A DNA stretch of 64,000 nucleotides from the sequence record PP680568.1; one strand, 5' to 3'. The position numbers and the translations under genes were made by a program. Positions 1-64,000 of the stretch are shown here, piece by piece (positions within the stretch are counted from its first letter, which is position 1; the number at the start of each line of letters is the position of its first letter). This DNA is from Enterococcus phage VRE9_2. The notes under the pieces are model-generated. The model saw only the letters and a program-made list of their open reading frames with translations. It searched no databases and was not told the DNA's origin.

Positions 1-232
1 AATTCTGATGGTGCTTCAAAACCAGCATAATTTGCTACAACCAAACATTGTTGTACATAATCAATAAATCTATCAAAAATCTCTGGATTATCCTTGAAAT
101 ATTCATCAGTATCCTTTTCCATAGTAAAAGCAAGCTTTGCTTCGCCCTCTTCTTCTAAATATTGGATACCAACTTTTTCATCAACAATTAATTCAAAGAA
201 AAATTTCTCATATTGTATATTGTCCAATTTTA
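1..232 (-). CDS. Hypothetical protein, partial (runs off the window start); start is ATG at 122 or upstream GTG/TTG near 220-232, overlapping the end of the next gene
   Basis: Minus-strand open frame from position 1; coding-like translation (..IQYEKFFFELIVDEKVGIQYLEEEGEAKLAFTMEKDTDEYFKDNPEIFDRF..). Confidence 0.4.
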
Positions 233-1227
233 TCACTCCAATTTCCTTCATAGGTTTTTAATTCACAATCTCCACATATAGGCATATCAGAAAAAGCATT
301 TGTTTTATTACAAGATAAACATTTTACAACAGATCCATATTTTAATATTTCAGATTCTTTTGGCTCTCCTATATATAAATTCTCTCTTTTTGATTTTATA
401 CCTAAAGTAAAATCATTATATACTTGACTTAAATTTGTTTTATAAGTTTTTATATTATCGTCATGAACTGAAATAAAATTCTCTCCAAGAGAAGAGAAGA
501 AAGTATTTTGTAAAGTATTTATTGTAAATTCTTCAATTCCGTTATTTTTATAGGGATACTGCGTAGATAACATTGCTCCTTTATAATCTTTTGAGAAAAC
601 TCCCAAGCGTCTATAAATTTTTTTATCTACGTATTCAACATCATTAAAATTGGGTTTCTCTGTCATTACATAAGTTAAAAATGTATAATTATCTAAACCT
701 GCAGAATATCCTCCAGTATAATGCTCTCCCATAGGTTTATAACATGTAGTCCATCCTCTACCAACCCCCATCATTATAAAATCATAAGGATGAACAGATA
801 TAACCAAATAACTGGATGGGAGAATATATGAATTTTTTATTTGAGAATACATTAATACAATTTCTTCTCCCAATTCTGGAGTTTGATTAATAACCTTAGA
901 TAATTTTTTGCCAGAAGAATGTTTATTCTCTATTAAATCTGAATCATTTAATAGTCCTGCTAATTTAAAGAAGCCAGCATCTATTTTTCTGGTTTCTTTA
1001 TATCGTTCCTTAAATTCTTTTTTAAAATCTCTTTCTGCTTGTGTTTTTATAGCTTTTATATTATCTATTTTAAAAACTAATCTTAGATTATTATCCATCA
1101 TAGCAATTATTTCTTTTTTCTTTTCAGCAACTTGACTGAAAAAATTTTCATAATTATTATACGAAAAGAGACTAACCCCTTGAGAGAGGTTAATCTTTTC
1201 GTACTGACTTTTCATATTTTCTGTCAA
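208..1227 (-). CDS. Unknown protein, member of a three-paralog family (with 2335..3534 and 4700..6571)
   Basis: 339 aa ORF; shared motifs with the paralogs: ..SVHPYDFIMMGV.RGWTTC.. and ..KIYRRLGVF.. (W-R-R-[LM]-G-x-F). Confidence 0.7.
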   Translation of the reverse strand: MTENMKSQYEKINLSQGVSLFSYNNYENFFSQVAEKKKEIIAMMDNNLRLVFKIDNIKAIKTQAERDFKKEFKERYKETRKIDAGFFKLAGLLNDSDLIENKHSSGKKLSKVINQTPELGEEIVLMYSQIKNSYILPSSYLVISVHPYDFIMMGVGRGWTTCYKPMGEHYTGGYSAGLDNYTFLTYVMTEKPNFNDVEYVDKKIYRRLGVFSKDYKGAMLSTQYPYKNNGIEEFTINTLQNTFFSSLGENFISVHDDNIKTYKTNLSQVYNDFTLGIKSKRENLYIGEPKESEILKYGSVVKCLSCNKTNAFSDMPICGDCELKTYEGNWSDKIGQYTI

Positions 1228-1239
1228 ATTTCCACCATC

Positions 1240-2313
1240 TTACTTTCCGTCATTATTTATAGTTTCAGTATAACGTTCTTTTTGTGATACATCTTCTAAG
1301 TATTTTTCTCGACACTCATCGCATAAATGCGACAATACTTCATTGTCTGTATCAGACCAAGAAACTGTCCCTTTATCTAAAAAGCAAAATTCGCATTGTT
1401 CAACTTCTTTTTTTTTATTGCGACTTTTATAGGGGATAAAACTCGTTTCATCATCGTCATAATTTAGATAATCCGATTCATCATAAACGTCTTCATCTCC
1501 CCAGTAACAATAAGAACCATTTTGATAATAATTAGAATATCCATAGTTACCATATCCAGCATAAGAATCTTCTTTATACTCATAAAATTTAGGATTTTGA
1601 TATTGGTCTTCTAAAATTTCCTTTACTTTTCTCTGGGTCTTATACATTTCGTTAATATAAATGCGTTCATAACATGTGTGTTCATCCATATAGCCTGCCG
1701 ATAAATTTACTCCTGCGAAACCAAATTCAGGACAAACTTGACAAATGTCTGTATAAGATCCATTGTGAGTTTTAAAACCAAAACTATTAATATATTCTTC
1801 AAAATCTGTGTTATCTAAATAATAATAGACAGATTCTCCGAAACCTTTTCGATCCAATTGAATAGCGAAATTAATCTCTGTTAAAGCTGTTTGTACATCT
1901 TCTCCAAAGTAATTTTCTACATTTTTTGTGAAGAAACTAGATCCAATAGTTCCAATTTCCTCATCCCAACAAAATAATACATGAGGACGATAGCCTTGTG
2001 TCAACATATCTAAAATGCTAAAAACTCCACAACGATCATCTCCACCAATACCATCAGGACACCATAAAACATTTTTTTCTTTATCGTGGAAAATAGTTTC
2101 CTCTGTTGGAGCTACTGTATGGACTGTATCCAAATGAGCCAACATAAGAACAGGAATATCTCCTTTAGCATAAATAAAACTACCATCAACACGATAAATA
2201 TCTCTAGAATCATACATTGATTCTATTTGACCTAATAAATAAAAATGAAGCCCCTCTTGTGTCATTTGTAAAATGTTTTTAAAGGTTTGTAAACCTAATT
2301 CTTTCTTTTGCAT
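1240..2313 (-). CDS. M20/M28-family zinc metallopeptidase-like protein with acidic, Cys-rich C-terminal tail
   Basis: HLDTVH (HxD), DGIGGDDRCG, WDEEIG (Glu-Glu) metal-ligand pattern typical of M20/M28 peptidases; C-terminal CxxC..CxxC. Confidence 0.55.
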   Translation of the reverse strand: MQKKELGLQTFKNILQMTQEGLHFYLLGQIESMYDSRDIYRVDGSFIYAKGDIPVLMLAHLDTVHTVAPTEETIFHDKEKNVLWCPDGIGGDDRCGVFSILDMLTQGYRPHVLFCWDEEIGTIGSSFFTKNVENYFGEDVQTALTEINFAIQLDRKGFGESVYYYLDNTDFEEYINSFGFKTHNGSYTDICQVCPEFGFAGVNLSAGYMDEHTCYERIYINEMYKTQRKVKEILEDQYQNPKFYEYKEDSYAGYGNYGYSNYYQNGSYCYWGDEDVYDESDYLNYDDDETSFIPYKSRNKKKEVEQCEFCFLDKGTVSWSDTDNEVLSHLCDECREKYLEDVSQKERYTETINNDGK

Positions 2314-2334
2314 TTTATAAAATTCCCCCTTTTT

Positions 2335-3534
2335 TTAATAATCCCAATCATCTTCGTCGTCCCAATATTCATCTTCATCATAATAAGCGTCTTCATCAAA
2401 AAGACCTCCAACTTCAATCGATCCATCAATAAAGAAATCACAAGTTGGGCTTATAACTGAATCAACACCTACTTCAAAACGAACATTGCATAATTCAGTT
2501 TCATCAGTTTCATCATAAAAATCTTTATTGAAATGTTTTCTTAAGATATTTTCAGAATTATTTTCTCCTTCAACATTGTATTTTTGTTTATCTAAAATAA
2601 TCATTGGAACTTTATTCATAGTCCCATGTGTAATATCATTATAGTGAATTTCACTACTTTCTCTAATAGTATTTTCTGCATCAGAAGAATCAATAAATCC
2701 ATAAGCAACATTATCTTCTCCAAAAGTATCTACAAATAATTTGCGTAAAGCTTTAGTATTATTTTTATTAACGCTTGGATATGAACGAGACAAATAAATA
2801 GCATCTAACTCTGTATTAAACATACCCATTCTACGCCAAATTTTATCTGGAATACTGTCTTGACTACCTAAAATAATTTGACAAATAAAACTTGAACCAT
2901 CTAATAAATAAGAAACTGGTCCAGCACCATAACAACCATCAATAATAGAATGACAAGAAGACCATTCTCTGGTTTTGTTTACAGACATCATTAAAATATC
3001 AAGAGGATCAATAGAAACTTCTAAAACTCCTCGAGCTAATAATGATTCATTAAATGCTGACAAATAAATTTGTATTTGGTTAACTAGTTTTTTATTTTTT
3101 AGAACACGCTTAAGAGACTTAGAAATTTTTGCTCCAGCTTGAAATGATTCGCCTAAAATTTCTTTATTTGTCATAAAACGGTTTTTTTGTAATTCTTCTA
3201 AAGAAAAACTACTAAAATAAAGTGCTATAATTTTTCCTTCATTTTCTTCCATGGTCATAGACTTAATTTTAGATAAAAATGAAGAATGAAAAGCATCTTT
3301 AATCTCTGAATTTGATAATGCGTTTTCAACGCTTCCTTCTAATCTTAATTTATTCCCAAACTTCTGAAAAATAGGAAATTTTGCTTGAGCCCAATCTCTT
3401 GCCCATGCTCGTCTAGTATCTGTATCGAAACCACCATTGATGCTATATAAAATATTATCAATTTCTTCCCAAGATTTTTTCATCATTGGTTCCATCAAAT
3501 TTAATTTTTCTTCGATAGTATATGTTTTTTCCAT
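2335..3534 (-). CDS. Unknown protein, paralog family (see 208..1227); acidic DE/W/Y-rich C-terminus
   Basis: 399 aa; motifs ..IDPLDILMMSV..REWSSC.. and ..KIWRRMGMF.. shared with paralogs. Confidence 0.7.
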   Translation of the reverse strand: MEKTYTIEEKLNLMEPMMKKSWEEIDNILYSINGGFDTDTRRAWARDWAQAKFPIFQKFGNKLRLEGSVENALSNSEIKDAFHSSFLSKIKSMTMEENEGKIIALYFSSFSLEELQKNRFMTNKEILGESFQAGAKISKSLKRVLKNKKLVNQIQIYLSAFNESLLARGVLEVSIDPLDILMMSVNKTREWSSCHSIIDGCYGAGPVSYLLDGSSFICQIILGSQDSIPDKIWRRMGMFNTELDAIYLSRSYPSVNKNNTKALRKLFVDTFGEDNVAYGFIDSSDAENTIRESSEIHYNDITHGTMNKVPMIILDKQKYNVEGENNSENILRKHFNKDFYDETDETELCNVRFEVGVDSVISPTCDFFIDGSIEVGGLFDEDAYYDEDEYWDDEDDWDY

Positions 3535-3561
3535 TGCAAAATCTCCCTTTTTTTTATTTTA

Positions 3562-3804
3562 TTATTGTAAATTAAAATTTACTCCTTGTTTTGTTAAAAA
3601 ATATTTTCGAGGAGTATCAGCAGTTTTGTCTACTAGTCCTTTTTTGTTTAATGAAGTTAATACACCTGGAACACCATTAGGCATCATAAATGCTAATTCT
3701 GCCACACGTTTCGAAAATACTGCATCTTCTTCTTTATCAATATGAGCTTCTTGTAAAGCTTTTAAAACTTGCATACCTTTTTCTGTTAATTTAATTTCTT
3801 CCAT
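3562..3804 (-). CDS. Small protein with C-terminal motif related to the six-member small-protein family
   Basis: 80 aa; ..PGVLTSLNKKGLVDKTADTPRKYFLTKQG resembles ..TPSRLKALKEEGFLEDLGGSPKKYKV of 7021..7389. Confidence 0.45.
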   Translation of the reverse strand: MEEIKLTEKGMQVLKALQEAHIDKEEDAVFSKRVAELAFMMPNGVPGVLTSLNKKGLVDKTADTPRKYFLTKQGVNFNLQ

Positions 3805-4011
3805 TTAAAATCCGCTCCTATTTTTTATTATCAATTCATTTTCTATAATATAATTATAACAAATTGAACTAACTTTTTCAAATTGTGTGTTTACATAAGC
3901 TATCTGACTTTTTGTTTCTTTCATTTAACTTATAATTAATTATATCATTTAATATATAAAAACTCAAATAAAAAATCCCAATCATCTAGATTGGGATTAA
4001 TTTTAAATAAT

Positions 4012-4326
4012 TTATGCTCCAGCTTGACTAACTGTAATTTCAATTGTAGATTGATCAGAAAGAGTAGCTGTTCCTCCAGTTACTTTACCAGATTCGTCTG
4101 TTGTTAAGGCAATAGCCGTAATAGATTTTCCATCTGTACCATTTGCCCCAGCAGCTCCTTTTGCACCGGCATCCCCCTTGTCTCCTTTAGGTCCGGCAGG
4201 TCCAGTCTCACCTGGATCTCCTTTAGGTCCTTTTTGTTCTTGTAAGAAATCTACTAAAGAAGCAAATGATTCTTGTGTCATAGTTTTACCAGTTGCAAAT
4301 AATGCTTTAATTTGTTCTGCGTTCAT
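4012..4326 (-). CDS. Collagen-like Gly-X-Y repeat protein
   Basis: GPKGDPGETGPAGPKGDKGDAGAKGAAGANGTDG triplet repeats. Confidence 0.6.
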   Translation of the reverse strand: MNAEQIKALFATGKTMTQESFASLVDFLQEQKGPKGDPGETGPAGPKGDKGDAGAKGAAGANGTDGKSITAIALTTDESGKVTGGTATLSDQSTIEITVSQAGA

Positions 4327-4387
4327 TTTGTTTCCTCCTATTTTTAAATATATTTGAGAACTTATCTCTTTTTATTATGAAAAAGTC

Positions 4388-4603
4388 TTATTCTGCTTTT
4401 CCAACTTTTGCCTTACCTACTATAGCTTTTCCTACAATAGATTCTTCACCTAATTCTTCTTCTTTTTTATAAGCAATAGCTTTATCCGTAGGACAAATCA
4501 TATAATAGAAATCTTCCGTTTTGTTTTTACGATAATTAATAACCATATAATTTTCTTCATATTCTCGTCCACAATGAGAACATACATAAATATCTTTTTT
4601 CAT
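4388..4603 (-). CDS. Small zinc-ribbon protein with VGKA repeats
   Basis: CSHCGREY...YYMICPTDK; C-terminal VGKAIVGKAKVGKAE. Confidence 0.45.
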   Translation of the reverse strand: MKKDIYVCSHCGREYEENYMVINYRKNKTEDFYYMICPTDKAIAYKKEEELGEESIVGKAIVGKAKVGKAE

Positions 4604-4699
4604 TCTCTTTCCTCCTTTTGGTAATCGCTAATACTATTAAAAAGACCTAATTTGAAACAATAAAATAAAGCCCTATTTTATAATAGGGCTTAAATCTTA

Positions 4700-6571
4700 T
4701 TATTCTTTTACTTCGCCAGTTAATAAGAAGTCAATGAATTCTTTATTAATAGGACTGTCTCCAGTCAAACGGAATTCAAAAGAACTATCTTCAAGAGGCT
4801 CCCATGAAAAACCTAAAGAATCTAAAATAATTTTAGTTTTTAATTGAAATTCTTCTTCTCGATTTTCACATTTGAAAATATAATCCTTTAGAATTTCAAA
4901 ACAATCTTTTTTAGATGTACCTAATTCTTGATACTTTTTGAAAATTTTATTCATTTTCCAAGCTTCATCAAGAATGTTTGGTAGTTCCTGAGAAAAGATT
5001 TCTTTCCATTCATCAGAATCAATATCTTCTGTATTTTCATGATATTTTCCGTCAACTTTCCAAATAAAGCAATCATGGATACAAGCAGTTACTCCATTTG
5101 ATAATTCTACAACATCTTCTTGAAGCATATAACTATCAAGAGTTTCGCACCATGCAGCATCAGAAGTTAAGAGATATTCTTCTAAATGATCTGAGTAAGT
5201 AGCATCTTTTGTATAAACCCAAGAATCTTCTTTGGAGCCAATCGCATGAACTGCTTCTTCTCCCCAAATATTTTCTCCTTCTTTGGTAGACCAAATGGTT
5301 TCTTCTCCACAGCATTCACAAACATAGACAATATCTCCAAAAGTATCTAATACTCGAACACCATAATCTTCATCAAAACGTTCTTCACAAGATGGACAAA
5401 TTGATCTTGAACCATAGTAACATTCTTCACAAAGCCCTGAACAATTTGCAGGATCATCTTTAGAACCACATTCGAGACAAACAAAGGCGCTTTGTGCATT
5501 AATTGGGATAGTTTTGCCTTCTTCCGCCTGAAAAAGAACAGGAGATCGTAAACCTCGAATTGCATCATTCCAGTTGAAAGCATCTACATAACCATATTCA
5601 TTACAATCTGAACCATTTCTCCAACGAAAACGAGTTAAATTTTCTTCAATTTGGTTAATTTTCGCATTACCTTCCCAACCCAATAAAGATAAGGTTGCAT
5701 TACTAATCATATTTTGTAATCCATTATTCAAACGGGGATATCCTTTTTGAGATAAAAGAACTGGAACAGTTTCTTCTTCATAGTCAACTTCAGAAACGAA
5801 CATCATTTGACGCCATACTTTTGGAGCTAAATAACCAAACTCTTCTAAATCTTTTTCCATTACAGTAAAACCAACAAAAGCATCTGGTCCAACCATGTAA
5901 CCTAGTGTACCATTATTATATTCACCTTCGTCAGGGTGCATACATGAACGCCAGCTATTTCCATAACTAATTAAGAATAAATCTTCTGGTCTGATAGATA
6001 GAACAATTTTTCGTCCATCAAAATTTGCCCCTGATGCAAAACTAGCCATTTCTCCACCAACAATTTTATTTTTAATGTCAGAAACCGCTTCTTTTAATTT
6101 CCTAGTTGAAGAAACGTTTTGAGCAGACAATACTGACATATCAACTAAAGAGTTTAAAACTTTAGTTAAACGTTGTCCATGGAAAGGTAACATTTTGAAT
6201 TCATCTTTCATAATTACCTTTTTATTTTCAACTCTGATTTTGTCAAAAGTATTATAAACTGATGTTTTAAAAACGTCAATGAAATTATAAGAAATATCCA
6301 AGTCACGTAAATCAGAATATAATCCATCATCTACATAATTTTTCATTTCTTCAAATGAAAATTCTTCCATGAAATCTTTGAAATCTTTAGGATCTAAGAC
6401 AATCCTTCCATTTGTTCCATCAAAGATTTTTTGTAGGTAAGAGTTTTTCATTTCCATTCCTTTTGCATAATAATCTAAATATTGTGAGTCTGATAATGAG
6501 CCCCACTCATAAAATTCATTAAAGATTTCTTTTAAATTTGCTTTAACCTCTTCAACGCTATAATTTAACAT
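4700..6571 (-). CDS. Large unknown protein, paralog family (see 208..1227) with multi-Cys zinc-ribbon cluster
   Basis: 623 aa; ..ISYGNSWRSCMHPDEG.. and ..KVWRQMMFV..; CLECGS..CSGLCEEC..CPSCEE..CECCGEE. Confidence 0.7.
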   Translation of the reverse strand: MLNYSVEEVKANLKEIFNEFYEWGSLSDSQYLDYYAKGMEMKNSYLQKIFDGTNGRIVLDPKDFKDFMEEFSFEEMKNYVDDGLYSDLRDLDISYNFIDVFKTSVYNTFDKIRVENKKVIMKDEFKMLPFHGQRLTKVLNSLVDMSVLSAQNVSSTRKLKEAVSDIKNKIVGGEMASFASGANFDGRKIVLSIRPEDLFLISYGNSWRSCMHPDEGEYNNGTLGYMVGPDAFVGFTVMEKDLEEFGYLAPKVWRQMMFVSEVDYEEETVPVLLSQKGYPRLNNGLQNMISNATLSLLGWEGNAKINQIEENLTRFRWRNGSDCNEYGYVDAFNWNDAIRGLRSPVLFQAEEGKTIPINAQSAFVCLECGSKDDPANCSGLCEECYYGSRSICPSCEERFDEDYGVRVLDTFGDIVYVCECCGEETIWSTKEGENIWGEEAVHAIGSKEDSWVYTKDATYSDHLEEYLLTSDAAWCETLDSYMLQEDVVELSNGVTACIHDCFIWKVDGKYHENTEDIDSDEWKEIFSQELPNILDEAWKMNKIFKKYQELGTSKKDCFEILKDYIFKCENREEEFQLKTKIILDSLGFSWEPLEDSSFEFRLTGDSPINKEFIDFLLTGEVKE

Positions 6572-6941
6572 AAATGAAAAACTCCCTTTCTTTAACTTAT
6601 ATAAATATTATATCATTTTAAAAATTACTTTTCAAATAATGTTTTTTAAAATCTAAACTTTATTTGAATTTTCGTTTCTAAAACTTGATTACAAAACTAT
6701 TATATAATTTTAAAAAAAGTTTTTCAACCAAGAGCAACAAGGATTTCGCCTCTGACTAAAAACGTATTTGACTTTTTTCGTTTAATATATATTTTTATAA
6801 ATATTTTTTTATATAAAAAGGAAGTTTTTTGTTCGTGCATTACAAATCGGCTCCCCCATCATTGCTCTCTTGGGTTGACTTTTTTATGTTCAATATATAT
6901 AATTAATATAGAGTTTTGAGTAATTCTCAGAGTAAAAATTC

Positions 6942-6970
6942 TTGACTTTTTGATTATTATATGTTATAAT
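6942..6970 (+). promoter_or_regulatory. Consensus sigma-A-type promoter (TTGACT-N17-TATAAT) for the rightward operon
   Basis: TTGACT at 6942-6947, TATAAT at 6965-6970, TG-extended -10 (TGTTATAAT). Confidence 0.6.
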
Positions 6971-7020
6971 TAATCATAAAGATAAATAAAGAATTAAAAT
7001 TTGAAGGAGTGTATTTTTAA

Positions 7021-7389
7021 ATGAAAGAAGAAATTATTAAAAAATTTATGAACGCCTTAAACATTTCAAGAGAAGCAGCTTTGGAGTTATATGATTATGA
7101 TGAACGAGTAGAAAAAAGTAATAAGCCTGTAGAAGGGGAAATTGTAGTTAAAAAGGTTCCTAAAACTTCAAAGAAAAAAGGTATTCAAAAAGAAGAATTA
7201 GATGCAATGAAAGATTTGTTATCTAAAATGTTTCCGAATGGAGAAGAGTTTAAAAATAGTCAATTATCTCCATTATGTGAAGAATTAAACTTAACTAATA
7301 GACAGACTCCTTCAAGATTAAAAGCATTAAAAGAAGAAGGTTTCTTAGAAGACTTAGGTGGTTCACCTAAAAAATATAAGGTTAAATAA
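7021..7389 (+). CDS. Small protein, six-member paralog family with conserved C-terminal (T/S)PxRLKxLxxxGxLE..KKYKV motif (possible winged-helix)
   Basis: 122 aa; C-terminus NRQTPSRLKALKEEGFLEDLGGSPKKYKVK nearly identical to C-terminus of 48667..49116. Confidence 0.6.
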   Translation: MKEEIIKKFMNALNISREAALELYDYDERVEKSNKPVEGEIVVKKVPKTSKKKGIQKEELDAMKDLLSKMFPNGEEFKNSQLSPLCEELNLTNRQTPSRLKALKEEGFLEDLGGSPKKYKVK

Positions 7390-7408
7390 GACAAAATGTC
7401 TTGGTTTT
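7381..7408 (+). terminator. Rho-independent terminator hairpin (AAGACA-AAA-TGTCTT + T run)
   Basis: Inverted repeat followed by GGTTTTTT; same hairpin recurs at 24321 and 29496. Confidence 0.55.
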
Positions 7409-7473
7409 TTCAGAGAAACTTTCTTATATTGAGTTTTAAATAAACTACCGATATAGGAGAGGATGAAAGTTTT

Positions 7474-9514
7474 ATGTTAAATGTAATGAAAAAAGATGGT
7501 CATATTGAAATTTTTGACACGAAGAAAATTCAGGAGGCAATTTTAGCTTCTGCAAGGAAAATTCTTTCTAATGAAGAAGAATATGATATGCAGCAAAAAG
7601 CTTTAATTATTGCGAATGAGGTAGCTCGTTTCTTAAATTCAACTGAAGATGAAAATGCAGTTATTATGACATCTAAAATTCATAATGTTGTTCTGGAGAT
7701 TCTATCCAAAGAATGGGAAGTCGTTGGAGCTTCTTATGGAATGTATAGAAACTATAGAAAACAAATGGCTAAAACATTTTTAAAAAGTTATGAGGAATCT
7801 GAAACTGTACTCCACGATGGAGATAAAGAAAATGCTAATAAAGATAGTGATTTGAATAGTACAAAACAAGCTTTAATTGCAAATAATAATATGCGTGGTT
7901 ATATGGAAACATTTGAAATGGATAAAGATTGGATTGAAGCTCATAAACAAGGTTGGATACACATTCATGATTTAGCAGAGCGTTATTTGCGCCAGCAAAA
8001 TTGTTGTTTGTTTAACATGGCAGGTTTATTAGATGGTGGGTTCCAATTAAATGGAACAGTTTATGCAGAGCCTAAACATTTTGATTCTGCTATTAATGTA
8101 GTAGGAGATGTTACTTTGTTTGCATCTGCACAGCAATATGGCGGTTTTACTATTCCTGAAATAGATACTGTTTTAGCTAAATACGCTGAAAAAAGTTATC
8201 AATCAAATTTAAAATTTATTTTAGATAAATTTGGAGATATTACTAATGAAGATATTATGGAAACACTAGAACAAACAGCTTACGACATGACTGTTAGAGA
8301 GCTAGAACAAGGCTTTCAAGGCTTTGAAACAAAATTAAATACAATTAGTAATTCTTTAGGACAAATTCCTTTTGTAACAATTACTTTTGGTTTGGATACA
8401 ACTCAATGGGGAAGAGAAATTTCTAAAGCTATTTTGAATGTACGGATTAAAGGGATTGGAGAAAATAAATCAACAGCGGTATTTCCTAAATTATCTTTTT
8501 TACATAGAAAGGAAATTAATGGAAATCCAGAATCTCCTAATTATGATATTAAACAATTAGGGATTCAATGTTCTCGATTAAGATTATATCCTGATTGGCT
8601 GTCCCTAGATAGTGGAAATCTTGCAGAAGTATATGAAAGATCTAATCAAGTTGTATCTGGGATGGGATGTCGAGCATATTTAAGTCCATTTTGGGACGAG
8701 CAAGGAAATGAAATTTACACTGGACGATCTAATATTGGAGCCGTTACATTGAACCTTCCTAAAATTGGTTTAGAATCAAAAGGGGATTGGAATAAATTTT
8801 TTGATCTAGTAGATAAATATTCTGATATTGTTTTTGCTATTCATGAAGATTATTATACTAAAATTAGTAAAACAAAAGGTTCTTCTAACCCTCTATATTT
8901 CTGTGAAGGTGGAGCTTGGACAAAAGTAGGCTATGATGAAGAAGTTGGGAAGATATATGAAGCTTCAACTGCTTCATTGGGATATATTGGAATTTATGAA
9001 ACATTAAAAGCAATGAATGTTTCAAAAGAAGAATATCTTAAATATGGGACTAAAATTGTTGCATATTTGAAAAAATTAACAGAAAAAGCTACAATTAATT
9101 ATAATCATTTATATGCACTTTATTCAACCCCAGCAGAAAGTTTATGCTATAGATTCCAGAAAATTAATCGTAAATATTATGGAGTAATTGAAGATGTAAC
9201 TGATAGAGAGTACATTACAAATTCTTTCCATGTTCCAGTATGGGAAGATGTTAGCGTTCCTGAAAAAATTGCTTTTGAAGCACCATTCCATAAACTTGCA
9301 ACAGGTGGGCGAATTTCTTATAATGAATTTGTTTATGGAGTAGATAATTCTGTGCTAGAACAAGCAATTAACTTTGCTATGGAAAATGGAATGTATTATG
9401 GAGTTAATGTTGTTGCAGGAACTTGTAATCAATGTGGTTATAGTGGAGATTTCCATGACAATTGTCCTAAATGTGGTACCCATGATATTACAGTAGTAAC
9501 GAGAGTTTGTGGGT
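7474..9514 (+). CDS. nrdD: Anaerobic ribonucleoside-triphosphate reductase NrdD, exon 1 (interrupted at the glycyl-radical RVCG|Y codon)
   Basis: N-terminal ATP-cone; ORF ends ..VVTRVCG followed by intron; last exon-1 base T at 9514 joins AT at 10541 to give Tyr. Confidence 0.8.
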
Positions 9515-10540
9515 TAACTATAAAAAGTTCTCTTTAAAAAACTTAAAGGCTCACGTAAAACAGGATAAATTGCGGGAACATCCTAAAGTTCTTAACTACT
9601 AAGCAAATATAGTGATATATTTGTGGCTGAACTAATCACTCAGGTATAGTAAAAAGGTTAAGAAATTGGACAATCCGCAGCGATACCTCTCATTAGAGAG
9701 AGACGTTCAACGACTATAAACCTGCTCTGGCTTAATTTTAAGCTAAATGTATAGTCTAGTCCGAGATAATATGTAGTATAATAGGAGTTGTTACAGTATA
9801 GATTTTTATGTATACATTCATTATACTAAAGATACAAAAGAAATATTTTATGTAGGTAAGGGTATAAATAACAGAGCTTATTCAAAAGTTAAACGAAATA
9901 AGTTTTGGTGGAATATTGTTAATAAGCATGATTATTGCTTAAAAATTTTATATTCAAATTTATCAGAAGAAAAGGCTTTCCTTTTAGAGAAGGAATTAAT
10001 TAAAAATCTAAAAGCTATTGGATTAGCAAAAGCAAACTTCCATGAAGGAGGTTCAGGAGGAAATACAATGAAATACGCCCCTCTTGGAGAAATCCAAAAG
10101 TGGAAAGAAAGTTTATGCTCCGCTCAACAAAATTTAGATTTAGAAACTAGACAAAGATTAAGTCAAATTCGTAGTCTAAATGTAAGCGGAGATAAAAATC
10201 CTCAATTTAATAAGCCTGGATTTAATACAGGTCGCAAATTTTCTGATGAACATAAAAATAAAATTAGCAATGCTTTAAAACAATATTCTATGACAGAAGA
10301 ACACAAACAAAATATAACAAAATCACACAACAAATATCTATTAAAGGTTATTACAGATAATGGAGAAGAAATGATTTTTAGTTCTCTAAAGGAAGCTTCT
10401 GAAACACTAGGAGTTCCTAAGACTACATTATCTAGTTGTGGACATGGAAATAATGGCAGAAACAAAACCCATTATTCTTCCAAATATAAACTTACTGCAT
10501 ATTATCTAACATAAGTATCCCGAAAGGGACGGTAGATTCG
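9515..10540 (+). mobile_element. Group I intron (approx. 1026 nt) in nrdD carrying a GIY-YIG homing endonuclease ORF
   Basis: Interrupts conserved RVCGY motif; contains P7-like GTTCAACGACTA (9705-9716); ends in G (10540); spliced product restores ..RVCGYLSFDQIHGDSRYNPGKQKEVKERVKHNFK. Confidence 0.7.
9777..10514 (+). CDS. Intron-encoded GIY-YIG homing endonuclease with NUMOD/IENR-like C-terminal DNA-binding region; no canonical start codon upstream of the catalytic motif
   Basis: Open frame from 9777 reads ..FYVYIHYTKDTKEIFYVGKGINNRAYSKVKRNKFWWNIVNKH..EKELIKNL (GIY..YIG..R..H..E..N), in frame with tracked ORF 10068..10514. Confidence 0.65.
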   Translation, partial: YNRSCYSIDFYVYIHYTKDTKEIFYVGKGINNRAYSKVKRNKFWWNIVNKHDYCLKILYSNLSEEKAFLLEKELIKNLKAIGLAKANFHEGGSGGNTMKYAPLGEIQKWKESLCSAQQNLDLETRQRLSQIRSLNVSGDKNPQFNKPGFNTGRKFSDEHKNKISNALKQYSMTEEHKQNITKSHNKYLLKVITDNGEEMIFSSLKEASETLGVPKTTLSSCGHGNNGRNKTHYSSKYKLTAYYLT

Positions 10541-10632
10541 ATTTATCCTTTGATCAGATTCATGGTGACTCACGTTATAATCCTGGTAAACAAAAAGAAG
10601 TTAAAGAAAGAGTTAAACATAATTTCAAATAA
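10541..10632 (+). CDS. nrdD: nrdD exon 2 (C-terminal 30 codons after the glycyl-radical site)
   Basis: Reads (Y)LSFDQIHGDSRYNPGKQKEVKERVKHNFK*, typical NrdD C-terminus. Confidence 0.7.
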
Positions 10633-10644
10633 AAGGAGAAATAT

Positions 10645-10938
10645 ATGAAAGAAAAGGAACAAGAGGTTATTGAAAAGTTATATGCTTATGTATCAGAAAT
10701 GGATATTGTTTTAGCAGAAAAGAAACTACAAACAATTTCTTTAATACTTTTTATTCTTATGGGAGGATATTGTTTAATCTTTTCTTGCCCTGTATTTATT
10801 AATATTGTTTCTTTATCCGGCTTAGCTTATTTTGCTTTTACTTTATTGGCAAATTTAATGCTTGAACAACTTTTGGATAAAGAAATTTCAAAAAATGAAG
10901 TTTTATTAGAACAAATTCTTAAAAATAAAGAGAAATAG
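10645..10938 (+). CDS. Small membrane protein
   Basis: 97 aa with two hydrophobic helices. Confidence 0.5.
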   Translation: MKEKEQEVIEKLYAYVSEMDIVLAEKKLQTISLILFILMGGYCLIFSCPVFINIVSLSGLAYFAFTLLANLMLEQLLDKEISKNEVLLEQILKNKEK

Positions 10939-10959
10939 AAAGAAAGGAAGTTTTTTAAA

Positions 10960-11124
10960 ATGATGTTTATTGCAGTTTTTTGTGGGATTTGTATCCTATT
11001 ATTAATTGGTTCTGGAATGAAAGCAAATATAGGAAGAGATACTACGAGATTAGAGAATATGGCTTACTTAATGTTTGCCATATTCTTAATTTTGTTTATC
11101 CTAATTTTAATTGGGGGAGCATAA
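10960..11124 (+). CDS. Small membrane protein (54 aa), not in ORF track
   Basis: ATG after AAAGGAAG RBS; hydrophobic MMFIAVFCGICILLLIG... Confidence 0.35.
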   Translation: MMFIAVFCGICILLLIGSGMKANIGRDTTRLENMAYLMFAIFLILFILILIGGA

Positions 11125-11125
11125 T

Positions 11126-11647
11126 ATGGCTTATTTACACAATATAAAAAAATATGATATGGAAAACAGTGGTTTAAAAGGAGCCTCAGTTTCTTTATGG
11201 TTTAATCATTGTCCACATCATTGCCCAGGATGCTGGAATTCAGAAACTTGGGAAAGAAATGAAAACTTATATGAGGATAACCAAGAGGTAATAGAAGAGG
11301 TGCTCGATGGTCTTGATGGAGGACCAATGAAATTAAATACTCTTGCTCTTTTGGGAGGAGACCCTCTCAGTCCTAAAAATATAAAAGATACATTAGAAAT
11401 TTTATCGGCAGTTAAAACAAAAAGACCAGAGACAGAGGTTATCTGTTGGACTGGTTTTACTTGGGAACAAGTAACTAAAAGTAAGTTACTTAAACCAGTA
11501 TTAGAATATTTAGATGTATTAATTGATGGTCGTTTTATGATAGACCGTAGAATCGAAGGTAAAAAATATGGTTCTGACAATCAAAGATGTATTGATGTGA
11601 AAAAATCTCTTCAATGTGATAAAATATATTTAATGGAGGGATTTTAA
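11126..11647 (+). CDS. nrdG: Anaerobic ribonucleotide reductase activating protein NrdG (radical SAM)
   Basis: CPHHCPGCWN (CxxxCxxC) near N-terminus; GGGGAG RBS before ATG 11126; follows nrdD. Confidence 0.8.
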   Translation: MAYLHNIKKYDMENSGLKGASVSLWFNHCPHHCPGCWNSETWERNENLYEDNQEVIEEVLDGLDGGPMKLNTLALLGGDPLSPKNIKDTLEILSAVKTKRPETEVICWTGFTWEQVTKSKLLKPVLEYLDVLIDGRFMIDRRIEGKKYGSDNQRCIDVKKSLQCDKIYLMEGF

Positions 11648-11955
11648 TGTTTGGTCTTAATAAAAAAACAGAAAAAAATTCTGTGAAAAAGTATCGTAAA
11701 AAACCTGTTGAAGTAGAAGTATGGCTTTTTAATAGAGAAAATTTGGAAACAGCAGAAAGTTGGGTACGCAAGTATTCAGATAAAATGGTTTTATTTTCTC
11801 AATATGGTGGAGAAAAAATTTGGATAGAAATAAAAACTTTAGAAGGTGTAATGAAAGCTTCTGAAGGAGACTATATTATAAAAGGAATCAATGGAGAATT
11901 ATATCCTTGTAAACCAGATATTTTTCTCAAAACTTATGAAGAGGTGACAAATTAA
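11647..11955 (+). CDS. Hypothetical protein
   Basis: 102 aa ORF coupled (ATGA overlap) between nrdG and the trxB-like gene. Confidence 0.5.
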   Translation: MFGLNKKTEKNSVKKYRKKPVEVEVWLFNRENLETAESWVRKYSDKMVLFSQYGGEKIWIEIKTLEGVMKASEGDYIIKGINGELYPCKPDIFLKTYEEVTN

Positions 11956-12878
11956 TGTATGAAACAATAGTTATAGGTGGCGGACCAGGAGCGATGTCTG
12001 CCATTCTTTATTTATCTCGACTTGGTTTAAAAACTGCATGGATCTATGGTTATGGTTTTGGAGGACAAATTCAAAATACAGAAGTTGTAGATAATTATCT
12101 TGGGAAGGGAAAAATTTATGCCCCAATCTTAGTAAAAGATATGTACTCTCATGTAGAAGATCTAGAACATGTTACACAAATTTTTGGTATGGCTGAAAAT
12201 GTTAATAAAATTGATGATTCAACTTTTATAGTAACTACTGATACGGGAGAAAAAATTAGTGGTAATACTGTATTAGTTGCAACTGGAGCTTCTCCTAGAA
12301 AACTTGGAGTTAAAGGAGAAGAAGATTTTGCTGGTTTTGGCGTCTCTTATTGCGCTATTTGTGATGCTCCTTTATTTAAAGATAAAGAAGTAGCAATTGT
12401 TGGTGGTGGACAAACTGCTTTAGAAGATGCACAAATCCTATCTCGTCATGCAAAAAAAGTATATTTAATTCATAGACGACAAGAATTTAGAGCAACAAAT
12501 GCCGAAGTAAAACAAGCAAAAAATACTTCAAATATCCATTTTCTCTTGGATACACAAGTTACTTCTATCATGGGAGAAGACAAAGTTGATTTTATTGTTA
12601 TTAATGAAAAGGGAATTGGTCATAGAACTTTATCAGTGGATGGTATTTTTATAGCTGTAGGACAAGTTCCGCAAACTGATTTTTTAATTGAAAATTTTAA
12701 TTATATTTTACGAGATGGTTATGTAGAAACGATGAGAAACAATAAGGTAGAAGATTTAGGCATCTTTGCCATTGGAGATGTAGTTTATGGGAATAATAAA
12801 CAAATTGCTATTGCTGTAGGAGAAGGTGCAAATGCCGCAATAGAAATTAATAAATATTTATCAGATCCTAATTTTTGA
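11955..12878 (+). CDS. trxB: Thioredoxin reductase-like FAD/NAD(P) flavoprotein disulfide reductase
   Basis: GGGPGAMSA FAD motif, redox CAIC D motif, second GGGQTALE dinucleotide motif. Confidence 0.75.
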   Translation: MYETIVIGGGPGAMSAILYLSRLGLKTAWIYGYGFGGQIQNTEVVDNYLGKGKIYAPILVKDMYSHVEDLEHVTQIFGMAENVNKIDDSTFIVTTDTGEKISGNTVLVATGASPRKLGVKGEEDFAGFGVSYCAICDAPLFKDKEVAIVGGGQTALEDAQILSRHAKKVYLIHRRQEFRATNAEVKQAKNTSNIHFLLDTQVTSIMGEDKVDFIVINEKGIGHRTLSVDGIFIAVGQVPQTDFLIENFNYILRDGYVETMRNNKVEDLGIFAIGDVVYGNNKQIAIAVGEGANAAIEINKYLSDPNF

Positions 12879-12934
12879 TTTTTTATATATAAAATGTTAA
12901 TATAAATATATAACAAAATAGGAGGACAAAAATT

Positions 12935-13747
12935 ATGACTGTATATGCTATGTCAGATATCCATGGAAATTTTCAAGCCTTAGAAAAAGCTTTAGATTTC
13001 TTATTTAATAAAACAAAAATTTCTATTGGTGAAGATAAACTTATTTTTCTTGGAGATTATATTGATCGTTCTCCTGATGGATATTCTGTTTTAAAGACTA
13101 TTTATGATTTACAGCAAAAACATGGAAAAGAAAATATTATTGTTTTAATGGGAAATCATGATGAAATGTTTTTGGAATGGTTGAAACAGCCTTATAATAC
13201 TCTTCATCTAATTAATGATAAACCATTAATAACCGTCAAAAGTTTTATAAAACCTCTTAACAAGGGGTGGAACTTGATTTTTGACGGCGTAAATGCTATT
13301 TACGATATAAGTGACCCTAATAATCAAGTTAAAGTTACACAAGAAGTTGTTGATACAATTAAAGCAGAATATAAAGAATTATTAGATTGGTATCAAGATT
13401 TAGATTATTTTTATGAATATGGAAATGCTTTGTTTGTTCATGCCGGTTTTGAAGAAGTACCAAGCTGGCATTGGACAGATTCTTCTAAAGAAGAAATGAC
13501 CTGGAAATATCCAGCTTCTTTTGGTTATACTCCGTGGAATAAACAAATTGTAGCAGGTCATATAATGACAAGAGAGTTGCATCCAGAAGGAGTTCCCCAA
13601 GAGAAAGAAGATTCAATTTATAGAAATAAGGATCATATTTTTATTGACGGGGCTACACCAATTACAAATCATATTAATATTTTGGCTTATGATGAAAATG
13701 GTTATCTATACTATGATGCTGAGACAGGAGAAATTTTACCAGAATAA
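12935..13747 (+). CDS. Calcineurin-like metallophosphatase (Ser/Thr phosphatase / ApaH-like)
   Basis: DIHGN, GDYIDRSPDG, GNHDE motifs. Confidence 0.7.
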   Translation: MTVYAMSDIHGNFQALEKALDFLFNKTKISIGEDKLIFLGDYIDRSPDGYSVLKTIYDLQQKHGKENIIVLMGNHDEMFLEWLKQPYNTLHLINDKPLITVKSFIKPLNKGWNLIFDGVNAIYDISDPNNQVKVTQEVVDTIKAEYKELLDWYQDLDYFYEYGNALFVHAGFEEVPSWHWTDSSKEEMTWKYPASFGYTPWNKQIVAGHIMTRELHPEGVPQEKEDSIYRNKDHIFIDGATPITNHINILAYDENGYLYYDAETGEILPE

Positions 13748-13825
13748 CCTAAGCTTTTTATTATCATTATTAATTTTCCCTTTTTATTATCTTTAGCAGA
13801 GATAAATAAAGAGAGGAGAATTAAC

Positions 13826-14056
13826 ATGAGAATCAATGCAGATAAAATAAGAGAATATAGAGAAGAGCATGGAATTAGCATCGATGAGATGGCTGAAATT
13901 CTTAATATAGATGGAGAAGCACTTTATGAATACGAAAGTGGAGTTCCATGGTTTGAAGAAGATGCCTTAACTATTTTTACGATTAATAATATTTGTGATA
14001 ATTTAGATTTTATTGCTATAGATGTTGATGAATTATTTGAAGAATATAATATTTAA
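13826..14056 (+). CDS. Small HTH-like protein
   Basis: 76 aa; ..HGISIDEMAEILNIDGEAL.. Confidence 0.45.
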   Translation: MRINADKIREYREEHGISIDEMAEILNIDGEALYEYESGVPWFEEDALTIFTINNICDNLDFIAIDVDELFEEYNI

Positions 14057-14153
14057 TTTTATAAAATTCAACTATTGGATTCCCTTTAGTTGAATTTTTT
14101 TATTTAAAATTATATAATATATATATAAGTTAATTAAGAAAGGAAGTTGCTTA

Positions 14154-14704
14154 ATGAAAGAAGAAATTTTGAACATCCTATTAGTTGATTTGAAAGAAGA
14201 TTTAGATAGAGAATTAATTGTAGCAGTGGATTTACTTTAGGAGGCGAAAAGTATAGAAAAAATTGTTAAGATTCATGTAGATGGAAGTTACAAGCAAAAA
14301 GTAAACCCTAATGTAGCTGGTTGGGGTTTTTGTATTGAAGCAGAAGAGCAAGAAGTTTTATATACTGCTTCCGGTATCGTAAATAACCCAGTCTCTAGAC
14401 AAATTGATGGAGAAATTCAAGCCGCCAAAGAAGCTATTAATTGGTGTCTTGAAAATGTTATAGATAAAGTAAATACAAAAATTGAAATATATCATGATTA
14501 TGAAGGCTTAGGAAAATGGGCTGATAATCTTTGGAAGACAAATAAACCCTTAACTACAGAATATAAACTTTTTGTTTCTAATGCTCGATTCTCAGGACTT
14601 AAAGTTTATTTTATATGGGAAAAAGGTCATAATAATAATTTCTTTAACGAAATTGCAGATGAATTAGCAACTTCTGCTGTTGAAGATTCTGCCAACATAA
14701 AATA
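14154..14704 (+). CDS. rnh: RNase H-like protein whose reading frame has an in-frame TAG (14238-14240) between a 28-codon leader and the RNase H domain; domain start codon unresolved
   Basis: Downstream frame reads ..KIHVDGSYKQ..AGWGFCIE..EAINWCLEN..IYHDYEGLGKWADNLWK..FIWEKGHNNNFFNEIADELA (RNase H D-E-D-H-D pattern); no ATG between TAG and domain; AGGAGG overlaps the TAG. Confidence 0.55.
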
Positions 14705-14745
14705 ATATTCTATAAGTAGAATAAATAAAAATAGGAGGTTTTAAA

Positions 14746-15471
14746 ATGAATAAAGATTTATTAGTAAGGGGTGTAAAAAGTACAGTAAAAACAGTAGAAA
14801 CAAAATTAAATAGAAAAGTTCATTCTGTATATTTAACAGGTAGTACTCTTTATGGAGTTTCTACTTCCGAAAGTGATTTTGATTTTAAGGTTTATGTATA
14901 TCCCACTTTTTCAGATTTGTGCTTTAACGAAAAGCTTTCTAAAGAGGTGGCTGTTAATGAAAATAATGTAGAACATGTCTCTGTAAGAGATGTTCGATTT
15001 CAGTATGATGAACTCAATAAATTGTCCCTCAATAGCGCCCACTTACTTCATCCTCCTCTTTTGGGGAAAAGATTATTCACAGAAGAACAATTAACACAAG
15101 TTTTGGAAGAAAGAAAAGATAATTTTCTTTTTAGTCTTGCTGGCGTCTCTTTGTCAGAATCTAAAAAGGAAGATTCAGGAAAAAAACTTTCAAGAATGTT
15201 ATTGTTAGAAAATATGTTTACTGCTGTTTTAGAGGATAAATTTACCCTAAATTATTTTTTTGATAAAGATTCTTCTAAAGAAGTATTGGTTAGAGAAAAT
15301 TTTCATAGATATACAGATTTTGCTAAATTAACTCCTGAAGAATTAATGTTGACAGCTAAAGATTTTAAAAAAGAATATAAGGTTAATCATAAAAAATTGG
15401 AAAATGTTCTAAAAAATCAATTACTACAAACAGTAAAAACATTTTACAATGTAGGAAAGGAAGTATATTAA
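14746..15471 (+). CDS. Pol-beta superfamily nucleotidyltransferase (unknown substrate)
   Basis: GS..[DE]xD pattern: YLTGSTLYGVSTSESDFDFKVYV. Confidence 0.55.
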   Translation: MNKDLLVRGVKSTVKTVETKLNRKVHSVYLTGSTLYGVSTSESDFDFKVYVYPTFSDLCFNEKLSKEVAVNENNVEHVSVRDVRFQYDELNKLSLNSAHLLHPPLLGKRLFTEEQLTQVLEERKDNFLFSLAGVSLSESKKEDSGKKLSRMLLLENMFTAVLEDKFTLNYFFDKDSSKEVLVRENFHRYTDFAKLTPEELMLTAKDFKKEYKVNHKKLENVLKNQLLQTVKTFYNVGKEVY

Positions 15472-15668
15472 TGTTTAACATATTAATTACAAAAGATATG
15501 GTAATGAACGGAATTACAATCAAAAACGTTCCTGTTAAACAATTAGAAGGTAAGGATGCTCCTGGGATTACAAAAGGAGTGGCTAGTAAAATTCAAGATT
15601 TGGTTTGGAAAGCTAATGCTCTTAAAATTGATGTAATAGATTTTAGTTATAATTTAGGGAAAGAATAG
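15471..15668 (+). CDS. Hypothetical small protein
   Basis: 65 aa, translationally coupled ATGA overlap with upstream gene. Confidence 0.45.
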   Translation: MFNILITKDMVMNGITIKNVPVKQLEGKDAPGITKGVASKIQDLVWKANALKIDVIDFSYNLGKE

Positions 15669-15682
15669 GAGAAGAGATTTTT

Positions 15683-16054
15683 ATGTTTCTTAATTATGAT
15701 GAAGGTTTAGTAAAAGATTATATAGATAAAAATATTGTTCAACCTGTACTAAAATTAATTGAACAGACAATAGAAGATGCTGGCAAAAATCCTTCAGAAT
15801 GGGATTTTTTGAATTTATCTATTTCTTTAAATGACACTGAATTAAAATATATTGAAGCTTTTGGAGAAAATAAATTTTATTTTCGGTTCATGGAAGAAAA
15901 CATTCATGTATATATTCGCAATAAAGAATTGTATATCACAAAAAAGAGAAAATCTGGAATTCAGCTTTCTGACGTCTTAAACGAAGAAAATATGGAACTA
16001 ACAGCGAATCAAATTAGTAGTTTTTTAGAACAATACTTTAAGGAGGAAGAATAA
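15683..16054 (+). CDS. Hypothetical protein
   Basis: 123 aa ORF with RBS. Confidence 0.5.
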   Translation: MFLNYDEGLVKDYIDKNIVQPVLKLIEQTIEDAGKNPSEWDFLNLSISLNDTELKYIEAFGENKFYFRFMEENIHVYIRNKELYITKKRKSGIQLSDVLNEENMELTANQISSFLEQYFKEEE

Positions 16055-16915
16055 TTGAATACATTAAAAATGGATCATTTTGTTGCATCTAGTATTTCTG
16101 AAATCCTAGACAATGGAGTTAATTCTTTAGGAGCTCGTCCTAAATACGCCTCTGATGGAAAAACCGCTAATAGTAAATATATAACAGATGTATTTATCAA
16201 ATTTTATTTAGACAAGGGAGAGTTACCCATTAGCAGATTACGTCCTGTATATACTGGATTAGCTAGGCAGGAACTTTTTTGGATATATCAAGACCAAACA
16301 TCTGATTTGCAGCCATTAAGAGATAGAGGAGTTCATTGGTGGGAAGATTGGGCTTTAGAAAATGGAACTATTGGGCAACGTTACGGAGCAACAGTTAATC
16401 GCTATAAACTAATTGATAGATTAATAGAAGGATTGGAAAAAAATCCATATAATCGTAGAAATATTATTAATTTATGGCAATATAAAGACTTAGATGAAAC
16501 AGAAGGTTTAATGCCATGTGCTTTTCAAACTATTTGGGATGTTAGAGAAGTTAATGGAGAAACGTTTTTGGATATGAGTTTAATTCAGCGTAGTTCAGAT
16601 TTTCTTGTAGCTGGTATGGGTATTAATCAAATCCAATATGTAGCATTACAAATGATGGTAGCTAAACATTTTGGGTGGAAAGTAGGAACTTTTTCTTGGC
16701 ATGTAATGAACTTGCATATTTATGATAGATATTTTACTCAAGCTCAAGAATTAGTTGCTAGATTTGAAAGGATGAACCAAGAGGAACAAAAAGAAATTGA
16801 GTTTTATTTGGACGTTCCTGACAAAACTAATTTTTATAATATAAAACCAAGCGATTTTGTACTAAAGGGTTATTCTTCTGTAGGAGATCAGATGAGATTT
16901 GATATGGCAATTTAA
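16055..16915 (+). CDS. Thymidylate synthase (ThyA)-family enzyme, dUMP-specific type; could be thymidylate synthase or a dUMP hydroxymethylase
   Basis: NRRNIINLWQ..LMPCAFQ (active-site Cys, PCH His absent), QRSSD.., GINQIQY (Asn as in uracil-specific enzymes), ..HIYDRY. Confidence 0.7.
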   Translation: MNTLKMDHFVASSISEILDNGVNSLGARPKYASDGKTANSKYITDVFIKFYLDKGELPISRLRPVYTGLARQELFWIYQDQTSDLQPLRDRGVHWWEDWALENGTIGQRYGATVNRYKLIDRLIEGLEKNPYNRRNIINLWQYKDLDETEGLMPCAFQTIWDVREVNGETFLDMSLIQRSSDFLVAGMGINQIQYVALQMMVAKHFGWKVGTFSWHVMNLHIYDRYFTQAQELVARFERMNQEEQKEIEFYLDVPDKTNFYNIKPSDFVLKGYSSVGDQMRFDMAI

Positions 16916-16920
16916 TAATA

Positions 16921-16956
16921 AATTAAGACACCTTAAATGGTGTCTTTTTTTTGTAC
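16921..16956 (+). terminator. Rho-independent terminator
   Basis: AAGACACC-TTAAAT-GGTGTCTT followed by TTTTTTTT. Confidence 0.6.
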
Positions 16957-17025
16957 TTTTTGGCTATAGGATTTTAACGTATTTGAGCTAGGAAAGTCTC
17001 AAAAAATAAAAGGAAGGTGTAAAAT

Positions 17026-17340
17026 ATGTTTAAAGAAAAAGATTTACTTATCCCAATTGGCGTATTTACAGTCGGGGAATCTAAAGAAGATTATATCGAA
17101 ATGGACCCGTATGAAAAAGGCACTGTTGACAAGTTAAAAGAATATAATGAAAATGGTGTAGTAGAGATGACTGCAGAGGGCGAAAAGAAAGATTTTGATG
17201 GATATTCAAAAGGAGATTTCTTCTCTTTTGGAGATAAGGGATTTCCAGTAGTTCGAAGCAATGAAATTTTTACTAAGTTAGATGTAGATGGACAATTACT
17301 ATCATTCCCTAATCATAAACTTATGGAAGGTGATAAATAA
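17026..17340 (+). CDS. Hypothetical protein upstream of endolysin (no transmembrane segment, so not an obvious holin)
   Basis: 104 aa, stop overlaps endolysin start (TAATG). Confidence 0.5.
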   Translation: MFKEKDLLIPIGVFTVGESKEDYIEMDPYEKGTVDKLKEYNENGVVEMTAEGEKKDFDGYSKGDFFSFGDKGFPVVRSNEIFTKLDVDGQLLSFPNHKLMEGDK

Positions 17341-18560
17341 TGACTCGTTTTTATAAAGGAATCGCTGGGCGTCGAGGGGCTAACCCATCAGGTGTAGTTA
17401 TTCACAATGATGCAGGCTCTGTTTATGCTAATGCTGCATTTTATCGTGGATGGTTACCTTCTCATGATGCAGAAAATGGCTTTGCTCATTATTACGTAGC
17501 TAGTGATGGAACATTCCAAGCAGAAGATGAAATGAATATGGCATGGCATACTGCGAACTCAACTGGTAACGCATATTATATCGGTATTGAAGCATGTCAA
17601 TCAATGGGACCAGAAAATATTTTCCGACAAAATGAAGAAAATTCTATTAAACTAGCAGCTCAAATCTTAAAGAGATATGGTTTACAACCTAATAGAAATA
17701 CTGTAAAATTGCATAAACAATTTTCAGCAACTTCTTGTCCTCATCGTTCTGTTGCTTTGCATGGCGATGGATACGTAATGCAAGATTATTTTATTGCTCG
17801 TATTAAATCTTATATGGGTTCTAATCCAACCCCAGCCCCAGCACCAAATACTGGAACTAGAAAATATAATATTGATCTAGTTAATATGAATTCAAAAGCT
17901 TTCCAAATCAAAGGTTGGTTTACCCCAGCTAAGGCTACAAAAGGTCAAGATATTTGGGTTTATATTATGAAAAAAGGTGGACCAGAAATTGCCCGCTTTA
18001 AAGCGAAAAAAATTCAACGTCCAGACGTTCAAAAAGCAGTTTCAAATCCTAACGGAGCAGATGTTGGTTTCCAAGTAGATGCTCTTACACCAGAAGGTGT
18101 CCTAGGAAAAGATTTTGATTTATTGCTTCGTTACAATAATGATAACAAAGAAGAAATTCGCACTAAAGAGCATTGGAAAGCTCCTGCATTAATTAATGAA
18201 GGATACCTAGATAAAGTTGCTGGAGATGCCAAAGGTGTTACATTCGCTGGATGGCATTTAAATACACGTCAAAAAGATGGATTTAAACATTATCTATTTG
18301 TAACTGACGCAAAAACTGGGAAAGAATATGTACGATTTGATATTACAGGAGGATCTTACTTAGCTTCTCCAGATATCACTAAAAAGTATGGTCCAGAAAT
18401 TGCTCAACGTAGTAACTGTCGTTTCCATAATTGGTGCGCATTAGCAGCAAATCATCCAGCTAGAGGTAAAACTGTTAATATTATTAGCCGTTATGCTCCT
18501 GCAAAAGAAATTGATACAAAAACTTCTACAGATAAACTGTGGGGGACTTATAGACTATAA
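17340..18560 (+). CDS. Endolysin: N-acetylmuramoyl-L-alanine amidase (amidase_2/PGRP type) with C-terminal binding domain
   Basis: N-terminal ..VVIHNDAGS..HYYVASDG..AWHTANS..GIEACQ.. amidase_2 pattern; long C-terminal region. Confidence 0.7.
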   Translation: MTRFYKGIAGRRGANPSGVVIHNDAGSVYANAAFYRGWLPSHDAENGFAHYYVASDGTFQAEDEMNMAWHTANSTGNAYYIGIEACQSMGPENIFRQNEENSIKLAAQILKRYGLQPNRNTVKLHKQFSATSCPHRSVALHGDGYVMQDYFIARIKSYMGSNPTPAPAPNTGTRKYNIDLVNMNSKAFQIKGWFTPAKATKGQDIWVYIMKKGGPEIARFKAKKIQRPDVQKAVSNPNGADVGFQVDALTPEGVLGKDFDLLLRYNNDNKEEIRTKEHWKAPALINEGYLDKVAGDAKGVTFAGWHLNTRQKDGFKHYLFVTDAKTGKEYVRFDITGGSYLASPDITKKYGPEIAQRSNCRFHNWCALAANHPARGKTVNIISRYAPAKEIDTKTSTDKLWGTYRL

Positions 18561-18561
18561 A

Positions 18562-18602
18562 AATAAGATTAAAAATACCCTTAGAAATAAGGGTATTTTT
18601 TT
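18562..18602 (+). terminator. Rho-independent terminator
   Basis: AATACCCTTAGAAATAAGGGTATT + TTTTTTT. Confidence 0.6.
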
Positions 18603-18663
18603 TGCTTTTTATAAATAAATTTGTTATAATAATAACAAATAAGATAAAAAAGGAAGTGTTTTT

Positions 18664-19171
18664 ATTGATTTATGCTGTAGCAGCAATTGGACCAAATGGA
18701 GAATTAGGATTAAATAATAAATTAATTTATCATTCTTCTGAAGATATGAAAAGATTTAAAATTTTAACTTGGAATAGAAATATTTATATGGGGTATAAAA
18801 CTTGGGAATCACTACCAGTAGAAGCATTACCTAATAGAATGAATACAGTGGTTCTTGATATGGAAAGAGGAATATCGAAAAAGCTTCAACTAGCTATGAA
18901 GAATAATGATAATTTAAAAGTCATTGATGAATCAATGTTTCTTGCTCTTTTGGAGATCCACTCATTATCTTCAGATGTTATTGTAATTATTGGTGGGGGA
19001 AGATTATATGCACAAACTCAATATTATTGGGATAGATTATATCTGACAAAATTTTATGAAAAGAGACAAGCAGATACGTTCTTTCCAGAAATAGATTATA
19101 ATAATTATACTATAAAGAACTTCCAAAAGCAAGAAGATTGTGAGTTTATTGATTTTTATCATATAAAATGA
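18664..19171 (+). CDS. folA: Dihydrofolate reductase (TTG start after AAAGGAAG RBS)
   Basis: LIYAVAAIGPNGELG..LIYHSSEDMKRFKILT DHFR N-terminal signature. Confidence 0.7.
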
Positions 19172-19206
19172 TATAATTAATATATACTTAAAAAGGAGAT
19201 AATAAA

Positions 19207-19623
19207 ATGGGAAAACTTGTAGAATATATTTTAGTTAATAAAGAATTAAATATGGGTGTTGGTAAAATTGCTGGTCAAGTTGCTCATGTACAAACAATTA
19301 TTGATAACAAAATTTTTGAATTAGATGATAAGATTTATTTTTTATCAGAAGAAATTCTTGATGAAGATATTATGGATATTCGTTTTGCCAAAGAAAAAGA
19401 ACTAATCAATAATTATTATGATTGGCTTTATTCTGGATCTCAAACAAAAATTATCTTACGAGCAAAGGAAAAAGATTTGCTTAAGGCAATTGATATGGGA
19501 GCAGTGTATATTAGAGATAATGGCTTAACTGAGATTCCCTCAGGTTCACTAACCGCTGTTGGTTTTTTCCCACAGCCAAAAGATAATCTAGTAGATTTTA
19601 CCAAAAAATTTCAATTGTTATAA
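19207..19623 (+). CDS. Peptidyl-tRNA hydrolase, PTH2-like
   Basis: ..NMGVGKIAGQVAHV.. resembles PTH2 GKGKIAAQCxHA catalytic motif; about 138 aa. Confidence 0.5.
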   Translation: MGKLVEYILVNKELNMGVGKIAGQVAHVQTIIDNKIFELDDKIYFLSEEILDEDIMDIRFAKEKELINNYYDWLYSGSQTKIILRAKEKDLLKAIDMGAVYIRDNGLTEIPSGSLTAVGFFPQPKDNLVDFTKKFQLL

Positions 19624-19638
19624 AAGGAGATTAATATA

Positions 19639-20223
19639 ATGAAAATTATTGGATATGTTTTGATGTATAGAACTTCGTATGACCAAACTTTTGTAAAACT
19701 CGAATTTAATTCAAAAGGTAAATATTTGAAATGGCTAAAATTTATGGAAGAATTTGAGTCTTTAGATTTAGATGATTTACCAGATTCTAGATTAGATAAT
19801 TTAATCGAAAAATGGTATCCTGAAGAAGGAGAAGATATTTGTTATGATTTTGGGCTAATTGATAATCACGGAGAATATGTAAACTATATGAATTCAAAAG
19901 ATTTCTTTATAGAAACCAGCGACGGGTTATATAAAAAACTTATTACTAATAGTTTAGATCAATTAGAATATTCAAAACAAGATTTAGATATTGCATATCG
20001 AACTATTATACCAAAAGCCTTAGAAGATTATACTTCTTATGTTTTAGGATTAAACCCAACATTAGATGGATTAATTCAGTTTGGTAAACCTTCTGATTTA
20101 CACAGATTTTTTCCTTCGTTATATTCCTCTTTAGATTTAATTTTAAAAGTAGTTGATACTTTTTTGGAAAAAGGATATGAGATTATTAAAAATTCTGAAG
20201 GTTGGTTCGTTAAAGTATTTTAA
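19639..20223 (+). CDS. Hypothetical protein
   Basis: 194 aa ORF with GGAG RBS. Confidence 0.5.
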   Translation: MKIIGYVLMYRTSYDQTFVKLEFNSKGKYLKWLKFMEEFESLDLDDLPDSRLDNLIEKWYPEEGEDICYDFGLIDNHGEYVNYMNSKDFFIETSDGLYKKLITNSLDQLEYSKQDLDIAYRTIIPKALEDYTSYVLGLNPTLDGLIQFGKPSDLHRFFPSLYSSLDLILKVVDTFLEKGYEIIKNSEGWFVKVF

Positions 20224-20289
20224 TTTGATTTTTTCAGAATAAGATGATATAATATTATTATAATAAATGATAAAAAGGAGAAAAACATT

Positions 20290-20517
20290 ATGAAGAAAAC
20301 AAAATTTTATGGAGTCGTCTCTACAAGCAAAAAAGTGCGTGAGGTAGTGCGAACAAAAGATTCAAAAGGACGTTGGGCTTCTGAGGTTCAAGAGATTTCT
20401 CGTCCAATTGATATTTTAGTAACTTCTGATTTTACTAATCGTATTGATGCTTTAAATGATATTGAAGCACAAGCAGCTAAATTAGGCACACTCAAATTCA
20501 CTAGTGCTTTCAAATAA
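20290..20517 (+). CDS. Hypothetical small basic protein
   Basis: 75 aa, RBS AAAGGAG, followed by terminator hairpin AAGGGAATTTTTATAATTCCCTTTTT. Confidence 0.5.
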   Translation: MKKTKFYGVVSTSKKVREVVRTKDSKGRWASEVQEISRPIDILVTSDFTNRIDALNDIEAQAAKLGTLKFTSAFK

Positions 20518-20729
20518 CATATAATATTAAAAGGGAATTTTTATAATTCCCTTTTTACATAGAAATATAAAAATAAAGGAGAGTAGAATTTTATGAAAAT
20601 TAAACCTTCTCATAAAATGAAATTGGATGAAGTAGGAGATTACCTACAAAAAGTTTCACGTGGAGTAGGAACTATTAAGCCAAAAAAGGGTAAAGGCTCG
20701 TATAAAAGAAAGCCTAAACATAAAGGGAA

Positions 20730-20969
20730 GTGGGATTAATGGATAAAGATATAAAATATACAATCTCAAGTGGAGGCGAAACAATTGGTTATTGGACGCA
20801 AGAAGAATATGAAACCTGGATGGCGAAGATTCATGGTACTCACGAATACTCTGAAGAAGAACAAAGAAAAATTGAAGAAGTTAGAAAAAGATTAAATAAT
20901 ATATCTATGATAAAAAATAGTGATGGTAGTTATAGATTTATTAAAGAGGAGGAAAACAGTGGCAATTAA
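20730..20969 (+). CDS. Hypothetical protein
   Basis: 79 aa ORF. Confidence 0.4.
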   Translation: MGLMDKDIKYTISSGGETIGYWTQEEYETWMAKIHGTHEYSEEEQRKIEEVRKRLNNISMIKNSDGSYRFIKEEENSGN

Positions 20970-21810
20970 TTTATTATATGGTAAACCAGTAGCAGATTCA
21001 ATTTATAAAGATATTCATTATCCAAATAAAAAAGTTTTGCATATTTTCCAGGTTGGAGATCTAGAGGAATCTAATCGCTATATCAGAAATAAAATTAAAA
21101 AGGCTGAATCTTTAGGTATTCCAACTCAGCTACATAAAGCTGAAACTAAAGAAAAGGTTGATAAAATTTTAGAAGAACTTATATCTTTAACAAAGATCCC
21201 TAACCGAGACAAAATATCCGGCATATTTGTTCAACTTCCTTTTGAATTTGATCGCTTTATGGAAGATACATTTTTGCGTGTAATTCCCCCAGAATTTGAT
21301 GTTGACGGTTTAACACATTATAATTTAGGACGTCTATTAGATGGGAGCAGAACTGATCTAAATTTTGTCCCAGCAACAGCACATGGAGTAGTAGATATGC
21401 TAAAATATTATAATATCCCAATAGAAGGGAAAATAGTAGGTGTTATTGGTCGATCTAACTTAGTCGGAAAACCACTTATTCCTCTTCTCTTGGAAGAAAA
21501 CGCAACTGTTATTAGCATGAACTCCTATACCGGTAAAAAGAATTTAGTTTCTCTTAGTAAACAATGCGATATATTAGTAGTGGCAATTGGAAAAGCTAAC
21601 TTTATAGATAGTGATTTTATTAAAGATAATGCTACTATTATAGATGTAGGCATTAACTTTGATGAATCAGGAAAGTTGGTTGGAGATGTAGATTTTGATT
21701 CTTTGAAAAAAGAAAGTTGGAATGGTAATCTTTCTCCAGTACCAGGTGGAGTTGGACCTTTGACAATTGCTAATTTAATGAGAAATGTAAGTATAGGAGC
21801 GTGGAGATAA
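20959..21810 (+). CDS. folD: Bifunctional methylene-THF dehydrogenase / methenyl-THF cyclohydrolase FolD (GTG start after GAGGAGG)
   Basis: VAINLLYGKPVADSI.. N-terminus, ..PVPGGVGPLTIANLM.. C-terminal FolD signature. Confidence 0.7.
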   Translation: MAINLLYGKPVADSIYKDIHYPNKKVLHIFQVGDLEESNRYIRNKIKKAESLGIPTQLHKAETKEKVDKILEELISLTKIPNRDKISGIFVQLPFEFDRFMEDTFLRVIPPEFDVDGLTHYNLGRLLDGSRTDLNFVPATAHGVVDMLKYYNIPIEGKIVGVIGRSNLVGKPLIPLLLEENATVISMNSYTGKKNLVSLSKQCDILVVAIGKANFIDSDFIKDNATIIDVGINFDESGKLVGDVDFDSLKKESWNGNLSPVPGGVGPLTIANLMRNVSIGAWR

Positions 21811-22058
21811 TGATGGATTATTTTAGTGCAGAGCAGGTTAAATATATTTTATTATTAAAAGATTTACAGGGCTATACTATTGATGCTATTTTCCAAGAAG
21901 ATACTCCAGAGCAAAGATATAACAGTTTAATTAAAGTGTTTTTGGGACTAGAAAATGTTTTTATCTGCCAAAGAAAAGATTATCTTTCTAGGGGAGATTT
22001 ATACTCTGATAATTCTATGGTAGAATCTATTGCCAAAAAAATTAAAGAATACCTGTAA
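21801..22058 (+). CDS. Hypothetical protein
   Basis: 85 aa. Confidence 0.4.
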   Translation: MEIMMDYFSAEQVKYILLLKDLQGYTIDAIFQEDTPEQRYNSLIKVFLGLENVFICQRKDYLSRGDLYSDNSMVESIAKKIKEYL

Positions 22059-22093
22059 AAAGGTATTCTTTAATTGAAATTATTAATTTAAAA

Positions 22094-22125
22094 TGATATA
22101 ATTAATTATAAAGTTAAATAAGGAG
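22094..22125 (+). promoter_or_regulatory. Conserved promoter-leader element TGATATAATTAATTATAAAGTTAAATAAGGAG (extended -10 + leader + RBS); one of about 20 copies
   Basis: Near-identical copies at 22596-22628, 27694-27730, 31401-31429 (before tRNA-Cys), 33635-33665, 35807-35839, 36813-36835, 40792-40828, 42487-42510; related at 6962, 18626, 19165, 20247, 23190, 23725, 23872, 28395, 29140, 33020. Confidence 0.65.
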
Positions 22126-22131
22126 ATAAAA

Positions 22132-22584
22132 ATGATAGAATTAGCTTCTCATATTGTAGATTTGAGTTTAGAACATAAAAAATATATTTATCAATTACAG
22201 TTACAAAAAATAACATATTATACTGTATTACAAGGGTTAAAATTAAATTTAATAGATAAAGATACACTTAAAGAATTATATAAATATGAGTCTGGTAGAT
22301 TTACACCATCAAGATATGGTCCACGATCTGAAATTATATTCCTTCGATACTGTGTGTTTGGAGCGGAAAGGATTTTTACCAATTCTTTTAACAATTCTTA
22401 TCTAAGAGATATGGATTTTTCCCACTTAAATTCTATTATTCTTCCTCTTTTGGAAGAACAGACAATGGATTTATGTAGAAAAAGTATGAAAAATCCTATT
22501 TTTGAAGAACGATTTAAAGATAATAAAGAACTTAGTATTGAAGATATATTTGAACTTAGCGAAAAATATTCAGATTTGAAATAA
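22132..22584 (+). CDS. Hypothetical protein
   Basis: 150 aa, preceded by conserved promoter-leader element. Confidence 0.5.
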   Translation: MIELASHIVDLSLEHKKYIYQLQLQKITYYTVLQGLKLNLIDKDTLKELYKYESGRFTPSRYGPRSEIIFLRYCVFGAERIFTNSFNNSYLRDMDFSHLNSIILPLLEEQTMDLCRKSMKNPIFEERFKDNKELSIEDIFELSEKYSDLK

Positions 22585-22637
22585 AAAATATAAAATGATA
22601 TAATTAATTATAAAGTTAAATAAGGAGGAAATTTTAA

Positions 22638-23168
22638 ATGAAAAAAAGTTTAGTAGGGTTTTCAATTATTGCAATGTTTGGTTTAGGTTTGGCAGGATGT
22701 GCTAAAGGAGAAGTTCCTGATGCACAATGGAAAAGTGAAGATTCTACTGAACAGACAGTAGAAAGTAGCACAGTAGAATCGTCTGAACAAAAAGAACCTT
22801 ATAAAAAAGATGAAGTTCAATTATCTACGCTAGAACAACAAGTTTTAGATGCTTTTCAACAAAGTTTTCAGTCAACAGGTCCAGTTCGTTTTGATTCTGT
22901 AAACAAATATTATATTATTACACCAACAGATCCTCAATTTACGCAAGAAATGGCAGCTATTATGGATGGCACATTAAGTTTAGACACATGGACTAATTTA
23001 GTTCAAAATGTTCAACAAACATCTTTAGGTTTACAAGATACTCTTGGTAGTGGATATACAATTATTATTGAAAATCCATTTGAAACAGGTCAAATGTTTT
23101 TGGCTGTAAGTGATGGAGAAGTTGTTTTTGATGGTTTGACAGAATATATGACTGGTCAAAACACATAA
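22638..23168 (+). CDS. Predicted lipoprotein
   Basis: Signal peptide with lipobox ..GLGLAGC at N-terminus. Confidence 0.6.
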   Translation: MKKSLVGFSIIAMFGLGLAGCAKGEVPDAQWKSEDSTEQTVESSTVESSEQKEPYKKDEVQLSTLEQQVLDAFQQSFQSTGPVRFDSVNKYYIITPTDPQFTQEMAAIMDGTLSLDTWTNLVQNVQQTSLGLQDTLGSGYTIIIENPFETGQMFLAVSDGEVVFDGLTEYMTGQNT

Positions 23169-23217
23169 TTTGAAAAAATATGAATAACATGTTATAATAT
23201 TTATATAAGATAAAGTT

Positions 23218-23293
23218 ACTTGAGTGGTCTTAAAAAGGAAAGACGCATGGTTTAATCTTCCATGAGACGTTGGTTCGAGTCCAACCTCAAGAA
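23218..23293 (+). tRNA. tRNA-like, atypical (A-A mismatch at acceptor 1-72; 9-nt anticodon loop TTTAATCTT); isotype undetermined
   Basis: Acceptor ACTTGAG/CTCAAGA, D-arm GTCT/AGAC, canonical T-arm GTTGG-TTCGAGT-CCAAC; first gene after a promoter. Confidence 0.35.
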
Positions 23294-23295
23294 TA

Positions 23296-23550
23296 TCAGG
23301 ATTGGCTATCCTTTCACCTTATAGCTAGAGGTTGATAAATATAAAGTGGAATTAACCACAGTTGGCTGCTCCCTAGGTTAAAGAAGATACCTATTGGGTC
23401 GGGGCATAAGCTAAGTTAACTAATAAACAACTTCTTTTAGTTAGCTTTTCTCACGAGTGATTGTTGAGGTTCAATTCCTTCTTAACCTATGGGCGGGACA
23501 ACACTCTATCGGAGATAAAAATATATAATTTAGTTTAATATTCTCGAGAA
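23296..23550 (+). ncRNA. Structured non-coding segment within the tRNA cluster (inverted repeats AAGCTAAGTTAACTAA...TTAGTTAGCTT; pseudo T-arm GAGGTTCAATTCC)
   Basis: No ORF; multiple hairpins; position analogous to small stable RNAs in phage tRNA clusters. Confidence 0.25.
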
Positions 23551-23554
23551 TGGT

Positions 23555-23649
23555 TGAGATATGGCGGAAAGGTAGACGCAAGGAGAGTCTCCCCATTGGA
23601 GACCCCTGTGCATGACGATGCAGTGTAGGTTCGAATCCTACTATCTCAG
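23555..23649 (+). tRNA. Type-II tRNA-like (Leu-type D-arm TGGCGGAAAGGTAGACGC, long variable arm); irregular anticodon-arm region, isotype unresolved
   Basis: Acceptor TGAGATA/TATCTCA, T-arm GTAGG-TTCGAAT-CCTAC, variable hairpin TGCAT-GACG-ATGCA; extra nucleotides between D and anticodon arms. Confidence 0.35.
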
Positions 23650-23650
23650 T

Positions 23651-23700
23651 TAAATAGGGACTAGAGCTAATTTATTTTAGCCAGTCCTTATCCCGAAAGG
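23651..23700 (+). other. Inter-tRNA hairpins incl. GNRA tetraloop TCCCGAAAGGGA
   Basis: GGACT..AGTCC hairpin then TCCC-GAAA-GGGA; same tetraloop hairpin occurs at the nrdD intron 3-prime end (10517-10530). Confidence 0.4.
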
Positions 23701-23770
23701 GAAAAATAATTTGACATTTTGAACATAATATGTTATAATTATTATATAATAAAGATAAGAAATATAAAAC

Positions 23771-23842
23771 GGCTTGTTGGTCAAGAAGTTAAGACGCTCG
23801 ACTTTCACTCGGGAATCACAGGTGCAAATCCTGTACAAGTCA
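23771..23842 (+). tRNA. tRNA-Glu (anticodon TTC)
   Basis: Acceptor GGCTTGT/ACAAGTC, anticodon arm CTCGA-CTTTCAC-TCGGG, T-arm ACAGG-TGCAAAT-CCTGT. Confidence 0.65.
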
Positions 23843-23931
23843 TTAACATTATTTGAAAAAAATCTTTCAAAATGTTATAATTAATATGTAAAAAGAAATA
23901 AAAAAAATTATTTTAAAAGGAGAGGTTCATC

Positions 23932-24324
23932 ATGGAAAAACAAACTAAAGCAGATATGTATCGTAATGCAGCAAAATTGTTGGAAGTAAATGCTCCTGAA
24001 TATGCAGAAATGTTATTGGAAGATGCTCAAAGAATTGAAGCTCGTAACGCAAGTCGTCGAAATGTTGATACCAAAGTTCAAAAAGAAAATAAACACATCG
24101 CTGCTTTAGTAATTGAGTTTTTCCATAATGATGCTGAAGATGGAATCGCTTATGACAGTGGTGAAATTGCAAATGCAGTTGGGATCGAAGTTTCTCCTCA
24201 GAAAATGTCAGCAATTATGCGTTTAGTTGGGGATGAAGTAGATAAAATGAACCAAGCTACGAATAATAAAGATCATGTTGGATATAAAAAGAAAGGAACT
24301 GAATTAGTTCCTGATGAAAAATAG
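23932..24324 (+). CDS. Small protein of the six-member paralog family (MEKQTKA.. N-terminus, C-terminal SPQKMSAIMRLVGDE..KKKG motif)
   Basis: 130 aa; N-terminus similar to MEFIMEK.. of 45220..45621 and 50746..51192. Confidence 0.55.
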   Translation: MEKQTKADMYRNAAKLLEVNAPEYAEMLLEDAQRIEARNASRRNVDTKVQKENKHIAALVIEFFHNDAEDGIAYDSGEIANAVGIEVSPQKMSAIMRLVGDEVDKMNQATNNKDHVGYKKKGTELVPDEK

Positions 24325-24371
24325 GACAAAATGTCTTAATTAAATATCCCCATATTTTATTGGGGATACAC

Positions 24372-24446
24372 CAGGGTATAGGAGAATTTGGTTAATCCGC
24401 TGCATTTGGGATGCAGAGATTGTTGGTTCAAATCCAGCTACCCTGA
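24372..24446 (+). tRNA. tRNA-Pro (anticodon TGG)
   Basis: Acceptor CAGGGTA/TACCCTG (C1-G72), anticodon arm CTGCA-TTTGGGA-TGCAG, T-arm GTTGG-TTCAAAT-CCAGC. Confidence 0.75.
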
Positions 24447-24522
24447 TTTGAACAACGTGTTAGAACGTTGGGCGTGAAGGGATTTATCCTATGAAGGGAT
24501 TTATCCTAACACGTTTAAACAT

Positions 24523-24593
24523 TCACCTATGATGAAATGGTATCATGACTGGCTGTTAACCAGTTCTTGTAGGTTCGAATCCTGCTGGGTGAG
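24523..24593 (+). tRNA. tRNA-Asn (anticodon GTT)
   Basis: Acceptor TCACCTA/TGGGTGA, D-arm ATGA/TCAT, anticodon arm ACTGG-CTGTTAA-CCAGT, T-arm GTAGG-TTCGAAT-CCTGC. Confidence 0.65.
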
Positions 24594-24599
24594 TATTTT

Positions 24600-24682
24600 G
24601 CGAGAGTGGCGGAATTGGCAGACGCACTAGATTTAGGATCTAGCGTTTTCATAACGTGTGGGTTCAAGTCCCACCTCTTGTA
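24600..24682 (+). tRNA. tRNA-Leu (anticodon TAG), type II
   Basis: D-arm TGGCGGAATTGGCAGACGC, anticodon arm CTAGA-TTTAGGA-TCTAG, variable hairpin, T-arm GTGGG-TTCAAGT-CCCAC. Confidence 0.8.
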
Positions 24683-24691
24683 TAATAAAAT

Positions 24692-24775
24692 GGAGAGTCC
24701 CTGTTGGCTAAAGGAAGAATGTTTTGAAAGCATTTGGCGGTAACACGTCCAAGGGTTCGATTCCCTTACTCTCCT
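24692..24775 (+). tRNA. tRNA-Ser (anticodon TGA), type II
   Basis: Acceptor GGAGAGT/ACTCTCC, anticodon arm AATGT-TTTGAAA-GCATT, long variable arm, T-arm AAGGG-TTCGATT-CCCTT. Confidence 0.7.
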
Positions 24776-24811
24776 TAAAGAATCTTACAGCAAATATTAA
24801 TACTTTTAATA

Positions 24812-24867
24812 ATATTTGGGAAAAAATAAGGTCTAGGTTCGACCCCTAGTATAAGTTTGGTACAACT
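24812..24867 (+). ncRNA. About 56-nt armless tRNA-like element (acceptor + D-like hairpin + canonical T-arm, no anticodon arm)
   Basis: ACTTTTA..TATAAGT acceptor pairing (one T-T), hairpin TATTT-GGGAAA-AAATA, T-arm CTAGG-TTCGACC-CCTAG. Confidence 0.3.
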
Positions 24868-24932
24868 TATATGGTGTAATGGTAGCACACAAAAGATAGA
24901 TTCTTGTTTTTGGGGAAGGTACCTCCCCAGTA
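24846..24932 (+). ncRNA. tRNA-like segment with canonical 5-prime half (acceptor ACTTATA, U8, D-arm GTGT-AATGGTA-GCAC) but non-canonical 3-prime half (GGGGA-AGGTACC-TCCCC hairpin, no matching acceptor strand)
   Basis: Direct reading of sequence; anticodon region CAAAAGATAGATTCTTGTTTTTG does not fold canonically. Confidence 0.25.
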
Positions 24933-24935
24933 TTT

Positions 24936-25019
24936 GGAGGATTATGCAAATTGGTGAAGCAAGTGGTCTGTAAAACCATGACGTAAGATACATTGGGGGT
25001 TCGAATCCCTTGTCCTCCA
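24936..25019 (+). tRNA. tRNA-Tyr (anticodon GTA), type II
   Basis: Acceptor GGAGGAT/GTCCTCC, anticodon arm GTGGT-CTGTAAA-ACCAT, long variable arm, T-arm GGGGG-TTCGAAT-CCCTT (two G-T pairs). Confidence 0.7.
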
Positions 25020-25020
25020 T

Positions 25021-25048
25021 AGACTGCCTTTGTCAAGCAGTCGAATGT
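25021..25048 (+). terminator. Hairpin GACTGC-CTTTGTCAA-GCAGTC after tRNA-Tyr
   Basis: Perfect 6-bp inverted repeat. Confidence 0.35.
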
Positions 25049-25179
25049 AACTAATTTTTTCATTAAATAAATATCAAATTGTGGCTGATTTCTACAGATT
25101 CAGAGCGGAGCATCCCCGCAGGTTGGGCATACTACAGTCCCCCATGACTTTCATGGGTTGCACATAGTTAGGAGGTAGC

Positions 25180-25365
25180 ATGATGTATTTAAAATTCATT
25201 GGTTTAAACGGAAGTTTAGGTTTAGAGAAGGACAAGATATACTTTGTTACCTCTGAGATAACTGAATATTATATTATTTTGAGAATACAGGGTGTTCACG
25301 GTAAGACAGTAATGTGTCCATACGAAACATTAGAAAAAATGTTAGAAAATTGGCAGGTCTGTTAG
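25180..25365 (+). CDS. Hypothetical small protein inside tRNA cluster
   Basis: 61 aa, GGAGG RBS 6 nt upstream. Confidence 0.45.
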   Translation: MMYLKFIGLNGSLGLEKDKIYFVTSEITEYYIILRIQGVHGKTVMCPYETLEKMLENWQVC

Positions 25366-25450
25366 TGTGTAAATAGCAAGGTCTGCATAAAACCTAAGAA
25401 ACAGCACGCACAGAAGATTATGTATTGTCTCCCTTTTGGACAAACATTTT

Positions 25451-25522
25451 GGCGCTATGGTCAAGCGGTTAAGACACTGGTCTTTCTAACCAGAATCCCG
25501 AGTTCGAATCTCGGTAGCGTCA
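25451..25522 (+). tRNA. tRNA with anticodon loop CTTTCTA (anticodon TTC, Glu-like; U at position 37 is atypical)
   Basis: Acceptor GGCGCTA/TAGCGTC, D-arm TGGTCAAGCGGTTAAGACA, anticodon stem CTGGT/ACCAG, T-arm CCGAG-TTCGAAT-CTCGG. Confidence 0.6.
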
Positions 25523-25744
25523 TAAAGAACGATACAGCAAACCTATTAAAATATTACAGAAGAGATTATGTAAGGAGCCGTAGATACCAACCGAAAAATC
25601 TACGAGTTCAATTATGGTTGGCGTTTGAGTTTTTTCTAGGTACTTTCCTTGAGTTACGTTAACACTCGAAAAAGGTCTAAACCTCGTTCTTGATAAATAA
25701 ACACAACTTTCCTTTCTTCCTGTCCATGTCACTGGACAGGTAAC
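25523..25744 (+). ncRNA. Structured spacer: interleaved inverted repeats CGTAGAT..CCAACC..ATCTACG..GGTTGG (pseudoknot-like) and 8-bp hairpin CCTGTCCA..TGGACAGG
   Basis: Direct reading; only spurious overlapping ORFs here. Confidence 0.3.
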
Positions 25745-25830
25745 GCGGGTATGGTGGAATTGGCAGACACATCAGACTTAAGATCTGACGAGAGGTATCT
25801 CTCATGCAGGTTCGACTCCTGCTATCCGTA
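25745..25830 (+). tRNA. tRNA-Leu (anticodon TAA), type II
   Basis: D-arm TGGTGGAATTGGCAGACAC, anticodon arm TCAGA-CTTAAGA-TCTGA, variable hairpin GAGAG..CTCTC, T-arm GCAGG-TTCGACT-CCTGC. Confidence 0.8.
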
Positions 25831-25903
25831 TAAAGAACCTAACAGCAATCACATTTAAAGGGATAATAGTATATCTAATAATATATAGGTTCTTGTTTTT
25901 TAT

Positions 25904-25976
25904 AGCTGGCGGCTGGTTGGATATCAGGGCAGGGTTCATAACCCAGCATAACTCAGTTCGATTCTGAGGCGTAGCA
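25904..25976 (+). pseudogene. tRNA-like with CAT anticodon loop (TTCATAA; Met/Ile2-type) and canonical T-arm but unpairable acceptor stem; possible pseudo-tRNA
   Basis: T-arm CTCAG-TTCGATT-CTGAG, anticodon stem CAGGG/CCCAG (A-A mismatch), 3-prime strand GCGTAGC has no complementary 5-prime strand. Confidence 0.3.
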
Positions 25977-25989
25977 ATATTATTGAGGA

Positions 25990-26158
25990 AGAGCTAACCT
26001 GGCGAAAATATGCTCAGAGGAAAAAACCTGGCGAAAAATTAGCCCCTAGTCAAATTTCCACTTTGGCGGCTAGGTTGAGGCGCACAATAGGCATAAAGAC
26101 ACCTCGTAAAAGGGCAAGCGCAGTGTCCTTACCCAAATAAAACAGCGGCAGCCTTTAC
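25990..26158 (+). ncRNA. Non-coding spacer with direct repeat AACCTGGCGAAAA x2 (25996, 26025) and GC-rich paired segments
   Basis: No ORF; repeats read directly. Confidence 0.25.
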
Positions 26159-26230
26159 GCTGGTTTCGTATAATGGCTATTACAGTTGACTTGTAATCTT
26201 CAAATGGGAGTTCGATTCTCTCAACCAGCA
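26159..26230 (+). tRNA. tRNA-Thr-like (anticodon loop CTTGTAA, anticodon TGT) with imperfect anticodon stem (GTTGA/TCTTC, 2 mismatches)
   Basis: Perfect acceptor GCTGGTT/AACCAGC, D-arm GTA-TAATGGCTAT-TAC, T-arm GGGAG-TTCGATT-CTCTC. Confidence 0.5.
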
Positions 26231-26327
26231 TTTATAAATGAATGAGGCATTGGTTAGGTCTAAAATAGATATAGGGGTATTTAGTTATCTACGGATGCTA
26301 AATATTGTGTAATTCATTTTATTTTTT

Positions 26328-26400
26328 TCGATGATTCGTTCAAATGGATAGGACGCTAGACTACGGATCTAGTAATAGAGGTTCAAGTCCTCTATCATCG
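26328..26400 (+). tRNA. tRNA-Arg (anticodon ACG)
   Basis: Acceptor CGATGAT/ATCATCG, anticodon arm CTAGA-CTACGGA-TCTAG, T-arm AGAGG-TTCAAGT-CCTCT. Confidence 0.75.
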
Positions 26401-26469
26401 GTAGTATAAGGAATGATATTTCGCTTATACGAAACGTTAAGAGATTCTCACACTGACGTCCCAATAGAG

Positions 26470-26510
26470 AAGGGTTTGAATAATCTTCCTTCTCTTGGTT
26501 TTTAATTTAT
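26470..26510 (+). terminator. Rho-independent terminator AGAGAAGG..CCTTCTCT + TGGTTTTT
   Basis: 8-bp stem followed by T-rich tract, between tRNA-Arg and tRNA-Trp. Confidence 0.5.
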
Positions 26511-26581
26511 GCGCTGTTGGTGTAGTGGTATCACATCTGGCTCCAAACCAGAAAATGGGGGTTCGATTCCTTCACGGCGTG
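26511..26581 (+). tRNA. tRNA-Trp (anticodon CCA)
   Basis: Acceptor GCGCTGT/ACGGCGT, anticodon arm TCTGG-CTCCAAA-CCAGA, T-arm GGGGG-TTCGATT-CCTTC. Confidence 0.75.
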
Positions 26582-26702
26582 TTAGTATTTATCCTAATAT
26601 TTATGATACCATGTAGAAGATATAAATAATAGGAAATAGGCTAGTCGTACAGAAAATGCCTATAGCAGCTTTAATAGCTGTCGCTTGATTTTTTAGCTAT
26701 TA

Positions 26703-26773
26703 CACCCCTATAATTTAATGGTAAAATACTGTGCTGATAACGCAGATTCCCTTGTTCGATTCAAGGTAGGGGT
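26703..26773 (+). tRNA. tRNA-Ile (anticodon GAT)
   Basis: Perfect acceptor ACCCCTA/TAGGGGT, D-arm ATTT/AAAT, anticodon arm CTGTG-CTGATAA-CGCAG, T-arm CCTTG-TTCGATT-CAAGG. Confidence 0.75.
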
Positions 26774-26808
26774 ATTTCTCTTTAATAAAAATAGAGGAAG
26801 GTAAAATA

Positions 26809-27300
26809 ATGTTTAGATGTGAAATTTGTGGCAAGGAATTTGACAGTCCCCTTAAACTAGGAGGGCACAAATCCTCTCATTCAAGAGGAAAGAGAAAAGA
26901 CTGCAAAAAAGAAATTAATTGTTTATATTGTAATAAAACTATGACTGTCAATAAATCAGATAAAAAACAATATTGTTCTGTTGAATGTTTTAGAGCTCAA
27001 GTACAAGAAGATAAAAACAATCGTTTTGTTGTAATTAGAAGCGAGAAACATGGCAATCATGTTTTAGACATTACTGTCAAAGAACTAGAAGACTATCGGC
27101 AAAAACAATTAGTTTGTGAGATTTGCGGCAACAAAGAAATCATCAAAAATGGAACTATAAAATTATCAGTCGATCACAACCATGAAACTTATAAATTTAG
27201 AGGTTTGCTATGCTATGCATGTAATGTTAAATTAGCTTGGTTAGAGAAAGAGTGGGATAGCATTAAATCTTACTTAGAAAGAGATAATTTTAAGTTTTAG
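26809..27300 (+). CDS. HNH endonuclease (phage endonuclease VII-like), probable homing/selfish endonuclease at edge of tRNA cluster
   Basis: ..LSVDHNHETYKFRGLLCYACN.. (DH-NH...RGLLC..CN motif) plus N-terminal CxxC pairs. Confidence 0.65.
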   Translation: MFRCEICGKEFDSPLKLGGHKSSHSRGKRKDCKKEINCLYCNKTMTVNKSDKKQYCSVECFRAQVQEDKNNRFVVIRSEKHGNHVLDITVKELEDYRQKQLVCEICGNKEIIKNGTIKLSVDHNHETYKFRGLLCYACNVKLAWLEKEWDSIKSYLERDNFKF

Positions 27301-27394
27301 TATTAATTTTTTTTTATTTAGATAGGAGAGCTTGGATAATATGAAGAAAAGATTAAACAAACTATAAATATCTTATAAAGGAGGTATTTATAAT

Positions 27395-27646
27395 ATGAGT
27401 AGAAGTAGAAAAAAACAACCATATTCAAGATATGTTTGTATGAAGAATTCTTCTGTCAGAAAATCCAAGAAACAAATAAATCGTCTTTATCGAAGAAGAA
27501 TGAAACAAGGTCTATATGATGAAGATGCCAAAATTCCAAGTTTGTATAAAAGACATGTAGACTGGGATTGGGATTATGAAATGATAAAAGGATATTTTCC
27601 TAAAGAAAAGTATCCTGATTTTTATGAAAAACTTATGAGAAAATAA
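27395..27646 (+). CDS. Hypothetical basic protein
   Basis: 83 aa, followed by terminator AAAACTCCCTAAGATAGGGAGTTTTTTATTT. Confidence 0.5.
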   Translation: MSRSRKKQPYSRYVCMKNSSVRKSKKQINRLYRRRMKQGLYDEDAKIPSLYKRHVDWDWDYEMIKGYFPKEKYPDFYEKLMRK

Positions 27647-27736
27647 AACTCCCTAAGATAGGGAGTTTTTTATTTGAAAAATTTAATTTAAAATGATATA
27701 ATTAATTATAAGGACAAATAAAAAGGAGATTCAAAA

Positions 27737-28012
27737 ATGAATAAAAGAGAAAAAATATTTAATAAAGCTAAAAATATTACTGCCAAAACTGAGTTAATTA
27801 GGGGCATAGTGCAAAATCCAATGCTTCCCGAAGAAGTAGATTTAGATGAATTCAAAAAAGAAATTCAACGTATCAAACGAGAATTAACAGATTATCAAAA
27901 TGAAGTTCTCTTATATTTTGCTTCTATTGGGGATGAAGAGAAAGAGAGAATTAAACAAGAACAATTAGAATTATCTGAATACTGGGAACAAAGGTGGGAA
28001 AATATACTATGA
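27737..28012 (+). CDS. Hypothetical protein
   Basis: 91 aa after conserved promoter-leader element. Confidence 0.5.
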   Translation: MNKREKIFNKAKNITAKTELIRGIVQNPMLPEEVDLDEFKKEIQRIKRELTDYQNEVLLYFASIGDEEKERIKQEQLELSEYWEQRWENIL

Positions 28013-28383
28013 AAGTATTTGTAGATGATTTAAGGAAGTGTCCTGAAAGATATGAATTATTTAGGAGCGCAGAAGATTTTCTTGACTGGAGACAGAAAAA
28101 TAATGATACAGAAATTGATATTTTGGCATTGGATCATGACCTAGGAGAAAACTGTTTGAATGGATATGAATTAGTTCAAGAATTAGTAGAATCTACTAGA
28201 ATGGACAATATTAAAACTATTATTTTCCACACAGATAATTTAATTGGTATGAAAAATATGTATTGTTATTTAAGTAATGCCCAAAAGCATGGGATTATTA
28301 GTGAAAATATTGTAATAAACCCAAATAAATATAATTGTTTAGATGGTAAGTTTACTCAAAGTCTATATCGTGTTATTAAATAA
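27994..28383 (+). CDS. Hypothetical protein
   Basis: 129 aa. Confidence 0.45.
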   Translation: MGKYTMKVFVDDLRKCPERYELFRSAEDFLDWRQKNNDTEIDILALDHDLGENCLNGYELVQELVESTRMDNIKTIIFHTDNLIGMKNMYCYLSNAQKHGIISENIVINPNKYNCLDGKFTQSLYRVIK

Positions 28384-28451
28384 TTTGAAATTATTAATAC
28401 AATATATTATAATTATATTATAAGATAAATAAAAGAAAGGAAGTTGTTTAA

Positions 28452-28685
28452 ATGTTGGAAGATGAATTATATGAACAAGGTTTTAATTCTGGATATATTA
28501 GTGCATTACAAAAAATTTCTCATAAACTTGCTATGAAGAAAGAGCCAATTCTTCGAGGTATTCTAGTGGGAGAACTATCTTCCGAAGAAGATTTAGCGAT
28601 ATTAAATACTATTAATGAGATTGAAAAAGTTGTTGAAGAAGAAAAAGAAAATCTTGAAGATGAAGAAAGTTGGTTAGATGAATGA
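28452..28685 (+). CDS. Hypothetical acidic protein
   Basis: 77 aa. Confidence 0.45.
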   Translation: MLEDELYEQGFNSGYISALQKISHKLAMKKEPILRGILVGELSSEEDLAILNTINEIEKVVEEEKENLEDEESWLDE

Positions 28686-28854
28686 AAGTAGGAGACACTG
28701 TTCTTATCCTTAAAGATCTTGAAGATGTTGCTTGTAAAGGGTGTATTGGAGTAATTGAAGAGATAAATATAGTCTTGAATAAAGTGTATTTTGTTTCAAA
28801 AGAAGGCATTGAAATGAATTGTTCTTTTTTTGAAGATGAGTTGGAGGTAATCTA

Positions 28855-29121
28855 ATGGTATTTGTACTTTTATTATTAAATGGAGGAGTTATATTAGCAA
28901 CGATTGGTTTAATTTTTCTTATTATTGCTACAATTTTATCTATTAAGTCAAGTGTTAGAGAAAAATATATCAATATAATTATTAAATTTTATTATATTGC
29001 AGGTATACTTTATATTATTTCAGCCTTTTTCTCTTTCGAAATTTTAACTATATTTTTAAAAGTTTTAGTTGGATTAATATGCTTATATAATGTTTATCTA
29101 ATCAAAAAAAATAAAAATTGA
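28855..29121 (+). CDS. Small membrane protein
   Basis: 88 aa, three hydrophobic segments. Confidence 0.45.
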   Translation: MVFVLLLLNGGVILATIGLIFLIIATILSIKSSVREKYINIIIKFYYIAGILYIISAFFSFEILTIFLKVLVGLICLYNVYLIKKNKN

Positions 29122-29182
29122 CTTTTTTAGCATAACATGTTATAATATTTATATAAGTTAGGAAGAAAAAACTTCCTAATAT

Positions 29183-29254
29183 GTCGCTATAGTGTAATGG
29201 ATAGCACAAGAAACTTCTAATTTCTAAGTTTAGGTTCGAGTCCTAATAGCGATG
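29183..29254 (+). tRNA. tRNA-Arg (anticodon TCT)
   Basis: Acceptor GTCGCTA/TAGCGAT, D-arm GTGT-AATGGATA-GCAC, anticodon arm AGAAA-CTTCTAA-TTTCT, T-arm TTAGG-TTCGAGT-CCTAA. Confidence 0.8.
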
Positions 29255-29259
29255 TTCAC

Positions 29260-29335
29260 AGTAGAATAGCTTATGTTTGGTTAAAGCACTCACCTTATAA
29301 GTGAGAGAGCGTGGGTTCGAACCCCACTTCTACTA
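29260..29335 (+). tRNA. tRNA-Ile (anticodon TAT), unusual UAU anticodon
   Basis: Perfect acceptor AGTAGAA/TTCTACT, D-arm GCTT/AAGC, anticodon arm CTCAC-CTTATAA-GTGAG, T-arm GTGGG-TTCGAAC-CCCAC. Confidence 0.7.
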
Positions 29336-29369
29336 TAAAGAATAAATAATGAAAGGAGAATCTCAAAAA

Positions 29370-29492
29370 ATGGAAGAAACATTAGATCGTGCAATAGAAT
29401 TATTAGAAGAAGCAGAAGATTTATTGAATAATGTTCATGCCTATGATAGCGACACATATAATTCTATTTGTGAATTTTTAGACTCTTTATAA
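29370..29492 (+). CDS. Small acidic ORF (40 aa) between tRNAs
   Basis: ATG 8 nt after GAAAGGAG; MEETLDRAIELLEEAEDLLNNVHAYDSDTYNSICEFLDSL. Confidence 0.35.
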   Translation: MEETLDRAIELLEEAEDLLNNVHAYDSDTYNSICEFLDSL

Positions 29493-29546
29493 TTAGGACA
29501 AAATGTCTTAAAGTATATGTAAATTATTTTAAAGACTTATACAGGT

Positions 29547-29602
29547 GCGAAATTAATTCAATAGGTAGAATTATTTAGATGGGTTCAAATCCCATATTTC
29601 GC
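29547..29602 (+). ncRNA. 56-nt armless tRNA-like element (perfect 7-bp acceptor GCGAAAT/ATTTCGC, D-arm ATTC-AATAGGTA-GAAT, T-arm ATGGG-TTCAAAT-CCCAT, no anticodon arm)
   Basis: Direct reading; only 7 nt (TATTTAG) between D- and T-arms; followed by the conserved AAAGAATCTTACAGCAAATAT trailer. Confidence 0.4.
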
Positions 29603-29717
29603 TTAGGTAAAGAATCTTACAGCAAATATCATATGTTTAATAGGCTAATTCAAATATATTATATAAGATTCTTGAAGTTATTTTTAGCCGATTAAGAGAT
29701 AAAGGAGATAAATAACT

Positions 29718-31214
29718 ATGACATTTTTAGATAATTTGAAAGAGGAAGCAACAGTTGGACGCACTTTCAATGGTGCAACTACTTATACTACTTCATTAAA
29801 TGCTAATGTTGATCTTTTTGCATTAGGTGGGTCTATGCGATACCAAAATGTTGGAGACAAGATTTCATTATTTGAAAAAGCATATAATGAAGACAGAGCT
29901 GTTGCATTGAGAAACCTAGTTTATATGCGAGATATTCGTAATGGTGGACTGGGTGAAAGAGCTATGTTCCACGCAGGAATTTGGTTCTTAGCTAAAAAGA
30001 AAGATGAAAAAGCACTTCATGTTATCATGAATAATGTAGCTGATTTTAGTCGTTGGGATGATCTATTTTTCATTATGAAACAAGATGAAAAATTGTTTGA
30101 TTATGGATTAATCATCATCAAAACTCAGCTTTTGGAAGATATGGACAATATGCGAAAAGGTAAAGAAATTTCTTTATTAGGGAAATGGCTACCTAATATT
30201 AATGCCAAAAGTGAAGAACGAAGAGCTTTTGGTCTTAGAGTTGCTAATGCTTTAGGATATACTAAACCTAGTGACTATAAGGTCTACCGAAAAATGTTAG
30301 TTAGATTAAGAGAAAAATTAGATTTAGTAGAAGTAAAATTAGCTGCTAAAGATTATGATTCAATTGATTTTTCTAAATTACCTTCTAGAGCAGGATTCAA
30401 GTATCGCTCAGCATTTTGGCGCCATATTTCAGATCGTTATTCTGAATTTTTAGAAGCTGTGAATAACGGCGAAGCTACAATGAATGGAAATTTGGTAATG
30501 CCAGATGAAATTATTGGAGCTTATGGATATCGGAGTTGTATTTCTTATGAAGAACAACCTGAATTAGAAGCTGCATGGAAATCTCTAAAAGATACTGTTA
30601 AGGGTTCTGACGAGAATGTAATTGTAGTTGCAGATACTTCTGCTTCTATGTGGGGTAAACCATGGGAAGTAGCAGAAGGTTTAGCAATTTATACTGCTGA
30701 ACGCTTAGAAGGACCATTCAAGAATAATTTTATCACTTTCTCTAGACGCCCACAATTGGTAACTCTACCAAGTAATTGTTCCTTACGAGATAAAATGAAC
30801 GAATATTCTCGTCATTCTATTATCGAAAACACAGATATTGAAGCAGTATTTAATCTTATTTTAGATACTGCTATCAAGAATAACACTCCAAAAGAAGAAG
30901 TTCCATCTAAAATTATCATTGTTTCAGATATGGAATTTGATCTTCAACGAGGAAATGACGTTACACATTTCAAACTTGCAAAATCTCGTTTTGAGGACGC
31001 TGGTTATGAAATGCCAGATGTAATCTTTTGGAATGTAGAAGCTAGATTAGGAAACTTGCCTGTTCGTTACAATGAACAGGGAGCAGCATTAGTATCTGGA
31101 TTCAGTACAAATATTCTAACTTCTATTTTGAATGGAAAATTAGAAACTCCAGAATCTATGATGTTAGAAACGTTGTCCAATCCAGCATTTGACTTCATTG
31201 ATGAAGCTATCTAA
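29718..31214 (+). CDS. DUF2828-like / von Willebrand factor A-like domain protein (TROVE/Ro-like family candidate)
   Basis: 498 aa; C-terminal ..VVADTSASMWGKP.. (DxSxS MIDAS-like) and overall resemblance to DUF2828 phage proteins. Confidence 0.5.
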   Translation: MTFLDNLKEEATVGRTFNGATTYTTSLNANVDLFALGGSMRYQNVGDKISLFEKAYNEDRAVALRNLVYMRDIRNGGLGERAMFHAGIWFLAKKKDEKALHVIMNNVADFSRWDDLFFIMKQDEKLFDYGLIIIKTQLLEDMDNMRKGKEISLLGKWLPNINAKSEERRAFGLRVANALGYTKPSDYKVYRKMLVRLREKLDLVEVKLAAKDYDSIDFSKLPSRAGFKYRSAFWRHISDRYSEFLEAVNNGEATMNGNLVMPDEIIGAYGYRSCISYEEQPELEAAWKSLKDTVKGSDENVIVVADTSASMWGKPWEVAEGLAIYTAERLEGPFKNNFITFSRRPQLVTLPSNCSLRDKMNEYSRHSIIENTDIEAVFNLILDTAIKNNTPKEEVPSKIIIVSDMEFDLQRGNDVTHFKLAKSRFEDAGYEMPDVIFWNVEARLGNLPVRYNEQGAALVSGFSTNILTSILNGKLETPESMMLETLSNPAFDFIDEAI

Positions 31215-31250
31215 ATTACCCCCTTTCTACCTCTTAATTGAGGTAGTTAC

Positions 31251-31324
31251 GCTTCTTTAGCTCAGTAGGTAGTAGCGCCAGTCTGAAGAACTGGAGGTCC
31301 CTGGTTCGACTCCAGGAGGAAGCA
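31251..31324 (+). tRNA. tRNA-Phe (anticodon GAA)
   Basis: Acceptor GCTTCTT/AGGAAGC, D-arm TAGCTCAGTAGGTAG, anticodon arm CCAGT-CTGAAGA-ACTGG, T-arm CCTGG-TTCGACT-CCAGG. Confidence 0.8.
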
Positions 31325-31332
31325 TTAATCCA

Positions 31333-31380
31333 GCCCAGGAAAGTGCCAATATTATATTCGCTCTCTTGGGCTTTTCATAT
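31333..31380 (+). terminator. Rho-independent terminator after tRNA-Phe
   Basis: GCCCAGG..CTTGGGC stem followed by TTTTCATATTT. Confidence 0.45.
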
Positions 31381-31441
31381 TTGAAAAAATATATTAATCA
31401 TGTTATAATTAATTATAAAGTTAATTAAGAATTTTAAAAGT

Positions 31442-31515
31442 GTCCCTGTCGCCAAGAGGCTTAAGGCTATGGATTGCAAACCCATAATACGTGAGTTCGA
31501 ATCTCACCAGGGACT
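31442..31515 (+). tRNA. tRNA-Cys (anticodon GCA)
   Basis: Perfect acceptor GTCCCTG/CAGGGAC, anticodon arm ATGGA-TTGCAAA-CCCAT, T-arm GTGAG-TTCGAAT-CTCAC; driven by the conserved TGTTATAATTAATTATAAAG promoter without RBS. Confidence 0.8.
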
Positions 31516-31542
31516 TTTAAATAAAAAGGGGTCGATAATAAA

Positions 31543-31839
31543 ATGGACAAAGAAAAAATTAAAGAATCTTGGAACTATTGTTTAGCCCAAAGTATTGGAG
31601 TTAGAAAATTAGCTTCTAAAAATGAAGCTATTAGAAAAGATAGTTTAGAAAAAAACATTGCTACTAAAACTGCCTTAGAAGTTTTAAAAGAGCAATTAAA
31701 TGTTTTAATTGAGATGCTGGAGAAAATTGATTTAGAAGAAGAACTTCTCTTAACTTGTCAAGAGAAAGCTGCGGTAGAGTATCTTATTGAAGTATATGAA
31801 AATCTTATTATTGTGAAAGAGGGGGAGCAACTTGACTAA
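31543..31839 (+). CDS. Hypothetical protein
   Basis: 98 aa. Confidence 0.5.
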   Translation: MDKEKIKESWNYCLAQSIGVRKLASKNEAIRKDSLEKNIATKTALEVLKEQLNVLIEMLEKIDLEEELLLTCQEKAAVEYLIEVYENLIIVKEGEQLD

Positions 31840-32476
31840 ATTTATTACAAGTGATTGGCATTTCTTTCATAATAATGCTTGTGGTCCAGAAGGATTCATT
31901 TCTACTAGAAAAAAGTTTTCCTCTGTAGAAGAGATGAACGATAATATTATTAAAACTATTAATCAAAAGGTTGGTAGAGATGATACTATTATTCATTTAG
32001 GAGATATTGGTTTTGGGAAACCTAAAAAATTGTTTGAAACATTAGAAAAAATCAATGGACAAATTATTTTAATTAAGGGAAATCATGATAGTTCAAAATT
32101 ATTTAAGTATATTGTAAATAATAATTATCATTATCCATATAGTAATCCTAAAAAACGTAAACAATCTCCTGACCGAGTTAAATTTTTAGTTGAAGAAGTT
32201 GGTTTAAGGGAAAAAATGAATGGTAAGGTTTACTATTTAACTCATTACCCATTTCAGTTAGGAGAACAACGTAAAAATATGCGTTCAATTTGTGGACATA
32301 TTCATGAGCAGATTGCTCCTGAGGCTAATATGATTAACGTAGGTATTGATTCTCCTGAAATTGCTTCAAAGATTTCTAATTTTGGAGAACCTCTTCTTCT
32401 GGAAGATGCAATAGAATTAGTTGATAAAAAATGGGAAAAATGGTATAATGATACTATAAGAATTTTGGGAAGTTAA
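31832..32476 (+). CDS. Calcineurin-like metallophosphoesterase
   Basis: SDWHFFH, LGDIGFG, GNHD motifs. Confidence 0.65.
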   Translation: MTKFITSDWHFFHNNACGPEGFISTRKKFSSVEEMNDNIIKTINQKVGRDDTIIHLGDIGFGKPKKLFETLEKINGQIILIKGNHDSSKLFKYIVNNNYHYPYSNPKKRKQSPDRVKFLVEEVGLREKMNGKVYYLTHYPFQLGEQRKNMRSICGHIHEQIAPEANMINVGIDSPEIASKISNFGEPLLLEDAIELVDKKWEKWYNDTIRILGS

Positions 32477-32489
32477 TCTTCCCTTTTAT

Positions 32490-32579
32490 GGAGCTATGAC
32501 TGAGAGGTTGAAGGTGACGCACTGCTAATGCGTTAGTCGGCATAAGGTTGGCTCATGGGTTCGAATCCCATTAGCTCCT
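32490..32579 (+). tRNA. tRNA-Ser (anticodon GCT), type II
   Basis: Perfect acceptor GGAGCTA/TAGCTCC, anticodon arm ACGCA-CTGCTAA-TGCGT, long variable arm, T-arm ATGGG-TTCGAAT-CCCAT. Confidence 0.8.
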
Positions 32580-32605
32580 TTTATAAAAAAATAGGGGGTT
32601 TTTAC

Positions 32606-32821
32606 ATGTTCGGTGCTAAATTAGCATTTTTTCTATATGTTGTCGCAATAATTACATTTATGATTTTACTTGCTCCAATTGTATTATATCTAATTTGGAA
32701 TTTTGTAGTAGCAATAGCATTTCCAGGATTATTTACATTAACTTTTTTCCAATGTTTTAGTATAACATTATTGCTTACCTTTATAAAAGCAATTTTCATT
32801 AATAAAAAATCTAACGACTAA
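32606..32821 (+). CDS. Small membrane protein (start taken at ATG 32606; the tracked ORF start at 32555 overlaps tRNA-Ser)
   Basis: MFGAKLAFFLYVVAIITFMILLAPIVLYLIWNFVVAIAF.. hydrophobic. Confidence 0.45.
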   Translation: MFGAKLAFFLYVVAIITFMILLAPIVLYLIWNFVVAIAFPGLFTLTFFQCFSITLLLTFIKAIFINKKSND

Positions 32822-32851
32822 AAATTAAAATTAAAGGAGAATGATATAAAT

Positions 32852-32992
32852 ATGGCGAAAAAACAAAATACTACTAAAGAACCAGTTGAATTGACACAAA
32901 AGATTGATTTTACTGAATGGTTGAAAAAACAGGAAGCAGCTTTTAGAAATAAAGTTTATAAAGAACACAAAAAATCTAAGCCCGTTAAATAG
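32852..32992 (+). CDS. Small basic ORF (46 aa) followed by terminator
   Basis: ATG after AAAGGAG; terminator AAGCCCGTTAAATAGGGCTTTTTTTCTT overlaps stop. Confidence 0.35.
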   Translation: MAKKQNTTKEPVELTQKIDFTEWLKKQEAAFRNKVYKEHKKSKPVK

Positions 32993-33066
32993 GGCTTTTT
33001 TTCTTGACTTTATTTGATATACATGTTATAATATAAGTATAATAAAAAATAAGGAGGAATATCACA

Positions 33067-33378
33067 TTGTCAGATAAAACTAATACAGTAGATGTTGAAT
33101 ATTTAACATATTGGAAACTAACTCCAACAGAAAAAGATAGGTTAAAAACAGATTATGGTATTTCTAGAAATAAAGCTAAATATGATATTAATAAACATAT
33201 AATCGTACCGCAGCCAGTAAATGCGGAAGATTTAGATTTCTTTCCTGGTGAATTCGTAGCTTCTTTTGTTATCTATGAAGGACAAAATTATCCGGTATTT
33301 TTAAAAATTAATGATCCTAATGAATACGTTGATTTACCGATTGAATCAACTCCAAAAGGAGATGAGTTAATTGATTAA
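33067..33378 (+). CDS. Hypothetical protein
   Basis: 103 aa after promoter TGTTATAATATAAGTATAAT and AAGGAGG. Confidence 0.5.
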   Translation: MSDKTNTVDVEYLTYWKLTPTEKDRLKTDYGISRNKAKYDINKHIIVPQPVNAEDLDFFPGEFVASFVIYEGQNYPVFLKINDPNEYVDLPIESTPKGDELID

Positions 33379-33598
33379 TGACAAATATGCCTTTCAACAA
33401 GAAATGAACGCCCGCACAAAACTAGTATTTAAAAGTCCTATGGATGGAATTAACTTCTATGATATAGCTTTTGTTGAAGCTAAAAAACTTGATAAAAAGC
33501 TTAAATCTGAAGGAAATCCATTAAAATCTTGGGATGATGAACGATTATTATCGTTTTTTGAAGAAATTGCTAGTAGATATAATGTAAATATGGGGTAG
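33371..33598 (+). CDS. Hypothetical protein
   Basis: 75 aa, overlapping coupling. Confidence 0.45.
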   Translation: MINDKYAFQQEMNARTKLVFKSPMDGINFYDIAFVEAKKLDKKLKSEGNPLKSWDDERLLSFFEEIASRYNVNMG

Positions 33599-33717
33599 CC
33601 TATGCTACCCTTTTTTGATTTTTTGTAAATAAAATGGTATAATTAATTATAAAGTTAAATAAGAAATCCTTCCTTTTTCATAGAGAGTATAAGATAATAT
33701 AGAAAAGGAGGGATTAT

Positions 33718-33972
33718 ATGGCTATTAGAAAAGATTATAATTGGCTTTCTAGTGAATCTAATAAGAAAGCACTAGAAGAAAAACTTTCTTTCTTCAAAGA
33801 AAAAACTGGTCTTGATATAAAACATTATTACGATAAAGGAAACTTTTGTTCTGGTTTTGCTCATGACCATGTAGTAATAGAAGCAAATAAGAAAATTTTT
33901 GCTATTTCAGACGATAAAACTATTTATATTAATAGAAATAATAATTGGGAGGTCTTTAAATATGAAAGTTAG
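33718..33972 (+). CDS. Hypothetical protein
   Basis: 84 aa after conserved promoter-leader. Confidence 0.5.
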   Translation: MAIRKDYNWLSSESNKKALEEKLSFFKEKTGLDIKHYYDKGNFCSGFAHDHVVIEANKKIFAISDDKTIYINRNNNWEVFKYES

Positions 33973-34297
33973 TTTAGAATTAAATAACGTAGAACCAGGA
34001 TTGCTTGATTCAATTGTAAGATTAGTAGGAGATAATCAAGTAAAATTTGATATGACAGAAGAAGTTGAAGCCTCCTTAGAAGAAATTATTTTAGATTCAT
34101 CTTATTTGTATCAAATCAATGGAGAATATCATTCTATTGTAGATATTGACCAAGAAACTCAAATTGTTATTTTTTCTGATATATATGCAAATTTCTTAGA
34201 TACTTTACAATTTTATAATATTAAAAGAATGGCTGATCCGAGTTTATTAGATAAGTTTTTAGAAAAACAAATTGAACTTGATGGGGGATTAGAATGA
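33962..34297 (+). CDS. Hypothetical acidic protein (start at ATG 33962 rather than tracked 33899)
   Basis: MKVSLELNN.. follows GGGAGG RBS. Confidence 0.45.
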   Translation: MKVSLELNNVEPGLLDSIVRLVGDNQVKFDMTEEVEASLEEIILDSSYLYQINGEYHSIVDIDQETQIVIFSDIYANFLDTLQFYNIKRMADPSLLDKFLEKQIELDGGLE

Positions 34298-34557
34298 AAG
34301 TAATTACAGACCCAGTAAGTTCAACGCCATATATAGTTTTAAAAGAAAATCCAAATATTCTGGCTCTCTTGGTTTTTGACAAAAATGTTTTTAGTGATTT
34401 AGATATTGTATATCTAGAGCCTGAAAAAGTTAAACATTTTCACGAAGTAGAATTAAATGATTTTTTTATAGAAATTATGAAATTTACTCGTGAACGAGAA
34501 GGTAAAATAGTAAAAAGTATTGAATCATATAGAATTTTGCCAAAGGAGGATAATTAA
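34294..34557 (+). CDS. Hypothetical protein
   Basis: 87 aa. Confidence 0.45.
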   Translation: MKVITDPVSSTPYIVLKENPNILALLVFDKNVFSDLDIVYLEPEKVKHFHEVELNDFFIEIMKFTREREGKIVKSIESYRILPKEDN

Positions 34558-34810
34558 TTTGAGAGAATATCTTGATTTTGTTATGTATAAGATTAATCAT
34601 TCAATGAGACCAATTTTAATTGGTGGAATAGCTTTTGTTGCATTAATTGCTTTTGCTTTCCCACAAATAGCTTCTATTACTATATTCGGATACGCCTTAG
34701 TATTTTTAGTAGGATTAATAATTTCGATTTTAGGAGTAATTTTAGCCAATACAATATACTTTCTTGTCGTAAAACAAGAACAAAGGAAAGAAAAGAGGCG
34801 AGAAAAATAA
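34520..34810 (+). CDS. Small membrane protein (true start probably TTG 34559)
   Basis: Hydrophobic segments IGGIAFVALIAFAF.. and LVFLVGLIISILGVIL. Confidence 0.4.
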   Translation: MNHIEFCQRRIINLREYLDFVMYKINHSMRPILIGGIAFVALIAFAFPQIASITIFGYALVFLVGLIISILGVILANTIYFLVVKQEQRKEKRREK

Positions 34811-35019
34811 TGAGAGATTTAGATTTGGAAAGCCTAGAAGAACATAAACCCCCACGAACAATTACAATTCCTGACGGAGTCAATATTAGACTTGATTTCT
34901 TTAAAAGACAGGGTGAAGACAAAAAACCAGTTATACTATTAAATAATCCAGGATTGAGCGAATTAGAAAAAATGTTTACCGATCCTAATACAAAAGTTTA
35001 TGGATGGAAAAAAGACTAG
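34810..35019 (+). CDS. Hypothetical protein
   Basis: 69 aa, ATAATG coupling. Confidence 0.4.
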   Translation: MRDLDLESLEEHKPPRTITIPDGVNIRLDFFKRQGEDKKPVILLNNPGLSELEKMFTDPNTKVYGWKKD

Positions 35020-35026
35020 ATTTTTT

Positions 35027-35722
35027 CTAGTCTTTTTTATTTTGCCAATATTCTTTTATACCTACATTAATTTCTTCTTCATCAGGAATATAGATATCCC
35101 CAAAAACTTCTTCAATAGTTGGAAAATTACTTCTAACGATTTCATCCTTTACTTCAATTACAGCATATACTTTATATTCTCCAAATTTACCTTTTTTCTT
35201 TTGACATGCTAATTTAACTAAGCCCAATTTATCTAGTAAGTCTAAAATAGAATCCATAGCATCATAAGCTGAACCCGAAGATTTTTTACCTAATATTTCG
35301 GTAATCAAATAACGTTTAGTAAAGAAAAAGATTTTATTCTTATCTTGATAATACCACTGCATAGCTCGAAGAAAAGAATAAATTGTAATAACATTATCTG
35401 TCTGTATTTGATATAGGTATTTAAGTGTTTCAGGATGAATAGTAGTAAATAAATGTTTTATAGGGAGTTTCATTTTATCATTTTCTTCTAAAATAAAACC
35501 ATATTCTTTTAGCTTATTAATTTGACGATTTATGGTTCGGCTTGACACACATAATTCGTTTGCAGCTTCTTGACTAGAAAAGTCTTTTTTATTAATATAT
35601 CTTGGTTCTCCCTTTTTCCCATTCCATTTAGAAATTACCTGCAAATATCCATATAATCTATCAATATTTCTCAAACTTGTAAAATCTTGTGTCGTTGGAA
35701 TTTGATTTTTATGATTATTCAA
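35027..35722 (-). CDS. HTH-domain transcriptional regulator, lone minus-strand gene within a plus-strand block
   Basis: ..SQEAANELCVSSRTINRQINKLKEYGFILEE.. helix-turn-helix. Confidence 0.55.
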   Translation of the reverse strand: MNNHKNQIPTTQDFTSLRNIDRLYGYLQVISKWNGKKGEPRYINKKDFSSQEAANELCVSSRTINRQINKLKEYGFILEENDKMKLPIKHLFTTIHPETLKYLYQIQTDNVITIYSFLRAMQWYYQDKNKIFFFTKRYLITEILGKKSSGSAYDAMDSILDLLDKLGLVKLACQKKKGKFGEYKVYAVIEVKDEIVRSNFPTIEEVFGDIYIPDEEEINVGIKEYWQNKKD

Positions 35723-35850
35723 ACTTTCTGACCCCCCTTCTACTGAAATAGAAAAAAATTAGGACAGTTTGTCTTGAGATACCCATTTGATTTTTTATAT
35801 ATATCATGATATAATTAATTATAAAGTTAAATAAGGAGGATAAACAGTAA

Positions 35851-36405
35851 ATGATATTTTTTATTATAGTATTTGCTGCAATATTTGTCAATATGTACCG
35901 ACGTGGACGAAAAGTAATTGACAAAGAAGACCAGGGCGTAACCTTTTTATTTTCTGTCGCTATTGGAAGTATATTTCAAGCTACTGCTATTGCTTTAGTA
36001 GCTATATTCATAACATTAAGTTATTATAAAATAACTAATAGTTATGAATTATCTATGGTAGTTACTCCATTAACATATATTAATTCAGAGCAAGATTATA
36101 TAGTTCATAAAGATGGAGAATCAGATGAAATTGATTTTTATACCTTTGCTACATTAGATGTAGATGGGAATACAAAGTTATATAAAAACATTCAAATGAA
36201 TGAAAATACTGATGTTGTTATAGATAATAAAACAAAAAGACCACGATTAGAAAGAGCAGTAGGTTTAATTCCATCAACTCCATGGACATATATTATAAGT
36301 TTAAATCGTAAAGAAGCTACTACTATTGGTTATAAATTAATAGTGCCAGAAGGAACTGTTATAGAAATGCACGAACAGGAGGAATTAGATGCGGGTAGAA
36401 AATAA
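35851..36405 (+). CDS. Membrane protein
   Basis: 184 aa, two N-terminal TM segments. Confidence 0.5.
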   Translation: MIFFIIVFAAIFVNMYRRGRKVIDKEDQGVTFLFSVAIGSIFQATAIALVAIFITLSYYKITNSYELSMVVTPLTYINSEQDYIVHKDGESDEIDFYTFATLDVDGNTKLYKNIQMNENTDVVIDNKTKRPRLERAVGLIPSTPWTYIISLNRKEATTIGYKLIVPEGTVIEMHEQEELDAGRK

Positions 36406-36589
36406 AGCAATTAAAAAACTAATTAAAGAAATGGATCAATCTTTTGAAGAATTTGAGAAAAGTATGAACTATACTTTATCTGCAACACCTCTTATTCAAG
36501 AAATTAAGGAAGTAATGGATCAGCAAAAAGAAACCCAAAAGAGCGAGAAAAGGAGTTGGCGTGATTGGTTAAAGAAATTGTGGCATTAA
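36389..36589 (+). CDS. Hypothetical small protein
   Basis: 66 aa. Confidence 0.4.
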   Translation: MRVENKAIKKLIKEMDQSFEEFEKSMNYTLSATPLIQEIKEVMDQQKETQKSEKRSWRDWLKKLWH

Positions 36590-36780
36590 TTACTGTTTTG
36601 TTTTTAGGTATTGTTGGTGGTTTTATTATTTTGTTTAGTATAGTTGGAACTCTTATGCTGGTGCCAGCTAATATTATTGGAATGGTCATTGTTATTATTG
36701 TTGGACTAGTTATGAGTAAATTATATTCAATTGCAGTTCAAAAAATTATGCCTTATATAAATAATAAATTAATCAACTAA
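36565..36780 (+). CDS. Small membrane protein
   Basis: 71 aa, hydrophobic. Confidence 0.4.
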   Translation: MVKEIVALITVLFLGIVGGFIILFSIVGTLMLVPANIIGMVIVIIVGLVMSKLYSIAVQKIMPYINNKLIN

Positions 36781-36855
36781 GAGTGACTCTTAGTTGATTT
36801 TTCTTTTTTAAAATGATATAATTAATATATAAGGAAATGAAATGGAGAGAAGAAA

Positions 36856-37359
36856 ATGAATTTTTTAGATTTTATTTTTAAGAAATTAAACCCCAAAAAA
36901 GCACAAACAAAAAATATTTATTTAAATAAAGAGGGTAGAGATTTAATAGTTAAATTATATACCGAAACAGAAAATGAAAATGATATTACGTTTAGAAAAA
37001 TATTTCATTATGAAATAAATTTATTAGAATATGGGTTAGAAATTTCTAAAATAGAAGAAACTTTTACTTATTTTCGACTAGAATCGGAAGAAGACAAAAA
37101 TAAAGCTATCCGAGCTATTGCTTCGGGATATTTTTATCCAGGAGTTATTGTTGGGAAACAAGAAGACAATCCTTATATTAAAAATAAACTAAGAGAATTA
37201 GCTTATGAAAACGAACGACTAGAAAGATTCCATTGGGCTTTATATAATACAGAAATTTCTGGAGTTCTTGATATTGAACTTGAGAAGAAATTTAAAAATA
37301 TTGATGACCCAGATAATCAAAATATAGATTCTGTTGGATTTTTATTTTGGAATAAATAG
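36856..37359 (+). CDS. Hypothetical protein
   Basis: 167 aa after promoter-leader element. Confidence 0.5.
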   Translation: MNFLDFIFKKLNPKKAQTKNIYLNKEGRDLIVKLYTETENENDITFRKIFHYEINLLEYGLEISKIEETFTYFRLESEEDKNKAIRAIASGYFYPGVIVGKQEDNPYIKNKLRELAYENERLERFHWALYNTEISGVLDIELEKKFKNIDDPDNQNIDSVGFLFWNK

Positions 37360-37505
37360 AGAAGGCGGTAATCTTATGTTATTGAATATATTTTATTTAG
37401 CAGGATTAATATTTTGTGGATATATTTATATCATGTTTATAGTCGAAGAATTTCTTAAAAGTATACGAAAACGACCATATCGAAGAAAGTGAGTTGATTC
37501 TATAA

Positions 37506-37706
37506 GTGACAGATTTTCTATTATTAATCTTTATTGCTATCATCGCCCCAACATTTCTTTTAATATCTTTGTTTCCTCTTGGAATAGCATTTATTTTTAT
37601 GAATTTAGTGCATTTCTTTATTTTAAAAGCAATAATTTTAGGAATAGGTTTTTATTTAACAATAAAGTTAGGAAATTTAATGGGAATGATTTTATTTGTA
37701 GGATAG
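37506..37706 (+). CDS. Small membrane protein
   Basis: 66 aa hydrophobic. Confidence 0.35.
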   Translation: MTDFLLLIFIAIIAPTFLLISLFPLGIAFIFMNLVHFFILKAIILGIGFYLTIKLGNLMGMILFVG

Positions 37707-37721
37707 AAAGGAATTTAAATA

Positions 37722-38144
37722 ATGGAAGAATTAAGAAAAGATTTAGATAATTTAATAAAAAGCTATGAAGAAATTGCATTTTCTGAAAGTTATGGTTTTG
37801 ATAAATACGATATTCCAATTGTAGCTGAGCGAAATGCCTATAAAAAAGTTTTGCTTGATTTATACAAGTTTCGAAGCAAACATACTAAATTAAAGGCTGT
37901 TCCAATTCCAGTTATGAAATGGATAATCGAATGTAAAGAAAAGCATTTAACTTTAAATGACTCAATTGAACAATTAATAAAATTAAGGTTTAATGATAAA
38001 AAAAATTGGCAAGAGTACGTAGAAATTCTTCATTGGTGGACTGAAAATAGTGTTTTATATGAAGAAGCTTGGTTTAAAGGTCCTACTGTTGCTGCAGTAG
38101 AAAAATTTCAAGATGAATTGGAGGATTTTTATGATAAATTGTAA
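37722..38144 (+). CDS. Hypothetical protein
   Basis: 140 aa. Confidence 0.5.
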   Translation: MEELRKDLDNLIKSYEEIAFSESYGFDKYDIPIVAERNAYKKVLLDLYKFRSKHTKLKAVPIPVMKWIIECKEKHLTLNDSIEQLIKLRFNDKKNWQEYVEILHWWTENSVLYEEAWFKGPTVAAVEKFQDELEDFYDKL

Positions 38145-38334
38145 GTTTCATAAAGGAGATATAATTGGTTCTACGACTGAACCAGGTAAGTACTATGTAA
38201 TTACAGAAATCAACGTTGTTGGCAAAACATATGTTATGAGAAAAATTGAAATGGATTTATTTGATGATAGAGCAACTGTTACTGAAGGTTTAATTTCAGT
38301 AATTGATAAAGATTTTTATAGAGTAATTACGTAA
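38113..38334 (+). CDS. Hypothetical protein
   Basis: 73 aa. Confidence 0.4.
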   Translation: MNWRIFMINCKFHKGDIIGSTTEPGKYYVITEINVVGKTYVMRKIEMDLFDDRATVTEGLISVIDKDFYRVIT

Positions 38335-38357
38335 ATTGATAAGGAGGCTAAATTAAA

Positions 38358-38693
38358 ATGTTAATGATTAGTGGTTCAAGAGGTAGTGGAAAAACTTTTG
38401 CTGCTTTACTATATGCTAGTAAAATGGCTTATCCTTTAGTGGTTAGAGACGAGCGAATGGTTAATTATGTAAGAACTTTGGCAAATGTAATGAATATTCC
38501 ATTAACTAAAGCACCAATTACTTTTAAAGAATATGCTAAAATTTGCAAAAGAGAGTCTGGTGATGAGTTAGAATTTGGTTATGTACTTGATGAACTTCAA
38601 GATTTCGAACGATCTTTTTCTGATGTTAAATTACTTAACTGTCAAGCCTATACATGTACTCTATTAGAAAGTTTTTTCAAAAATGAAAAATAA
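38358..38693 (+). CDS. Small P-loop (Walker A) protein
   Basis: MLMISGSRGSGKTFAALLY.. (GxxxxGKT) within a 111 aa ORF. Confidence 0.45.
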   Translation: MLMISGSRGSGKTFAALLYASKMAYPLVVRDERMVNYVRTLANVMNIPLTKAPITFKEYAKICKRESGDELEFGYVLDELQDFERSFSDVKLLNCQAYTCTLLESFFKNEK

Positions 38694-38705
38694 AGAGGGA
38701 TAAAA

Positions 38706-38966
38706 ATGAAATATGTAGCAATTTTTATACCAGATTTACTTTATATGGATGATAAAGTAGGGGACTTCCATTTCATTTGGAATCCCCAGACAAGAATGTT
38801 TCATCAGCGTTGTGATTTTGAAACAGCTTATCCGCCACTTGTTATTCTTGAAGGTTCTGATTGGTTATTATTCTTGGCTGATGGACGTGATGGTTGGGGT
38901 GAAATTAAAAAAGCGTCTAAAACTCAATTTATAATTTCACAAATCGCCATGGAGGGTCAATTATGA
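38706..38966 (+). CDS. Hypothetical protein
   Basis: 86 aa. Confidence 0.45.
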   Translation: MKYVAIFIPDLLYMDDKVGDFHFIWNPQTRMFHQRCDFETAYPPLVILEGSDWLLFLADGRDGWGEIKKASKTQFIISQIAMEGQL

Positions 38967-39169
38967 ATCTAAATTTAAAAGCATTTCTGATTACCACTGG
39001 GCTAGTTTTGTTTGCAGCATTTTCATTACTTTTTATAGCTCAGAATATGGCGTTAGCTGGTAATTTATTTATTATTGGTTGTTTAATTGGGTGTATCTAT
39101 ATTTTATTCAATATTGTAAAAGAGGTATTAATATATAAAGAAAATAATAAAAAGGATGATGAAAAATGA
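38963..39169 (+). CDS. Small membrane protein
   Basis: 68 aa hydrophobic. Confidence 0.4.
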   Translation: MNLNLKAFLITTGLVLFAAFSLLFIAQNMALAGNLFIIGCLIGCIYILFNIVKEVLIYKENNKKDDEK

Positions 39170-39888
39170 GCGATTTTCAATTAAGTGTAGGATCAAGAGT
39201 TGTTGTTACTGTTGAGGGAATATTTAAAAATGAAGTAGGAACTGTCGAACAGATTTACTTTGATGATTTAAGTGCGAATGTTTTCTTAGATTCTTATGGA
39301 GCGCCCGAGATCTTCAGTTTTTCTTATTTACGTCCTATTGATGATGATCGTTTACCTATACCTAGCGTAGAAGAAATGGTTGAAGAAGCCAAAGAAATTC
39401 TTGCAATTGATAAATTTGAAATTGGTGGTAAAGTTGAGATTCTTACTGGAGAATTCACTGGTTCTGTCGGAACAGTTAAATGTATTAATCAAGATAAAAA
39501 CTCTGTTACTATTATACTTCCAATTAGCACCACTTATTCTAAAACTCTTGATTTTAAGCCAGATGAATTAGCTGTAGTTCATACTAAAGATAGTCTACCG
39601 ATTAGCGTCCTCAAAATCTCCGAACTTGAAGAAGTTCTTCGTTTGAAAAAGGATATTCAAACTTTTAAGCCAGATGAATTAGCTGTAGTTCATACTAAAG
39701 ATAGTCTACCGATTAGCGTCCTCAAAATCTCCGAACTTGAAGAAGTTCTTCGTTTGAAAAAGGATATTCAAACCCAAGAAAATTTTGCGAGAATGCACAA
39801 TGAACAAGCTAAAAAATTCAAAAAACAACTTGAAGAATTTTACGTCAAGCTTCAAGATAAATATGGGGCCCACAGCAATGAAGACTAA
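39166..39888 (+). CDS. Hypothetical protein containing a perfect 37-aa tandem duplication
   Basis: FKPDELAVVHTKDSLPISVLKISELEEVLRLKKDIQT repeated twice (DNA 39553-39663 and 39664-39772). Confidence 0.55.
   Translation: MSDFQLSVGSRVVVTVEGIFKNEVGTVEQIYFDDLSANVFLDSYGAPEIFSFSYLRPIDDDRLPIPSVEEMVEEAKEILAIDKFEIGGKVEILTGEFTGSVGTVKCINQDKNSVTIILPISTTYSKTLDFKPDELAVVHTKDSLPISVLKISELEEVLRLKKDIQTFKPDELAVVHTKDSLPISVLKISELEEVLRLKKDIQTQENFARMHNEQAKKFKKQLEEFYVKLQDKYGAHSNED
39553..39772 (+). repeat. Perfect tandem duplication of about 110 bp (period 111) inside ORF 39166..39888
   Basis: Identical copies starting TTTAAGCCAGATGAATTAGCTG at 39553 and 39664. Confidence 0.8.
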
Positions 39889-40150
39889 AGTAATTGCCAT
39901 TTGCGCCACCATGTTAGTAATACTTGCTCTCTTGGGGTTATTATTTTTTCCAACACTTATAGGAATGTATCCAATCTTAGGAGATTGTATTTTTTGGACG
40001 GTTATGATTATAGCTAGTATATCTCTGATTGTTTTGATATATCAAGAAATATTATATAGGTTAAAAAGCGTAAGAAAGAAAAAGAACTTGAAGAACTTCA
40101 ACAGTATCTTTATAGCGATAAATTGGAAAAACCAAAGGTTAAAGGGGTGA
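39879..40150 (+). CDS. Small membrane protein (start at ATG 39879)
   Basis: MKTKVIAICATMLVILALLGLLFFPTLIGMYPILG.. Confidence 0.4.
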
Positions 40151-40306
40151 TTCTTCATAAATGAATATAAAGAATTAGAATAATGGAAAGATATAGAAGG
40201 TTTTGATGGTAATTATCAAATTTCTTCATTTAGAATGGATTACCCAAAAATAAAATTTAAATCATGGGAAAGAAGCCACAAATTACAATAGATAGGAAGA
40301 ATTAAA

Positions 40307-40519
40307 ATGTATATTGTAGAAATTATTGATCCAGCGAGAGCAGAGTTAGCCTATAGTCCAAAAGTTTTCAGTACTCAAACAGAAGCAAAAGAGTATCTAC
40401 AAGAAGCTTGTGATAATACACATGGACTAGAAGGCGTTATCGTATCAGTATTACTAGAAAAGAATTTCAGTGATAACCGAATGATTCTGACGTCAGCGGA
40501 TATTTTCTATCACACATAA
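40307..40519 (+). CDS. Hypothetical protein
   Basis: 70 aa. Confidence 0.4.
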   Translation: MYIVEIIDPARAELAYSPKVFSTQTEAKEYLQEACDNTHGLEGVIVSVLLEKNFSDNRMILTSADIFYHT

Positions 40520-40836
40520 CAGAAGAGGATGACAAAATATAGTGAAAACTGTACGGACTATATAAACCTTCTATATTAAATATAGAGTACGAAGAGCTAT
40601 ATTAGAAATTTTTCGAGACATATTTCTCGCACTTGAAAGTACTTTTGAAGACATATTTCGCGATTAAGTAATATATAGCGTTCCCTTCGGGAACGTAAAT
40701 AATAGCCTTATATTTTACTCACTTCGTTCGTAAAATATAAGGTACTGGGCGGCTTCGTACGTGGTGATTCTTATTTGAAATTTTTAGTTTTGCGTGCTAT
40801 AATTAATTATAAAGTTAAATAAGAAGGGATTGAAAA

Positions 40837-41184
40837 ATGTTGAGGAAATATTTTATTGATTCGTTGTTGGGTAGTGTGCCACGAGTTCGTGGTAGAAAGA
40901 GAATTATTTTTTATATTGAGAACGATAGTGCATTGGAAGAAGATTTATTGGAAGCCTTACAAGAATCTAAGTACGATGTTAAATGGCAATCTGGTGTTTC
41001 CCCAACACTTTTTAGTGCTATTAAAATGAATGGTTCAATTGCAATTTCTTGTACCGAGAGAGAATCAATGGATAGTTTTATATTAACTTATTATGATTTA
41101 AATTCTGTTTTTTCTTGCGACCACGAAGAAGTTTCTCGTAGACTTCATTATAGGCTTTTTGCTAGAACTTGGAGGGGTAAATGA
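40837..41184 (+). CDS. Hypothetical protein
   Basis: 115 aa after conserved promoter-leader (40792-40828). Confidence 0.5.
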   Translation: MLRKYFIDSLLGSVPRVRGRKRIIFYIENDSALEEDLLEALQESKYDVKWQSGVSPTLFSAIKMNGSIAISCTERESMDSFILTYYDLNSVFSCDHEEVSRRLHYRLFARTWRGK

Positions 41185-41503
41185 TATGAGTATGTTACAA
41201 TATTATTTGTCGAATTTATTGAAGCAATGCCGAGAAGATGGTATTTTTTATATACAGTTTGATGTAGGTAATAATAGAAATGTAATGAAAAAACTATTAG
41301 CTTCGCTTATGACAATGGAAGGATACAATATTACTTGGGGTGGCTCAGGAGATCCTCTTATAAATTATTGTCCTGTTATTGCTCAGACAATTGTCCTAGT
41401 TAAAGAGAATACTATATTCACAACTTGTGTTATCAATCATGATGACGATTATTCTGTATATGTTCCATTTCATTTAATAAGTAAAGTATTGGAGGAAGGA
41501 TAA
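41178..41503 (+). CDS. Hypothetical protein
   Basis: about 108 aa. Confidence 0.45.
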
Positions 41504-41742
41504 TGGCAATTAAGATAGTAGGACCGATTAAAGAATTAACGGAGAATGAAGATCTTGTATGTTGGGTTTCTCCTACAATGGATGTTTTTAAAGGTAAGAT
41601 TTTTCAAAAAGAGGATTTTACTAAAGTGGAAACTTGGAGTGGTATAAACACATATATTCCTAAGTCTGGTGGCTTTACTTATGCAAAAAGATGGGTCTTG
41701 GACACAGAAGATATTAGGTCTGATTGGTTCAAACACGAGTAA
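41503..41742 (+). CDS. Hypothetical protein
   Basis: 79 aa, ATAATG coupling. Confidence 0.45.
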   Translation: MAIKIVGPIKELTENEDLVCWVSPTMDVFKGKIFQKEDFTKVETWSGINTYIPKSGGFTYAKRWVLDTEDIRSDWFKHE

Positions 41743-41904
41743 AATCCTCCGTTTTGGTAAAAAAATAAGGAAAAATAAAAAAGAAAAAATCCGTGTGATA
41801 GACGGTTAAGACGCACAAAACCTAGCCTAGAGGACACATTAGACGGGAAAATATACGAAAAATTATTCGAGGGCGTCGAAAAATCTTAATATTGAAGAGG
41901 AAAT

Positions 41905-42025
41905 TCTCGAAATTGAAATGGAAACCCTCGATAAACTTCAAAAACCCTCAATGTTGAGATAAAGATTATTGAAAACCCTCAATGTTAAAATGAAAACCCT
42001 CAATGTTGTGTGGCACCCTCCAGTC
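41905..42025 (+). repeat. Iteron-like direct repeats of GAAAACCCTCAATGTT (3 perfect + 2 degenerate copies)
   Basis: Copies at 41941, 41971, 41992; degenerate GGAAACCCTCGATAAAC at 41920 and GGCACCCTCCAG at 42012. Confidence 0.6.
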
Positions 42026-42096
42026 TCAGTTTAACGCAAGGCTAGCCCCGTCCTCCCTTATAACAAACACGACGATACGCGACAAACCTAGAAAGG

Positions 42097-42459
42097 ATGA
42101 TTTATTTGAGTAAACAGCTTAAAATGGCAGTAATTCAAAGTGACGAAATGATATGTTATTTTGATGATGAAACTAGAGAGGTTCAGCGTTATAGTGATAT
42201 ATGGAATATAGATCGAATGAGGCTCCACGTAATTAAACAGGGCGCCACCTTCGTATGTGCAGTATCGACTCCTAGTGGTTATATAAGAGAATATTATGTT
42301 AATAACAAGCCAAAAGTGCAGAGTATATCTATGAACGAGCTATTCAAATCTGGTGTCGACAACATTGGACTGGCCCAGCCCCACAATCCATGGAGAGAAG
42401 ACAAGCCCCAAACAGAGAGCCGCCTAGATGAGAATGCTTACTCCTCTCTCTCTTGGTAG
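42097..42459 (+). CDS. Hypothetical protein
   Basis: 120 aa. Confidence 0.45.
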   Translation: MIYLSKQLKMAVIQSDEMICYFDDETREVQRYSDIWNIDRMRLHVIKQGATFVCAVSTPSGYIREYYVNNKPKVQSISMNELFKSGVDNIGLAQPHNPWREDKPQTESRLDENAYSSLSW

Positions 42460-42633
42460 ACACCATTTGAAAAATTATATTCATAATGATATAATTAATA
42501 TATAAATGAGATATGAAAAATAAATAAAAACATAGGGGGCGGACATATCCCCCTAGTTTACTCCCCCAGTTTCGGGAGGAGCATTTAGGATTTTCAATTT
42601 TCGTTTTTCAATTTTGAAAGGGGATTTTAGATT

Positions 42634-43803
42634 ATGAAATTATCACGACTAACTCAGGAAGATGTTATTAAAATTATAGAAAGCACTCCAAGAACACAAC
42701 TTGAAAGACGAGGATCTGAAGAAGGCTTTACATTAGGATTTATTCTTAATAAATTAGCTCGTAGTATGGTAGTGGCAGAAACGCAAGAAGAATTTTCTAA
42801 TCTTAGAACTAATGCAGATGGATTCTTAACTGGAGAAGAACGGTATAGTGAATCTACTGGTTTCTATATCATATCTGAAAAAGAGGTTGATGGAAATTAT
42901 ATTAGTATTAGTCAATCTGAAAATATCTCTAATTTAATTTTGTATCCTCAACTTTATACTCGTGAAGAAGCCCAAGTAATTGGAATGCGTTTGCGTACAG
43001 CGATTAATGATTTATTGTCTTATAGCTCTAGTCTTACAGCAGACACAAAAGTAGATCCATATGCAATCGTTCAAAAAGGATTATTAAATTATCTAATGCC
43101 TAAAGAGGCTCGAGTTATCTCAAGCGCTTATGAATATATGTATAATAATCTAACAGACAAAAAGATTGGAGACGTTGTTAGTCCTTTCTATCTATCTGAA
43201 GAAGTGCGTGCAGGAGCTCCATTCTCTGTTAAGAAATCATTAGAAAAGATTGACCCTAATTTCGAACTGAAGAATCGTATTGGCTTATTTGCAATCTGGT
43301 CATGGTCTCAACTATTCACCGCTATCGAAGAAAATGGTTGGGCAGGTTCACCTACGTTAAATGACCTAGGTGTTGATTCAGACTTTATCCAAGAAACACT
43401 TGGAAAATTTGATGAAGATTTGAAGAAACATATTGTGGAAATGCAATACGTATATACTTCACGTAAATATTTGGGTTATGAATACCTACGTGATAATCTA
43501 ACTAAATATCAATCCCCTACGAAGATCGGTCCGTTTGAATATGGAATGGCAACTGTTTATAGTGGGACTACTGGAGCTTATATTTTAGTATCTGTTCGAG
43601 GTAAACATACATTCTCTAACCCTCGACACATGGAAGGATTCCTTCAACCTGCGACTTACGAAGAAGCAGTTGATGACCTAACTATTGGAAATATTATTTC
43701 AACTGAACCTTATAACCAAGACAAGATTGTCTTTGAGAAAGCAAGCAATAGTGTAGCTCGTTATATCTTAAACAATCTAAAAACCATTGAAGAAGAAGAA
43801 TAA
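42634..43803 (+). CDS. Hypothetical protein (389 aa)
   Basis: Long ORF with RBS; strong terminator AAGGACCCCTCGTGGGTCTTTTTTTG at 43808-43833. Confidence 0.6.
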   Translation: MKLSRLTQEDVIKIIESTPRTQLERRGSEEGFTLGFILNKLARSMVVAETQEEFSNLRTNADGFLTGEERYSESTGFYIISEKEVDGNYISISQSENISNLILYPQLYTREEAQVIGMRLRTAINDLLSYSSSLTADTKVDPYAIVQKGLLNYLMPKEARVISSAYEYMYNNLTDKKIGDVVSPFYLSEEVRAGAPFSVKKSLEKIDPNFELKNRIGLFAIWSWSQLFTAIEENGWAGSPTLNDLGVDSDFIQETLGKFDEDLKKHIVEMQYVYTSRKYLGYEYLRDNLTKYQSPTKIGPFEYGMATVYSGTTGAYILVSVRGKHTFSNPRHMEGFLQPATYEEAVDDLTIGNIISTEPYNQDKIVFEKASNSVARYILNNLKTIEEEE

Positions 43804-43989
43804 AGGTAAGGACCCCTCGTGGGTCTTTTTTTGTATTAGTCAGGATAATTTATCCTCTCTGTTTTATTATAACATTTTATACAGAAAAAATCAAGGGGTG
43901 CTGAGTTTTAGGAAAAAATCCTGGCTTTACGAGGCAAGCCTTTAACGTGGCAAAAATCTAGCGTGGTGGTCAGCATTAGGCTGGGTTCC

Positions 43990-44230
43990 GGCCGTGCGCG
44001 ACCGGCCAAAAAATAACACCCCATTATGAGAGAATTCTAATTTTCACAAATTAAAATAACGGTTTTGGGATTTTGGATTTTTATTCATGTTATTGAATAT
44101 TAATTCAAGAAGCTGAAAAGCCCGTCATATCAACGTTTTGGGGCGGTGTTATTTTATAAATTAAGTTTTTTCTGTTATTTTATGTTTTTTAGATAACAAG
44201 AGAGTTTTAATTTTTCACAAACTATTATTA
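43990..44230. repeat. Repeat-rich noncoding region: AAAATAACAC / GTGTTATTTT motifs plus GC hairpin GGCCGTGCGCGACCGGCC
   Basis: Multiple copies of ATAACAC and its complement within 250 bp of AT-rich noncoding DNA. Confidence 0.5.
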
Positions 44231-44378
44231 AAAAATAACAAAAACATTATTAGAAATTTCTAATTTTCTAATTTTGAGAAAAAATTGATTTTCAGAAAAT
44301 TTCATGAAAACTTTCAAAAATATTTTCATTTTCATAGATTAAAAAATAGTGAGATTTCTCTCACTATTTTCTTATTTC

Positions 44379-45137
44379 TTAATTTTGAAAACTTGCTTCA
44401 AAATCTTTCATGTTAATTTCAGAAATTTTTTCAGAATGAACTTTCGTAGGGATACGCCAACACATTCTATTAATTTTCCGATTCATTTTTTTGTGTTGTT
44501 TATAACACCATGCCATTATTGCCGTTTCTATATATACATCAGCTAGACCAGTATGTTCTTCTACAAAATCGGTTGTTTTCATCATCCAATTATAGGCTAC
44601 TTCTGCATTAGTTTTCAGATTGCCAGCTTTTGAGTAGTAACCATTTTCAAACGCCCACTTTGGAAAACTTTTTTGTGAAAAAATTGTTTGGCAAGCCATA
44701 TGCCAGATACAATTTATTTCTAAATTTTTTCCTACTTCATAAGGGAAGAAAAATGGATAATTTGTTAATTCTTGCCATGTATTATTTAAGGCTTTAACAA
44801 AATCAAAATAAGCGTTATATGCTGCTACCGTTTTGATATTGTATTTTTCTATAATGTTTAAAATAACTCTTCTTACATATCTAAAAGGCTTCACCTTCAT
44901 AATTCCTTGAGAAATTTTTTCACGATATAAAGGCAATTTTGTATAATAATAAGCGCTACGCATTAAAGCATCATCGTCAAAAATTTCTGAAATTGCGAAC
45001 GAATGTTCTTCATAGATATTGCCTTTTTTGTCAGCTACCACAAAGCCCACATCATAACATAATGGATTTTTTTCAACGTCGCCGGCTGTTTCTACATCTA
45101 ATACTAAAATATATTTTTTTCTTTTGTCAATTTTCAT
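44379..45137 (-). CDS. DnaQ-like 3-prime-5-prime exonuclease (DEDD family)
   Basis: ILVLDVETAGD.. Exo I motif; paralog of 49933..50664. Confidence 0.6.
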   Translation of the reverse strand: MKIDKRKKYILVLDVETAGDVEKNPLCYDVGFVVADKKGNIYEEHSFAISEIFDDDALMRSAYYYTKLPLYREKISQGIMKVKPFRYVRRVILNIIEKYNIKTVAAYNAYFDFVKALNNTWQELTNYPFFFPYEVGKNLEINCIWHMACQTIFSQKSFPKWAFENGYYSKAGNLKTNAEVAYNWMMKTTDFVEEHTGLADVYIETAIMAWCYKQHKKMNRKINRMCWRIPTKVHSEKISEINMKDFEASFQN

Positions 45138-45219
45138 GCTTACTTTTCCACCTTTTTAATAAAATATTTTTTTTGAAAAAATTAAAGGCTAGGTTTTTAC
45201 GCCTAGCCCTAGACGTTTC

Positions 45220-45621
45220 TTAGATAATTTTGTAGCCCACTTTTTTCTTGTCACTTGTTGCAATTCCTTTTTCTAAAATTCCTTGTTCTACTAGACCTTT
45301 TAAGCGTGGGGTCATTTTTTGCGGTGTGTAATCGAACTCTAAAGCTTCATTGACTTCTTGACTTGTGTAAAATGTTTCTGTGTCTGCTTCTTCAAAGAAC
45401 CATTCTTGAATTTTTTGCATATCTGCAATTTTTTCTTTATTGGTCTTGCTTTGGCTAGGTTTGCGGTTAGCGTTACGTTTTTGAGCTTGTTCGCCTTTTT
45501 CTACTACAAAATCAATGACTTCTTGTGGTGCTTTCACGTTTGCCAAGATACGAGCAACTTCTGCAAATTTTTCAGCTACGACTAGTTTTTCAAATTGTGT
45601 TTTTTCCATGATAAATTCCAC
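45220..45621 (-). CDS. Small protein of the six-member paralog family (MEFIMEKTQ.. N-terminus)
   Basis: C-terminal ..TPQKMTPRLKGLVEQGILEKG..KKKVGYKII. Confidence 0.55.
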   Translation of the reverse strand: MEFIMEKTQFEKLVVAEKFAEVARILANVKAPQEVIDFVVEKGEQAQKRNANRKPSQSKTNKEKIADMQKIQEWFFEEADTETFYTSQEVNEALEFDYTPQKMTPRLKGLVEQGILEKGIATSDKKKVGYKII

Positions 45622-45890
45622 CTTTTTAAAATTTTGTTAGTAAGTTGTTCCCTTACTACTCTTTAAGTATAAACGATTTTCAATTATTTTGCAAGTCTTT
45701 TTTTGCTTTATTAGAAAATTCTCATTTAAGCTTAAAGAGTAACAAGTGAACTTCCCTCTTAAGTATACCATACTTTTTTTAACTTTGCAAGTATAAAGTT
45801 TATTTATTTTTCAAAGAACTTTTTGCAATCTCTTTCCTTATCTCTAATACTATTATAATAAATTTGAAAAGAGATTGCAAGTATAAAGTT

Positions 45891-46517
45891 TTAAATAATT
45901 TTATCAATCGTAATTTTTTTGATGAGTGTTTCAAGTGTTTGTTTTGTTGGTTCTACTAATAAGCGATAATCAGCATGTTTAAATAATCCGTAATCGCTCG
46001 CAGTATCTCCCCAAGCCTCTATATAACTATATTCATTTGTATTTATATTCCACTGAATGCAGTCATCTTTTTGTGATTCTGAAAACATACCGTTAACCTT
46101 TCCAGTGAAACAATCGTCAGCTTTTAAATATTCTGTCGCATGATATGAACAACCTAAAAAGTTAGCTAAATGCTTAATTAGAAAATCGCTTGAGCCTGTA
46201 ACAAGAACAACTTCAAAGCCTTGTAAAATTTTTTCTTTTAAATCGTTTAAAGTTTCATACCAATTTTTTTCATCTTTCAAAAATTGAGAAACAAACTCTT
46301 TTGCGTGCATTTCTTTTTCTGTTTTTCCTGTTATCTCGTTACGATAGTTTTCAGCAACGGCAACAATCAAACTTTCATTCTTAACATCTTTTTTCCATGC
46401 CTTATAAGAACCGTCATCTTTGATAATTCCTTTTTCAATTAAAAAACCCGCATGAGATAAAACAACGCTCTTTCTTGTAAGTGTTCCGTCTACATCTGTT
46501 AAAATTAAATTTTTCAT
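45891..46517 (-). CDS. HAD-superfamily hydrolase (phosphatase, possibly nucleotidase)
   Basis: N-terminal LILTDVDGTLT (DxDGT motif I). Confidence 0.6.
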   Translation of the reverse strand: MKNLILTDVDGTLTRKSVVLSHAGFLIEKGIIKDDGSYKAWKKDVKNESLIVAVAENYRNEITGKTEKEMHAKEFVSQFLKDEKNWYETLNDLKEKILQGFEVVLVTGSSDFLIKHLANFLGCSYHATEYLKADDCFTGKVNGMFSESQKDDCIQWNINTNEYSYIEAWGDTASDYGLFKHADYRLLVEPTKQTLETLIKKITIDKII

Positions 46518-46619
46518 TTCTTTTATCCTCCCTTTATCTTATATACTTATTATAGGGGATAAACGATAAAAAGTAAAGCATTTTACACATTAAAATTATT
46601 AAAGTTTAATGAGAATTGT

Positions 46620-47310
46620 TTCTAATTTACACACAATTCGCCAGGCGTTATTTTATAATTAAATAACAGCTTTTCTTTGAACACATGTTATTTTATAAAC
46701 TTGTAAGCGCTTACAAACTGCGTCAGATCAAGCTTTCAATAGATTTTCAGAAATTTTCATTGTTGTTTCAATAACAAGCAAAAATTACATGTGAAATAAT
46801 TCACAAACATAAAATAACACCCAAGAGGAGAAAAAATAACACACTTTGACTTGTGCGCACATTCACATTCTCTTGCTCTCTTGGAATGAAAAGGCTGTGA
46901 AAGCTTGGTATAATAGGCTTTCTGATTGTGAAAAAATTCACATGCACGGACTTTTGGGATATTAAAATAACATTAAAAAACAATTAAATAACAAGCCAAA
47001 AACTTGACAGGGATAAAATAACACAGTAAAATGGCGCTCGCCAGCGAGCGGCCGAAAAATAACGTCCTCTATTTGTTATTTTATTCATTTCACAAACTTT
47101 AGTTTCAGGATTCTGTTATTTTATTTTTGAAAATCAGTTTTCAATTTATGAAAATGAAAATGAAAGCTTGATACATCAAGGTTTTGGGAACCTCGCCCCG
47201 CAATGTTATTTTATCTTCTTCCTTTTGGACTGTTATTTTATTTTATACATTTCACAAACTTCACTTTTAAAATAACACGTATTTCTTTGTGAAATTTTTC
47301 ACAAGTAAAA
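46620..47310. repeat. Noncoding repeat region: more than 12 copies of (A)AAATAACA(C)/GTTATTTTAT, one TGTAAGCGCTTACA palindrome (46702-46715), GC hairpin CGCTCGCCAGCGAGCG (47033-47048)
   Basis: Direct reading; no ORF above 60 aa except spurious 46801..46983. Confidence 0.55.
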
Positions 47311-47570
47311 TTAAAAAAAGATGAGAAAAATCTCATCTTTTATTTTTATGATAATCACTAAATTTTTTTAGCTCTGCTGTGTTAATAATATATTCATTAC
47401 ATAAATCTAATAGAAAATCTTCAAAACTTTCTTTTTCATTTCCTCTTGTCTCCCAAAGTCTTTCTAATCTTTTATACATCTTTTTATTACTTAAAATAAT
47501 CATTTAAATTCATTTCCTTTCCTTTACTATATATAGTATAACATGAAAATTTTTTCGTGTCAACTATTAT

Positions 47571-47822
47571 TTAAAAAATATTTTCTAGGTCATAATCAAC
47601 GCTATATTCAAAATCTGAATAGTCATTGATAACATCAACAAATTCAAAAAATTCAAATACCATTTTTTCAGCTGATTCAGAATCTAAATATCCATTCATT
47701 ATTTCATCAGTCATTTTTAATACTTTTTCAATTTTCCTAAGTACTTCCATAAGTTTCACTTTGTCGTATGTTTCAATCAGAAAATTTTGTCCTGTAGGCA
47801 TTTTTATAATTACATTTTCCAT
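47571..47822 (-). CDS. Small acidic protein (host-takeover-like array)
   Basis: 83 aa; own TTGACA-N17-TATAAT promoter upstream on minus strand. Confidence 0.5.
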   Translation of the reverse strand: MENVIIKMPTGQNFLIETYDKVKLMEVLRKIEKVLKMTDEIMNGYLDSESAEKMVFEFFEFVDVINDYSDFEYSVDYDLENIF

Positions 47823-47879
47823 TTAATTCATTCCTTCCTTAACTTTCTATAATTATTATATCAAGGAAAGGGCTGTTTG

Positions 47880-48182
47880 TCAACCCTTTTCCTCAATTTC
47901 TTTGATAATTCTTTTTTCATCTTCTGGTAACATTTGAATAACAGTTTTTACTACTATAGTTTTATCTGTTTCATTACAAACATATAAACGAGAACCAAAA
48001 ACCCACAATTTAAATTCATTCTCTTCATTTTTTGGCGTTTTCTTCCTTACGTTTTTAATTTGAAAATCATTAAGAATTGCCGAACGAACTTGTCTATTAT
48101 TCATTTGTTCTTTAGCTACTCTTTCTAAATAACGCTCTTTAGCGTGTTGTGTGATAATAACTTTTTTGGTGAATAAAAGCAT
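47880..48182 (-). CDS. Small protein (array member)
   Basis: 100 aa; promoter AAGGGTTGACT..N17..TATAAT at 48190-48245 (minus). Confidence 0.5.
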   Translation of the reverse strand: MLLFTKKVIITQHAKERYLERVAKEQMNNRQVRSAILNDFQIKNVRKKTPKNEENEFKLWVFGSRLYVCNETDKTIVVKTVIQMLPEDEKRIIKEIEEKG

Positions 48183-48240
48183 TTGTTACAACTCCTCTCT
48201 ATATTTTTATTATATATTATAAGGGTTGAAAAGTCAACCC

Positions 48241-48621
48241 TTAACTCTCAAAAAACTTTTTAGTAATTTTTTCTTTTACATTAATTTTTTCAATATTTTC
48301 TTTTGCTACGAAATCAGTTACATCGATACTATGGATTCTATGCTTATCATTGTCACTAATAAAATTATTCGACCCAAAAAGGTTATATATTTCTATTAAT
48401 TCATGGGCTTCTTTATCCTCAAAAAATTCAACTAGTCTATAGTCATATTCATTTTGAATTTTTCGTTTTCTTTTTGCGACTAAAGAACCTTTATAGTATA
48501 ATTTAATAGTCATATTATTAGTTAATAAGTTAAACTTTCCAGTATAAATGCAAGGTTCATCTACCCCAATTAGTTTTACTTTCTTTTCTTCAAATGTTTT
48601 AAAAATTTGCATTTCATTCAC
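48241..48621 (-). CDS. Small protein (array member)
   Basis: 126 aa. Confidence 0.5.
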   Translation of the reverse strand: MNEMQIFKTFEEKKVKLIGVDEPCIYTGKFNLLTNNMTIKLYYKGSLVAKRKRKIQNEYDYRLVEFFEDKEAHELIEIYNLFGSNNFISDNDKHRIHSIDVTDFVAKENIEKINVKEKITKKFFES

Positions 48622-48666
48622 TCCTTATTCTTTATACTATTATTATAACAGTTGGTAAAGGGTTTG

Positions 48667-49116
48667 TCAACCCTTTACCTTATATTTTTTAGGACTTCCT
48701 CCTAAGTCTTCTAAGTATCCTTTTTCTTTCATCTTTTTCAATCTGCTAGGTGTCTGGCGGTTTGTGTATTTGTCAGCTACCAGTAAATGAAAATCTTTAT
48801 TTTGAAAATACTCTTTACCACTAAAAGCAATTTTTACTACATTATTAAATAAGTTGTTAATTTCATCATCTGTAATTTTTGCCTTTGCATTTTTGGCTTT
48901 CTTGATTTCTTTTTGTTCTTTTTCAAAATCTGTTTTCTTGTCACTTTCAAACTTATCAAACTCTCGTAGCTCGATAGCTTCAGCAAGATTCAACTCTAAT
49001 TTTTCAACCATTTCATCAATTAGTTTCCAATCGTGAGAAGTAATCTTTTCGCCGTTAGAAAATGTTTCTTGCATATAACACCATTCCTTTCCTTTACTAT
49101 ATATATAGTATAACAT
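48667..49116 (-). CDS. Small protein of the six-member paralog family (C-terminus NRQTPSRLKKMKEKGYLEDLGGSPKKYKVKG)
   Basis: 149 aa; C-terminal 35 aa nearly identical to 7021..7389. Confidence 0.55.
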   Translation of the reverse strand: MLYYIYSKGKEWCYMQETFSNGEKITSHDWKLIDEMVEKLELNLAEAIELREFDKFESDKKTDFEKEQKEIKKAKNAKAKITDDEINNLFNNVVKIAFSGKEYFQNKDFHLLVADKYTNRQTPSRLKKMKEKGYLEDLGGSPKKYKVKG

Positions 49117-49144
49117 GTAAGTAAAAGGGAGTCAACCCTTTTAC

Positions 49145-49402
49145 TTAATTTTCTTTATTAAATTTTTCTAATCGTTTTAATAAAATTTTTCCATTTATTT
49201 TGGCTACTAATTTACCAATTAAACCGTTTGACATAGATAAATTTTTAAACCTTAAATGATAAAAATCACTTTTATTTTCTCCTTTCCTAAATTCATAAAC
49301 TAGCTTATCATTGAATATTTGATGATGAATAAAAATCTTTATTTCTGGGAAACTTTCAATAATATAATAATCTCCACCATTTACAAAAATATCTGTTTGC
49401 AT
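49145..49402 (-). CDS. Small protein (array member)
   Basis: 85 aa. Confidence 0.45.
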   Translation of the reverse strand: MQTDIFVNGGDYYIIESFPEIKIFIHHQIFNDKLVYEFRKGENKSDFYHLRFKNLSMSNGLIGKLVAKINGKILLKRLEKFNKEN

Positions 49403-49632
49403 TTAAATTCATTCCTTTCTTAACTTTCTATAATAAGTATAACAGATAAAACTAAAAAAATCAAATAATAAATACATGAGTTTTAGGATATTTTTTCTCA
49501 TTAAACTTTTAGAAAAAATTTTGATTTTTTTCTTGACATAGACCTAATTTTGTGGTAAAATTTCCGCCCGAAAACGGCAAATTTGTTCACTATTTCACAA
49601 GCCTTCAATATAAAAAAGATAGCCTTTTTAGG

Positions 49633-49881
49633 CTATCCCAAAATATGATCGTATAAGATATATAAGCTACCCCAACTATAAAGATAAAGAAAAATCAAAC
49701 TAATTACATTTTTAAAAGTGAAAACAAACCCAATAGAGAAAGAATAGATTGTAACAATTATTGGTGTAAAAATAAAAAATAATACTAGCAATATGACTGC
49801 AAGACCAACGAGCGCCACTATAATTTTTTCTTTCTTCTCTTGGGCTTTTCTTTTTCTTTTGTAACTTCTTGTTATTAGCAT
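49633..49881 (-). CDS. Small membrane protein (array member)
   Basis: 82 aa, hydrophobic core. Confidence 0.45.
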   Translation of the reverse strand: MLITRSYKRKRKAQEKKEKIIVALVGLAVILLVLFFIFTPIIVTIYSFSIGFVFTFKNVISLIFLYLYSWGSLYILYDHILG

Positions 49882-49932
49882 ATAATATCATTCCTTTCTA
49901 TAGTTATATTATAGCAAAGAAAAAGAGTTGTG

Positions 49933-50664
49933 TCAACTCTTTTTCTTATTTAAATTTTCTTCATTCACAATCCGCCACGCTTGAGGGTTAATAGAATAAG
50001 CATGGATAGGAATTTCTTTTTCTTGGTTCAATAGAGAATGTAAAATTTTTGTTTCGTCTATGCTATCTTGCAAAGCAGTATGCTCTTCAATGTAATTTGT
50101 ATCATTAAACAAAAATTTATAGGTTGCTTCTGCGCCGGTTTGATAGTTCCCTTTTTCTGTTAAAAGATTGTGAGTTTTTGCAAACTCTTTATATTCTGGT
50201 GTATTTAATACAGTATAAGCGGCTACGGGATAAATATCAATTAAAAAGAAATTATCAAAGAAATCAAAATCTTTTCCCGAAAAGAAGAAATGAGTTTTTG
50301 CAATTACACGAGTATCAAAGCCCAAGTTATAGGCGCCAACGTAAGCAACGTTATATTTTTTACAATCTTTTTTAAGTTGCCCGATAATGTTTGCCCACTT
50401 GCTAACAATAATTCTTTTTTCAAGTAATTTTGTAAAATATACTTTTCCATCAACTACATTTTCATCAATCAAGAAAGCACGTTTTTTATTCAATGCTTGA
50501 AATTTAAATTGTTCTACCATATAAGAACGTTCTACTAAAATATTGCCTTGTTTATCTGAAATAGCCCAACCAATATCGAAAACTGATTGATAAGGCATTC
50601 CCTCGCCCTCTTTTGTCGTTTCAGTATCTAAAATCAAAAATGTTTCTTGCATGTAATTTTCCAC
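49933..50664 (-). CDS. DnaQ-like 3-prime-5-prime exonuclease, paralog of 44379..45137
   Basis: FLILDTETTKEG.. Exo I motif; ..EEHTALQD.. Exo III-like. Confidence 0.6.
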   Translation of the reverse strand: MENYMQETFLILDTETTKEGEGMPYQSVFDIGWAISDKQGNILVERSYMVEQFKFQALNKKRAFLIDENVVDGKVYFTKLLEKRIIVSKWANIIGQLKKDCKKYNVAYVGAYNLGFDTRVIAKTHFFFSGKDFDFFDNFFLIDIYPVAAYTVLNTPEYKEFAKTHNLLTEKGNYQTGAEATYKFLFNDTNYIEEHTALQDSIDETKILHSLLNQEKEIPIHAYSINPQAWRIVNEENLNKKKS

Positions 50665-50745
50665 CTTTTCAATAAATTTATTTGTTCCTTAACTACTATT
50701 TAAGTATAACAAAAGGGCTTGAGCTTGTCAAGCCCTTTTACTAAC

Positions 50746-51192
50746 TTATTTCAATTTGTAAGCTACTTTTTTATCCTTTACAACTTTTTCAAATTCTTCA
50801 TTGTCTACTAATGGTTTCATGATTGCCGTTAATTTTTGAGGTGTAGCGCCAACAAGCCCAATCAATTCAGCAATTTCATTCAGTGTTAAGGCTGTTTCTG
50901 GTTCTAAGTCAAGAAATGCTTTTCGTACTTTATCCATGTTTTCAGCTTTTTCTTTTGCTGTTTTGCTTACGCCTTTTTTGCCACGTTTTGCCTTGTCTTG
51001 TTTTACTTGTTGCATGTGCATAGCTTCCAATTTTTCAGTTAATTCTTCTGGTTGAAATTCTACTACAGATTTCATTTTATCTGTAATATTAGTTGGCACT
51101 TCAATTGCTAGGTCTTTCCATGCTTGTGCTAAAATAGTTGCGACTTCCAATGCTTGTGCTTTTGTAATTTGTTTTTCCATGATAAATTCCAC
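50746..51192 (-). CDS. Small protein of the six-member paralog family (MEFIMEKQI..)
   Basis: C-terminal ..ATPQKLTAIMKPLVDNEEFEKVVKDKKVAYKLK. Confidence 0.55.
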   Translation of the reverse strand: MEFIMEKQITKAQALEVATILAQAWKDLAIEVPTNITDKMKSVVEFQPEELTEKLEAMHMQQVKQDKAKRGKKGVSKTAKEKAENMDKVRKAFLDLEPETALTLNEIAELIGLVGATPQKLTAIMKPLVDNEEFEKVVKDKKVAYKLK

Positions 51193-51343
51193 CTTTTTAA
51201 AATATTTTTTTGTAACAATTTCTTATTACATTCTTAGTATAAAACATTTTGATTTGTTTGTCAAGTGTTTTATACTAATTTCTAACAAGAAATTTTTTAT
51301 TGCTTTCTTTATACTCTTATTATAGAGTATTGAGAAAGGCTTG

Positions 51344-51547
51344 TCAAGCCTTTTCCCAATTTTCTTTTAAGAAAGTAACAACGCTATAACTTGTAATAGT
51401 TGTTAAAGCAATAAGCAACAAGCTTTGAATAGAGAAGAAACCAGTGTACAAAATAGCTTGATAAGTGAAGTAGAACGGTACTAAAATACCTCCTGCAATT
51501 AAAATTCCTACAAAAACGATTAATAATACTAATTCTGATAATTTCAT
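51344..51547 (-). CDS. Small membrane protein
   Basis: 67 aa two TM. Confidence 0.4.
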   Translation of the reverse strand: MKLSELVLLIVFVGILIAGGILVPFYFTYQAILYTGFFSIQSLLLIALTTITSYSVVTFLKENWEKA

Positions 51548-51616
51548 TTTAAAACTTCCTTTCCTTTTCTATATATTAAGTATATCATTGTTAAAATGGT
51601 TTGTCAATACTTTTGG

Positions 51617-51775
51617 CTAAATAATTTCAAATTTTCTATTTTTATATTCTTCTTTGAAATCTTGGATAGCTTGCTCATAAGTATCAGCTTCAACTAAAAT
51701 TTCTTCAATTTTAGGATAACCACTATCCAAACTAATTTCATCTAAGAATTTAACAAGTAAAATATATTTATTCAT
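51617..51775 (-). CDS. Small ORF (52 aa), not in track
   Basis: MNKYILLVKFLDEISLDSGYPKIEEILVEADTYEQAIQDFKEEYKNRKFEII; preceded on minus strand by TTGACA-N17-TATAAT. Confidence 0.35.
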   Translation of the reverse strand: MNKYILLVKFLDEISLDSGYPKIEEILVEADTYEQAIQDFKEEYKNRKFEII

Positions 51776-51792
51776 TTCTTTCATTCCTTTCC

Positions 51793-51933
51793 TTATCTTG
51801 ATTCTATTATAACACGACTTAATTCATCTGTCAACACTTTTATCATTTTATCTGCTTTTTCTTTTCGGTCAATTTCTTTTTCTCTTTGGTTCTTTCTAGC
51901 AATCAATTTCAATCTTAAATATTTGTTTTTCAT
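51793..51933 (-). CDS. Small basic ORF (46 aa), not in track
   Basis: MKNKYLRLKLIARKNQREKEIDRKEKADKMIKVLTDELSRVIIESR. Confidence 0.3.
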   Translation of the reverse strand: MKNKYLRLKLIARKNQREKEIDRKEKADKMIKVLTDELSRVIIESR

Positions 51934-51948
51934 TTTAATCATTCCTTT

Positions 51949-52149
51949 CTATAATTCTATATTAACAGAGTTTAAAGCTTCTGTCAAGCATTTTATTAAA
52001 TTTTTTGCATTTTCTGGTGTCAGATAAACTTCTGAATAAAAGTCTTTCTTATCATCAGTAACTAAAATAATTCTAGGTACTTCATTAGTTGAAATATTAA
52101 TTTCACAATTATCTACCTCATTAGGTTTAATAGTTTTATCATATTTCAT
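51949..52149 (-). CDS. Small protein (array member)
   Basis: 66 aa. Confidence 0.4.
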   Translation of the reverse strand: MKYDKTIKPNEVDNCEINISTNEVPRIILVTDDKKDFYSEVYLTPENAKNLIKCLTEALNSVNIEL

Positions 52150-52333
52150 TTTTGTTCCCTCCTTAACTTTCTATAATTATTATAGCATAGACCAAGAGGA
52201 AAGACAATAATAAAACACTGTAATTTTAATTAGAATTTTCTCATTTTGTATGAAAGATGAAAGCGCTTTCATTTTATGGTTCCCTCCCTCCTTACAGTTT
52301 CAGTATAACAAAAAAATAAGGGTTTGTCAACCC

Positions 52334-52741
52334 TTATTTTTCTTTTAATTCTACTTTATAAGTTGTATTTTCACCAATCATAAAAAATAAAATCTTTGCT
52401 GTTTTAGGATATTCATATTTTGTAATAGTTACTTTATTTTCTTGCTGATTCTTTTTAAAGCTTAAAATTTGACTTGCTTCAATACTTTTTGTTCCTGTTT
52501 CAGTTGCATAAGTGAAAACTGTTTGGCTGCTATTCATTTTATGAGTTTCTTCTGAAAAATTTCCACTAATAAACGTTTCTTGTGTGGTACTAACTTCAGT
52601 CTGTTTATCACTATATAGCATAAGACCACCAAAGAAAATCAAACCCCCTAATATAAAACTTCCTAAAAACTTAAACCCTGCATAGGTATCAAGTTTCCAA
52701 TCTAACCAACACATAGCAATAAACATAATAATATAAATCAT
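52334..52741 (-). CDS. Membrane-anchored protein (array member)
   Basis: 135 aa, two N-terminal TM segments. Confidence 0.5.
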   Translation of the reverse strand: MIYIIMFIAMCWLDWKLDTYAGFKFLGSFILGGLIFFGGLMLYSDKQTEVSTTQETFISGNFSEETHKMNSSQTVFTYATETGTKSIEASQILSFKKNQQENKVTITKYEYPKTAKILFFMIGENTTYKVELKEK

Positions 52742-52784
52742 TCTTACAACCTTCTTTCTTTATTTATATATTTATTATAACAAG

Positions 52785-52830
52785 TAAAAAAGGGTTTGTC
52801 AACCCTTTTACTTAAATTCATTATATAAAT
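52785..52830 (-). promoter_or_regulatory. Representative array unit: hairpin AAGGGTTTGTCAACCCTT carrying -35 TTGACA on minus strand, then 17-nt spacer and TATAAT
   Basis: Minus-strand reading GGGTTGACAAACCCTTTTTACTTGTTATAAT; equivalent units at about 47861, 48222, 48646, 49124, 49921, 50715, 51330, 51595, 51820, 51965, 52308, 53262, 53740, 54310, 54740. Confidence 0.6.
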
Positions 52831-53233
52831 TTTCTAATTCAATTTCTTTCTTTTTCTGTTTCTCTCTTTCTTCCACATAATAAAACATATCTCTTACAAA
52901 AGGTAAGTCAATCAATCTGAGATTTCCTTTTTTATATTCTGATAACATTAATAGATTTTCTTTTTCTGTTGTTTCATCCCATTTATCTTTATAACTATAT
53001 TTCACAGAATAAATAATTTCTACTTTCTTTTTTCTTGAAAACATTTTTTTCTTTTCTACAAAATTCATTAATGAGATTGTAAAATATTCAGTTCGCCAAT
53101 CTCTAGCAATAAGAACATTTTCAATTATAAGAAATTTATATCCCTCTATCTCTTCATGTAATTCTACTATCGCAGTTTTTTCATCTAATCTCTTGATATA
53201 TTCTTTTTGTTCTACTGTAAGCATTTCATTCAC
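52808..53233 (-). CDS. Small protein (array member)
   Basis: 141 aa. Confidence 0.5.
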   Translation of the reverse strand: MNEMLTVEQKEYIKRLDEKTAIVELHEEIEGYKFLIIENVLIARDWRTEYFTISLMNFVEKKKMFSRKKKVEIIYSVKYSYKDKWDETTEKENLLMLSEYKKGNLRLIDLPFVRDMFYYVEEREKQKKKEIELENLYNEFK

Positions 53234-53285
53234 TCCTTATTCTTTATATTATTATCATAACAGAAAGAGATAATCCTGTCAAGGA

Positions 53286-53612
53286 TTATCTTCTTAAAAT
53301 TTTTGCAACAAACACATCTCGTCTTATTTGTTCGGCTTGCTCAAGATATATTAATTCAAACGAATTTTTATAGATACGATGATTTTTTATATCTAAAGTC
53401 TTTTGTGTTGAGAAAAAAACATCTAAAGCATTTTTTGAAGCTGTTATTATATCATTATCATAGAAACCTTCTTTTAATTGCTCTTTTATATATTCTGCAA
53501 AATCTTTATGAAGCGTTGTAATCAAAAGATGATGATTCATCAAACGTTTTTCAGTTCTTTCAACCTCTTTCTTCATTTCGTTAATTTTTTCTTGCATTTC
53601 TTTTTCTAGCAT
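53286..53612 (-). CDS. Small protein (array member), coiled-coil-like N-terminus
   Basis: 108 aa. Confidence 0.45.
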   Translation of the reverse strand: MLEKEMQEKINEMKKEVERTEKRLMNHHLLITTLHKDFAEYIKEQLKEGFYDNDIITASKNALDVFFSTQKTLDIKNHRIYKNSFELIYLEQAEQIRRDVFVAKILRR

Positions 53613-53781
53613 GTTTAATCACTCCTTATTCTTTATAATATAATTATATCACAGTTATAGGATAAGTCAATAGAAAAGCGCCAAAAAGTTTAAAAATATT
53701 TTTCCAATGAAAGCGCTTACATTTCTTTCCTCTCTTGGTACAATATTATTGTAGCACAAAAAAAGGACTTTTGCAAGTCCT

Positions 53782-54267
53782 TTATACTAATTCTTTTCCG
53801 ATTATACTTCTTTTTAATACGTCAATTTTTTCTTTCATTTCTTCACTATCTAAAAATTTATTCAAGTTTTCTTCATTAAAATTCTTAGATAATTTAAGAG
53901 CCAAAATTTCGCTATCTGTCAATGGATAATTATGATTGTTTATTCTTCCGCCAACTACTGAAAAGCATACCTGTTCATTAGTATCAGAATCAATTAAATA
54001 TATATCTAAAATTGAAACTTGAAGCCATGAAATAGCAGAATCAGCGTTTCTTACAATTTTTTTAGAAACTTCTGGGTTTGCTCGAAACATTATTACATCA
54101 GTAACTCTATTATTTATTGTTGTTACTGTTACTTTTTTATCCATTAGTTTTGGGTCATGGTTATATATTCTTCTTCTGTACCACGCCTCATGAATACTAT
54201 AACCAACCATAAATAATAAAATACCTATTGAGGCAACTAAAATAATACTACAAAAAATTATTTTCAT
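53782..54267 (-). CDS. Membrane-anchored protein (array member)
   Basis: 161 aa, N-terminal TM. Confidence 0.5.
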   Translation of the reverse strand: MKIIFCSIILVASIGILLFMVGYSIHEAWYRRRIYNHDPKLMDKKVTVTTINNRVTDVIMFRANPEVSKKIVRNADSAISWLQVSILDIYLIDSDTNEQVCFSVVGGRINNHNYPLTDSEILALKLSKNFNEENLNKFLDSEEMKEKIDVLKRSIIGKELV

Positions 54268-54338
54268 TTAAAAATCATTCCTTTCTTTTAACTATAATTA
54301 GTATAACATGGTTAGGGGTTGTTGTCAACCCCTAACAC

Positions 54339-54701
54339 TTATCTTTTTCTTTCCCAGAAATATTTTTCAAGAAAATCGCAAAAATCTGTTTTTTCATCAA
54401 TTTTCCACACTATTTTAATTTCATTAGTATTATTAAGTAAGCAAATTCTTTCAGTTATAAAGCCAACAAAGTCATGAAATTTATTTGTGTCACTTGTTCG
54501 TTGTTTATTTCTAAAAAGCTTTTTAGGAAGTTCTACATAATTACATCTTTCAGGCAACCAACTAGTATAAGCTTTTAAATATAAACTTTTTTCGTTGTTT
54601 TCACTTCTAAACATTTCTTCATTATATTGTGACTTTGTTATTACTTGTATAGGATATTTTTCATTAGTTTCTAAATTGACTATTTCAATAATCTCTATCA
54701 T
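54339..54701 (-). CDS. Small protein (array member)
   Basis: 120 aa. Confidence 0.45.
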   Translation of the reverse strand: MIEIIEIVNLETNEKYPIQVITKSQYNEEMFRSENNEKSLYLKAYTSWLPERCNYVELPKKLFRNKQRTSDTNKFHDFVGFITERICLLNNTNEIKIVWKIDEKTDFCDFLEKYFWERKR

Positions 54702-54752
54702 ACATTATCATTCCTTTCTATATATCTAATATATCATAGTTTCGGGACGGTG

Positions 54753-54989
54753 TCAATAAATATTTTCATTTAACCATTTAACAAAATCATTATACACTTG
54801 ATGAATATCAAATCTATTTTGAAATTGCATATTAAAATCATATTTATTTCGTAACCATTCACTGAGTGCATAGCTATCAACTAAAGGGCTAGTAAGTTCT
54901 TTCTTATATTTAGATAGGTACTTTCGTTCTAGGTCATATTCTAAAGCAAATTCTAAAATCTCAATAGCTTCAAGAGTCTCGTTATTCAT
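54753..54989 (-). CDS. Small protein (first gene of the leftward array)
   Basis: 78 aa. Confidence 0.45.
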   Translation of the reverse strand: MNNETLEAIEILEFALEYDLERKYLSKYKKELTSPLVDSYALSEWLRNKYDFNMQFQNRFDIHQVYNDFVKWLNENIY

Positions 54990-55019
54990 TTTGAATACCT
55001 CTTTTCAATAGGTTTTGGG

Positions 55020-56300
55020 GCTATTCATCTAATCCCTATAAATAGTATAATATATAAAACCCTAATTGTCAAATGATTTTTAACATTAGACAAAATATTT
55101 TTATATACATTATGTGTGCATATATACATTCGATAACAGATGTTATTTTAATAGACTATCGAGAGATGTAAGCGCTTACAAAAGATTTACTTAAACAGAT
55201 GAATTGAAAGCGCTTTATTTTACGTTTTAAGAGCTTTTCATATTATTTGGCATAATTATCTATTAAGCATTATAAAACCCAAGAGAAGAGCAAAGAAGTA
55301 TATTGCGGACGTTGTTATTGTCTTTTATTAAGGCGCTATAATAAATAGTCTTATATAAAATAACATTTATCAGTTATTATAACAAGTGTTATTTTTGGTG
55401 GCAGAGATGTGATGAGCTAATATATTGTGAAACATTTCACGCATGTACAGTCATTCATATAATAATTTATTCATATGTATTGATGAACAGATGAACATAT
55501 ATTCATATGTATTCACTGCTAGTCTGTGAACGTTGTCACAGATGTAAGCGCTTACAACTCATTGACGCAAGGTGTCAAGTAAAATTACTTGGCGCACATA
55601 TGTTCGGTTGGCTCCCAGCAACTTGATGAATAACAAAGGTTATTTAATTTTATAGTTCGGCATTTTAAATAACAAGTGTTATTTAAATATACTTAAATAC
55701 TTGAATAGATATACATATGAACATATATTCATATATTGTGGCAGTAGGTACAGATGGACTAGACCAATCATAACTCTAAACGATTGTGAAATATTTCACA
55801 AGGATTCCACTCAATGTTAGAAATTAGTTGATATTATTAAATAACAAGTGTTATTTTTGGTGGCAGTAACGCAGATGAGCGTTATTTAATAAACAAGGGA
55901 GTTAGTGGCAAGGGATGCACAGGTCGTTATTTAATTAGGTCAATAAGTTTTTGTAACAGTAGTAAAAGGCTTGTTATCATTAGGGTTTGGGCGTTTTCAG
56001 GAATGGAATTGAGATTGGAATTCGATTTACGATTGTTATTTTAGCCCATGGGGGTTGGGTTCATGCGGGTGTTATAGGCTGTTATTTTTTCTGAAATAGC
56101 TTTTGGTGGGGATGGTTTTGGGATTTGTGAAAATATTCACAAGTCAATCAGGGAAGCCGCGGCAACAACACTTAATCAGAGCTTCAAAATTGAAAATCGC
56201 ATGACTATCTTTTTTCTACAACGTCTCACGGTTGGGGTAGATTTATCTATAGTTCTGCCCAGTTTTTATATTGATACCAGAGTAAATGTAAATAAAGGAG
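55020..56300. repeat. 1.3-kb noncoding region with operator-like palindromes: TGTAAGCGCTTACA (55167-55180, 55544-55557), AAATAACAAGTGTTATTT (55667-55684, 55839-55856), 24-bp direct repeat AACAAGTGTTATTTTTGGTGGCAG (55381, 55843), many GTTATTT half-sites; candidate origin/regulatory hub
   Basis: Direct reading; no credible ORF. Confidence 0.6.
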
Positions 56301-56309
56301 GAGTTCGAC

Positions 56310-56510
56310 ATGGCAAAACACGTCATAGAAGAAGAGCTTCTACATGGTTCGGGCTTTAACGTCGTAACTAATGGAGAAGTAGAGATTACCGCTGATAACG
56401 CTGAGCGGATCTTAAAATTTATTACCGATGGCACAATTGATATTGACGTTGTTAATCATAATATTAAATTTAGCTCTCGAGTTCCAGTATTCACAACATT
56501 AGATTGGTAA
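56310..56510 (+). CDS. Hypothetical small protein upstream of tail fiber
   Basis: 66 aa, GGAGGAG RBS. Confidence 0.5.
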   Translation: MAKHVIEEELLHGSGFNVVTNGEVEITADNAERILKFITDGTIDIDVVNHNIKFSSRVPVFTTLDW

Positions 56511-56526
56511 AGGAGGATGTGAATAA

Positions 56527-58389
56527 ATGATTAAGTTTCACAAGGTTAGCGGCAAACCCGCTAAAGTAGAATCTGGCGATGAAAATATTTGGTTTTCTTA
56601 TCCAAACGGTATTTATGTTGCCGATAATCAAGGCAACCCACGACTAATTTCCCCAGGGAAAATGATTGGCGATGCTGTTCCTGTTGGAGTACCAAACGAA
56701 CCAGGTCTATTTTATTATAATACATCAAATAAGAAAAACTATATTTCTACCGCAGAAAAATGGGTTGAAATTGGTACTGGTAGTATTCCAGGGACAGGAG
56801 GAGGCAGCAATATCGCTGGCAATGTTTTAATCGACGATGCCGCCGATAATTATACTTCGGTCGATGTTGAGGGCGCTCTTGCTGAGATTGCCGAAAAATT
56901 CCCATGGTACTTTGGTAAAATGCAATTAAAAGATTTTAATGGTGACATTAATACTCTATTAAAATCCACTGAAAATTATATTACAACTAGCGCCACAAAT
57001 CGCCCCAATGACAAAACAGGTTGGCTCATCCAACGTAAGGCTTCTAATAACAATACTTATGGATTCGTCATTGGTGATGATGGCACCGCCCAAACAAGGG
57101 TCAACAATAAGTTCACCCCACTAGCGGCCCAAGCCGACCTCGCCAAACTACAAGATACTGTTGATTCCTCTCTTGGAGAATTAAAGGTAAATGTAGGGAA
57201 AGGATTAGCTTCTGATGGAAAGACATTAGCAAATGGGCAAACTATTTCATTGGCACAAGATATTTTAGATAAGATTGATGCTGCCGGAGCTGGAGCTAAT
57301 TTTGTTAAAAAAGCTGGAGATACTATGACTGGTCCTCTAGTAATGAAAGCTGGTTCTGGACAAGTTTCTCAAGTACAATTTAGTAGTACAGGTTCTGCTA
57401 ATAATGTAGCAATATTGGATGATCCAAGAGGGACGTCCAAGAATTCTCCTTATGGAGGGAAAGAAGGCGGTTCTCGTTTTAGAATTGCTAATGTGAAAAA
57501 GAATTTCGATATTATGTCGGCTTATAGTGATGGGTCGGTTGATATCCATGCAAATGGTCCTCGTGCGGTATTTGGCAATGCAAGCACTAATGGACGAACT
57601 ACTATTTTAAATAATAATAATAGTGGTGGGACTTCAGTTGATATTGTTGCGCCTTTTAGTGACGTTCCATTATTTGTTAAGGGTAAGAATGGACAATTAC
57701 ATTATAAGGTTAATGGTGGAATGAACAGTTTGCTTTCTGGTAACAGTAGCAGTGGTCGTAAAAATCTACGTATTGCTGGTATGGGAAGTAATTCTGAATT
57801 AGCTACATTGTATTTTGAAGCATGGAATACAAGAGCTAAAGGTAAAATTCATTCTGGTTCGGCTATTAATGTTGGTTTTAACCATGAGACTTCTAAGGGT
57901 ACTGGTGATGGGGATGTATGTCTACGTATTTTCCCAAGAAAAGCTGGGCTTAATGGTGAGGCAAATGCTTTGAGAAACTATGCTGTATTATATTATGAGC
58001 AATATAGTCAGACTTTAGTTGTTGACTCATTCAAGGGTAATGCAAACTTTACAAGCAACGAACGTAATAATTTTGTACGTTTATCTTCTGATGGTTTTAT
58101 TACACGTTCTTCAGTAAAATATAAGAATCCTATTAAGAAATTTGAAGAAGATGCTTTATCAAAAGTTAAAGAAGTTACACCCGAATTATATGCCTATAAA
58201 AATGATCCAAAACAAAGTACTCAATTAGGATTTATTATTGAACATGGTCTTCCCCAAGAGGTAGTAGAGATGGAAGGGCGAGGCGTGAACGCTTATGCGC
58301 TGACAGCTTACTTATGGAGAGCAACGCAACAACTGTCTCAAGAAGTAGATTCATTAAAAGAAGAATTGAAAAATTTAAGAAATAGTTAA
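56527..58389 (+). CDS. Tail fiber protein with probable C-terminal intramolecular-chaperone (S74-like) domain
   Basis: 620 aa Gly/Ser/Asn/Thr-rich fibrous composition; C-terminal ..LGFIIEHGLPQEVVEMEGRGVNAYALTAYLWRATQQLSQEVDSLKEELKNL. Confidence 0.6.
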   Translation: MIKFHKVSGKPAKVESGDENIWFSYPNGIYVADNQGNPRLISPGKMIGDAVPVGVPNEPGLFYYNTSNKKNYISTAEKWVEIGTGSIPGTGGGSNIAGNVLIDDAADNYTSVDVEGALAEIAEKFPWYFGKMQLKDFNGDINTLLKSTENYITTSATNRPNDKTGWLIQRKASNNNTYGFVIGDDGTAQTRVNNKFTPLAAQADLAKLQDTVDSSLGELKVNVGKGLASDGKTLANGQTISLAQDILDKIDAAGAGANFVKKAGDTMTGPLVMKAGSGQVSQVQFSSTGSANNVAILDDPRGTSKNSPYGGKEGGSRFRIANVKKNFDIMSAYSDGSVDIHANGPRAVFGNASTNGRTTILNNNNSGGTSVDIVAPFSDVPLFVKGKNGQLHYKVNGGMNSLLSGNSSSGRKNLRIAGMGSNSELATLYFEAWNTRAKGKIHSGSAINVGFNHETSKGTGDGDVCLRIFPRKAGLNGEANALRNYAVLYYEQYSQTLVVDSFKGNANFTSNERNNFVRLSSDGFITRSSVKYKNPIKKFEEDALSKVKEVTPELYAYKNDPKQSTQLGFIIEHGLPQEVVEMEGRGVNAYALTAYLWRATQQLSQEVDSLKEELKNLRNS

Positions 58390-58390
58390 G

Positions 58391-58425
58391 ATTAAAAAGA
58401 GAACTTGAAAAAGTTCTCTTTTTTT
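58391..58425 (+). terminator. Rho-independent terminator after tail fiber
   Basis: AAAAAGAGAACTT-GAAA-AAGTTCTCTTTTTTT. Confidence 0.65.
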
Positions 58426-58428
58426 ACT

Positions 58429-58463
58429 TGACATTATTTAGTCTATATGCTATAATATAAATA
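58429..58463 (+). promoter_or_regulatory. Consensus promoter TTGACA-N17-TATAAT
   Basis: TTGACATTATTTAGTCTATATGCTATAAT. Confidence 0.6.
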
Positions 58464-58498
58464 TAGAAAGACATAAAATATTGGAGGAATAAATATAG

Positions 58499-59518
58499 AT
58501 GGCATCATTACAATTAAATAATGCTTTGCAAACCTATGAAGAAAGGTTAGAATGGGTTAACAAAGAGATAAAAAGAATTGGAGAAGATAAATTAACTCCA
58601 TATCAACGAGATAAAATTGCTACATATTTAATAGATGGGACAAATCCAGAATCTCGTGGAGAAATTATTACAGCTAATCGTTTAGTTACAGTAAATAAAA
58701 GAGAAACTTCAAGAGAAGGATTAATGGAAAAACTTGAAGGAGGAGAAAGTGCCTTTCATCAATTAATTAAACAAGATAAAAATGTAATTTTAACACCAAA
58801 AGTAGAGATAACAGAAGAAGATATTGCGGAAGTACCTGGCTTGGCACAATTGAGAGAAGAAATTGATAAATTGCAAAAATATTTAGATGAAAATCCAGAT
58901 ATGCCTAAAAAACTAGCAGGAAAAATTAAACAAACCATCATTGAAATGCGTAGAGATCAGTATGTTCTTAAAAATTCTCATCGTCAACCAATCTTTGGAA
59001 GAGGTAATACAGGAAATATTGAACAGGATATTCATTATGATACAATTAATTTACAACAACGAGATCAAGTATTGTCATTATTGATTAACTATAGTAGCTT
59101 AAAAATTGAATTTAAAGATAATAATGATTCAGATATTAAATGGATTTTAGAAGATCTTGATAGATTAATTCAAAAATCTCTTGCCGAAAAACCTACTTTA
59201 CTTTATATTTTAAATGAAAAAATTATTGGGTCACGCAATGATGAAATCAGAGAAGGACTTATTGAAATTTTTGGAGTAGATCATACACAAGAATATATTT
59301 CATCTTTATATAGAAATAAAATTCCACAAATTATTGCAGATGCTGCGACAGAAGAGTGGATTGATTATATGTATATGAACAAACTTAAGGGGACTTACAA
59401 ACGTTGTTCTCGTTGTAAAGAAATTAAATTAGCAAATAATCGTAATTTTAGTATTAATAGAACATCTTCATCACAGTTTTATTCAATTTGTAAAGAGTGT
59501 CGTAACAACAAAAAATAA
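58499..59518 (+). CDS. Hypothetical protein with C-terminal zinc ribbon
   Basis: 339 aa; ..CSRCKEIK..CKECRNNKK. Confidence 0.5.
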   Translation: MASLQLNNALQTYEERLEWVNKEIKRIGEDKLTPYQRDKIATYLIDGTNPESRGEIITANRLVTVNKRETSREGLMEKLEGGESAFHQLIKQDKNVILTPKVEITEEDIAEVPGLAQLREEIDKLQKYLDENPDMPKKLAGKIKQTIIEMRRDQYVLKNSHRQPIFGRGNTGNIEQDIHYDTINLQQRDQVLSLLINYSSLKIEFKDNNDSDIKWILEDLDRLIQKSLAEKPTLLYILNEKIIGSRNDEIREGLIEIFGVDHTQEYISSLYRNKIPQIIADAATEEWIDYMYMNKLKGTYKRCSRCKEIKLANNRNFSINRTSSSQFYSICKECRNNKK

Positions 59519-59534
59519 CGAGGAGTTACTTAAT

Positions 59535-60818
59535 ATGGCAGATAAGAAACGAGTAATTTTGGATACAAATATTTTGATGAGTACAAAAAGAATTAACAGT
59601 TTAATTGAGGAATTTGAAGATTGTGATTTGTTAGTTACACTTGGAACCTTAGGAGAACTAGATAGATTAAAAACCGCTGAGGGTCAGCGAGGGTTTGAAG
59701 CTAGAAATGGCTTAAGAATGCTGCGAGAAAATGAAGATTTATTCACGATTATCGACACCGAAAATCCAGAAAGACCCTCTTATGATAAATCTACTGTAGA
59801 TGGAGATATCATATTCTTGGCGCAAAAAGAGAATCGTTTGCTTTCCGAGATCGAGGTAGTAACTAACGACTTATCTATGGGAACAGTAGCTAAAGCAAAT
59901 AAGGTTAATGTACGAACCTTCTACGAAGACGCAGACAAATATCGAGAAGGATATACAGTTGTTGATGTCTCTGATGAACTAGAAGATGATACAAATGCAA
60001 TGCTATTCGCCCTAGCTAATCAATATATCTCCTCTCTTGGGTTATTAGAAAATGAATATTTAGTTTTAGAAAAACATGGAGAACCTTATTTCTTTGTTGT
60101 AGAAGAAGGTAGAGCAACAAAAATTTTCGATGATAACCCTGTAAGACATAATAAACATATCAATATATGTTCTTCGGAATTTGGTACTTTAAACCCTAAA
60201 GAAAAAGACTATGCTCAATTTTGCGCTTTTGATATGTTAGGTAAGCATGATATTTCATTATTAACTGGTCCTGCTGGATCTGGGAAAACTTATTTAATGC
60301 TTGCAAAACAATTTGAAATGTTAGAAAAAGAAGAAATTTGCAAAATTACAATATTTGTTAATCCAGAAAAGGCTCGTGGAGCTAAAACGCTTGGTTTTTA
60401 TAAAGGTGACAGAAATCTAAAATTAATGCAAGAATCTATTGGAGGAATCTTAGCTTCAAAAATTGGCGAACGAGAAAGAGCAATTGAATATATTGAATCT
60501 GGACTTATTGAAATTATTCCTATTTCAGATATTCGTGGTTATGAAGTAACAGAAAATTCTTCTTTATATATTACAGAAGCTCAAAATTTAAATAAAGATT
60601 TAATGCAGTTAGCTTTGCAACGTGCTGGAGAAGGAACTAAAGTTTTTATTGAAGGAGATCCAACTACGCAATTGGATTCATGGGCTTATGAAGGCGATAA
60701 TAATGGTATGCTTAAATTAATTGAAGTTTTTGCTGGAACGGAAGTTTTCGGTAATATTCATTTAAGTAATATCTATCGCTCTCGTGTTGCAGATTTAGCA
60801 GAACAAATGACAAAATGA
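59535..60818 (+). CDS. phoH: PhoH-like ATPase with N-terminal PIN domain
   Basis: N-terminal VILDTNILM (PIN), Walker A GPAGSGKT, Walker B-like ..LYITEAQNL.. Confidence 0.7.
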   Translation: MADKKRVILDTNILMSTKRINSLIEEFEDCDLLVTLGTLGELDRLKTAEGQRGFEARNGLRMLRENEDLFTIIDTENPERPSYDKSTVDGDIIFLAQKENRLLSEIEVVTNDLSMGTVAKANKVNVRTFYEDADKYREGYTVVDVSDELEDDTNAMLFALANQYISSLGLLENEYLVLEKHGEPYFFVVEEGRATKIFDDNPVRHNKHINICSSEFGTLNPKEKDYAQFCAFDMLGKHDISLLTGPAGSGKTYLMLAKQFEMLEKEEICKITIFVNPEKARGAKTLGFYKGDRNLKLMQESIGGILASKIGERERAIEYIESGLIEIIPISDIRGYEVTENSSLYITEAQNLNKDLMQLALQRAGEGTKVFIEGDPTTQLDSWAYEGDNNGMLKLIEVFAGTEVFGNIHLSNIYRSRVADLAEQMTK

Positions 60819-60889
60819 TATAAGACATTATGTCCAGCTTTCAATTATTCTGAAGCTGGACATTTTTATTAAATTAAGGAGGTTTAAAA

Positions 60890-62053
60890 ATGGCTCAGGA
60901 AGAAAAACAAAAATCGGTAGTAGAAATGCAAGCAGAAAAAATTCACTGCGAACATTGTAATAGATTTTATCCTGCAAAGGATTTTTATAAAGATAAAAAT
61001 GGAGACCCAATGAAAAAATGTAAGAAATGTATGGCATCTCTTATTGATTTAAAATCTCCATCAACAGTAATGAAGATTATGGAAGAAATTGATATTCCAT
61101 ATATTCCAGATGAATGGAATTCATTAAGAGAACGATATGAATTCTCAACATCTAAAGATGGTAAAACTATTCGTAACAAAAATGCAAACCAATCTGTTTT
61201 AGGACGCTATATTGGTAAAATGCGATTAGAACAATATAAAGGCTATAAATTCTCTGATACTCCTCAATTTATGGAACAACACGATCAAGAAATTCAGCAA
61301 AAACGTGATATACTCCATCAAAAACTAGAGGATTTATTAGATAAAGGGTATGATCCTGACACCGCTATGCAATTAATGGCAGGAAGAATTGATACAGAAG
61401 ATGAAGATCCTGCACTAACTAAAACTCAAATAAAAGAATTAAAAATTAAATGGGGAACTTTATATAATGAAGAAGAGTTAATTCAATTAGAAACTTTTTA
61501 TGGGGAAATGCACGAATCTTATGATATCACTTCTGCTTCTCATGAAGATTACTTAAAACAAATCTGTAAAGTTTCTCTACGTATGCACAGTTTAATTGAT
61601 TCAGGAATGTATGACGAATACCAAAAATTATCTAATACTTATGATAAAATGATGAAATCTGCTAAATTTACTGCTTCCCAAGAGAAAGAGGAAGATAAAT
61701 TTATTGATAGTATCTCTGAAATGGTGCGTTTGTGTGAAGAAGAAGGATTTATTCCTGTTTATCATACAGATGAGCCACAAGATATCGTAGATGTTACATT
61801 ACGAGATTTCACAAACTATGTGCGTAATTTAGTTGAAAAAGAATTAAACTTAGATTCTCTAATTGAAAAAGGCTTAGAACAAATTAAATTAGACGAAGAA
61901 AAAGAACAAATGTCTGCAGATGATGCTCTGTTTGTAGAAGAAGACATGGTTTCTGATGATGATTTATTGTTTGAAGCTGTTAATACCGAGGTTCTGCCAG
62001 AACTTACTGATGAAGCTAAGTTATTGGGGGTAGAACTTGATGGCAAAGAATAA
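60890..62053 (+). CDS. Hypothetical protein with N-terminal zinc ribbon, immediately upstream of terminase large subunit (small terminase candidate by position only)
   Basis: 387 aa; CEHCNRFY..CKKC; overlaps TerL start. Confidence 0.45.
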   Translation: MAQEEKQKSVVEMQAEKIHCEHCNRFYPAKDFYKDKNGDPMKKCKKCMASLIDLKSPSTVMKIMEEIDIPYIPDEWNSLRERYEFSTSKDGKTIRNKNANQSVLGRYIGKMRLEQYKGYKFSDTPQFMEQHDQEIQQKRDILHQKLEDLLDKGYDPDTAMQLMAGRIDTEDEDPALTKTQIKELKIKWGTLYNEEELIQLETFYGEMHESYDITSASHEDYLKQICKVSLRMHSLIDSGMYDEYQKLSNTYDKMMKSAKFTASQEKEEDKFIDSISEMVRLCEEEGFIPVYHTDEPQDIVDVTLRDFTNYVRNLVEKELNLDSLIEKGLEQIKLDEEKEQMSADDALFVEEDMVSDDDLLFEAVNTEVLPELTDEAKLLGVELDGKE

Positions 62054-62765
62054 AAAACATGAAGATAAAAATACAACTCTTATTGATATTAAATCAGATT
62101 TTATTAACTCCAAAAAAAATCGAGAAGTATTCTTAACAGAAGAGAGAGTGCGCAAAAGCATACCCACTTTTACAGAATACGTCTCCTTTTGGAGAGAATA
62201 TCCAGATATGTTTATTGATATGATAAAGGGACCAGACAGCAAATTTAATTTTTTCTTTTACCAAAGATTATTTTTACGTGCTGCTATGAGGCATAAATAC
62301 TTTTTTGGTACTTTTACACGTGCCTTTTCTAAATCATTTTTATCTGTTATGCTAATGATGGAAAAATGTATTTTATATCCAGGAATTAAAGTATTTATTA
62401 CTTCTGGTGGTAAAGAGCAGGCTGCTGGTATTGCTGCAGAAAAAATTAATGAAATTTGTGATATGATACCATCAATTAAAAAAGAAATCAATTGGGCGCC
62501 AGGACAAACGAAGCTTAATGGTAAAGATTATGTGCAGGTTGTATTTAAAAATGGTAGTCGATTCGACGTAGTAGCAGCTAAAGAAAGTTCTCGTGGTGGA
62601 CGTCGACATTCAGGACTTATTGATGAGGTTATTTTGGTTGATGGAGAAAAATTCTCACAAGTTATTTTACCTATGATGAACGTATCTCGTCGAGCTGCTA
62701 ATGGACAAGTAGATCCTAATGATAAAATGAATAAATCTCAAGTTTATATCACGTTAATAATCTAA
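62037..62765 (+). CDS. terL: Terminase large subunit, N-terminal ATPase exon (T4 gp17-like); reading frame runs into intron and stops at 62765
   Basis: ..FGTFTRAFSKSF.. Walker A-like, ..GSRFDVVAAKESSRGGRRHSGLIDEV.. Walker B (IDE) region, matching T4-type TerL order. Confidence 0.6.
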   Translation: MMAKNKKHEDKNTTLIDIKSDFINSKKNREVFLTEERVRKSIPTFTEYVSFWREYPDMFIDMIKGPDSKFNFFFYQRLFLRAAMRHKYFFGTFTRAFSKSFLSVMLMMEKCILYPGIKVFITSGGKEQAAGIAAEKINEICDMIPSIKKEINWAPGQTKLNGKDYVQVVFKNGSRFDVVAAKESSRGGRRHSGLIDEVILVDGEKFSQVILPMMNVSRRAANGQVDPNDKMNKSQVYITLII

Positions 62766-64000
62766 AAGTTATAATTCACTTGTACTTTATTTTATAATAA
62801 ATAAAATATAAAATAAAGGAGTTTTTAAAAATGGAAGAAGATAAAAAATTTACTTATTGGTTTTACAAAATAGAAAATAAAATAAACTCTAAAAAATATA
62901 TTGGTCTAACTAGTAATATAGCTAGAAGACAGTTGAGGCATTTTACAGATTTACTGACACAAAGACATCATAATTCTTTTTTACAAAAAGAATATAATTT
63001 GTTTGGTAAAGAAGCTTTTTCTTTTGAAATTATAGAAGAAAAAAGTTTAAGTGTAAAAGAAGCTTCTCAAAGAGAGATTTTTTGGATTCAGAATTTTGAT
63101 TCATATAATAATGGATATAATCAAAATCCAGGAGGTCTTGGAGGACATACTGGAGCTACAAATGGAGGTTCTCATTTAATAGAATCAGATATATATGCAA
63201 TTAATTCTGCATTAGAATTTTCTTCGAGACCTGGTGCAGTTTTATCTGAAATTTTTAATGTAACAACAACAACAATAAGTAGAATTAAAAAAGGAAGTAG
63301 CCATTTCCAATACACACTAAAATATCAAAAGTTGGATTATGATAAAAGATTTGAAATTTTTAAATCTTTTTGTCAAAGCTCAGACTTTATTTCGAAAAAA
63401 CGAAATAGTACTATTATGCCAACCTCAAAAAGAAAACTGAATGAATTTCAAGTTCATTGTGTTTTACTGAATGAAGAACAAGGAAGAATAGTTCCTTTGA
63501 AGAGATTAGCAAGATATTTTAATGTTAGAGGAAATGTTTTAACTGAAATAATAAACGATAGGTCTTATAGAGATTATCGTGATACCTTCCTTAAAAAAAC
63601 AAGTGAAGAAAAACAAGAGATGGCGTCATTCTTGCGTGAGCAAGAAAAGCAAACTTCTCGAATTGCTGGGACCCCTTTGAGAGCAACAAACCACAATATT
63701 TCTGAAAAGAAAATATGAAGGTTAGAAAATTGTTGCTTATGAGGCAATCAGCAGCCAAGCCCCTAAGTCAAAATGATATGGGGAAGGTTCAACGACTAAG
63801 TATCCTAGTACACTAGGTAGCGGGAAGCTCTTCTTAATAAGAAGATGAAGATATAGTCTGGTCTATATAGAAATATATAGGAAATTGATTAATGGTCAAT
63901 TTCATAACATCACGCGGCAGGCTTTAAAGATCATTTTAGTTATCAAAAACAAATTCAGCTCTTAGTATGGCAATTAATTAAACCTGGTACTGCTATTATT
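62766..64000 (+). mobile_element. Group I intron (5-prime boundary approximate, 3-prime end beyond window) carrying GIY-YIG homing endonuclease; interrupts terL
   Basis: TerL frame terminates prematurely; intervening GIY-YIG ORF; P7-like GGTTCAACGACTA at 63786-63798, same 12-mer as in nrdD intron. Confidence 0.55.
62831..63718 (+). CDS. GIY-YIG homing endonuclease (intron-encoded)
   Basis: ..FTYWFYKIENKINSKKYIGLTSNIARRQLRHF..FSFEIIEE..EIFWIQNF..GYNQN. Confidence 0.75.
   Translation: MEEDKKFTYWFYKIENKINSKKYIGLTSNIARRQLRHFTDLLTQRHHNSFLQKEYNLFGKEAFSFEIIEEKSLSVKEASQREIFWIQNFDSYNNGYNQNPGGLGGHTGATNGGSHLIESDIYAINSALEFSSRPGAVLSEIFNVTTTTISRIKKGSSHFQYTLKYQKLDYDKRFEIFKSFCQSSDFISKKRNSTIMPTSKRKLNEFQVHCVLLNEEQGRIVPLKRLARYFNVRGNVLTEIINDRSYRDYRDTFLKKTSEEKQEMASFLREQEKQTSRIAGTPLRATNHNISEKKI

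Follow-up and report, generated by a model that had tools for sequence, protein, structure and literature searches.

A probable mobile group I intron one base past the glycyl-radical codon of nrdD in an Enterococcus phage

We identify a 1,026-nt insertion in the class III ribonucleotide reductase gene nrdD of an Enterococcus phage related to VRE9_3, H1, and EF1, and we consider it very likely to be a mobile group I intron, whose splicing and homing we infer. The insertion lies in the window, by which we mean the whole 64,000-nt stretch of DNA analyzed (Enterococcus phage VRE9_2, PP680568.1), and contains an open reading frame for a putative homing endonuclease. It interrupts the CG/Y junction, where the radical glycine is followed by a split tyrosine codon (slashes within sequences mark the insertion or splice site). 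Our comparisons largely show that this junction is a recurrent homing site, occupied by at least two group I ribozyme lineages unrelated in sequence.

Results

An exact insertion in nrdD

The nrdD frame that opens at 7474 reads ..VVTRVCG, then departs into LTIKSSL and stops at TAA 9535-9537, and about 1 kb downstream 10541-10632 encodes (Y)LSFDQIHGDSRYNPGKQKEVKERVKHNFK followed by a stop. Both the divergence and the displaced C-terminus had been read in this way in an earlier note on this DNA. Joining T9514 to AT10541-10542 yields TAT (Tyr), restores RVCGY, and predicts the spliced junction ..GTTTGTGGGT/ATTTATCC.. (U9514/A10541). Once 9515-10540 is removed, the two flanking segments (7474-9514 and 10541-10632) encode a 710-aa NrdD. 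At 700 of 710 residues it agrees with the NrdD of Enterococcus phage VRE9_3, whose gene is uninterrupted, which bears out the joining that the note had proposed; such identity lies far beyond chance. Aligned to its family, the spliced protein covers Pfam NRDD completely (positions 1-562 of 562, 461 bits), compared with 1-541 and 436 bits for the unspliced one. The exact 687-aa exon-1 ORF had no match in public assemblies. The assignment to a Firmicutes-type phage holds as well, with 96% DNA identity to Enterococcus phages.

The boundaries follow from related genomes. VRE9_3 DNA lacks exactly the 1,026 bases and aligns base for base over the junction, and the insert is likewise missing, to the base, from phages H1 and VRE9_4. 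Because the bases flanking the insert are unlike each other (T and A at its start, T and G at its end), the insertion cannot be slid along the sequence and must be exactly 9515-10540. It separates base 1 of the Tyr681 codon from bases 2 and 3, one nucleotide past the radical Gly680 (GGG, 9511-9513). The claim that nrdD is split exactly at the glycyl-radical codon was thus right to one base, as the intron follows the first base of Tyr681 and does not lie inside the Gly680 codon. The identification of NrdD and its radical glycine stands: in T4 NrdD the counterpart of the CG/Y glycine is the glycine of its CGY (residue 580 of 605, with Tyr681 corresponding to T4 Tyr581), and Pfam Gly_radical also matches the NrdD of the window. 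Downstream lies nrdG, whose product is the activase that generates the NrdD glycyl radical (here on Gly680). Coordinates are collected in Table 1.

Table 1. Predicted features of the split nrdD gene and its intron, in window coordinates
Feature	Position	Strand	Remarks
nrdD exon 1	7474..9514	+	residues 1-680 and base 1 of Tyr681; ORF list, Pfam, VRE9_3 co-linearity
nrdD exon 1 domains			Pfam NRDD, ATP-cone, and Gly_radical matches
P1 5'-exon strand GUGGGU	9509..9514	+	pairs with GCUCAC 9549-9554; U9514 is the splice-site U
Group I intron	9515..10540	+	1,026 nt; absence in sister phages, Rfam, covariation, MFE fold
Internal guide sequence GCUCAC (P1 3' strand)	9549..9554	+	
Catalytic core	9561..9756	+	helices P3-P8
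P3	9561-64/9721-24	+	
P4	9571-75/9675-79	+	
P5	9581-83/9668-70	+	
P5a	9589-96/9657-64	+	
P5b	9604-11/9616-23	+	GUGA loop
P5c	9627-30/9640-43	+	
P6	9687-91/9696-9700	+	
P7	9712-18/9750-56	+	
P8	9729-34/9739-44	+	
Shine-Dalgarno-like AGGAG	9783..9787	+	10 nt upstream of proposed AUA start
Homing-endonuclease ORF	9798..10514	+	238 codons and TAA; proposed start ATA 9798
3'-terminal hairpin UCCC-GAAA-GGGA (P9.x element)	10518..10529	+	
Terminal guanosine (omega-G), 3' splice site	10540	+	
nrdD exon 2	10541..10632	+	bases 2-3 of Tyr681, residues 682-710, TAA stop
nrdG (context, outside intron)	11111..11647	+	Pfam Fer4_12 and Radical_SAM; annotated nrdG in VRE9_3 and EF5

Predicted ribozyme core and splice sites

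That the insert is a group I intron, as the earlier note had proposed, is supported in several ways: it matches Rfam, its splice sites have canonical features, its core helices covary, and it is precisely absent from sister phages. In a local search of 1.3 kb, Rfam RF00028 matches 9497-9765 at 45.9 bits (E 3.4e-10), just below the gathering cut-off of 50, with the 3' part of the model, the P9 region, displaced by the 717-nt ORF. The intron was missed by a whole-window scan at the gathering threshold, as were the introns in a combined 12-kb scan of two further loci (L002 and L003); short local scans were needed to detect them. The P7-like motif that had been noticed, GTTCAACGACTA at 9705-9716, corresponds to the J6/7-P7 consensus of RF00028, and GGCUCACGU is kept in all introns at this site. 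The 5' splice site carries a U.G wobble (U9514.G9549). The insert does end in the G noted earlier, G10540, and its inferred same-site relatives likewise all end in G. A candidate P10 of only 4 bp pairs UAAA 9544-9547 with UUUA 10542-10545 of the 3' exon.

An unconstrained minimum free energy (MFE) fold gives P1, P4, P5, P5a-c, P6, and P8. Across four homologues and 56 core pairs, 94.5% of cells are paired, compared with 26-46% in controls with slid partners; 20 pairs show double-sided changes, and the observed values were reached in 0 of 500 shuffles. P4 and P7 are invariant among the four aligned homologues, as is the P1 pairing, so covariation is silent on P1 and P7. P3 was misaligned by MAFFT in two sequences, and its pairing was read by eye (CAGG with CCUG in the window, ACCAU with AUGGU in Enterocloster phage CB457P1). 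A GAAA-capped hairpin occupies the equivalent place near the 3' end in all relatives of this lineage (lineage A), with compensatory stems CUAG/CUAG, UUGG/CCAA, and UCAG/CUGA. P9.0 and P9 were not recovered, MFE folds of the 3' region giving alternative pairings with P7'. Only AA (9719-9720) separates P7 from P3' (9721-9724), which leaves out P7.1/P7.2, a feature of group IA, the subgroup that the earlier note had suggested, and P2 is absent, the P1-P3 spacing of merely GUAAAA leaving no room for it.

Relatives at the same site

The same intron with its ORF is present in an IMG/VR genome (L009/L253), an ENA metagenome contig (L187), and Logan contigs (L005), and a 77%-identical copy interrupts a different nrdD (L006/L007). 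IMG/VR holds one further genome only with this endonuclease. Homologous ORF-less introns occupy the identical site in Enterocloster phage CB457P1 and in chromosomal nrdD genes of Clostridium (C. cuniculi, Clostridiaceae OF42-15pH9A, and a C. perfringens MAG), in nrdD-nrdG operons. The window's core matches them with nhmmer E values of 1e-9 to 1e-15 after exon and guide sequence are removed. These introns share an identical 5' splice site (..TGTGGGT/TAAC..), an identical guide sequence, and the GAAA-capped 3' hairpin with the window's intron, but at ~335-345 nt they lack its ORF and the 23-nt insert in its P1 loop, have a longer 3' tail, and reside in a Clostridia phage or a cellular nrdD-nrdG operon instead of an Enterococcus phage; their 3' splice sites were deduced from coding only. 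They are unannotated, and the GenBank nrdD CDS of CB457P1 runs on into its intron.

A second ribozyme lineage at this site (L010/L163/L197) is T4-like: it shares its P9 hairpin with the T4 intron and is 75% identical to it across 107 nt at the 5' end. The pattern used to scan genomes and metagenome contigs fixed 17 bases and allowed a gap of variable length, for which an estimated ~2,000 chance matches are expected in 596 Gb; after filtering for an upstream Cys codon and a downstream P7 motif, at least 13 loci among the matches listed are genuine. Introns at the CG/Y site are of three kinds with respect to ORFs: some have none, some carry an HNH ORF within P8, and some carry a GIY-YIG ORF within the P9 region. 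We found no published description of an intron at this junction, the class III glycyl-radical codon, in the literature searched, the RNRdb intron list lying outside that search.

The predicted endonuclease gene

From N- to C-terminus, the ORF product has a GIY-YIG-like domain, a NUMOD3 motif, and a helix-turn-helix resembling that of I-HmuI, and profile and fold evidence uphold the earlier reading of a GIY-YIG plus NUMOD endonuclease. Pfam NUMOD3 matches at 22.0 bits (cut-off 20.4) and the I-HmuI NUMOD-like family at 26.8 bits (cut-off 27); the Pfam matches include PF22083, and PHROG 314 ('homing endonuclease') matches with E 9e-17. Taken alone, the window's protein had no Pfam GIY-YIG match, the best direct one being LEM-3 GIY-YIG with E 0.013, and a single-sequence phmmer search of PDB returned only noise, so a family profile was needed. 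That profile finds the GIY-YIG protein 9u75 in PDB (E 2e-4). When the 36 family members are aligned, E64 and N80 do not vary, and conservation is at least 90% at Y6, Y18, G20, and R26; four of the 36 match PF01541 and five PF22945. The AF2 model has an N-terminal domain with pLDDT above 90, and Foldseek places I-HmuI (1u3e) on top, with probability 1.0 for the GIY-YIG enzyme PD-T4-3 and 0.72 for the UvrC GIY-YIG domain. Relative to the L006 copy, dN/dS is 0.17 in the N-terminal part (9798-10067) and 0.34 in the C-terminal part; two lineages separated by a dS of 0.65 both keep the frame open over 245 codons, which indicates purifying selection.

Discussion

Proposed splicing and homing

We propose, from the predicted structure, that P1 with its U9514.G9549 wobble forms in the pre-mRNA between the guide GCUCAC and the six bases that end the 5' exon, GUGGGU. 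An external guanosine held in P7 would attack after U9514, the short P10 (UUUA with UAAA) would align the 3' exon, and the freed exon would attack after G10540. Ligation of T/AT would yield ..RVCG-Y-LSFDQ.., a 710-aa class III ribonucleotide reductase with radical glycine and C-terminal tail, and without splicing the RNA would be translated into 687 aa that end in ..RVCGLTIKSSL. The 3' periphery of the intron appears to hold the gene for the GIY-YIG/NUMOD3/helix-turn-helix endonuclease, probably translated at a low level from the conserved AUA 10 nt after AGGAG. As is known for its family, this enzyme would cut intron-less nrdD of co-infecting phages near the CG/Y junction, and repair would copy the intron and flanking exon markers into the cut allele.

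The intron is polymorphic: phages that are 94-96% identical to one another differ in whether they carry it. Markers in the exons co-segregate with it: bearing alleles read GGG T/AT TTA, and intron-less ones GGA or GGG, then T AT CTT. The markers of bearing alleles improve P1 and P10; GGA in the intron-less allele would mispair in P1, and the P10 partner UUUA occurs in intron-bearing alleles only. The polymorphism and co-segregating markers may be taken as circumstantial support for homing.

Translation start and alternative explanations

The endonuclease ORF lacks a canonical start codon, a feature that the earlier note had passed over. Its frame is open from 9777, directly after an in-frame TAG (9774-9776), and contains no ATG, GTG, or TTG before codon 97, the first in-frame ATG being at 10068. 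AGGAG and ATA are unchanged in the 77%-identical L006/L007 copy, and the spacer between them varies. The occurrence of AGGAG-N10-ATA in two lineages, together with a dN/dS of 0.17, suggests that the endonuclease initiates at AUA. We offer as a tentative idea, somewhat short of probable, that an AUA start, or reinitiation after an AUG-UAG mini-ORF, is a built-in means of keeping a toxic nuclease scarce. A sigma-70 promoter scan found none upstream of the ORF, and TATAAT 9777-9782 has no -35 partner. We rejected the idea that TAG 9774-9776 is a nonsense mutation of CAG, which encodes the Gln of database proteins, as TAG is present in every DNA copy and the database proteins carry Gln because they were called with a TAG=Gln table. 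It is unlikely that translation begins instead at ATG 9771 (or ATG 9747) and passes the TAG by amber suppression, TAG-to-Gln recoding, or termination-reinitiation after the nine-codon mini-ORF 9747-9776, in which case the rest of the intron model would be the same. ATG-TAG is kept in every copy, public proteins P0001 and P0002 are translated with TAG as Gln (MQYNRS..), and TAG is rare in the window, ending 1 of 27 long ORFs. However, none of the 17 window tRNAs has a CUA anticodon, and 27 ORFs reach 200 codons or more when read with the standard code, which argues against genome-wide recoding. Moreover, it is the ATA codon, and not the upstream ATG, that lines up with the Met of homologous endonucleases (M-x-x-x-VY.H), and none of the 15 bases that follow the TAG varies, as in a regulatory signal, while the next 6 are free to vary.

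The missing start codon could also be read as decay, with the endonuclease gene dead, the ribozyme perhaps non-splicing, and nrdD a pseudogene or the source of a 687-aa truncated protein only. The sub-threshold Rfam score, the close relatives that thrive intron-free, and degenerate endonuclease remnants in related same-site introns such as L197 fit this reading, to which we nevertheless give little credence: both nrdD exons are intact and 700/710 residues agree with a functional-looking homologue, the core helices are all intact with compensatory changes across lineages, the 245-codon ORF stays open in two lineages (dS 0.65, dN/dS 0.17-0.34), and ATA and AGGAG are conserved in both. Nor does the insert look like something that leaves the RNA unspliced, whether a free-standing endonuclease cassette dividing nrdD into two genes, an intein, or an assembly artefact, a set of readings that we regard as extremely improbable. 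There are models for such arrangements; mobE in Aeromonas phage Aeh1 reportedly splits nrdA into two separately translated genes. Phage RNR genes split without introns and nrdD inteins are on record (PMC3653736), and the insert length of 1,026 nt is divisible by three. Exon 2, however, starts mid-codon, spans 30 codons, and lacks both a start codon and a ribosome-binding site, and the sequences on either side of the ORF fold into a group I core that shows covariation. The insert cannot be an intein, since the nrdD frame stops after 7 insert codons (TAA 9535-9537), and the same structure recurs in several independent assemblies.

Implications

The intron in the window is a selfish element of a well-understood kind, and it leaves the known workings of group I introns and homing endonucleases unchanged. 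Mobile introns tend to occupy the most conserved codons of nucleotide-metabolism genes, and this one, a single base from the radical residue, is a clean further example. Pipelines annotate nrdD as truncated in this phage, as they do in Enterocloster phage CB457P1 and Clostridium genomes, and lose the 30-residue C-terminal exon after the radical glycine; an inventory of class III RNR in phages or Clostridium that rests on these annotations is wrong at the catalytic C-terminus. The site offers a natural series of intron-less allele, ORF-less intron, GIY-YIG intron, HNH intron, and intron with an endonuclease remnant. As this series spans phages and bacterial chromosomes, it should be useful for studies of the homing cycle and of phage-host exchange. 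If confirmed, a conserved AUA-start endonuclease would provide a simple, testable case of expression attenuation.

Relation to other introns and endonucleases

A close precedent is the T4 nrdD (sunY) intron with I-TevII, which the earlier note had taken the insert to mirror. The parallel holds for the host gene, the GIY-YIG class of the endonuclease, and the layout: the T4 intron is 1,033 nt long and the present one 1,026 nt, each has a core of ~240 nt, an ORF, and a tail of ~20 nt to the 3' splice site, and each begins with UAAC and splits a TAT Tyr codon as T/AT. It does not extend to the site, the endonuclease, or the ribozyme. T4 is interrupted at Tyr177 of 605 (..QAYE/YEVNTL..), equivalent to about residue 280 here, whereas the window's site is Tyr681 of 710. 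I-TevII resembles the window's endonuclease only in NUMOD3-type repeats (BLASTP E 0.002), and the two are not orthologous. Descent of the window's ribozyme from a direct relative of the sunY intron, as the UAAC start and near-identical guide (GCUCAU in T4, GCUCAC here, one base apart) might suggest, was rejected, as there is no similarity outside P1; the likeness of the guides reflects similar target sequences. With the T4 core as query, nhmmer gave no match to the window's intron for E values up to 10, and the T4 intron has extra hairpins between P7 and P3', read as P7.1/P7.2 from sequence alone, where the window has AA.

The sister phages EF1 and EF5, with exons 95.6% identical, carry an nrdD insert of ~1,036 nt annotated as 'HNH homing endonuclease # Phage intron'. 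It lies elsewhere, between ..YSTP and AESLCY.. (nrdD nt 1655-1660), contains an HNH rather than a GIY-YIG ORF, and gives a weak Rfam signal of 16.6 bits; at the CG/Y site both phages are intron-less.

The predicted modular plan of the endonuclease, with N-terminal GIY-YIG, NUMOD3-type linker, and C-terminal helix-turn-helix, is that of I-TevI, I-BmoI, and I-BanI, and searches with the family profile reach I-HmuI (1u3e) and, at E 0.034, the DNA-binding domain of I-TevI (1i3j). Sequence identity to characterized enzymes is low, however, and the canonical start codon is lacking. Endonucleases of T4 introns are translationally throttled (PMC2988022); throttling here, if any, would operate through an AUA start and not through a hairpin that sequesters the ribosome-binding site. 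Group I introns are also described at catalytic-site codons of RNR genes in Twort nrdE, SPbeta bnrdE/F, and B. anthracis nrdE (PMC3653736). They too lie beside critical, highly conserved RNR residues in a Firmicutes phage setting, but they interrupt class Ib genes, whereas the intron described here interrupts a class III gene.

nrdD is interrupted next to its radical glycine

We find that the class III ribonucleotide reductase gene nrdD of Enterococcus phage VRE9_2 carries a 1,026-nt insertion; the finding is real and the reading in the earlier note, a group I intron encoding a homing endonuclease, is essentially right, with splicing itself a prediction. The nrdD frame reads ..CPKCGTHDITVVTRVCG, then LTIKSSL and a stop, and the downstream exon encodes (Y)LSFDQIHGDSRYNPGKQKEVKERVKHNFK*; with T9514 joined to A10541 the split codon becomes TAT, and the resulting ORF is 2,133 nt long. 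Five Enterococcus phages match 7400-11700 at 95.6-96.4% identity (megablast, phage collection), all spanning 76% of the query, which is everything but 9515-10540. The sister phage VRE9_3 has an uninterrupted nrdD of 2,133 nt, and its junction reads ..GTTTGTGGAT ATCTTTCC.. where the window has ..GTTTGTGGGT, 1,026 nt, ATTTATCC.. Because the intron starts with T and the 3' exon with A, and the 5' exon ends with T and the intron with G, the insertion has no other possible placement, and base comparison with VRE9_3 shows the boundaries proposed earlier to be exact.

Comparison of the spliced protein with the NrdD family, proposed earlier as a check, gives full coverage of the Pfam NRDD model (562/562 positions, 461 bits, versus positions 1-541 only and 436 bits for the unspliced ORF), 700/710 amino acids identical to VRE9_3 NrdD, and an aligned T4 C-terminus, with RVCG-Y over T4 RRTCG-Y (tblastn against the T4 nrdD gene); ATP-cone and Gly_radical are also matched in Pfam. 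Counting from the C-terminus of T4 NrdD (605 aa), the T4 glycine falls at position 580, and Gly580 is the published radical site of that enzyme; its window counterpart is Gly680 (GGG 9511-9513). The intron follows Gly680 directly, after base 1 of the Tyr681 codon. The earlier note placed it exactly at the radical codon; it adjoins that codon and lies one nucleotide beyond, within the next, a biologically immaterial difference.

Coordinates of features at and around the nrdD intron, with related loci (window positions unless another sequence is named)
Feature	Coordinates	Remarks
Tandem sigma-70-like promoter matches	6875-6903, 6942-6970	11/12, TTGACT-17-TATAAT; upstream of a 122-aa ORF at 7021 and nrdD
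nrdD exon 1	7474-9514	unspliced frame stops at 9535-9537
RF00028 match	9497-9765	local Rfam scan
Intron	9515-10540
P1	9509-9514, 9549-9554	exon GUGGGU with GCUCAC
P1-loop insert	about 9523-9545	23 nt, AAAAGUUCUCUUUAAAAAACUUA
Candidate P10	9544-9547, 10542-10545	UAAA with 3'-exon UUUA
In-frame ATG-TAG	9771-9776
Endonuclease frame	9777-10514	open
Stretch identical in L006	9804-9860	57 nt, GIY-YIG motifs
Out-of-frame ORF	9808-9855	15 codons, ATG-initiated
GAAA-capped hairpin	10518-10529	near intron 3' end
nrdD exon 2	10541-10632
tRNA cluster	23218-32579	+ strand, 17-18 genes
Second mobile-intron locus	62037-63880
242-aa ORF	62037-62765	abrupt end, no Pfam match
295-aa ORF	62831-63718	Pfam GIY-YIG, E 3.5e-8
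RF00028 match, full-length	63583-63880	95.1 bits, whole-window Rfam scan
DNA behind P0001 and P0002	L005 301-1068; L006 297-1040
CB457P1 (L003, OP172753) nrdD CDS	1365-3506
EF5 (L002) HNH insertion	2230-3265	window about 9128-9133; Rfam only 16.6 bits, E 0.19
C. cuniculi nrdD (L058, NZ_SMUS01000012)	983-4400, reverse complement	appears interrupted twice
GIY-YIG-like ORF in L058	1878-2609	243 aa, MIIYKATNIINNKVYIGQT..; between two NrdD fragments
Further T4-like introns in L197 (metagenome JAEIGA010037608)	about 3380-3950, reverse complement	after ..RAMYP and after ..SPMG
IMG/VR genome 94.5% identical to window		intron and endonuclease identical to window's
L008, L012		CB457P1-like phages; IMG/VR exact-pattern scan
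L011		further ORF-less copy; IMG/VR exact-pattern scan
L010		different nrdD; same-site intron with small core, HNH-type ORF at P8 position; IMG/VR exact-pattern scan

A group I core with compensatory changes

The intron is not reported by the whole-window Rfam scan at gathering threshold. A local scan gives RF00028 45.9 bits against a cut-off of 50 (E 3.4e-10), a shortfall expected because the ORF displaces the model's 3' portion; the alignment takes in P3, P4, P5, P6, the J6/7-P7 consensus GUUCAACGACUA, P8 and the P7' consensus UAUAGUC. P1 and a candidate P10 can be read from the sequence, with U9514 opposite G9549, and the last intron base is G10540. With the ORF deleted, the intron folds in RNAfold, run without constraints, into a structure containing P1, P4, P5, P5a, P5b (GUGA loop), P5c, P6 and P8.

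Covariation was counted for the P1-P8 structure on a MAFFT alignment of four homologues: the window, L006 (a 77%-identical endonuclease-bearing copy in a different nrdD), Enterocloster phage CB457P1 and L011. Cells are paired in 94.5% of cases versus 26-46% with partners slid 1-3 columns, 20 pairs are changed on both sides versus 0-7 in the slid controls, and none of 500 shuffles reaches any observed measure. The changes fall mostly in P5, P5a, P5b, P5c, P6 and P8; P1, P4 and P7 are invariant among the four and uninformative, and P3, which MAFFT misaligned, has the pairing CAGG/CCUG (window) and ACCAU/AUGGU (CB457P1). The hairpin near the 3' end is likewise kept by compensatory changes. The Rfam match with its J6/7-P7 consensus, the U.G pair in P1, the terminal G and the covarying core thus support the proposed group I intron with a P7-like motif. 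We do not endorse assigning it to group IA, since the intron has no room for P2 or P7.1/P7.2. The P1-loop insert occurs only in the endonuclease-bearing copies (window, L006) and can pair with exon 9501-9508 in competition with canonical P1; Rfam read that pairing as P1.

An endonuclease without a canonical start codon

The intron protein matches NUMOD3 and an I-HmuI NUMOD-like domain (Pfam) and PHROG 314 'homing endonuclease' (E 9e-17); alone, its best GIY-YIG match is LEM-3 GIY-YIG (E 0.013). Aligned with 35 database relatives, of which four match PF01541 and five PF22945, it has invariant E64 and N80, with Y6, F17-Y18, G20 and R26 at least 90% conserved. The family profile matches the solved GIY-YIG enzyme 9u75 (E 2e-4) and also touches I-HmuI and the I-TevI DNA-binding domain. 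The intron protein was also modelled with AlphaFold, at a mean pLDDT of 79.8 and above 90 in the N-terminal domain; Foldseek matches of the model are I-HmuI, the GIY-YIG nuclease PD-T4-3 (probability 1.0) and the GIY-YIG domain of UvrC. Profiles, conserved residues and model agree with the earlier description of a GIY-YIG plus NUMOD-type endonuclease.

That description overlooked that the frame has no ATG, GTG or TTG before codon 97 (10068). The domain upstream of this first ATG is under purifying selection, as dN/dS is 0.17 for 9798-10067 (window versus L006). The simplest reading of the sequence is that initiation would occur at AUA, 10 nt after AGGAG. Between window and L006, the 15-base stretch TATAATAGGAGTTGT is unchanged and four of the six positions after it differ; both copies have ATA at 9798, followed by a codon that differs and then the start of the GIY-YIG motif; the Met of homologous enzymes (e.g. 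MEHFVYIH..) aligns with this ATA. Alternatives are reinitiation after the ATG-TAG mini-ORF or read-through of its TAG. Two public proteins (P0001 and P0002; 99% and 77% identical) seem to start upstream, with Gln at the TAG position. The DNA behind them has TAG rather than a Gln codon, MQYNRS.. lying over ATG TAG TAT.., so both were called with a TAG=Gln table, and their N-terminal extensions are spurious, a gene-calling artefact on short contigs. Against read-through, none of the 17 tRNAs in the window is an amber suppressor; as the standard code also leaves 27 ORFs of 200 codons or more open, genome-wide TAG recoding is unlikely. An endonuclease under purifying selection yet lacking a canonical start codon is a modest addition. 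T4 intron endonucleases are also translationally restrained, via hairpins sequestering the ribosome-binding site (PMC2988022).

The stretch identical in L006 stands despite a whole-ORF dS of 0.65, and the out-of-frame ORF overlaps it. The tRNA cluster includes two tRNA-Glu(UUC) and a tRNA-Ile(UAU); a suppressor tRNA is absent.

Same-site introns in phages and Clostridium

No record of the phage collection contains the window intron together with its ORF. The best DNA match of its core falls within the annotated nrdD of CB457P1, which reads ..ARRTCG then T/TAAC..GGCTCACGT.. with a core 76% identical to the window's (Rfam 36.6 bits, E 1e-7). This copy is ORF-less, and its exon 2 would encode (Y)RFVHLGDNEN*. 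The GenBank CDS ignores the 5' splice site and continues into the intron, and neither the intron nor the short 3' exon is annotated; window exon 1 would be mis-called likewise, as a 687-aa protein. Introns at this CG/Y site are routinely mis-annotated.

An exact-pattern scan of IMG/VR adds five further loci (Table). For bacterial genomes and metagenomes the pattern was too short, giving mostly chance matches that were filtered afterwards for genuine cases; among the matches listed, Clostridium cuniculi, a Clostridium sp. MAG, a C. perfringens MAG and Clostridiaceae OF42-15pH9A have same-site introns, and several metagenome contigs qualify. The OF42-15pH9A intron lies within an nrdD-nrdG operon. 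Farther upstream, the 8-kb stretch that contains it has ORFs resembling rubrerythrin and desulfoferrodoxin (assigned by N-terminal sequence only); this setting suggests a cellular gene rather than a prophage. In C. cuniculi, where nrdD appears to be split twice, one interruption is the GIY-YIG-like ORF and the other an ORF-less intron at the CG/Y site.

Stripped of exon and guide sequence, the window core still finds L006, CB457P1 and the Clostridium types by nhmmer (E 1e-9 to 1e-57) and does not find L010, L163 or L197, so two ribozyme lineages occupy the same site. A site common to at least two lineages, across phages and Clostridium chromosomes, is a modest addition.

Signs of mobility

The intron is present in some sister phages and absent in others. 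In EF1 and EF5 a different insertion, roughly 1,036 nt long and containing an HNH ORF, separates nrdD ..LYSTP from AESLCY.., where window nrdD is uninterrupted. The intron-bearing alleles (the window and L009, an IMG/VR genome) share three exon markers: GAC AAT..ACC upstream, a junction that reads GGG T/AT TTA, and, downstream, CGT. Their counterparts in intron-less alleles are, in this order, GAT AAC..ACT, GGA or GGG then T AT CTT, and CGC. The junction changes are synonymous and improve P1 (G9513-C9550) and P10. Such markers are what either co-conversion or selection for splicing would produce, and with few genomes compared they may also reflect shared ancestry.

At the second mobile-intron locus, the 295-aa ORF overlaps the 5' part of the RF00028 match, and the 242-aa ORF ahead of it probably represents a further split gene, whose 3' exon would lie beyond the window's end.

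Relation to known introns

The mechanism is an ordinary one: a phage ribonucleotide reductase gene carrying a group I intron that encodes a homing endonuclease. Among 128 phage genomes bearing such genes, nrdD is the most often split (6 cases, including T4 and Lactococcus phage 949; PMC3653736), and RNRdb curators refer to more than 100 group I introns in these genes (PMC2795772). The CG/Y site appears undescribed: full-text searches of literature of incomplete coverage, which do not prove novelty, yielded no intron placed at the glycyl-radical codon and none in nrdD of Clostridium.

The second same-site lineage resembles T4 sunY, with 75% identity over the 5' 107 nt (z = 10 versus shuffles; 2.9 for the window's unrelated second intron), T4's CUGCAU..AUGCAG hairpin after P7' and an nhmmer match at E about 1e-3; in its member L197 the HNH ORF is reduced to a remnant. 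The T4 sunY core matches several places in the nrdD regions of L197, L010 and L163 (nhmmer), so these phage genes hold at least three group I introns.

The window intron was said to mirror T4 sunY, and this holds for its arrangement. The T4 intron (1,033 nt; PMC1995217) starts after ..TATGAGT with UAAC, splits Tyr177 as T/AT, has the guide GCUCAU, and encodes I-TevII from 236 nt into the intron to about 20 nt before its 3' end. The window's layout is very similar (243-nt core, ORF, 26-nt tail); its intron too begins with UAAC and splits a TAT codon, and has the guide GCUCAC. Its insertion site, in contrast, is 400 residues away, its ribozyme has no specific similarity to T4's, and its endonuclease has only NUMOD3 repeats in common with I-TevII.

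Follow-up and report, generated by a model that had tools for sequence, protein, structure and literature searches.

Organization of the RNase H locus

The DNA analysed here, a 64,000-nucleotide stretch of Enterococcus phage VRE9_2 (PP680568.1; hereafter the window), contains an RNase H reading frame that follows a short ATG-initiated ORF, the leader, in the same frame and is separated from it by a single TAG (Table 1). This arrangement, which the initial annotation had pointed out, is evident from both the ORF list and the sequence. Past the TAG the frame runs on for 154 codons to a TAA at 14703–14705 and, again as previously noted, offers no canonical start: there is no in-frame ATG, GTG or TTG not only ahead of the first conserved residues but anywhere in the 154 codons. 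It is the most extreme start-less case among the 87 window ORFs of at least 90 codons, the probability of finding none of these three triplets in 150 codons being ~0.004 with the codon usage of this genome. The perfect Shine–Dalgarno (SD) sequence described around the stop codon is likewise there, as an AGGAGG that overlaps the TAG. Some coordinates required adjustment, since the candidate ATA occupies 14253–14255 (rather than beginning at 14254), the candidate ATT 14262–14264, and the RNase H stop ends at 14705 rather than 14704. The TAG was found in 13/13 independent assemblies, comprising the window, five GenBank phages, one IMG/VR contig, two Logan contigs and four metagenome contigs.

Table 1. 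Features at the RNase H locus (window coordinates).
Feature	Position	Strand	Description
Likely intrinsic terminator of upstream HTH gene	14064..14102	+	11-bp perfect inverted repeat (AAATTCAACTA / TAGTTGAATTT) followed by T-run
Promoter-like sequence	14090..14118	+	TTGAAT, 17 nt, TATAAT; 10/12 consensus positions
Leader SD	14139..14146	+	AAAGGAAG; 7 nt 5' of ATG 14154
Leader ORF	14154..14240	+	28 codons and TAG (MKEEILNILLVDLKEDLDRELIVAVDLL, then stop); in 13/13 clade assemblies
Amber codon	14238..14240	+	Leader stop inside the RNase H ribosome-binding site (T-AGGAGG), in the RNase H frame; invariant in 13 assemblies
RNase H SD	14239..14244	+	AGGAGG; 8 nt 5' of ATA; invariant in 13 assemblies
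Proposed RNase H initiation codon	14253..14255	+	ATA; invariant in 13 assemblies
RNase H CDS	14253..14705	+	150 codons and TAA; PF00075 match; catalytic D10, E54, D82, H126, D136

The inverted repeat and T-run upstream of the leader are kept in all relatives, and L031, from a lineage of 51% identity, has an analogous hairpin and T-run 5' of its RNase H gene. The terminator scan made no call at this site because the stem has just two G–C pairs. Judged by its sequence, the element is likely a terminator that marks the beginning of a separate RNase H transcription unit. Both hexamers of the partly overlapping promoter-like sequence are invariant in the nine assemblies displayed there, and with seven promoter-like sites found against 7.3 expected in shuffled AT-rich sequence the match is weak evidence by itself.

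The leader has its own good SD, whose duplex with the 16S rRNA 3' end (−10.9 kcal/mol) ranks in the top third of gene starts. Four of its five variable sites among the 13 assemblies are synonymous third positions (binomial p = 0.045, on these five sites), and a single amino-acid polymorphism (A/S) occurs among cluster members. The leader ORF is missing from the RNase H lineages of 68% and 51% identity. It is thus probably an upstream ORF that is specific to this clade and translated. An origin by duplication was considered and discarded, since neither the window nor the related phage VRE9_3 holds a paralog at the DNA or the peptide level. Compared with the small ORF upstream of RNase H in Twortvirinae, the leader has no detectable similarity, an ELIVA/ELLIVA resemblance being one seen by eye only.

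An intact RNase H under purifying selection

The product matches Pfam PF00075 with 39.7 bits (gathering cut-off 25.8; E-value 6.7e-10) over profile positions 3–140 of 141. Matches in PDB include 2kq2 (3e-9) and 3h08 (2.5e-5), and E. coli RNase HI matches as well. Four of the catalytic residues, D10, E54, H126 and D136, are invariant in an alignment of eight sequences, E. coli RNase HI among them; the fifth, D82, which lies in a YHDY motif, is invariant in alignment A3 and present in all phage orthologs. Among six phages, pN/pS is 0.085 in the RNase H frame, against values of 1.4 and 2.3 for the off-frames, and outside codons 2–5 third positions make up 47 of the 60 variable sites in the 13 assemblies. 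No frameshift or internal stop occurs in the 150 codons in any of these assemblies, which come from several countries and sample types, in a genome of 30% G+C. By profile match and substitution pattern, the gene encodes an intact type 1 RNase H that is under purifying selection. The suggestion that it might be a recently inactivated gene is rejected on these data, given the low pN/pS relative to the off-frames and the intact catalytic D, E, D, H, D set.

Position of the translation start

The AGGAGG at the junction is predicted to form a duplex of −12.2 kcal/mol, a strength shown by the top 14% of gene starts and by 0.27% of random positions. The motif is not start-specific: of its 35 copies in the window, 21 stand before a canonical start and the other 14 do not. 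The SD, the 8-nt spacing and the ATA are all unchanged across the 13 assemblies. Only one variable site falls in the 15 nt from the TAG up to the ATA, and four fall in the four codons immediately after it (codons 2–5), three of these at the first or second base of a codon, which makes this the most variable part of the gene. The cluster proteins reflect the same pattern, with an invariant EAKS followed by I-[E/K]-[K/N]-[I/T]-[V/I]-K. A near-invariant stretch from TAG to ATA and variable codons thereafter fit a ribosome-binding site with a free N-terminus after it.

Orthologs have their canonical starts at the same place. In L015, which is syntenic and 68% identical, AAAGGTGG is followed after 9 nt by ATG (MKNIKIHVDGSY) and the leader ORF is absent; in the 51% lineages, L030 starts with ATG and L031 has AGGGGG, 8 nt and TTG. 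The orthologs of Twortvirinae and of phage KSY1, as well as E. coli RNase HI, have their Met 6–9 residues before the catalytic Asp. Aligned with P0004, with five phage orthologs including those of Twortvirinae and KSY1, and with E. coli RNase HI, ATA 14253 falls 0–3 residues from Met1, as it also does for L030 and L031. Moreover, PDB 3h08 (MEKTITIYTDG) aligns residue for residue from its residue 1 with a protein begun at the ATA. None of the 68% and 51% lineages, Twortvirinae or KSY1 orthologs carries an N-terminal extension. Canonical starts at the equivalent position in orthologs were an observation that the initial annotation had named as refuting its reading; in these orthologs, which also lack the leader, they count against readthrough.

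Taken together, these data make it likely, with good though not complete confidence, that AUA 14253–14255 starts the functional RNase H and that the amber codon serves as the stop of the leader only. AUA is most likely the codon really used, as judged from comparative sequence evidence, and its use by Enterococcus ribosomes would be in line with what is known of other Bacilli, from which we extrapolate. In the mechanism that we propose, the AGGAGG 8 nt upstream would set the 30S subunit on the AUA, the initiator tRNA would pair with two of its three bases, and the 150-residue RNase H would be made at a low level from this near-cognate codon. The in-frame amber codon would not be decoded but would end the upstream ORF, which is 28 codons long, confined to this clade and equipped with an SD and ATG of its own. 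That leader and RNase H share a frame would follow from the SD-to-start spacing, with a one-in-three chance of coinciding.

The leader also shows the layout expected for translational coupling, having its own SD and ATG and a TAG that sits on the RNase H SD, 12 nt before the ATA. Ribosomes that end the leader at this UAG might re-initiate at the AUA, and re-initiation could raise or condition the output of the weak start. We regard this coupling step as tentative, with somewhat less than an even chance of being correct.

Alternative explanations

Given a leader and an RNase H in one frame and the absence of a canonical start downstream, the TAG could instead be read through or suppressed, so that translation from ATG 14154 would yield, as sole or minor product, an RNase H of 183 residues, 32 of them in an N-terminal extension. 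The good SD of the leader, its retention in all 13 assemblies and its mostly synonymous variation agree with this, and its coding-like substitutions fit a fusion protein as well as they fit an independent upstream ORF. The phage is, in addition, rich in tRNAs, and one conserved tRNA-like gene is odd in having an anticodon loop of 9 nt. Nonetheless, the suppressor tRNA with anticodon CTA that the initial annotation had suggested looking for was found neither in the window nor in the complete 137.7-kb genome of VRE9_3: ARAGORN gave 17 tRNAs in the window, to which Rfam added one tRNA-like gene, and each tool gave 15 in VRE9_3, none with CUA. The odd tRNA-like gene (23218–23293), though conserved, was dismissed as a suppressor, its loop (UUUAAUCUU) containing neither CUA nor a complement to the junction. 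TAG is an ordinary stop in this phage, ending six of 55 long ORFs, and coding is already dense under the standard code; genome-wide TAG recoding was rejected on these grounds. RNA structure offers no help either, since the fold of 14125–14300 gave z = −0.09, with no stimulatory element, and a whole-window scan at the Rfam gathering threshold returned no match, riboswitch or other, at the leader. The stop codon is directly followed by G, a context in which termination is comparatively efficient in E. coli, and this too counts against readthrough. Furthermore, the extension is missing in the 68% and 51% lineages and in all distant orthologs, and what would be a linker in the fusion is invariant, yet the residues just past the ATA vary. 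Fused leader–RNase H proteins do exist in public databases (P0001, P0002), but these are gene-caller artefacts in which TAG was translated as Gln, the DNA having TAG where Q is shown; such fusions, produced by metagenome gene callers, now form database clusters of 70 and 60 sequences. Programmed readthrough or suppression, the first option raised for this locus, is thus not supported, and we consider it improbable. Excision of the TAG with a small intron was also discarded, the Rfam group I introns of the window lying elsewhere and none here.

Initiation at a non-canonical codon had been raised as well, and for ATA this idea is upheld by the SD, conservation and orthologs. An ATT might be used in its place, either that at 14262–14264, the other codon originally proposed, or that at 14271–14273, which was selected by NCBI PGAP. 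Both are near-cognate and upstream of the catalytic Asp, and the second is kept in every clade sequence displayed and has the choice of a curated pipeline behind it. ATT 14262 is, however, ACT in L003, L011, L026, L027 and L029, and the AGGAGG is 17 and 26 nt away from the two codons, respectively, leaving SD energies of just −4.0 and −2.4 kcal/mol within the usual spacing window, which for ATT 14262 amounts to no usable SD. A start at 14271 would place only two residues before the catalytic Asp, as against 5–9 in all orthologs, and would clip strand beta-1 of the known RNase HI fold. ATT is also the weaker of the two codons in Listeria, where the order of start codons is ATG > ATA > ATT (PMC13068326). 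Either ATT thus appears very improbable as the start. A gene silenced or decaying through loss of its start (ATG to ATA), with no useful expression of the ORF, would account for the missing canonical start, and it might seem in keeping with the RNase H being unannotated in four of five GenBank relatives and reduced to a truncated piece in the fifth. The selection on 150 uninterrupted codons described above argues against decay, as do an SD and ATA that stay invariant while the adjoining codons vary and the retention of the same SD–ATA design in a second gene at a synonymous divergence of 0.45 (see below); we give this explanation hardly any credence. A sequencing or assembly error that introduced the TAG or deleted an ATG, for which nothing speaks beyond its prior plausibility in a single assembly, is already refuted by 13 independent assemblies, of isolates and metagenomes, that all share the same junction sequence, and its probability is negligible.

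We also considered whether the phage tRNA with anticodon UAU (29260–29335) might act as an AUA initiator, and rejected this: it is an ordinary elongator, with A1–U72 paired and an anticodon stem that lacks GGG/CCC.

A second gene with a probable ATA start in the window

The nrdD group I intron of the window encodes a GIY-YIG homing endonuclease in whose frame ATA 9798 follows an AGGAG after 10 nt and 90 codons pass without a canonical start. A relative with 77% identity keeps the SD and the ATA despite a changed spacer, and relative to it the 90 start-less codons have a pN/pS of 0.24, indicative of purifying selection. Distant homologs have Met within 1–4 residues of ATA 9798. From this conservation, ATA 9798 is an independent second case of the SD–ATA design.

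This gene, too, is accompanied by an in-frame mini-ORF ending in TAG.

A third candidate, a NUMOD4/HNH endonuclease gene of VRE9_3 (114435), was dropped, since 4 nt further on, in a different frame, there is a normal TAA–ATG junction and the gene is more simply explained as frameshifted; the SD–ATA pattern therefore rests on two genes. An 8-mer common to both ATA sites (AGTATAGA) was set aside as coincidence, not being kept in relatives.

Discussion

In all public relatives, the annotation of this conserved phage enzyme, which is under selection, is either lacking or incorrect. Four of the five GenBank relatives have no RNase H annotation, one of them with junk ORFs in its place, and the fifth has a truncated RNase H fragment without the catalytic Asp. 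For WP_362876604.1 (P0006), from an identical-type gene, NCBI PGAP chose the SD-less ATT 14271 as the start (MHVDGSY...). An AUA start would represent a known kind of low-level expression control, overlooked by current annotations, and the locus would be a clean case of AUA initiation found in nature, in a phage that infects a Gram-positive pathogen. Our literature search on AUA/ATA start codons in phage or Enterococcus found nothing on this RNase H gene. More generally, where an in-frame stop adjoins a start-less domain in a tRNA-rich phage, alternative starts and orthologs should be checked before recoding is inferred.

Low expression may suit a potentially harmful nuclease. A bolder possibility, which we consider speculative and rather unlikely, is a dedicated termination–reinitiation device of the clade, in which a short upstream ORF with its UAG on or just before the SD would hand ribosomes to a weak AUA, so that synthesis of the RNase H and the GIY-YIG endonuclease would depend on continuing upstream translation or on initiation-factor status during infection; in a rarer variant, a few ribosomes might also read the UAG and yield an N-terminally extended isoform. 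The ancestral state, leader-less and with ATG or TTG, persists in sister lineages, which opens the switch to a weak start and upstream ORF to comparison.

Among known systems, the locus resembles the readthrough of Q-beta A1 and the genes of TAG-recoded gut phages in having an in-frame stop that separates a conserved domain from a short ORF 5' of it, in a tRNA-rich genome, but it differs in lacking a suppressor tRNA, TAG reassignment, a stimulatory structure and an extension in orthologs. It shares with termination–reinitiation coupling an upstream stop that lies 12 nt before the RNase H start and on its SD. RNase H orthologs in Twortvirinae (phages of Staphylococcus and Mammaliicoccus) similarly follow a small upstream ORF, of 62–64 codons, which they overlap; in contrast to that layout, the restart codon here would be AUA and the upstream ORF has just 28 codons.

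Non-AUG codons are a known means of down-regulating intron-encoded ORFs (PMC3073962), and the GIY-YIG gene with ATA 9798 fits the intron endonuclease ORFs that are kept low by such codons or by a weak or sequestered ribosome-binding site. The same scarce-nuclease logic may carry over to the RNase H, which nevertheless differs from the intron endonucleases (PMC3073962) in being a free-standing replication/repair enzyme with a strong SD and no sequestering hairpin found. E. coli infC and pcnB, which use AUU, and the start-codon series of Hecht et al. (10.1101/063800), in which AUA gave 1–2% of AUG activity in E. coli, are likewise cases where an inefficient start codon limits output; compared with infC and pcnB, the codon here would be AUA, the organism is another, and no IF3 autoregulatory loop is implied.

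The closest parallels are in Bacilli. Ribosome profiling in S. aureus has mapped AUA starts in infC, ccpN and citZ, all with extended SDs and ~10–30% of AUG activity; cvfC1 starts with AUU, and the ccpN case is found also in B. subtilis (PMC13009471). The phage RNase H differs from these AUA genes in that it is a phage gene whose start is deduced by comparative sequence analysis, in that a 28-codon upstream ORF, not described for them, ends inside its SD, and in that its sister lineages still use ATG or TTG. It resembles the AUA and AUU genes of Bacilli (PMC13009471) in that a near-cognate codon would replace AUG while a strong, well-spaced SD is conserved together with the odd codon; reduced, tunable initiation is likely in both, and the phage host belongs to the same bacterial class.

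RNase H reading frame without a canonical start

The source genome, an Enterococcus phage of roughly 140 kb and 30% G+C, is ~94% identical over this region to phages EF1, EF5, H1, VRE9_3 and VRE9_4. The arrangement described in the initial annotation, a leader ORF closed by an in-frame amber codon that overlaps AGGAGG and precedes a start-less RNase H domain, was confirmed on the sequence, with small corrections to positions (ATA at 14253-14255, ATT at 14262-14264, last base of the stop at 14705). We found no in-frame ATG, GTG or TTG across the whole RNase H ORF, the most extreme such case among the 87 window ORFs of at least 90 codons; from this genome's codon usage, the probability of 150 codons without any of the three is ~0.004. 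The ORF matches Pfam PF00075 (39.7 bits; cut-off 25.8) and, in the PDB, 2kq2, 3h08 and E. coli RNase HI, and alignments place all the catalytic residues (D10, E54, D82, H126 and D136). Within the coding region, a terminator-like hairpin with a T-rich tail (14303-14329, + strand; AAACCCTAAT...GTTGGGGTTT TTGTATT) spans the conserved NPNVAGWGF motif; its stem is weaker in most relatives (GGGGCTT), and it probably arises incidentally from the coding sequence.

Features of the RNase H locus, the nrdD intron and the tRNA region (window coordinates unless indicated)
Feature	Position	Strand	Remarks
Leader ORF	ATG 14154, 28 codons, stop TAG 14238-14240	+	Read from sequence
AGGAGG	14239-14244	+	Overlaps leader TAG
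RNase H frame	154 codons beyond TAG, to TAA 14703-14705	+	Same frame as leader
Promoter-like TTGAAT-17-TATAAT	Just upstream of leader		Conserved; weak call in AT-rich DNA
Terminator-like hairpin of preceding HTH gene	Just upstream of leader
Group I intron in nrdD (anaerobic ribonucleotide reductase)	~9513-10545	+	Carries the endonuclease
GIY-YIG/NUMOD homing endonuclease	9798-10514	+	SD 9783-9787; in-frame TAG 9774-9776
tRNA-like gene	23218-23293; VRE9_3 counterpart L013:48719-48787	+	Rfam, 41.8 bits; missed by ARAGORN
tRNA-Ile, anticodon UAU	29260-29335	+	Decodes AUA directly

Choice between readthrough, gene decay and a near-cognate start

Leader, TAG, AGGAGG and ATA are retained in all 13 independent assemblies collected (the window, five GenBank phages, one IMG/VR contig, two Logan contigs and four metagenome or assembly contigs), which rules out sequencing error as the source of the TAG. 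Recent inactivation, one of the options initially proposed, is not supported, since pN/pS among six phages is 0.085 in the RNase H frame versus 1.4 and 2.3 in the two off-frames; third positions moreover account for 47 of the 60 variable sites in the 13-sequence alignment (codons 2-5 excluded), and a silenced gene is exceedingly improbable. As to readthrough or suppression of the amber codon, a large protein database contains 'fused' leader-Q-RNase H proteins, namely P0001, which represents 70 clustered sequences, and P0002. The contigs behind both carry TAG, and close to the C-terminus P0002 crosses another TAG; these proteins are therefore the product of a gene caller reading TAG as Gln on short contigs. 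The suggested search for a suppressor tRNA with ARAGORN and Rfam returned no CUA anticodon among the window tRNAs or in the complete VRE9_3 genome, folding of the leader-junction RNA gave nothing significant (z = -0.09) and Rfam had no match there, and TAG is a normal stop, terminating 6 of 55 long ORFs in a genome already densely coding under the standard code. The suggested comparison with orthologs, which lack the extension, revealed canonical starts at the equivalent position, the outcome set out from the start as a refutation of readthrough. Readthrough is thus quite improbable, and the amber codon in RNase H is not a recoding event.

As to non-canonical initiation, the proposal stood for ATA and fell for ATT. 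ATA 14253 lies 8 nt downstream of AGGAGG, is invariant in the 13 assemblies and has an SD duplex (-12.2 kcal/mol) in the top 14% of gene starts, each gene being credited with its best SD, and the top 0.27% of random positions; ATT 14262 reads ACT in five of the 13, and no SD lies at a usable distance from it (-4.0 kcal/mol). The start picked by NCBI PGAP for WP_362876604.1 (MHVDGSY), ATT 14271, lies 26 nt away from the SD (-2.4 kcal/mol); a protein begun there would have two residues ahead of the catalytic Asp, compared with five to nine in orthologs. Initiation at an AUU codon instead is very unlikely. In the 13-sequence alignment, a single site varies in the 15-nt stretch that begins with the TAG and ends just ahead of the ATA, and four vary in the next four codons (2-5), of which three fall in first or second codon positions; in the cluster proteins an invariant EAKS is followed by I-[E/K]-[K/N]-[I/T]-[V/I]-K. 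This pattern fits a ribosome-binding site with a free N-terminus after it better than a linker between domains. We conclude that RNase H probably initiates at AUA. The data place it among genes with a near-cognate AUA start preceded by a strong SD, here with a possible coupling to the upstream ORF.

Orthologs and the ancestral start

The syntenic L015 lineage (68% identity) shares the gene order nrdD, nrdG, metallophosphatase, 79-residue HTH protein and RNase H; its 81-nt intergenic region upstream of RNase H has no leader ORF, and the gene starts with AAAGGTGG, 9 nt and ATG (MKNIKIHVDGSY), at most one codon from the window ATA. Two further lineages at 51% identity, also leaderless, start with ATG (L030; MGLINIHTDGSY) or with AGGGGG, 8 nt and TTG (L031; KIYVDGSY). 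Orthologs from Twortvirinae and Lactococcus phage KSY1, and E. coli RNase HI, have Met 6-9 residues ahead of the catalytic Asp, and Chlorobium RNase HI (PDB 3h08, MEKTITIYTDG) aligns from residue 1 with the ATA-initiated M-EKIVKIHVDG. The comparison also shows that leader plus ATA is the derived state of the window clade. A 45%-identical RNase H makes up the C-terminal half of P0005, a 306-residue gene call on a 1777-nt Logan contig. MMQLELDIYTDGGY lies inside it at the usual RNase H start position, and the protein is either genuinely fused to an upstream domain or was called with too long an N-terminus.

A second apparent ATA-start gene, in a group I intron

Scanning for a strong SD followed by ATA, ATT, ATC or CTG and a long ORF without a canonical start nearby gave three sites: RNase H, ATA 9798, and minus-strand 23309, which was set aside as antisense to the tRNA-like gene. 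At ATA 9798, AGGAG and 10 nt precede the ATA, directly ahead of the DFYVYIHY...YVGKG of a GIY-YIG endonuclease with no canonical start for 90 codons. These codons show pN/pS of 0.24 at pS 0.45; SD and ATA are retained in a 77% relative (L024, L025) in which spacer and next codon have changed, and distant homologs have a Met start within one to four residues of the ATA. From sequence comparison, the endonuclease apparently initiates at this ATA. It is preceded by a 9-codon in-frame mini-ORF (ATG 9747, MYSLVRDNM*), and its public 60-member cluster, P0020, renders TAG as Gln. Relative to the uninterrupted nrdD of VRE9_3, exon 1 extends to ~9512 and exon 2 begins at ~10546; Rfam RF00028 matches at 9497-9765 with 45.9 bits, under the gathering score of 50 (E = 4.7e-10), and no gene closely matching the endonuclease of this intron was present in phage records. 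Near the window end, RF00028 also matches over the full length of the model (63583-63880, + strand; 95.1 bits), marking a second group I intron.

The NUMOD4/HNH endonuclease of VRE9_3 (L014:14435-15268, genome 114435-115268) was rejected as a third ATA case, because another frame has a normal TAA-ATG junction 4 nt further downstream, making a frameshifted gene the simpler explanation. Its true N-terminus is out of frame with that junction; the gene is probably frameshifted or affected by a sequencing indel. Its annotation begins only at a canonical start codon 92 codons inside the ORF and thereby loses the NUMOD4 domain.

tRNA genes

Standard tRNA genes number 17 in the window and lie at 23.7-32.6 kb. 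We rejected the tRNA with anticodon UAU as an AUA initiator, since it is an ordinary elongator, consistent with heavy AUA use in a 30% G+C genome. The tRNA-like gene folds into a well-formed cloverleaf in which the anticodon loop has 9 nt (UUUAAUCUU) and the acceptor end a mismatch, A1xA72. VRE9_3 keeps the gene with only two differences, both in the D-loop; the anticodon loop holds neither CUA nor a complement to the leader junction, and no tie to the amber codon was found.

Leader ORF and possible coupling

The leader, with no paralog in the genome, has a good SD of its own (AAAGGAAG, 7 nt before ATG, -10.9 kcal/mol). Of the five sites that vary in it, four are synonymous changes at third positions (p = 0.045), and third-position variation is lower than in RNase H (4/28 versus 47/141, p = 0.07); the leader is thus probably translated. 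Its stop sits on the RNase H SD, 12 nt ahead of the AUA, the geometry of termination-reinitiation coupling, which might raise or gate use of the AUA. That the leader co-occurs with the weak codon and sister lineages have neither is at most suggestive of coupling.

Annotation and comparison with known systems

RNase H is correctly annotated in none of the five published relatives (PP680569, MF001358, PP680570, OP534061 and MF001361): three have a ~700-bp gap, VRE9_3 has junk ORFs there and VRE9_4 a 113-residue fragment without the catalytic Asp. PGAP predicts 142 residues from an SD-less ATT (P0006, WP_362876604.1), and other gene callers begin at V21 (GTG) or fuse the leader via TAG=Gln. This phage gene is conserved and has been mis-annotated time and again; with the endonuclease it makes two nuclease genes with apparent ATA starts in a single genome, and its canonical start, the ancestral condition, survives for comparison.

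In Mammaliicoccus/Staphylococcus Twortvirinae phages (L006, L007 and L009), an overlap of 8-13 nt between the end of a conserved 62-64-codon upstream ORF and the ATG of RNase H makes the two a typical translationally coupled pair; like the window gene, these orthologs stand behind a small ORF, but no similarity between that ORF and the leader was detected. In phage T4, gp26* starts with AUU, and an AUG-to-AUA mutant of rIIB is temperature-sensitive for initiation. Among cellular genes, retapamulin ribosome profiling mapped AUA starts in S. aureus infC, ccpN and citZ, all with extended SDs and with reporters at ~10-30% of AUG activity, that of ccpN being conserved in B. subtilis (PMC13009471). 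Start efficiency follows ATG > ATA > ATT in Listeria (PMC13068326), AUA, AUC, AUU and CUG give 1-2% of AUG in E. coli (10.1101/063800), and non-AUG codons are a recognised means of keeping down the expression of intron-encoded ORFs (PMC3073962).

What the first reader, a model, noticed from the sequence alone, without database searches (positions are those of the whole stretch)
29547..29602. Two roughly 56-nt armless tRNA-like elements (acceptor + D hairpin + T-arm, no anticodon arm)
At 29547-29602 a perfect 7-bp acceptor (GCGAAAT/ATTTCGC), a D-arm (ATTC-AATAGGTA-GAAT) and a canonical T-arm (ATGGG-TTCAAAT-CCCAT) are separated by only 7 nt where the anticodon arm should be. A second element with the same architecture sits at 24812-24867. 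Both lie next to the conserved AAAGAATCTTACAGCAAATAT motif. They could be tRNA-derived minihelices used as processing, CCA-adding or decoy substrates, or remnants of deletions.
Basis: seen in the sequence. Interest (0 to 1): 0.6.

Follow-up and report, generated by a model that had tools for sequence, protein, structure and literature searches.

The report
Anticodon-less tRNA mimic beside phage Y-like RNAs
An Enterococcus phage carries a real, conserved 57-base tRNA look-alike with no anticodon arm; it sits beside small RNAs and a Ro60-like protein gene that together resemble the bacterial Ro/Y-RNA system, so it is most likely a tRNA-mimic or processing module of that system and not a decoding tRNA.

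Summary
Element 1 (29547-29603) is real. It has a 7-bp acceptor stem, a D-arm and a canonical T-arm, with 7 nt where the 17-nt anticodon arm should be. Rfam tRNA scores it 42 bits and the fold z-score is -3.2. It looks like tRNA-Gly (G1-C72, C2-G71, G3-C70, U73). Across seven near-identical phages it is invariant except for one D-loop base, while the 66 nt upstream carry 14 variable sites.

The "second element" is mis-parsed. Positions 24812-24867 are the middle of a 130-nt RNA (24777-24906) with a circularly permuted tRNA-like domain, as in YrlA-type Y RNAs.

The "conserved motif" is the 5' stem strand plus an ACAGCAA box. These define a large family of small RNAs clustered next to DUF2828/vWA genes in phages: 396 boxes on the gene strand against 33 on the other. 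The AlphaFold model of that protein (29718-31214) matches Ro60 best.

The window has four such units. Three follow true tRNAs and the fourth follows the armless element.

Best reading: a tRNA-Gly-derived mimic, cut out by RNase P and RNase Z. This would define the 5' end of the neighbouring Y-like RNA and release a non-decoding tRNA-like RNA. Expression and function are untested. The element is lineage-specific and dispensable.

The parts
29547..29603 (+). Anticodon-arm-less tRNA-like element: acceptor 29547-53/29596-602, U8 A9, D-arm 29556-59/29568-71 with A14, G18 G19 and A21, 7-nt linker 29572-78, T-arm 29579-83/29591-95 with loop TTCAAAT, discriminator T 29603, no encoded CCA
   Evidence: Rfam tRNA 42.1 bits, anticodon arm deleted; z -3.24; 0 hits in shuffles; tRNA-Gly-like; 1 variable site in 57 nt against 14 in 66 nt upstream, p 7e-4
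29531..29546 (+). Unit-like 5' sequence AAAGACTTATACAGGT abutting the element. It could pair weakly with 29611-18, and it varies among relatives.
   Evidence: AAAGANNNNTACAG: 4 hits, 0.3 expected; the other 3 are unit starts; outer stem in the fold; variable positions 29533, 29536, 29545, 29546
29609..29676 (+). Minimal Y-like unit 4: stem AAGAATCTT 29610-18 / AAGATTCTT 29665-73, ACAGCAA box 29619-25, G at 29674. It lies 6 nt after the armless element and 41 nt before the Ro60-like gene.
   Evidence: z -2.92; invariant in 7 relatives; the same unit position is kept in L092 and L095
29718..31214 (+). Gene for a 498-aa DUF2828 + DUF7788 (vWA) protein with a Ro60-like fold
   Evidence: Pfam; AF2 pLDDT 88.8; top four full-length PDB matches are Ro60/TROVE structures 1yvr, 9nfa, 9kop, 2nvo; 694 phage records, some annotated 'Ro-like RNA binding protein'
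24777..24906 (+). It starts 2 nt after tRNA-Ser.
   Evidence: MFE fold; same layout as the GVEsP-1 units, which hit Rfam YrlA at 47.8 and 35.8 bits
25524..25693 (+). Y-like unit 2 (stem AAGAACGA / TCGTTCTT, ACAGCAA 25534-40), directly after tRNA-Glu
25832..25895 (+). Minimal Y-like unit 3 (stem AAGAACCTA / TAGGTTCTT, ACAGCAA 25842-48), directly after tRNA-Leu
29118..29146 (+). Sigma-70-like promoter match (TTGACT-17-TATAAT with TG) upstream of tRNA-Arg, tRNA-Ile, the armless element, unit 4 and the Ro60-like gene. No terminator-like site lies between them.
   Evidence: consensus match only

Best explanation
The 57-nt element is a tRNA-Gly-like gene that has lost its whole anticodon stem-loop. 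It keeps everything needed to fold into the tRNA elbow plus the acceptor/T minihelix.

It belongs to a phage locus that works like a Ro60/Y-RNA system. The locus has a Ro60-like (DUF2828-vWA) protein gene and, just upstream and interspersed with tRNA genes, small RNAs built from a terminal stem plus an ACAGCAA box. Binding of the protein to that box is inferred by association.

In many phages these RNAs carry a tRNA-like module. In some it is permuted (YrlA type). In others it is linear, with the box-bearing hairpin in place of the anticodon arm. In this lineage the tRNA-like module and the box module lie side by side.

Most likely the element is transcribed with its neighbours and excised by host RNase P at its 5' end and RNase Z at its 3' end. 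The three real tRNAs that precede the other units would be processed the same way. Excision would create the 5' end of the downstream Y-like RNA and of the Ro60-like mRNA leader. It would also release a CCA-tailed tRNA mimic of about 57-60 nt that cannot decode.

Shown: the anatomy, the genomic context, family-wide enrichment, the Ro60-like fold and local sequence constraint.
Inferred: transcription, cleavage, CCA addition, protein binding and any role of the released RNA.
For: - Anatomy and non-chance status.
- tRNA-Gly resemblance: the best of 390 phage tRNAs scores 28 against a median of 6, with the same ATTC/GAAT D-stem, G1-C72, C2-G71, G3-C70 and U73. No tRNA-Gly is found among the window's tRNAs.
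- All four units in the window follow a tRNA or this element within 1-7 nt.
- Family-wide, 21 of 213 units have a tRNA 3' end 0-12 nt upstream, against 2.6 expected.
- The ACAGCAA box occurs 396 times on the gene strand and 33 times on the other strand in 645 kb around DUF2828 genes.
- Stems of at least 8 bp occur at 36% of boxes against 7% of random positions, and most units lie within 500 nt of the gene.
- Stems covary between phages: AGGAATC/GATTCCT, AGAGAGC/GCTCTCT, AGACAC/GTGTCT, TGAGCGC/GCGCTCA.
- 75 linear tRNA-form RNAs were found in 46 loci, and there are YrlA-type units with sub-threshold Rfam YrlA hits.
- An independent anticodon-arm-less tRNA-like RNA of 63 nt lies 15 nt before a unit in L021. 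It scores 62 bits with my model, though a linker-trimmed copy of this sequence was one of the three used to build that model, so the score is partly by construction; the independent detection is the descriptor scan.
- The protein has a Ro60-like fold.
- Sequence variation stops exactly at base 1 of the element: 14/66 variable sites upstream (including -1 and -2), 1/57 inside, 0/117 downstream; p = 7e-4.
- A co-directional promoter match lies upstream with no terminator in between.
Against: - There are no expression or processing data.
- The element is confined to one closely related lineage.
- It is absent from relatives whose protein is 56-63% identical, although they keep the unit and the gene.
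- Phage VRE9_4 has lost the element together with 4.8 kb, so it is not essential.
- Most units elsewhere are not preceded by a tRNA-like handle.
- Conservation among genomes 96-98% identical is weak evidence, and the sharp boundary could be a recombination breakpoint.
- The spacer to the unit is 6 nt, against 1-2 nt after the true tRNAs.
- No TROVE Pfam hit. Ro60 likeness rests on a predicted structure with TM about 0.5-0.6.
Confidence: 0.5

Rival explanations
1. Inert relic. A phage tRNA-Gly gene lost its anticodon arm by a 16-17-nt deletion. The remnant persists only because the lineage is young. Any processing is incidental and no function is selected.
For: Resemblance to tRNA-Gly, with a linker of the length expected after a clean excision of the arm. 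Lineage-restricted. Absent in relatives at 56-63% protein identity. Lost in VRE9_4 without loss of viability. The cluster holds other odd tRNA-likes at 23218-23293 and 23555-23649.
Against: One variable site in 57 nt against 14 in the adjacent 66 nt, with the boundary exactly at base 1. All stems are still perfect and all tertiary-contact bases are intact. An independent analogue sits next to units in L021 (its 62-bit score is partly by construction, since a trimmed copy of it was in the model's seed alignment).
Confidence: 0.25
2. Stand-alone tRNA mimic acting in trans. After excision and CCA addition, the RNA binds a tRNA-recognising factor such as GlyRS, the CCA-adding enzyme, TruB, an acceptor-end toxin or an RNA-repair enzyme. 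It would act as a decoy or cofactor, possibly as the separate 'effector half' of a split Y RNA working with the Ro60-like RNP.
For: It keeps the elbow and the Gly-type acceptor identity set. tRNA-like modules are a recurrent part of this RNA family, and YrlA tRNA-like domains are substrates of tRNA enzymes (PMC4201824). Local constraint is present.
Against: No partner has been identified. No RtcB or other RNA ligase was seen among the window proteins scanned. The element is dispensable and lineage-specific. Charging of Gly minihelices is recalled from the literature and was not tested here.
Confidence: 0.15
3. Internal domain of a fifth Y-like unit (about 29531-29618). The 5' sequence AAAGACTTAT-ACAG and the 3' strand AGAATCTT would enclose a linear tRNA-like domain, as in L078 1392-1487.
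For: AAAGANNNNTACAG has 4 hits in the window against 0.3 expected, and the fourth hit abuts the element. An outer stem appears in the fold of 29528-29620, z -2.5. L078 gives a precedent for a unit that encloses an acceptor plus T-arm module.
Against: The box is ACAGGTG, not ACAGCAA. The upstream sequence varies among relatives, including the AAAGA and the two bases after ACAG. The putative 3' strand is also the 5' strand of the better-paired unit 4 (9 bp).
Confidence: 0.1

Closest known systems
YrlA-type bacterial and phage Y RNAs with their Ro60 (Rsr) partner (Chen et al. 2014, PMC4201824; Rfam RF02553)
   Same: Small RNAs encoded next to, and on the same strand as, a Ro60-fold protein gene. 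There are several per locus. At least one has a domain mimicking the tRNA T-arm, D-arm and acceptor stem. M. smegmatis YrlA is cut by RNase P and receives CCA. Window unit 1 has the V-T-AS-D order inside a terminal stem. Related phage units hit RF02553 below threshold.
   Different: The protein is DUF2828/DUF7788, not Pfam TROVE. The box is ACAGCAA, not GNCGAAN0-1G. The armless element itself is linear, not permuted. It is not enclosed by the protein-binding stem and is a separate module. RF02553 gives no hit in the window.
Canonical tRNA-Gly and acceptor-T-arm minihelices
   Same: 7-bp acceptor stem with G1-C72, C2-G71, G3-C70 and U73. D-arm and T-arm carry all the elbow-forming bases. The Rfam tRNA score is above the gathering threshold. 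From general knowledge, minihelices are substrates of RNase P, RNase Z, the CCA-adding enzyme and some synthetases.
   Different: There is no anticodon stem-loop at all, so it cannot decode. Unlike a bare minihelix it retains a D-arm.
tRNA-like processing signals: MALAT1 mascRNA, MHV68 tRNA-like/pre-miRNA units, tRNA-snoRNA dicistrons, phage T4 species 1 and 2 RNAs in the tRNA cluster (all recalled from the literature, not tested here)
   Same: A tRNA-shaped module within a longer transcript recruits RNase P and/or RNase Z. One cut makes the end of the adjoining functional RNA, and a small tRNA-like by-product is released.
   Different: Those examples have at least a vestigial anticodon arm. 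None is linked to a Ro60-like RNP. Processing here is only inferred.
Dictyostelium Class I RNAs (Rfam RF01414; Kjellin et al. 2021, PMC7919456). Relevant to the adjacent motif units, not to the armless element.
   Same: RNAs of about 60 nt with a short stem joining the 5' and 3' ends. An 11-nt box CCUUACAGCAA lies right after the 5' strand, followed by a variable interior and a 3' CUGU. The window motif UCUUACAGCAA and two Listeria phage P100 units are the only Rfam matches in three small scans, at 18.1, 23.1 and 19.1 bits; the P100 matches are end to end.
   Different: All scores are below the gathering score of 41.5. Class I RNAs are reported as unique to dictyostelids with an RRM-protein partner. 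Whether dictyostelids have a DUF2828 protein was not determined.
Armless mitochondrial tRNAs of nematodes and mites (recalled)
   Same: Miniaturised tRNA genes of about 45-60 nt.
   Different: Those lose the D- and/or T-arm but keep the anticodon arm and still decode. This element does the opposite.

Membership tests
tRNA (RF00005) | 7-bp acceptor stem plus discriminator | tested here: met
   GCGAAAT/ATTTCGC is perfect, with discriminator T at 29603
tRNA (RF00005) | D-arm and T-arm with conserved elbow bases (U8, A14, G18 G19, A21, T54 T55 C56, A58) | tested here: met
tRNA (RF00005) | Anticodon stem (5 bp) and 7-nt loop | tested here: not met
   Only 7 nt lie between the D- and T-arms. The Rfam alignment deletes 17 model positions. 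ARAGORN makes no call.
tRNA (RF00005) | Score at or above the Rfam gathering score (29 bits) | tested here: met
   42.1 bits in the 281-nt scan. It was missed by the filters in the 12-kb scan.
YrlA / bacterial Y RNA (RF02553) | Encoded within about 4 kb of, and on the same strand as, a Ro60 (TROVE-vWA) gene | tested here: inconclusive
   115 nt upstream on the same strand. The protein hits DUF2828/DUF7788, not TROVE. Its AF2 model best matches Ro60 structures at TM 0.40-0.59.
YrlA / bacterial Y RNA (RF02553) | tRNA-like domain in the order T-arm, capped acceptor-like stem, D-arm, enclosed by the stem formed by the RNA's 5' and 3' ends | tested here: not met
   The armless element is linear (acceptor, D, T, acceptor). 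The feature is met by window unit 1 at 24777-24906.
YrlA / bacterial Y RNA (RF02553) | GNCGAAN0-1G box in the 5' strand region | tested here: not met
   The units carry NNACAGCAA instead
YrlA / bacterial Y RNA (RF02553) | Covariance-model score at or above the gathering score (69 bits) | tested here: not met
   No hit in the window at E<=10. Related phage units score 25-48 bits.
YrlA / bacterial Y RNA (RF02553) | Bound by the Ro60 protein | not testable with these tools
   Needs RIP or EMSA
Dictyostelium Class I RNA (RF01414), for the flanking motif units | Terminal stem, 11-nt box after the 5' strand, and score at or above the gathering score (41.5 bits) | tested here: not met
   The architecture matches, but scores are 18.1 bits (window) and 23.1 and 19.1 bits (P100)
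tRNA-like end-processing signal (mascRNA / MHV68 type) | Cleavage by RNase P at the 5' end and RNase Z at the 3' end that generates the end of the adjoining RNA | not testable with these tools
   Supported only by position: 6 nt before unit 4, with true tRNAs in the same place before units 1-3

The most novel reading that the evidence does not exclude
The phage has split a tRNA-mimicking Y RNA into two adjacent genes. One is a free, CCA-tailed and possibly glycine-chargeable tRNA-Gly minihelix-with-elbow. The other is a separate hairpin that binds the Ro60-like protein.

More broadly, the stem+ACAGCAA RNAs next to DUF2828 genes exist in three circular permutations (minimal, YrlA-type and tRNA-form). 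They may be the same RNA class as the 'dictyostelid-only' Class I RNAs. That would give those orphan eukaryotic RNAs a Ro60-like partner and a link to phages and bacteria.
Probability: 0.15. Interest if true: 0.8.

Novelty: new variant of a known kind. Interest (0 to 1): 0.55.

Why it matters
If the reading is right, phage tRNA clusters hide a second class of genes that annotation pipelines miss or mislabel. These are tRNA mimics and Y-like RNAs serving a Ro60-like protein that is present in hundreds of phages, including Felix O1-like, Listeria P100-like, Staphylococcus, Vibrio, Campylobacter and mycobacteriophages.

The anticodon-less element is a naturally minimised tRNA. It keeps exactly the parts needed for end-processing and elbow recognition. 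That makes it a clean probe for what the tRNA-like modules of Y RNAs are for.

The same box-plus-stem design in Dictyostelium Class I RNAs offers a testable lead on RNAs whose function has been open for twenty years.

Tried and rejected
- A 12-kb Rfam scan missed the element because of the filters. A 281-nt scan found it.
- For element 2 I considered a permuted or split tRNA gene of the kind that needs splicing. I dropped this in favour of the YrlA-type layout once the enclosing stem and the homologous units in GVEsP-1 and L092 were seen.
- I suspected self-cleaving ribozymes in the ~50-nt repeated elements before each GVEsP-1 unit. Rfam gave no hit there.
- MAFFT misaligned the short tRNA-likes. 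I therefore built the model from an alignment in which the L021 linker was trimmed to 7 nt, as a search device only. That model found no further armless elements above about 23 bits, but it did reveal the 110-130-nt tRNA-form class.
- Relaxed descriptor scans mostly re-found pieces of ordinary tRNAs.
- Scans of IMG/VR and of metagenomes for the element's core found only the same lineage, so no covariation test of its stems was possible.
It was redone with database homologues.
- Burroughs & Aravind 2016 and Sim et al. 2020 are not in the held library. The supplements of Chen 2014 are not held either.
- A 'DUF2828' literature search returned only plant and tardigrade papers.
- No RtcB or other RNA ligase was found among 20 window proteins scanned.
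- Sequence search against PDB chains gave nothing for the protein. Only the fold search showed Ro60 likeness.

Full report
**Where the window comes from.** The window is 96-98% identical to Enterococcus phages VRE9_3, H1 and EF1/EF5. The region from 23.2 to 32.6 kb is a co-directional tRNA cluster. ARAGORN tRNAs there, and Rfam adds two non-standard tRNA-like hits.

**Observation, element 1.** The sequence at 29547-29603 reads GCGAAAT TA ATTC AATAGGTA GAAT TATTTAG ATGGG TTCAAAT CCCAT ATTTCGC T.
- All stems are perfect.
- U8, A14, G18 G19, A21, T54 T55 C56 and A58 are all present.
- Only 7 nt lie where N26, a 17-nt anticodon arm and a 5-nt variable loop are expected.
- ARAGORN ignores it, and it is not annotated in VRE9_3.
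- In a short scan the Rfam tRNA model gives 42.1 bits (gathering score 29) with the anticodon arm deleted.
- The MFE fold is the expected one, at 52% of the ensemble and z = -3.24.
- A strict descriptor found nothing in shuffles of 645 kb.

**Observation, element 2.** The stretch 24812-24867 does not have the same architecture. It holds a good T-arm (24833-49). The 3' acceptor-like strand TATAAGT pairs perfectly with ACTTATA downstream (24865-71), forming a capped hairpin. A D-arm follows (GTGT AATGGTA GCAC, 24874-88).

This order is 5' strand, box, V hairpin, T-arm, capped acceptor-like stem, D-arm, 3' strand. It is the layout of YrlA-type Y RNAs (Chen et al. 2014, PMC4201824). Units with the same layout in Enterococcus phage GVEsP-1 hit Rfam YrlA at 47.8 and 35.8 bits, below the gathering score of 69. 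The window unit itself gives no YrlA hit.

**What the motif is.** AAAGAATCTTACAGCAAATAT occurs only at 24777 and 29609. Downstream of the second copy lies AAGATTCTT (29665-73), which gives a 65-nt hairpin unit. Two more units follow tRNA-Glu (25524-25693) and tRNA-Leu (25832-25895).

The common plan is a terminal stem, 1-2 nt, ACAGCAA(A/T), a variable interior, the 3' strand, then G(T). The same plan fills the 600-700-nt unannotated gaps next to the homologous gene in several distant phages:
- GVEsP-1, Listeria phage P100 and Bacillus phage Thrax2, upstream of the gene;
- mycobacteriophage Wyatt2, downstream of the gene.

The stems differ but stay complementary, for example AGGAATC/GATTCCT, AGAGAGC/GCTCTCT, AGACAC/GTGTCT and TGAGCGC/GCGCTCA.

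In 92 sources totalling 645 kb:
- ACAGCAA occurs 396 times on the gene strand and 33 times on the other strand.
- Stems of at least 8 bp occur at 36% of boxes against 7% of random positions.
- The median unit length is 65 nt.
- Most units lie within 500 nt upstream of the gene.

**The neighbouring gene.** ORF 29718-31214 (498 aa) hits DUF2828 and DUF7788, with a weak vWA match. It has homologues in 694 phage records, some annotated 'Ro-like RNA binding protein'. Sequence search against PDB chains found nothing. An AlphaFold model (pLDDT 88.8) has Ro60/TROVE structures as its four best full-length PDB matches: 1yvr, 9nfa, 9kop (the Thermus phage Ro60) and 2nvo, with E from 5e-7 to 9e-5 and TM up to 0.59. 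Isolated vWA domains come next.

By analogy with Ro60 and its Y RNAs, the stem+ACAGCAA RNAs are the likely partners of this protein. This is inference by association.

**tRNA-like modules recur in this RNA family, in several topologies.**
- The YrlA-type form, described above.
- A linear 'tRNA-form' of 110-140 nt. It has a 7-bp acceptor stem, a D-arm and a T-arm, with a hairpin-NN-ACAGCAA-variable segment in place of the anticodon arm. I found 75 of these in 46 loci. ARAGORN does not call them, but Rfam tRNA scores them 43-58 bits. Topologically they are circular permutations of the YrlA-type units.
- Units that enclose an acceptor plus T-arm module (L078, L055, L066).
- One more anticodon-arm-less tRNA-like RNA, L021 2120-2183. 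It is 63 nt with a 14-nt linker and lies 15 nt before a unit, right after a tRNA-form RNA. Its 62.4 bits with my model is partly by construction, because a linker-trimmed copy of it was one of the three seed sequences.

The window element is thus the tRNA-like module without a box insert, placed beside a box-only unit.

**Origin.** Among 390 phage tRNAs, the closest to its two halves are tRNA-Gly genes (score 28 against a median of 6). They share the D-stem ATTC/GAAT and a GCG... acceptor. The element has G1-C72, C2-G71, G3-C70 and U73, which I recall as the bacterial glycine acceptor identity set. No tRNA-Gly is called in the window. A phage tRNA-Gly that lost its anticodon arm is the simplest origin.

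**Constraint and distribution.** I aligned seven sequences from this lineage: the window, VRE9_3, H1, EF1, one IMG/VR contig and two metagenome contigs. Variable sites number 14 in the 66 nt upstream, including positions -1 and -2. There is 1 in the 57-nt element, a T/C at D-loop position 29562. There are 0 in the 117 nt through unit 4 to the start codon. Fisher p = 7e-4 for the upstream stretch against the element.

Against a deep function:
- The element is found only in this lineage.
- Relatives whose protein is 56-63% identical keep the unit and the gene but have a YrlA-type unit, a CDS or a hairpin in its place.
- VRE9_4 has deleted everything between the two motif copies, joining tRNA-Ser directly to unit 4.

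**Mechanism.** A promoter-like site at 29118-46 precedes tRNA-Arg, tRNA-Ile, the element, unit 4 and the gene, with no terminator-like site in between. In the window, every unit starts 1-7 nt after a tRNA or after this element. Family-wide, tRNA 3' ends lie just upstream of units eight times more often than expected, 21 against 2.6.

None of these tRNAs encodes CCA. In Firmicutes such precursors are cut by RNase Z after the discriminator. From established knowledge, RNase P and RNase Z need only the acceptor/T minihelix and the elbow. The element keeps exactly these parts.

I therefore favour excision by RNase P and RNase Z. This would define the 5' end of unit 4 and of the mRNA leader, and would release a non-decoding tRNA mimic. 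All of these steps are inferred.

**Rivals.**
- An inert relic.
- A trans-acting mimic or decoy.
- Membership in a degenerate fifth unit. AAAGACTTATACAG at 29531 is a fourth hit of a pattern otherwise specific to unit starts, but this stretch varies among relatives.

**Comparison with known systems and novelty.** The system works like Ro60/YrlA but fails YrlA membership on three counts: the box sequence, the covariance-model score and, for the element itself, the topology. In the library searched I found no description of DUF2828-associated ACAGCAA RNAs or of anticodon-less tRNA mimics in phages. I rate it a new variant of a known kind.

**A side lead.** In three small Rfam scans the only matches of these units were to Dictyostelium Class I RNA, at 18.1, 23.1 and 19.1 bits. 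The two Listeria phage P100 hits were end to end. The published description of that family is a terminal stem, the box CCUUACAGCAA after the 5' strand, a length of about 60 nt and a 3' CUGU. This is the plan of the phage units. All scores are below threshold, and the presence of a DUF2828 protein in dictyostelids was not checked.

Noticed in passing
window 24777-24906, 25524-25693, 25832-25895, 29609-29676: Four small-RNA units (terminal stem plus ACAGCAA box), each starting 1-7 nt after a tRNA or tRNA-like gene. None is annotated in the related phage records. The family is about 10-fold strand-enriched around DUF2828 genes in about 90 phage loci.
   Followed up: yes
e.g. L015 1618-1733, L027 2075-2188, L039 4086-4198, L021 1992-2112 (75 cases in 46 loci): RNAs of 110-140 nt in a 'tRNA-form': normal acceptor stem, D-arm and T-arm, but the anticodon arm is replaced by a hairpin-NN-ACAGCAA-variable insert. 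ARAGORN does not call them, while Rfam tRNA scores them 43-58 bits. They are circular permutations of YrlA-type units. Some related records or scans label such RNAs tmRNA: L003 1649-1763, L048 1885-2006, and the iF6 and CCS1 annotations (hits H6 and H7).
   Followed up: partly
window 24783-24830; L006 (Listeria phage P100) 2654-2709 and 2742-2797: The only Rfam matches of these units are to Dictyostelium Class I RNA (RF01414), at 18.1, 23.1 and 19.1 bits against a gathering score of 41.5. They share the terminal stem, the CUUACAGCAA box, a length of about 60 nt and a 3' CUG(U). This could be homology or convergence. I did not check whether dictyostelids have a DUF2828 protein.
   Followed up: partly
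window 24798-29629 versus L011 (phage VRE9_4): VRE9_4 lacks the 4.8 kb between the two identical 21-nt motif copies. The missing segment holds ten tRNAs, units 1-3, the armless element, an HNH/EndoVII gene and a cREC gene. This is consistent with recombination between the repeats.
   Followed up: partly
L005 (GVEsP-1) about 2385-2444, 2572-2626, 2760-2808; L093 about 60-110: A repeated structured element of about 50 nt (GGTTTTG, hairpin, TAG, stem, hairpin, GCC, stem, AT), with covarying stems, immediately precedes each unit. It occupies the position where the window has a tRNA or the armless element. There is no Rfam match and its function is unknown; it may be another processing signal.
   Followed up: no
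window 23218-23293 and 23555-23649: Two more non-standard tRNA-like genes that ARAGORN does not call. One has a 9-nt anticodon loop (Rfam tRNA 41.8 bits). The other has 38 nt in place of the 17-nt anticodon arm (38.5 bits).
   Followed up: partly
window 23294-23530; L005 1212-1460; L013 553-800: A larger conserved structured region begins (T)AGGATTGG..ATCC right after a tRNA or short tRNA-like gene. In GVEsP-1 it includes a T-arm and a weak YrlA hit (28.4 bits).
   Followed up: no
L006 (Listeria phage P100) 1459-2010: A ROOL-like RNA (Rfam RF03087, 86 bits, E 5e-16, just under the gathering score of 99.1) lies within the same tRNA/Y-like RNA cluster.
   Followed up: no
window 27994-28383, 26809-27300, 31832-32476: Three genes are interspersed in the tRNA cluster: a cREC_REC protein (cyclic-phosphate processing receiver domain), a zinc-finger/endonuclease VII protein and a metallophosphoesterase. 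They hint at an RNA-repair or RNA-end-processing context. No RtcB or RNA ligase was found among the proteins scanned.
   Followed up: partly
L013 487-552; L054 4114-4181; L066 973-1027: Further truncated tRNA-likes occur near DUF2828 genes: a 66-68-nt form with a 3-bp stub instead of an anticodon arm, and a D-arm-less form inside a unit.
   Followed up: no
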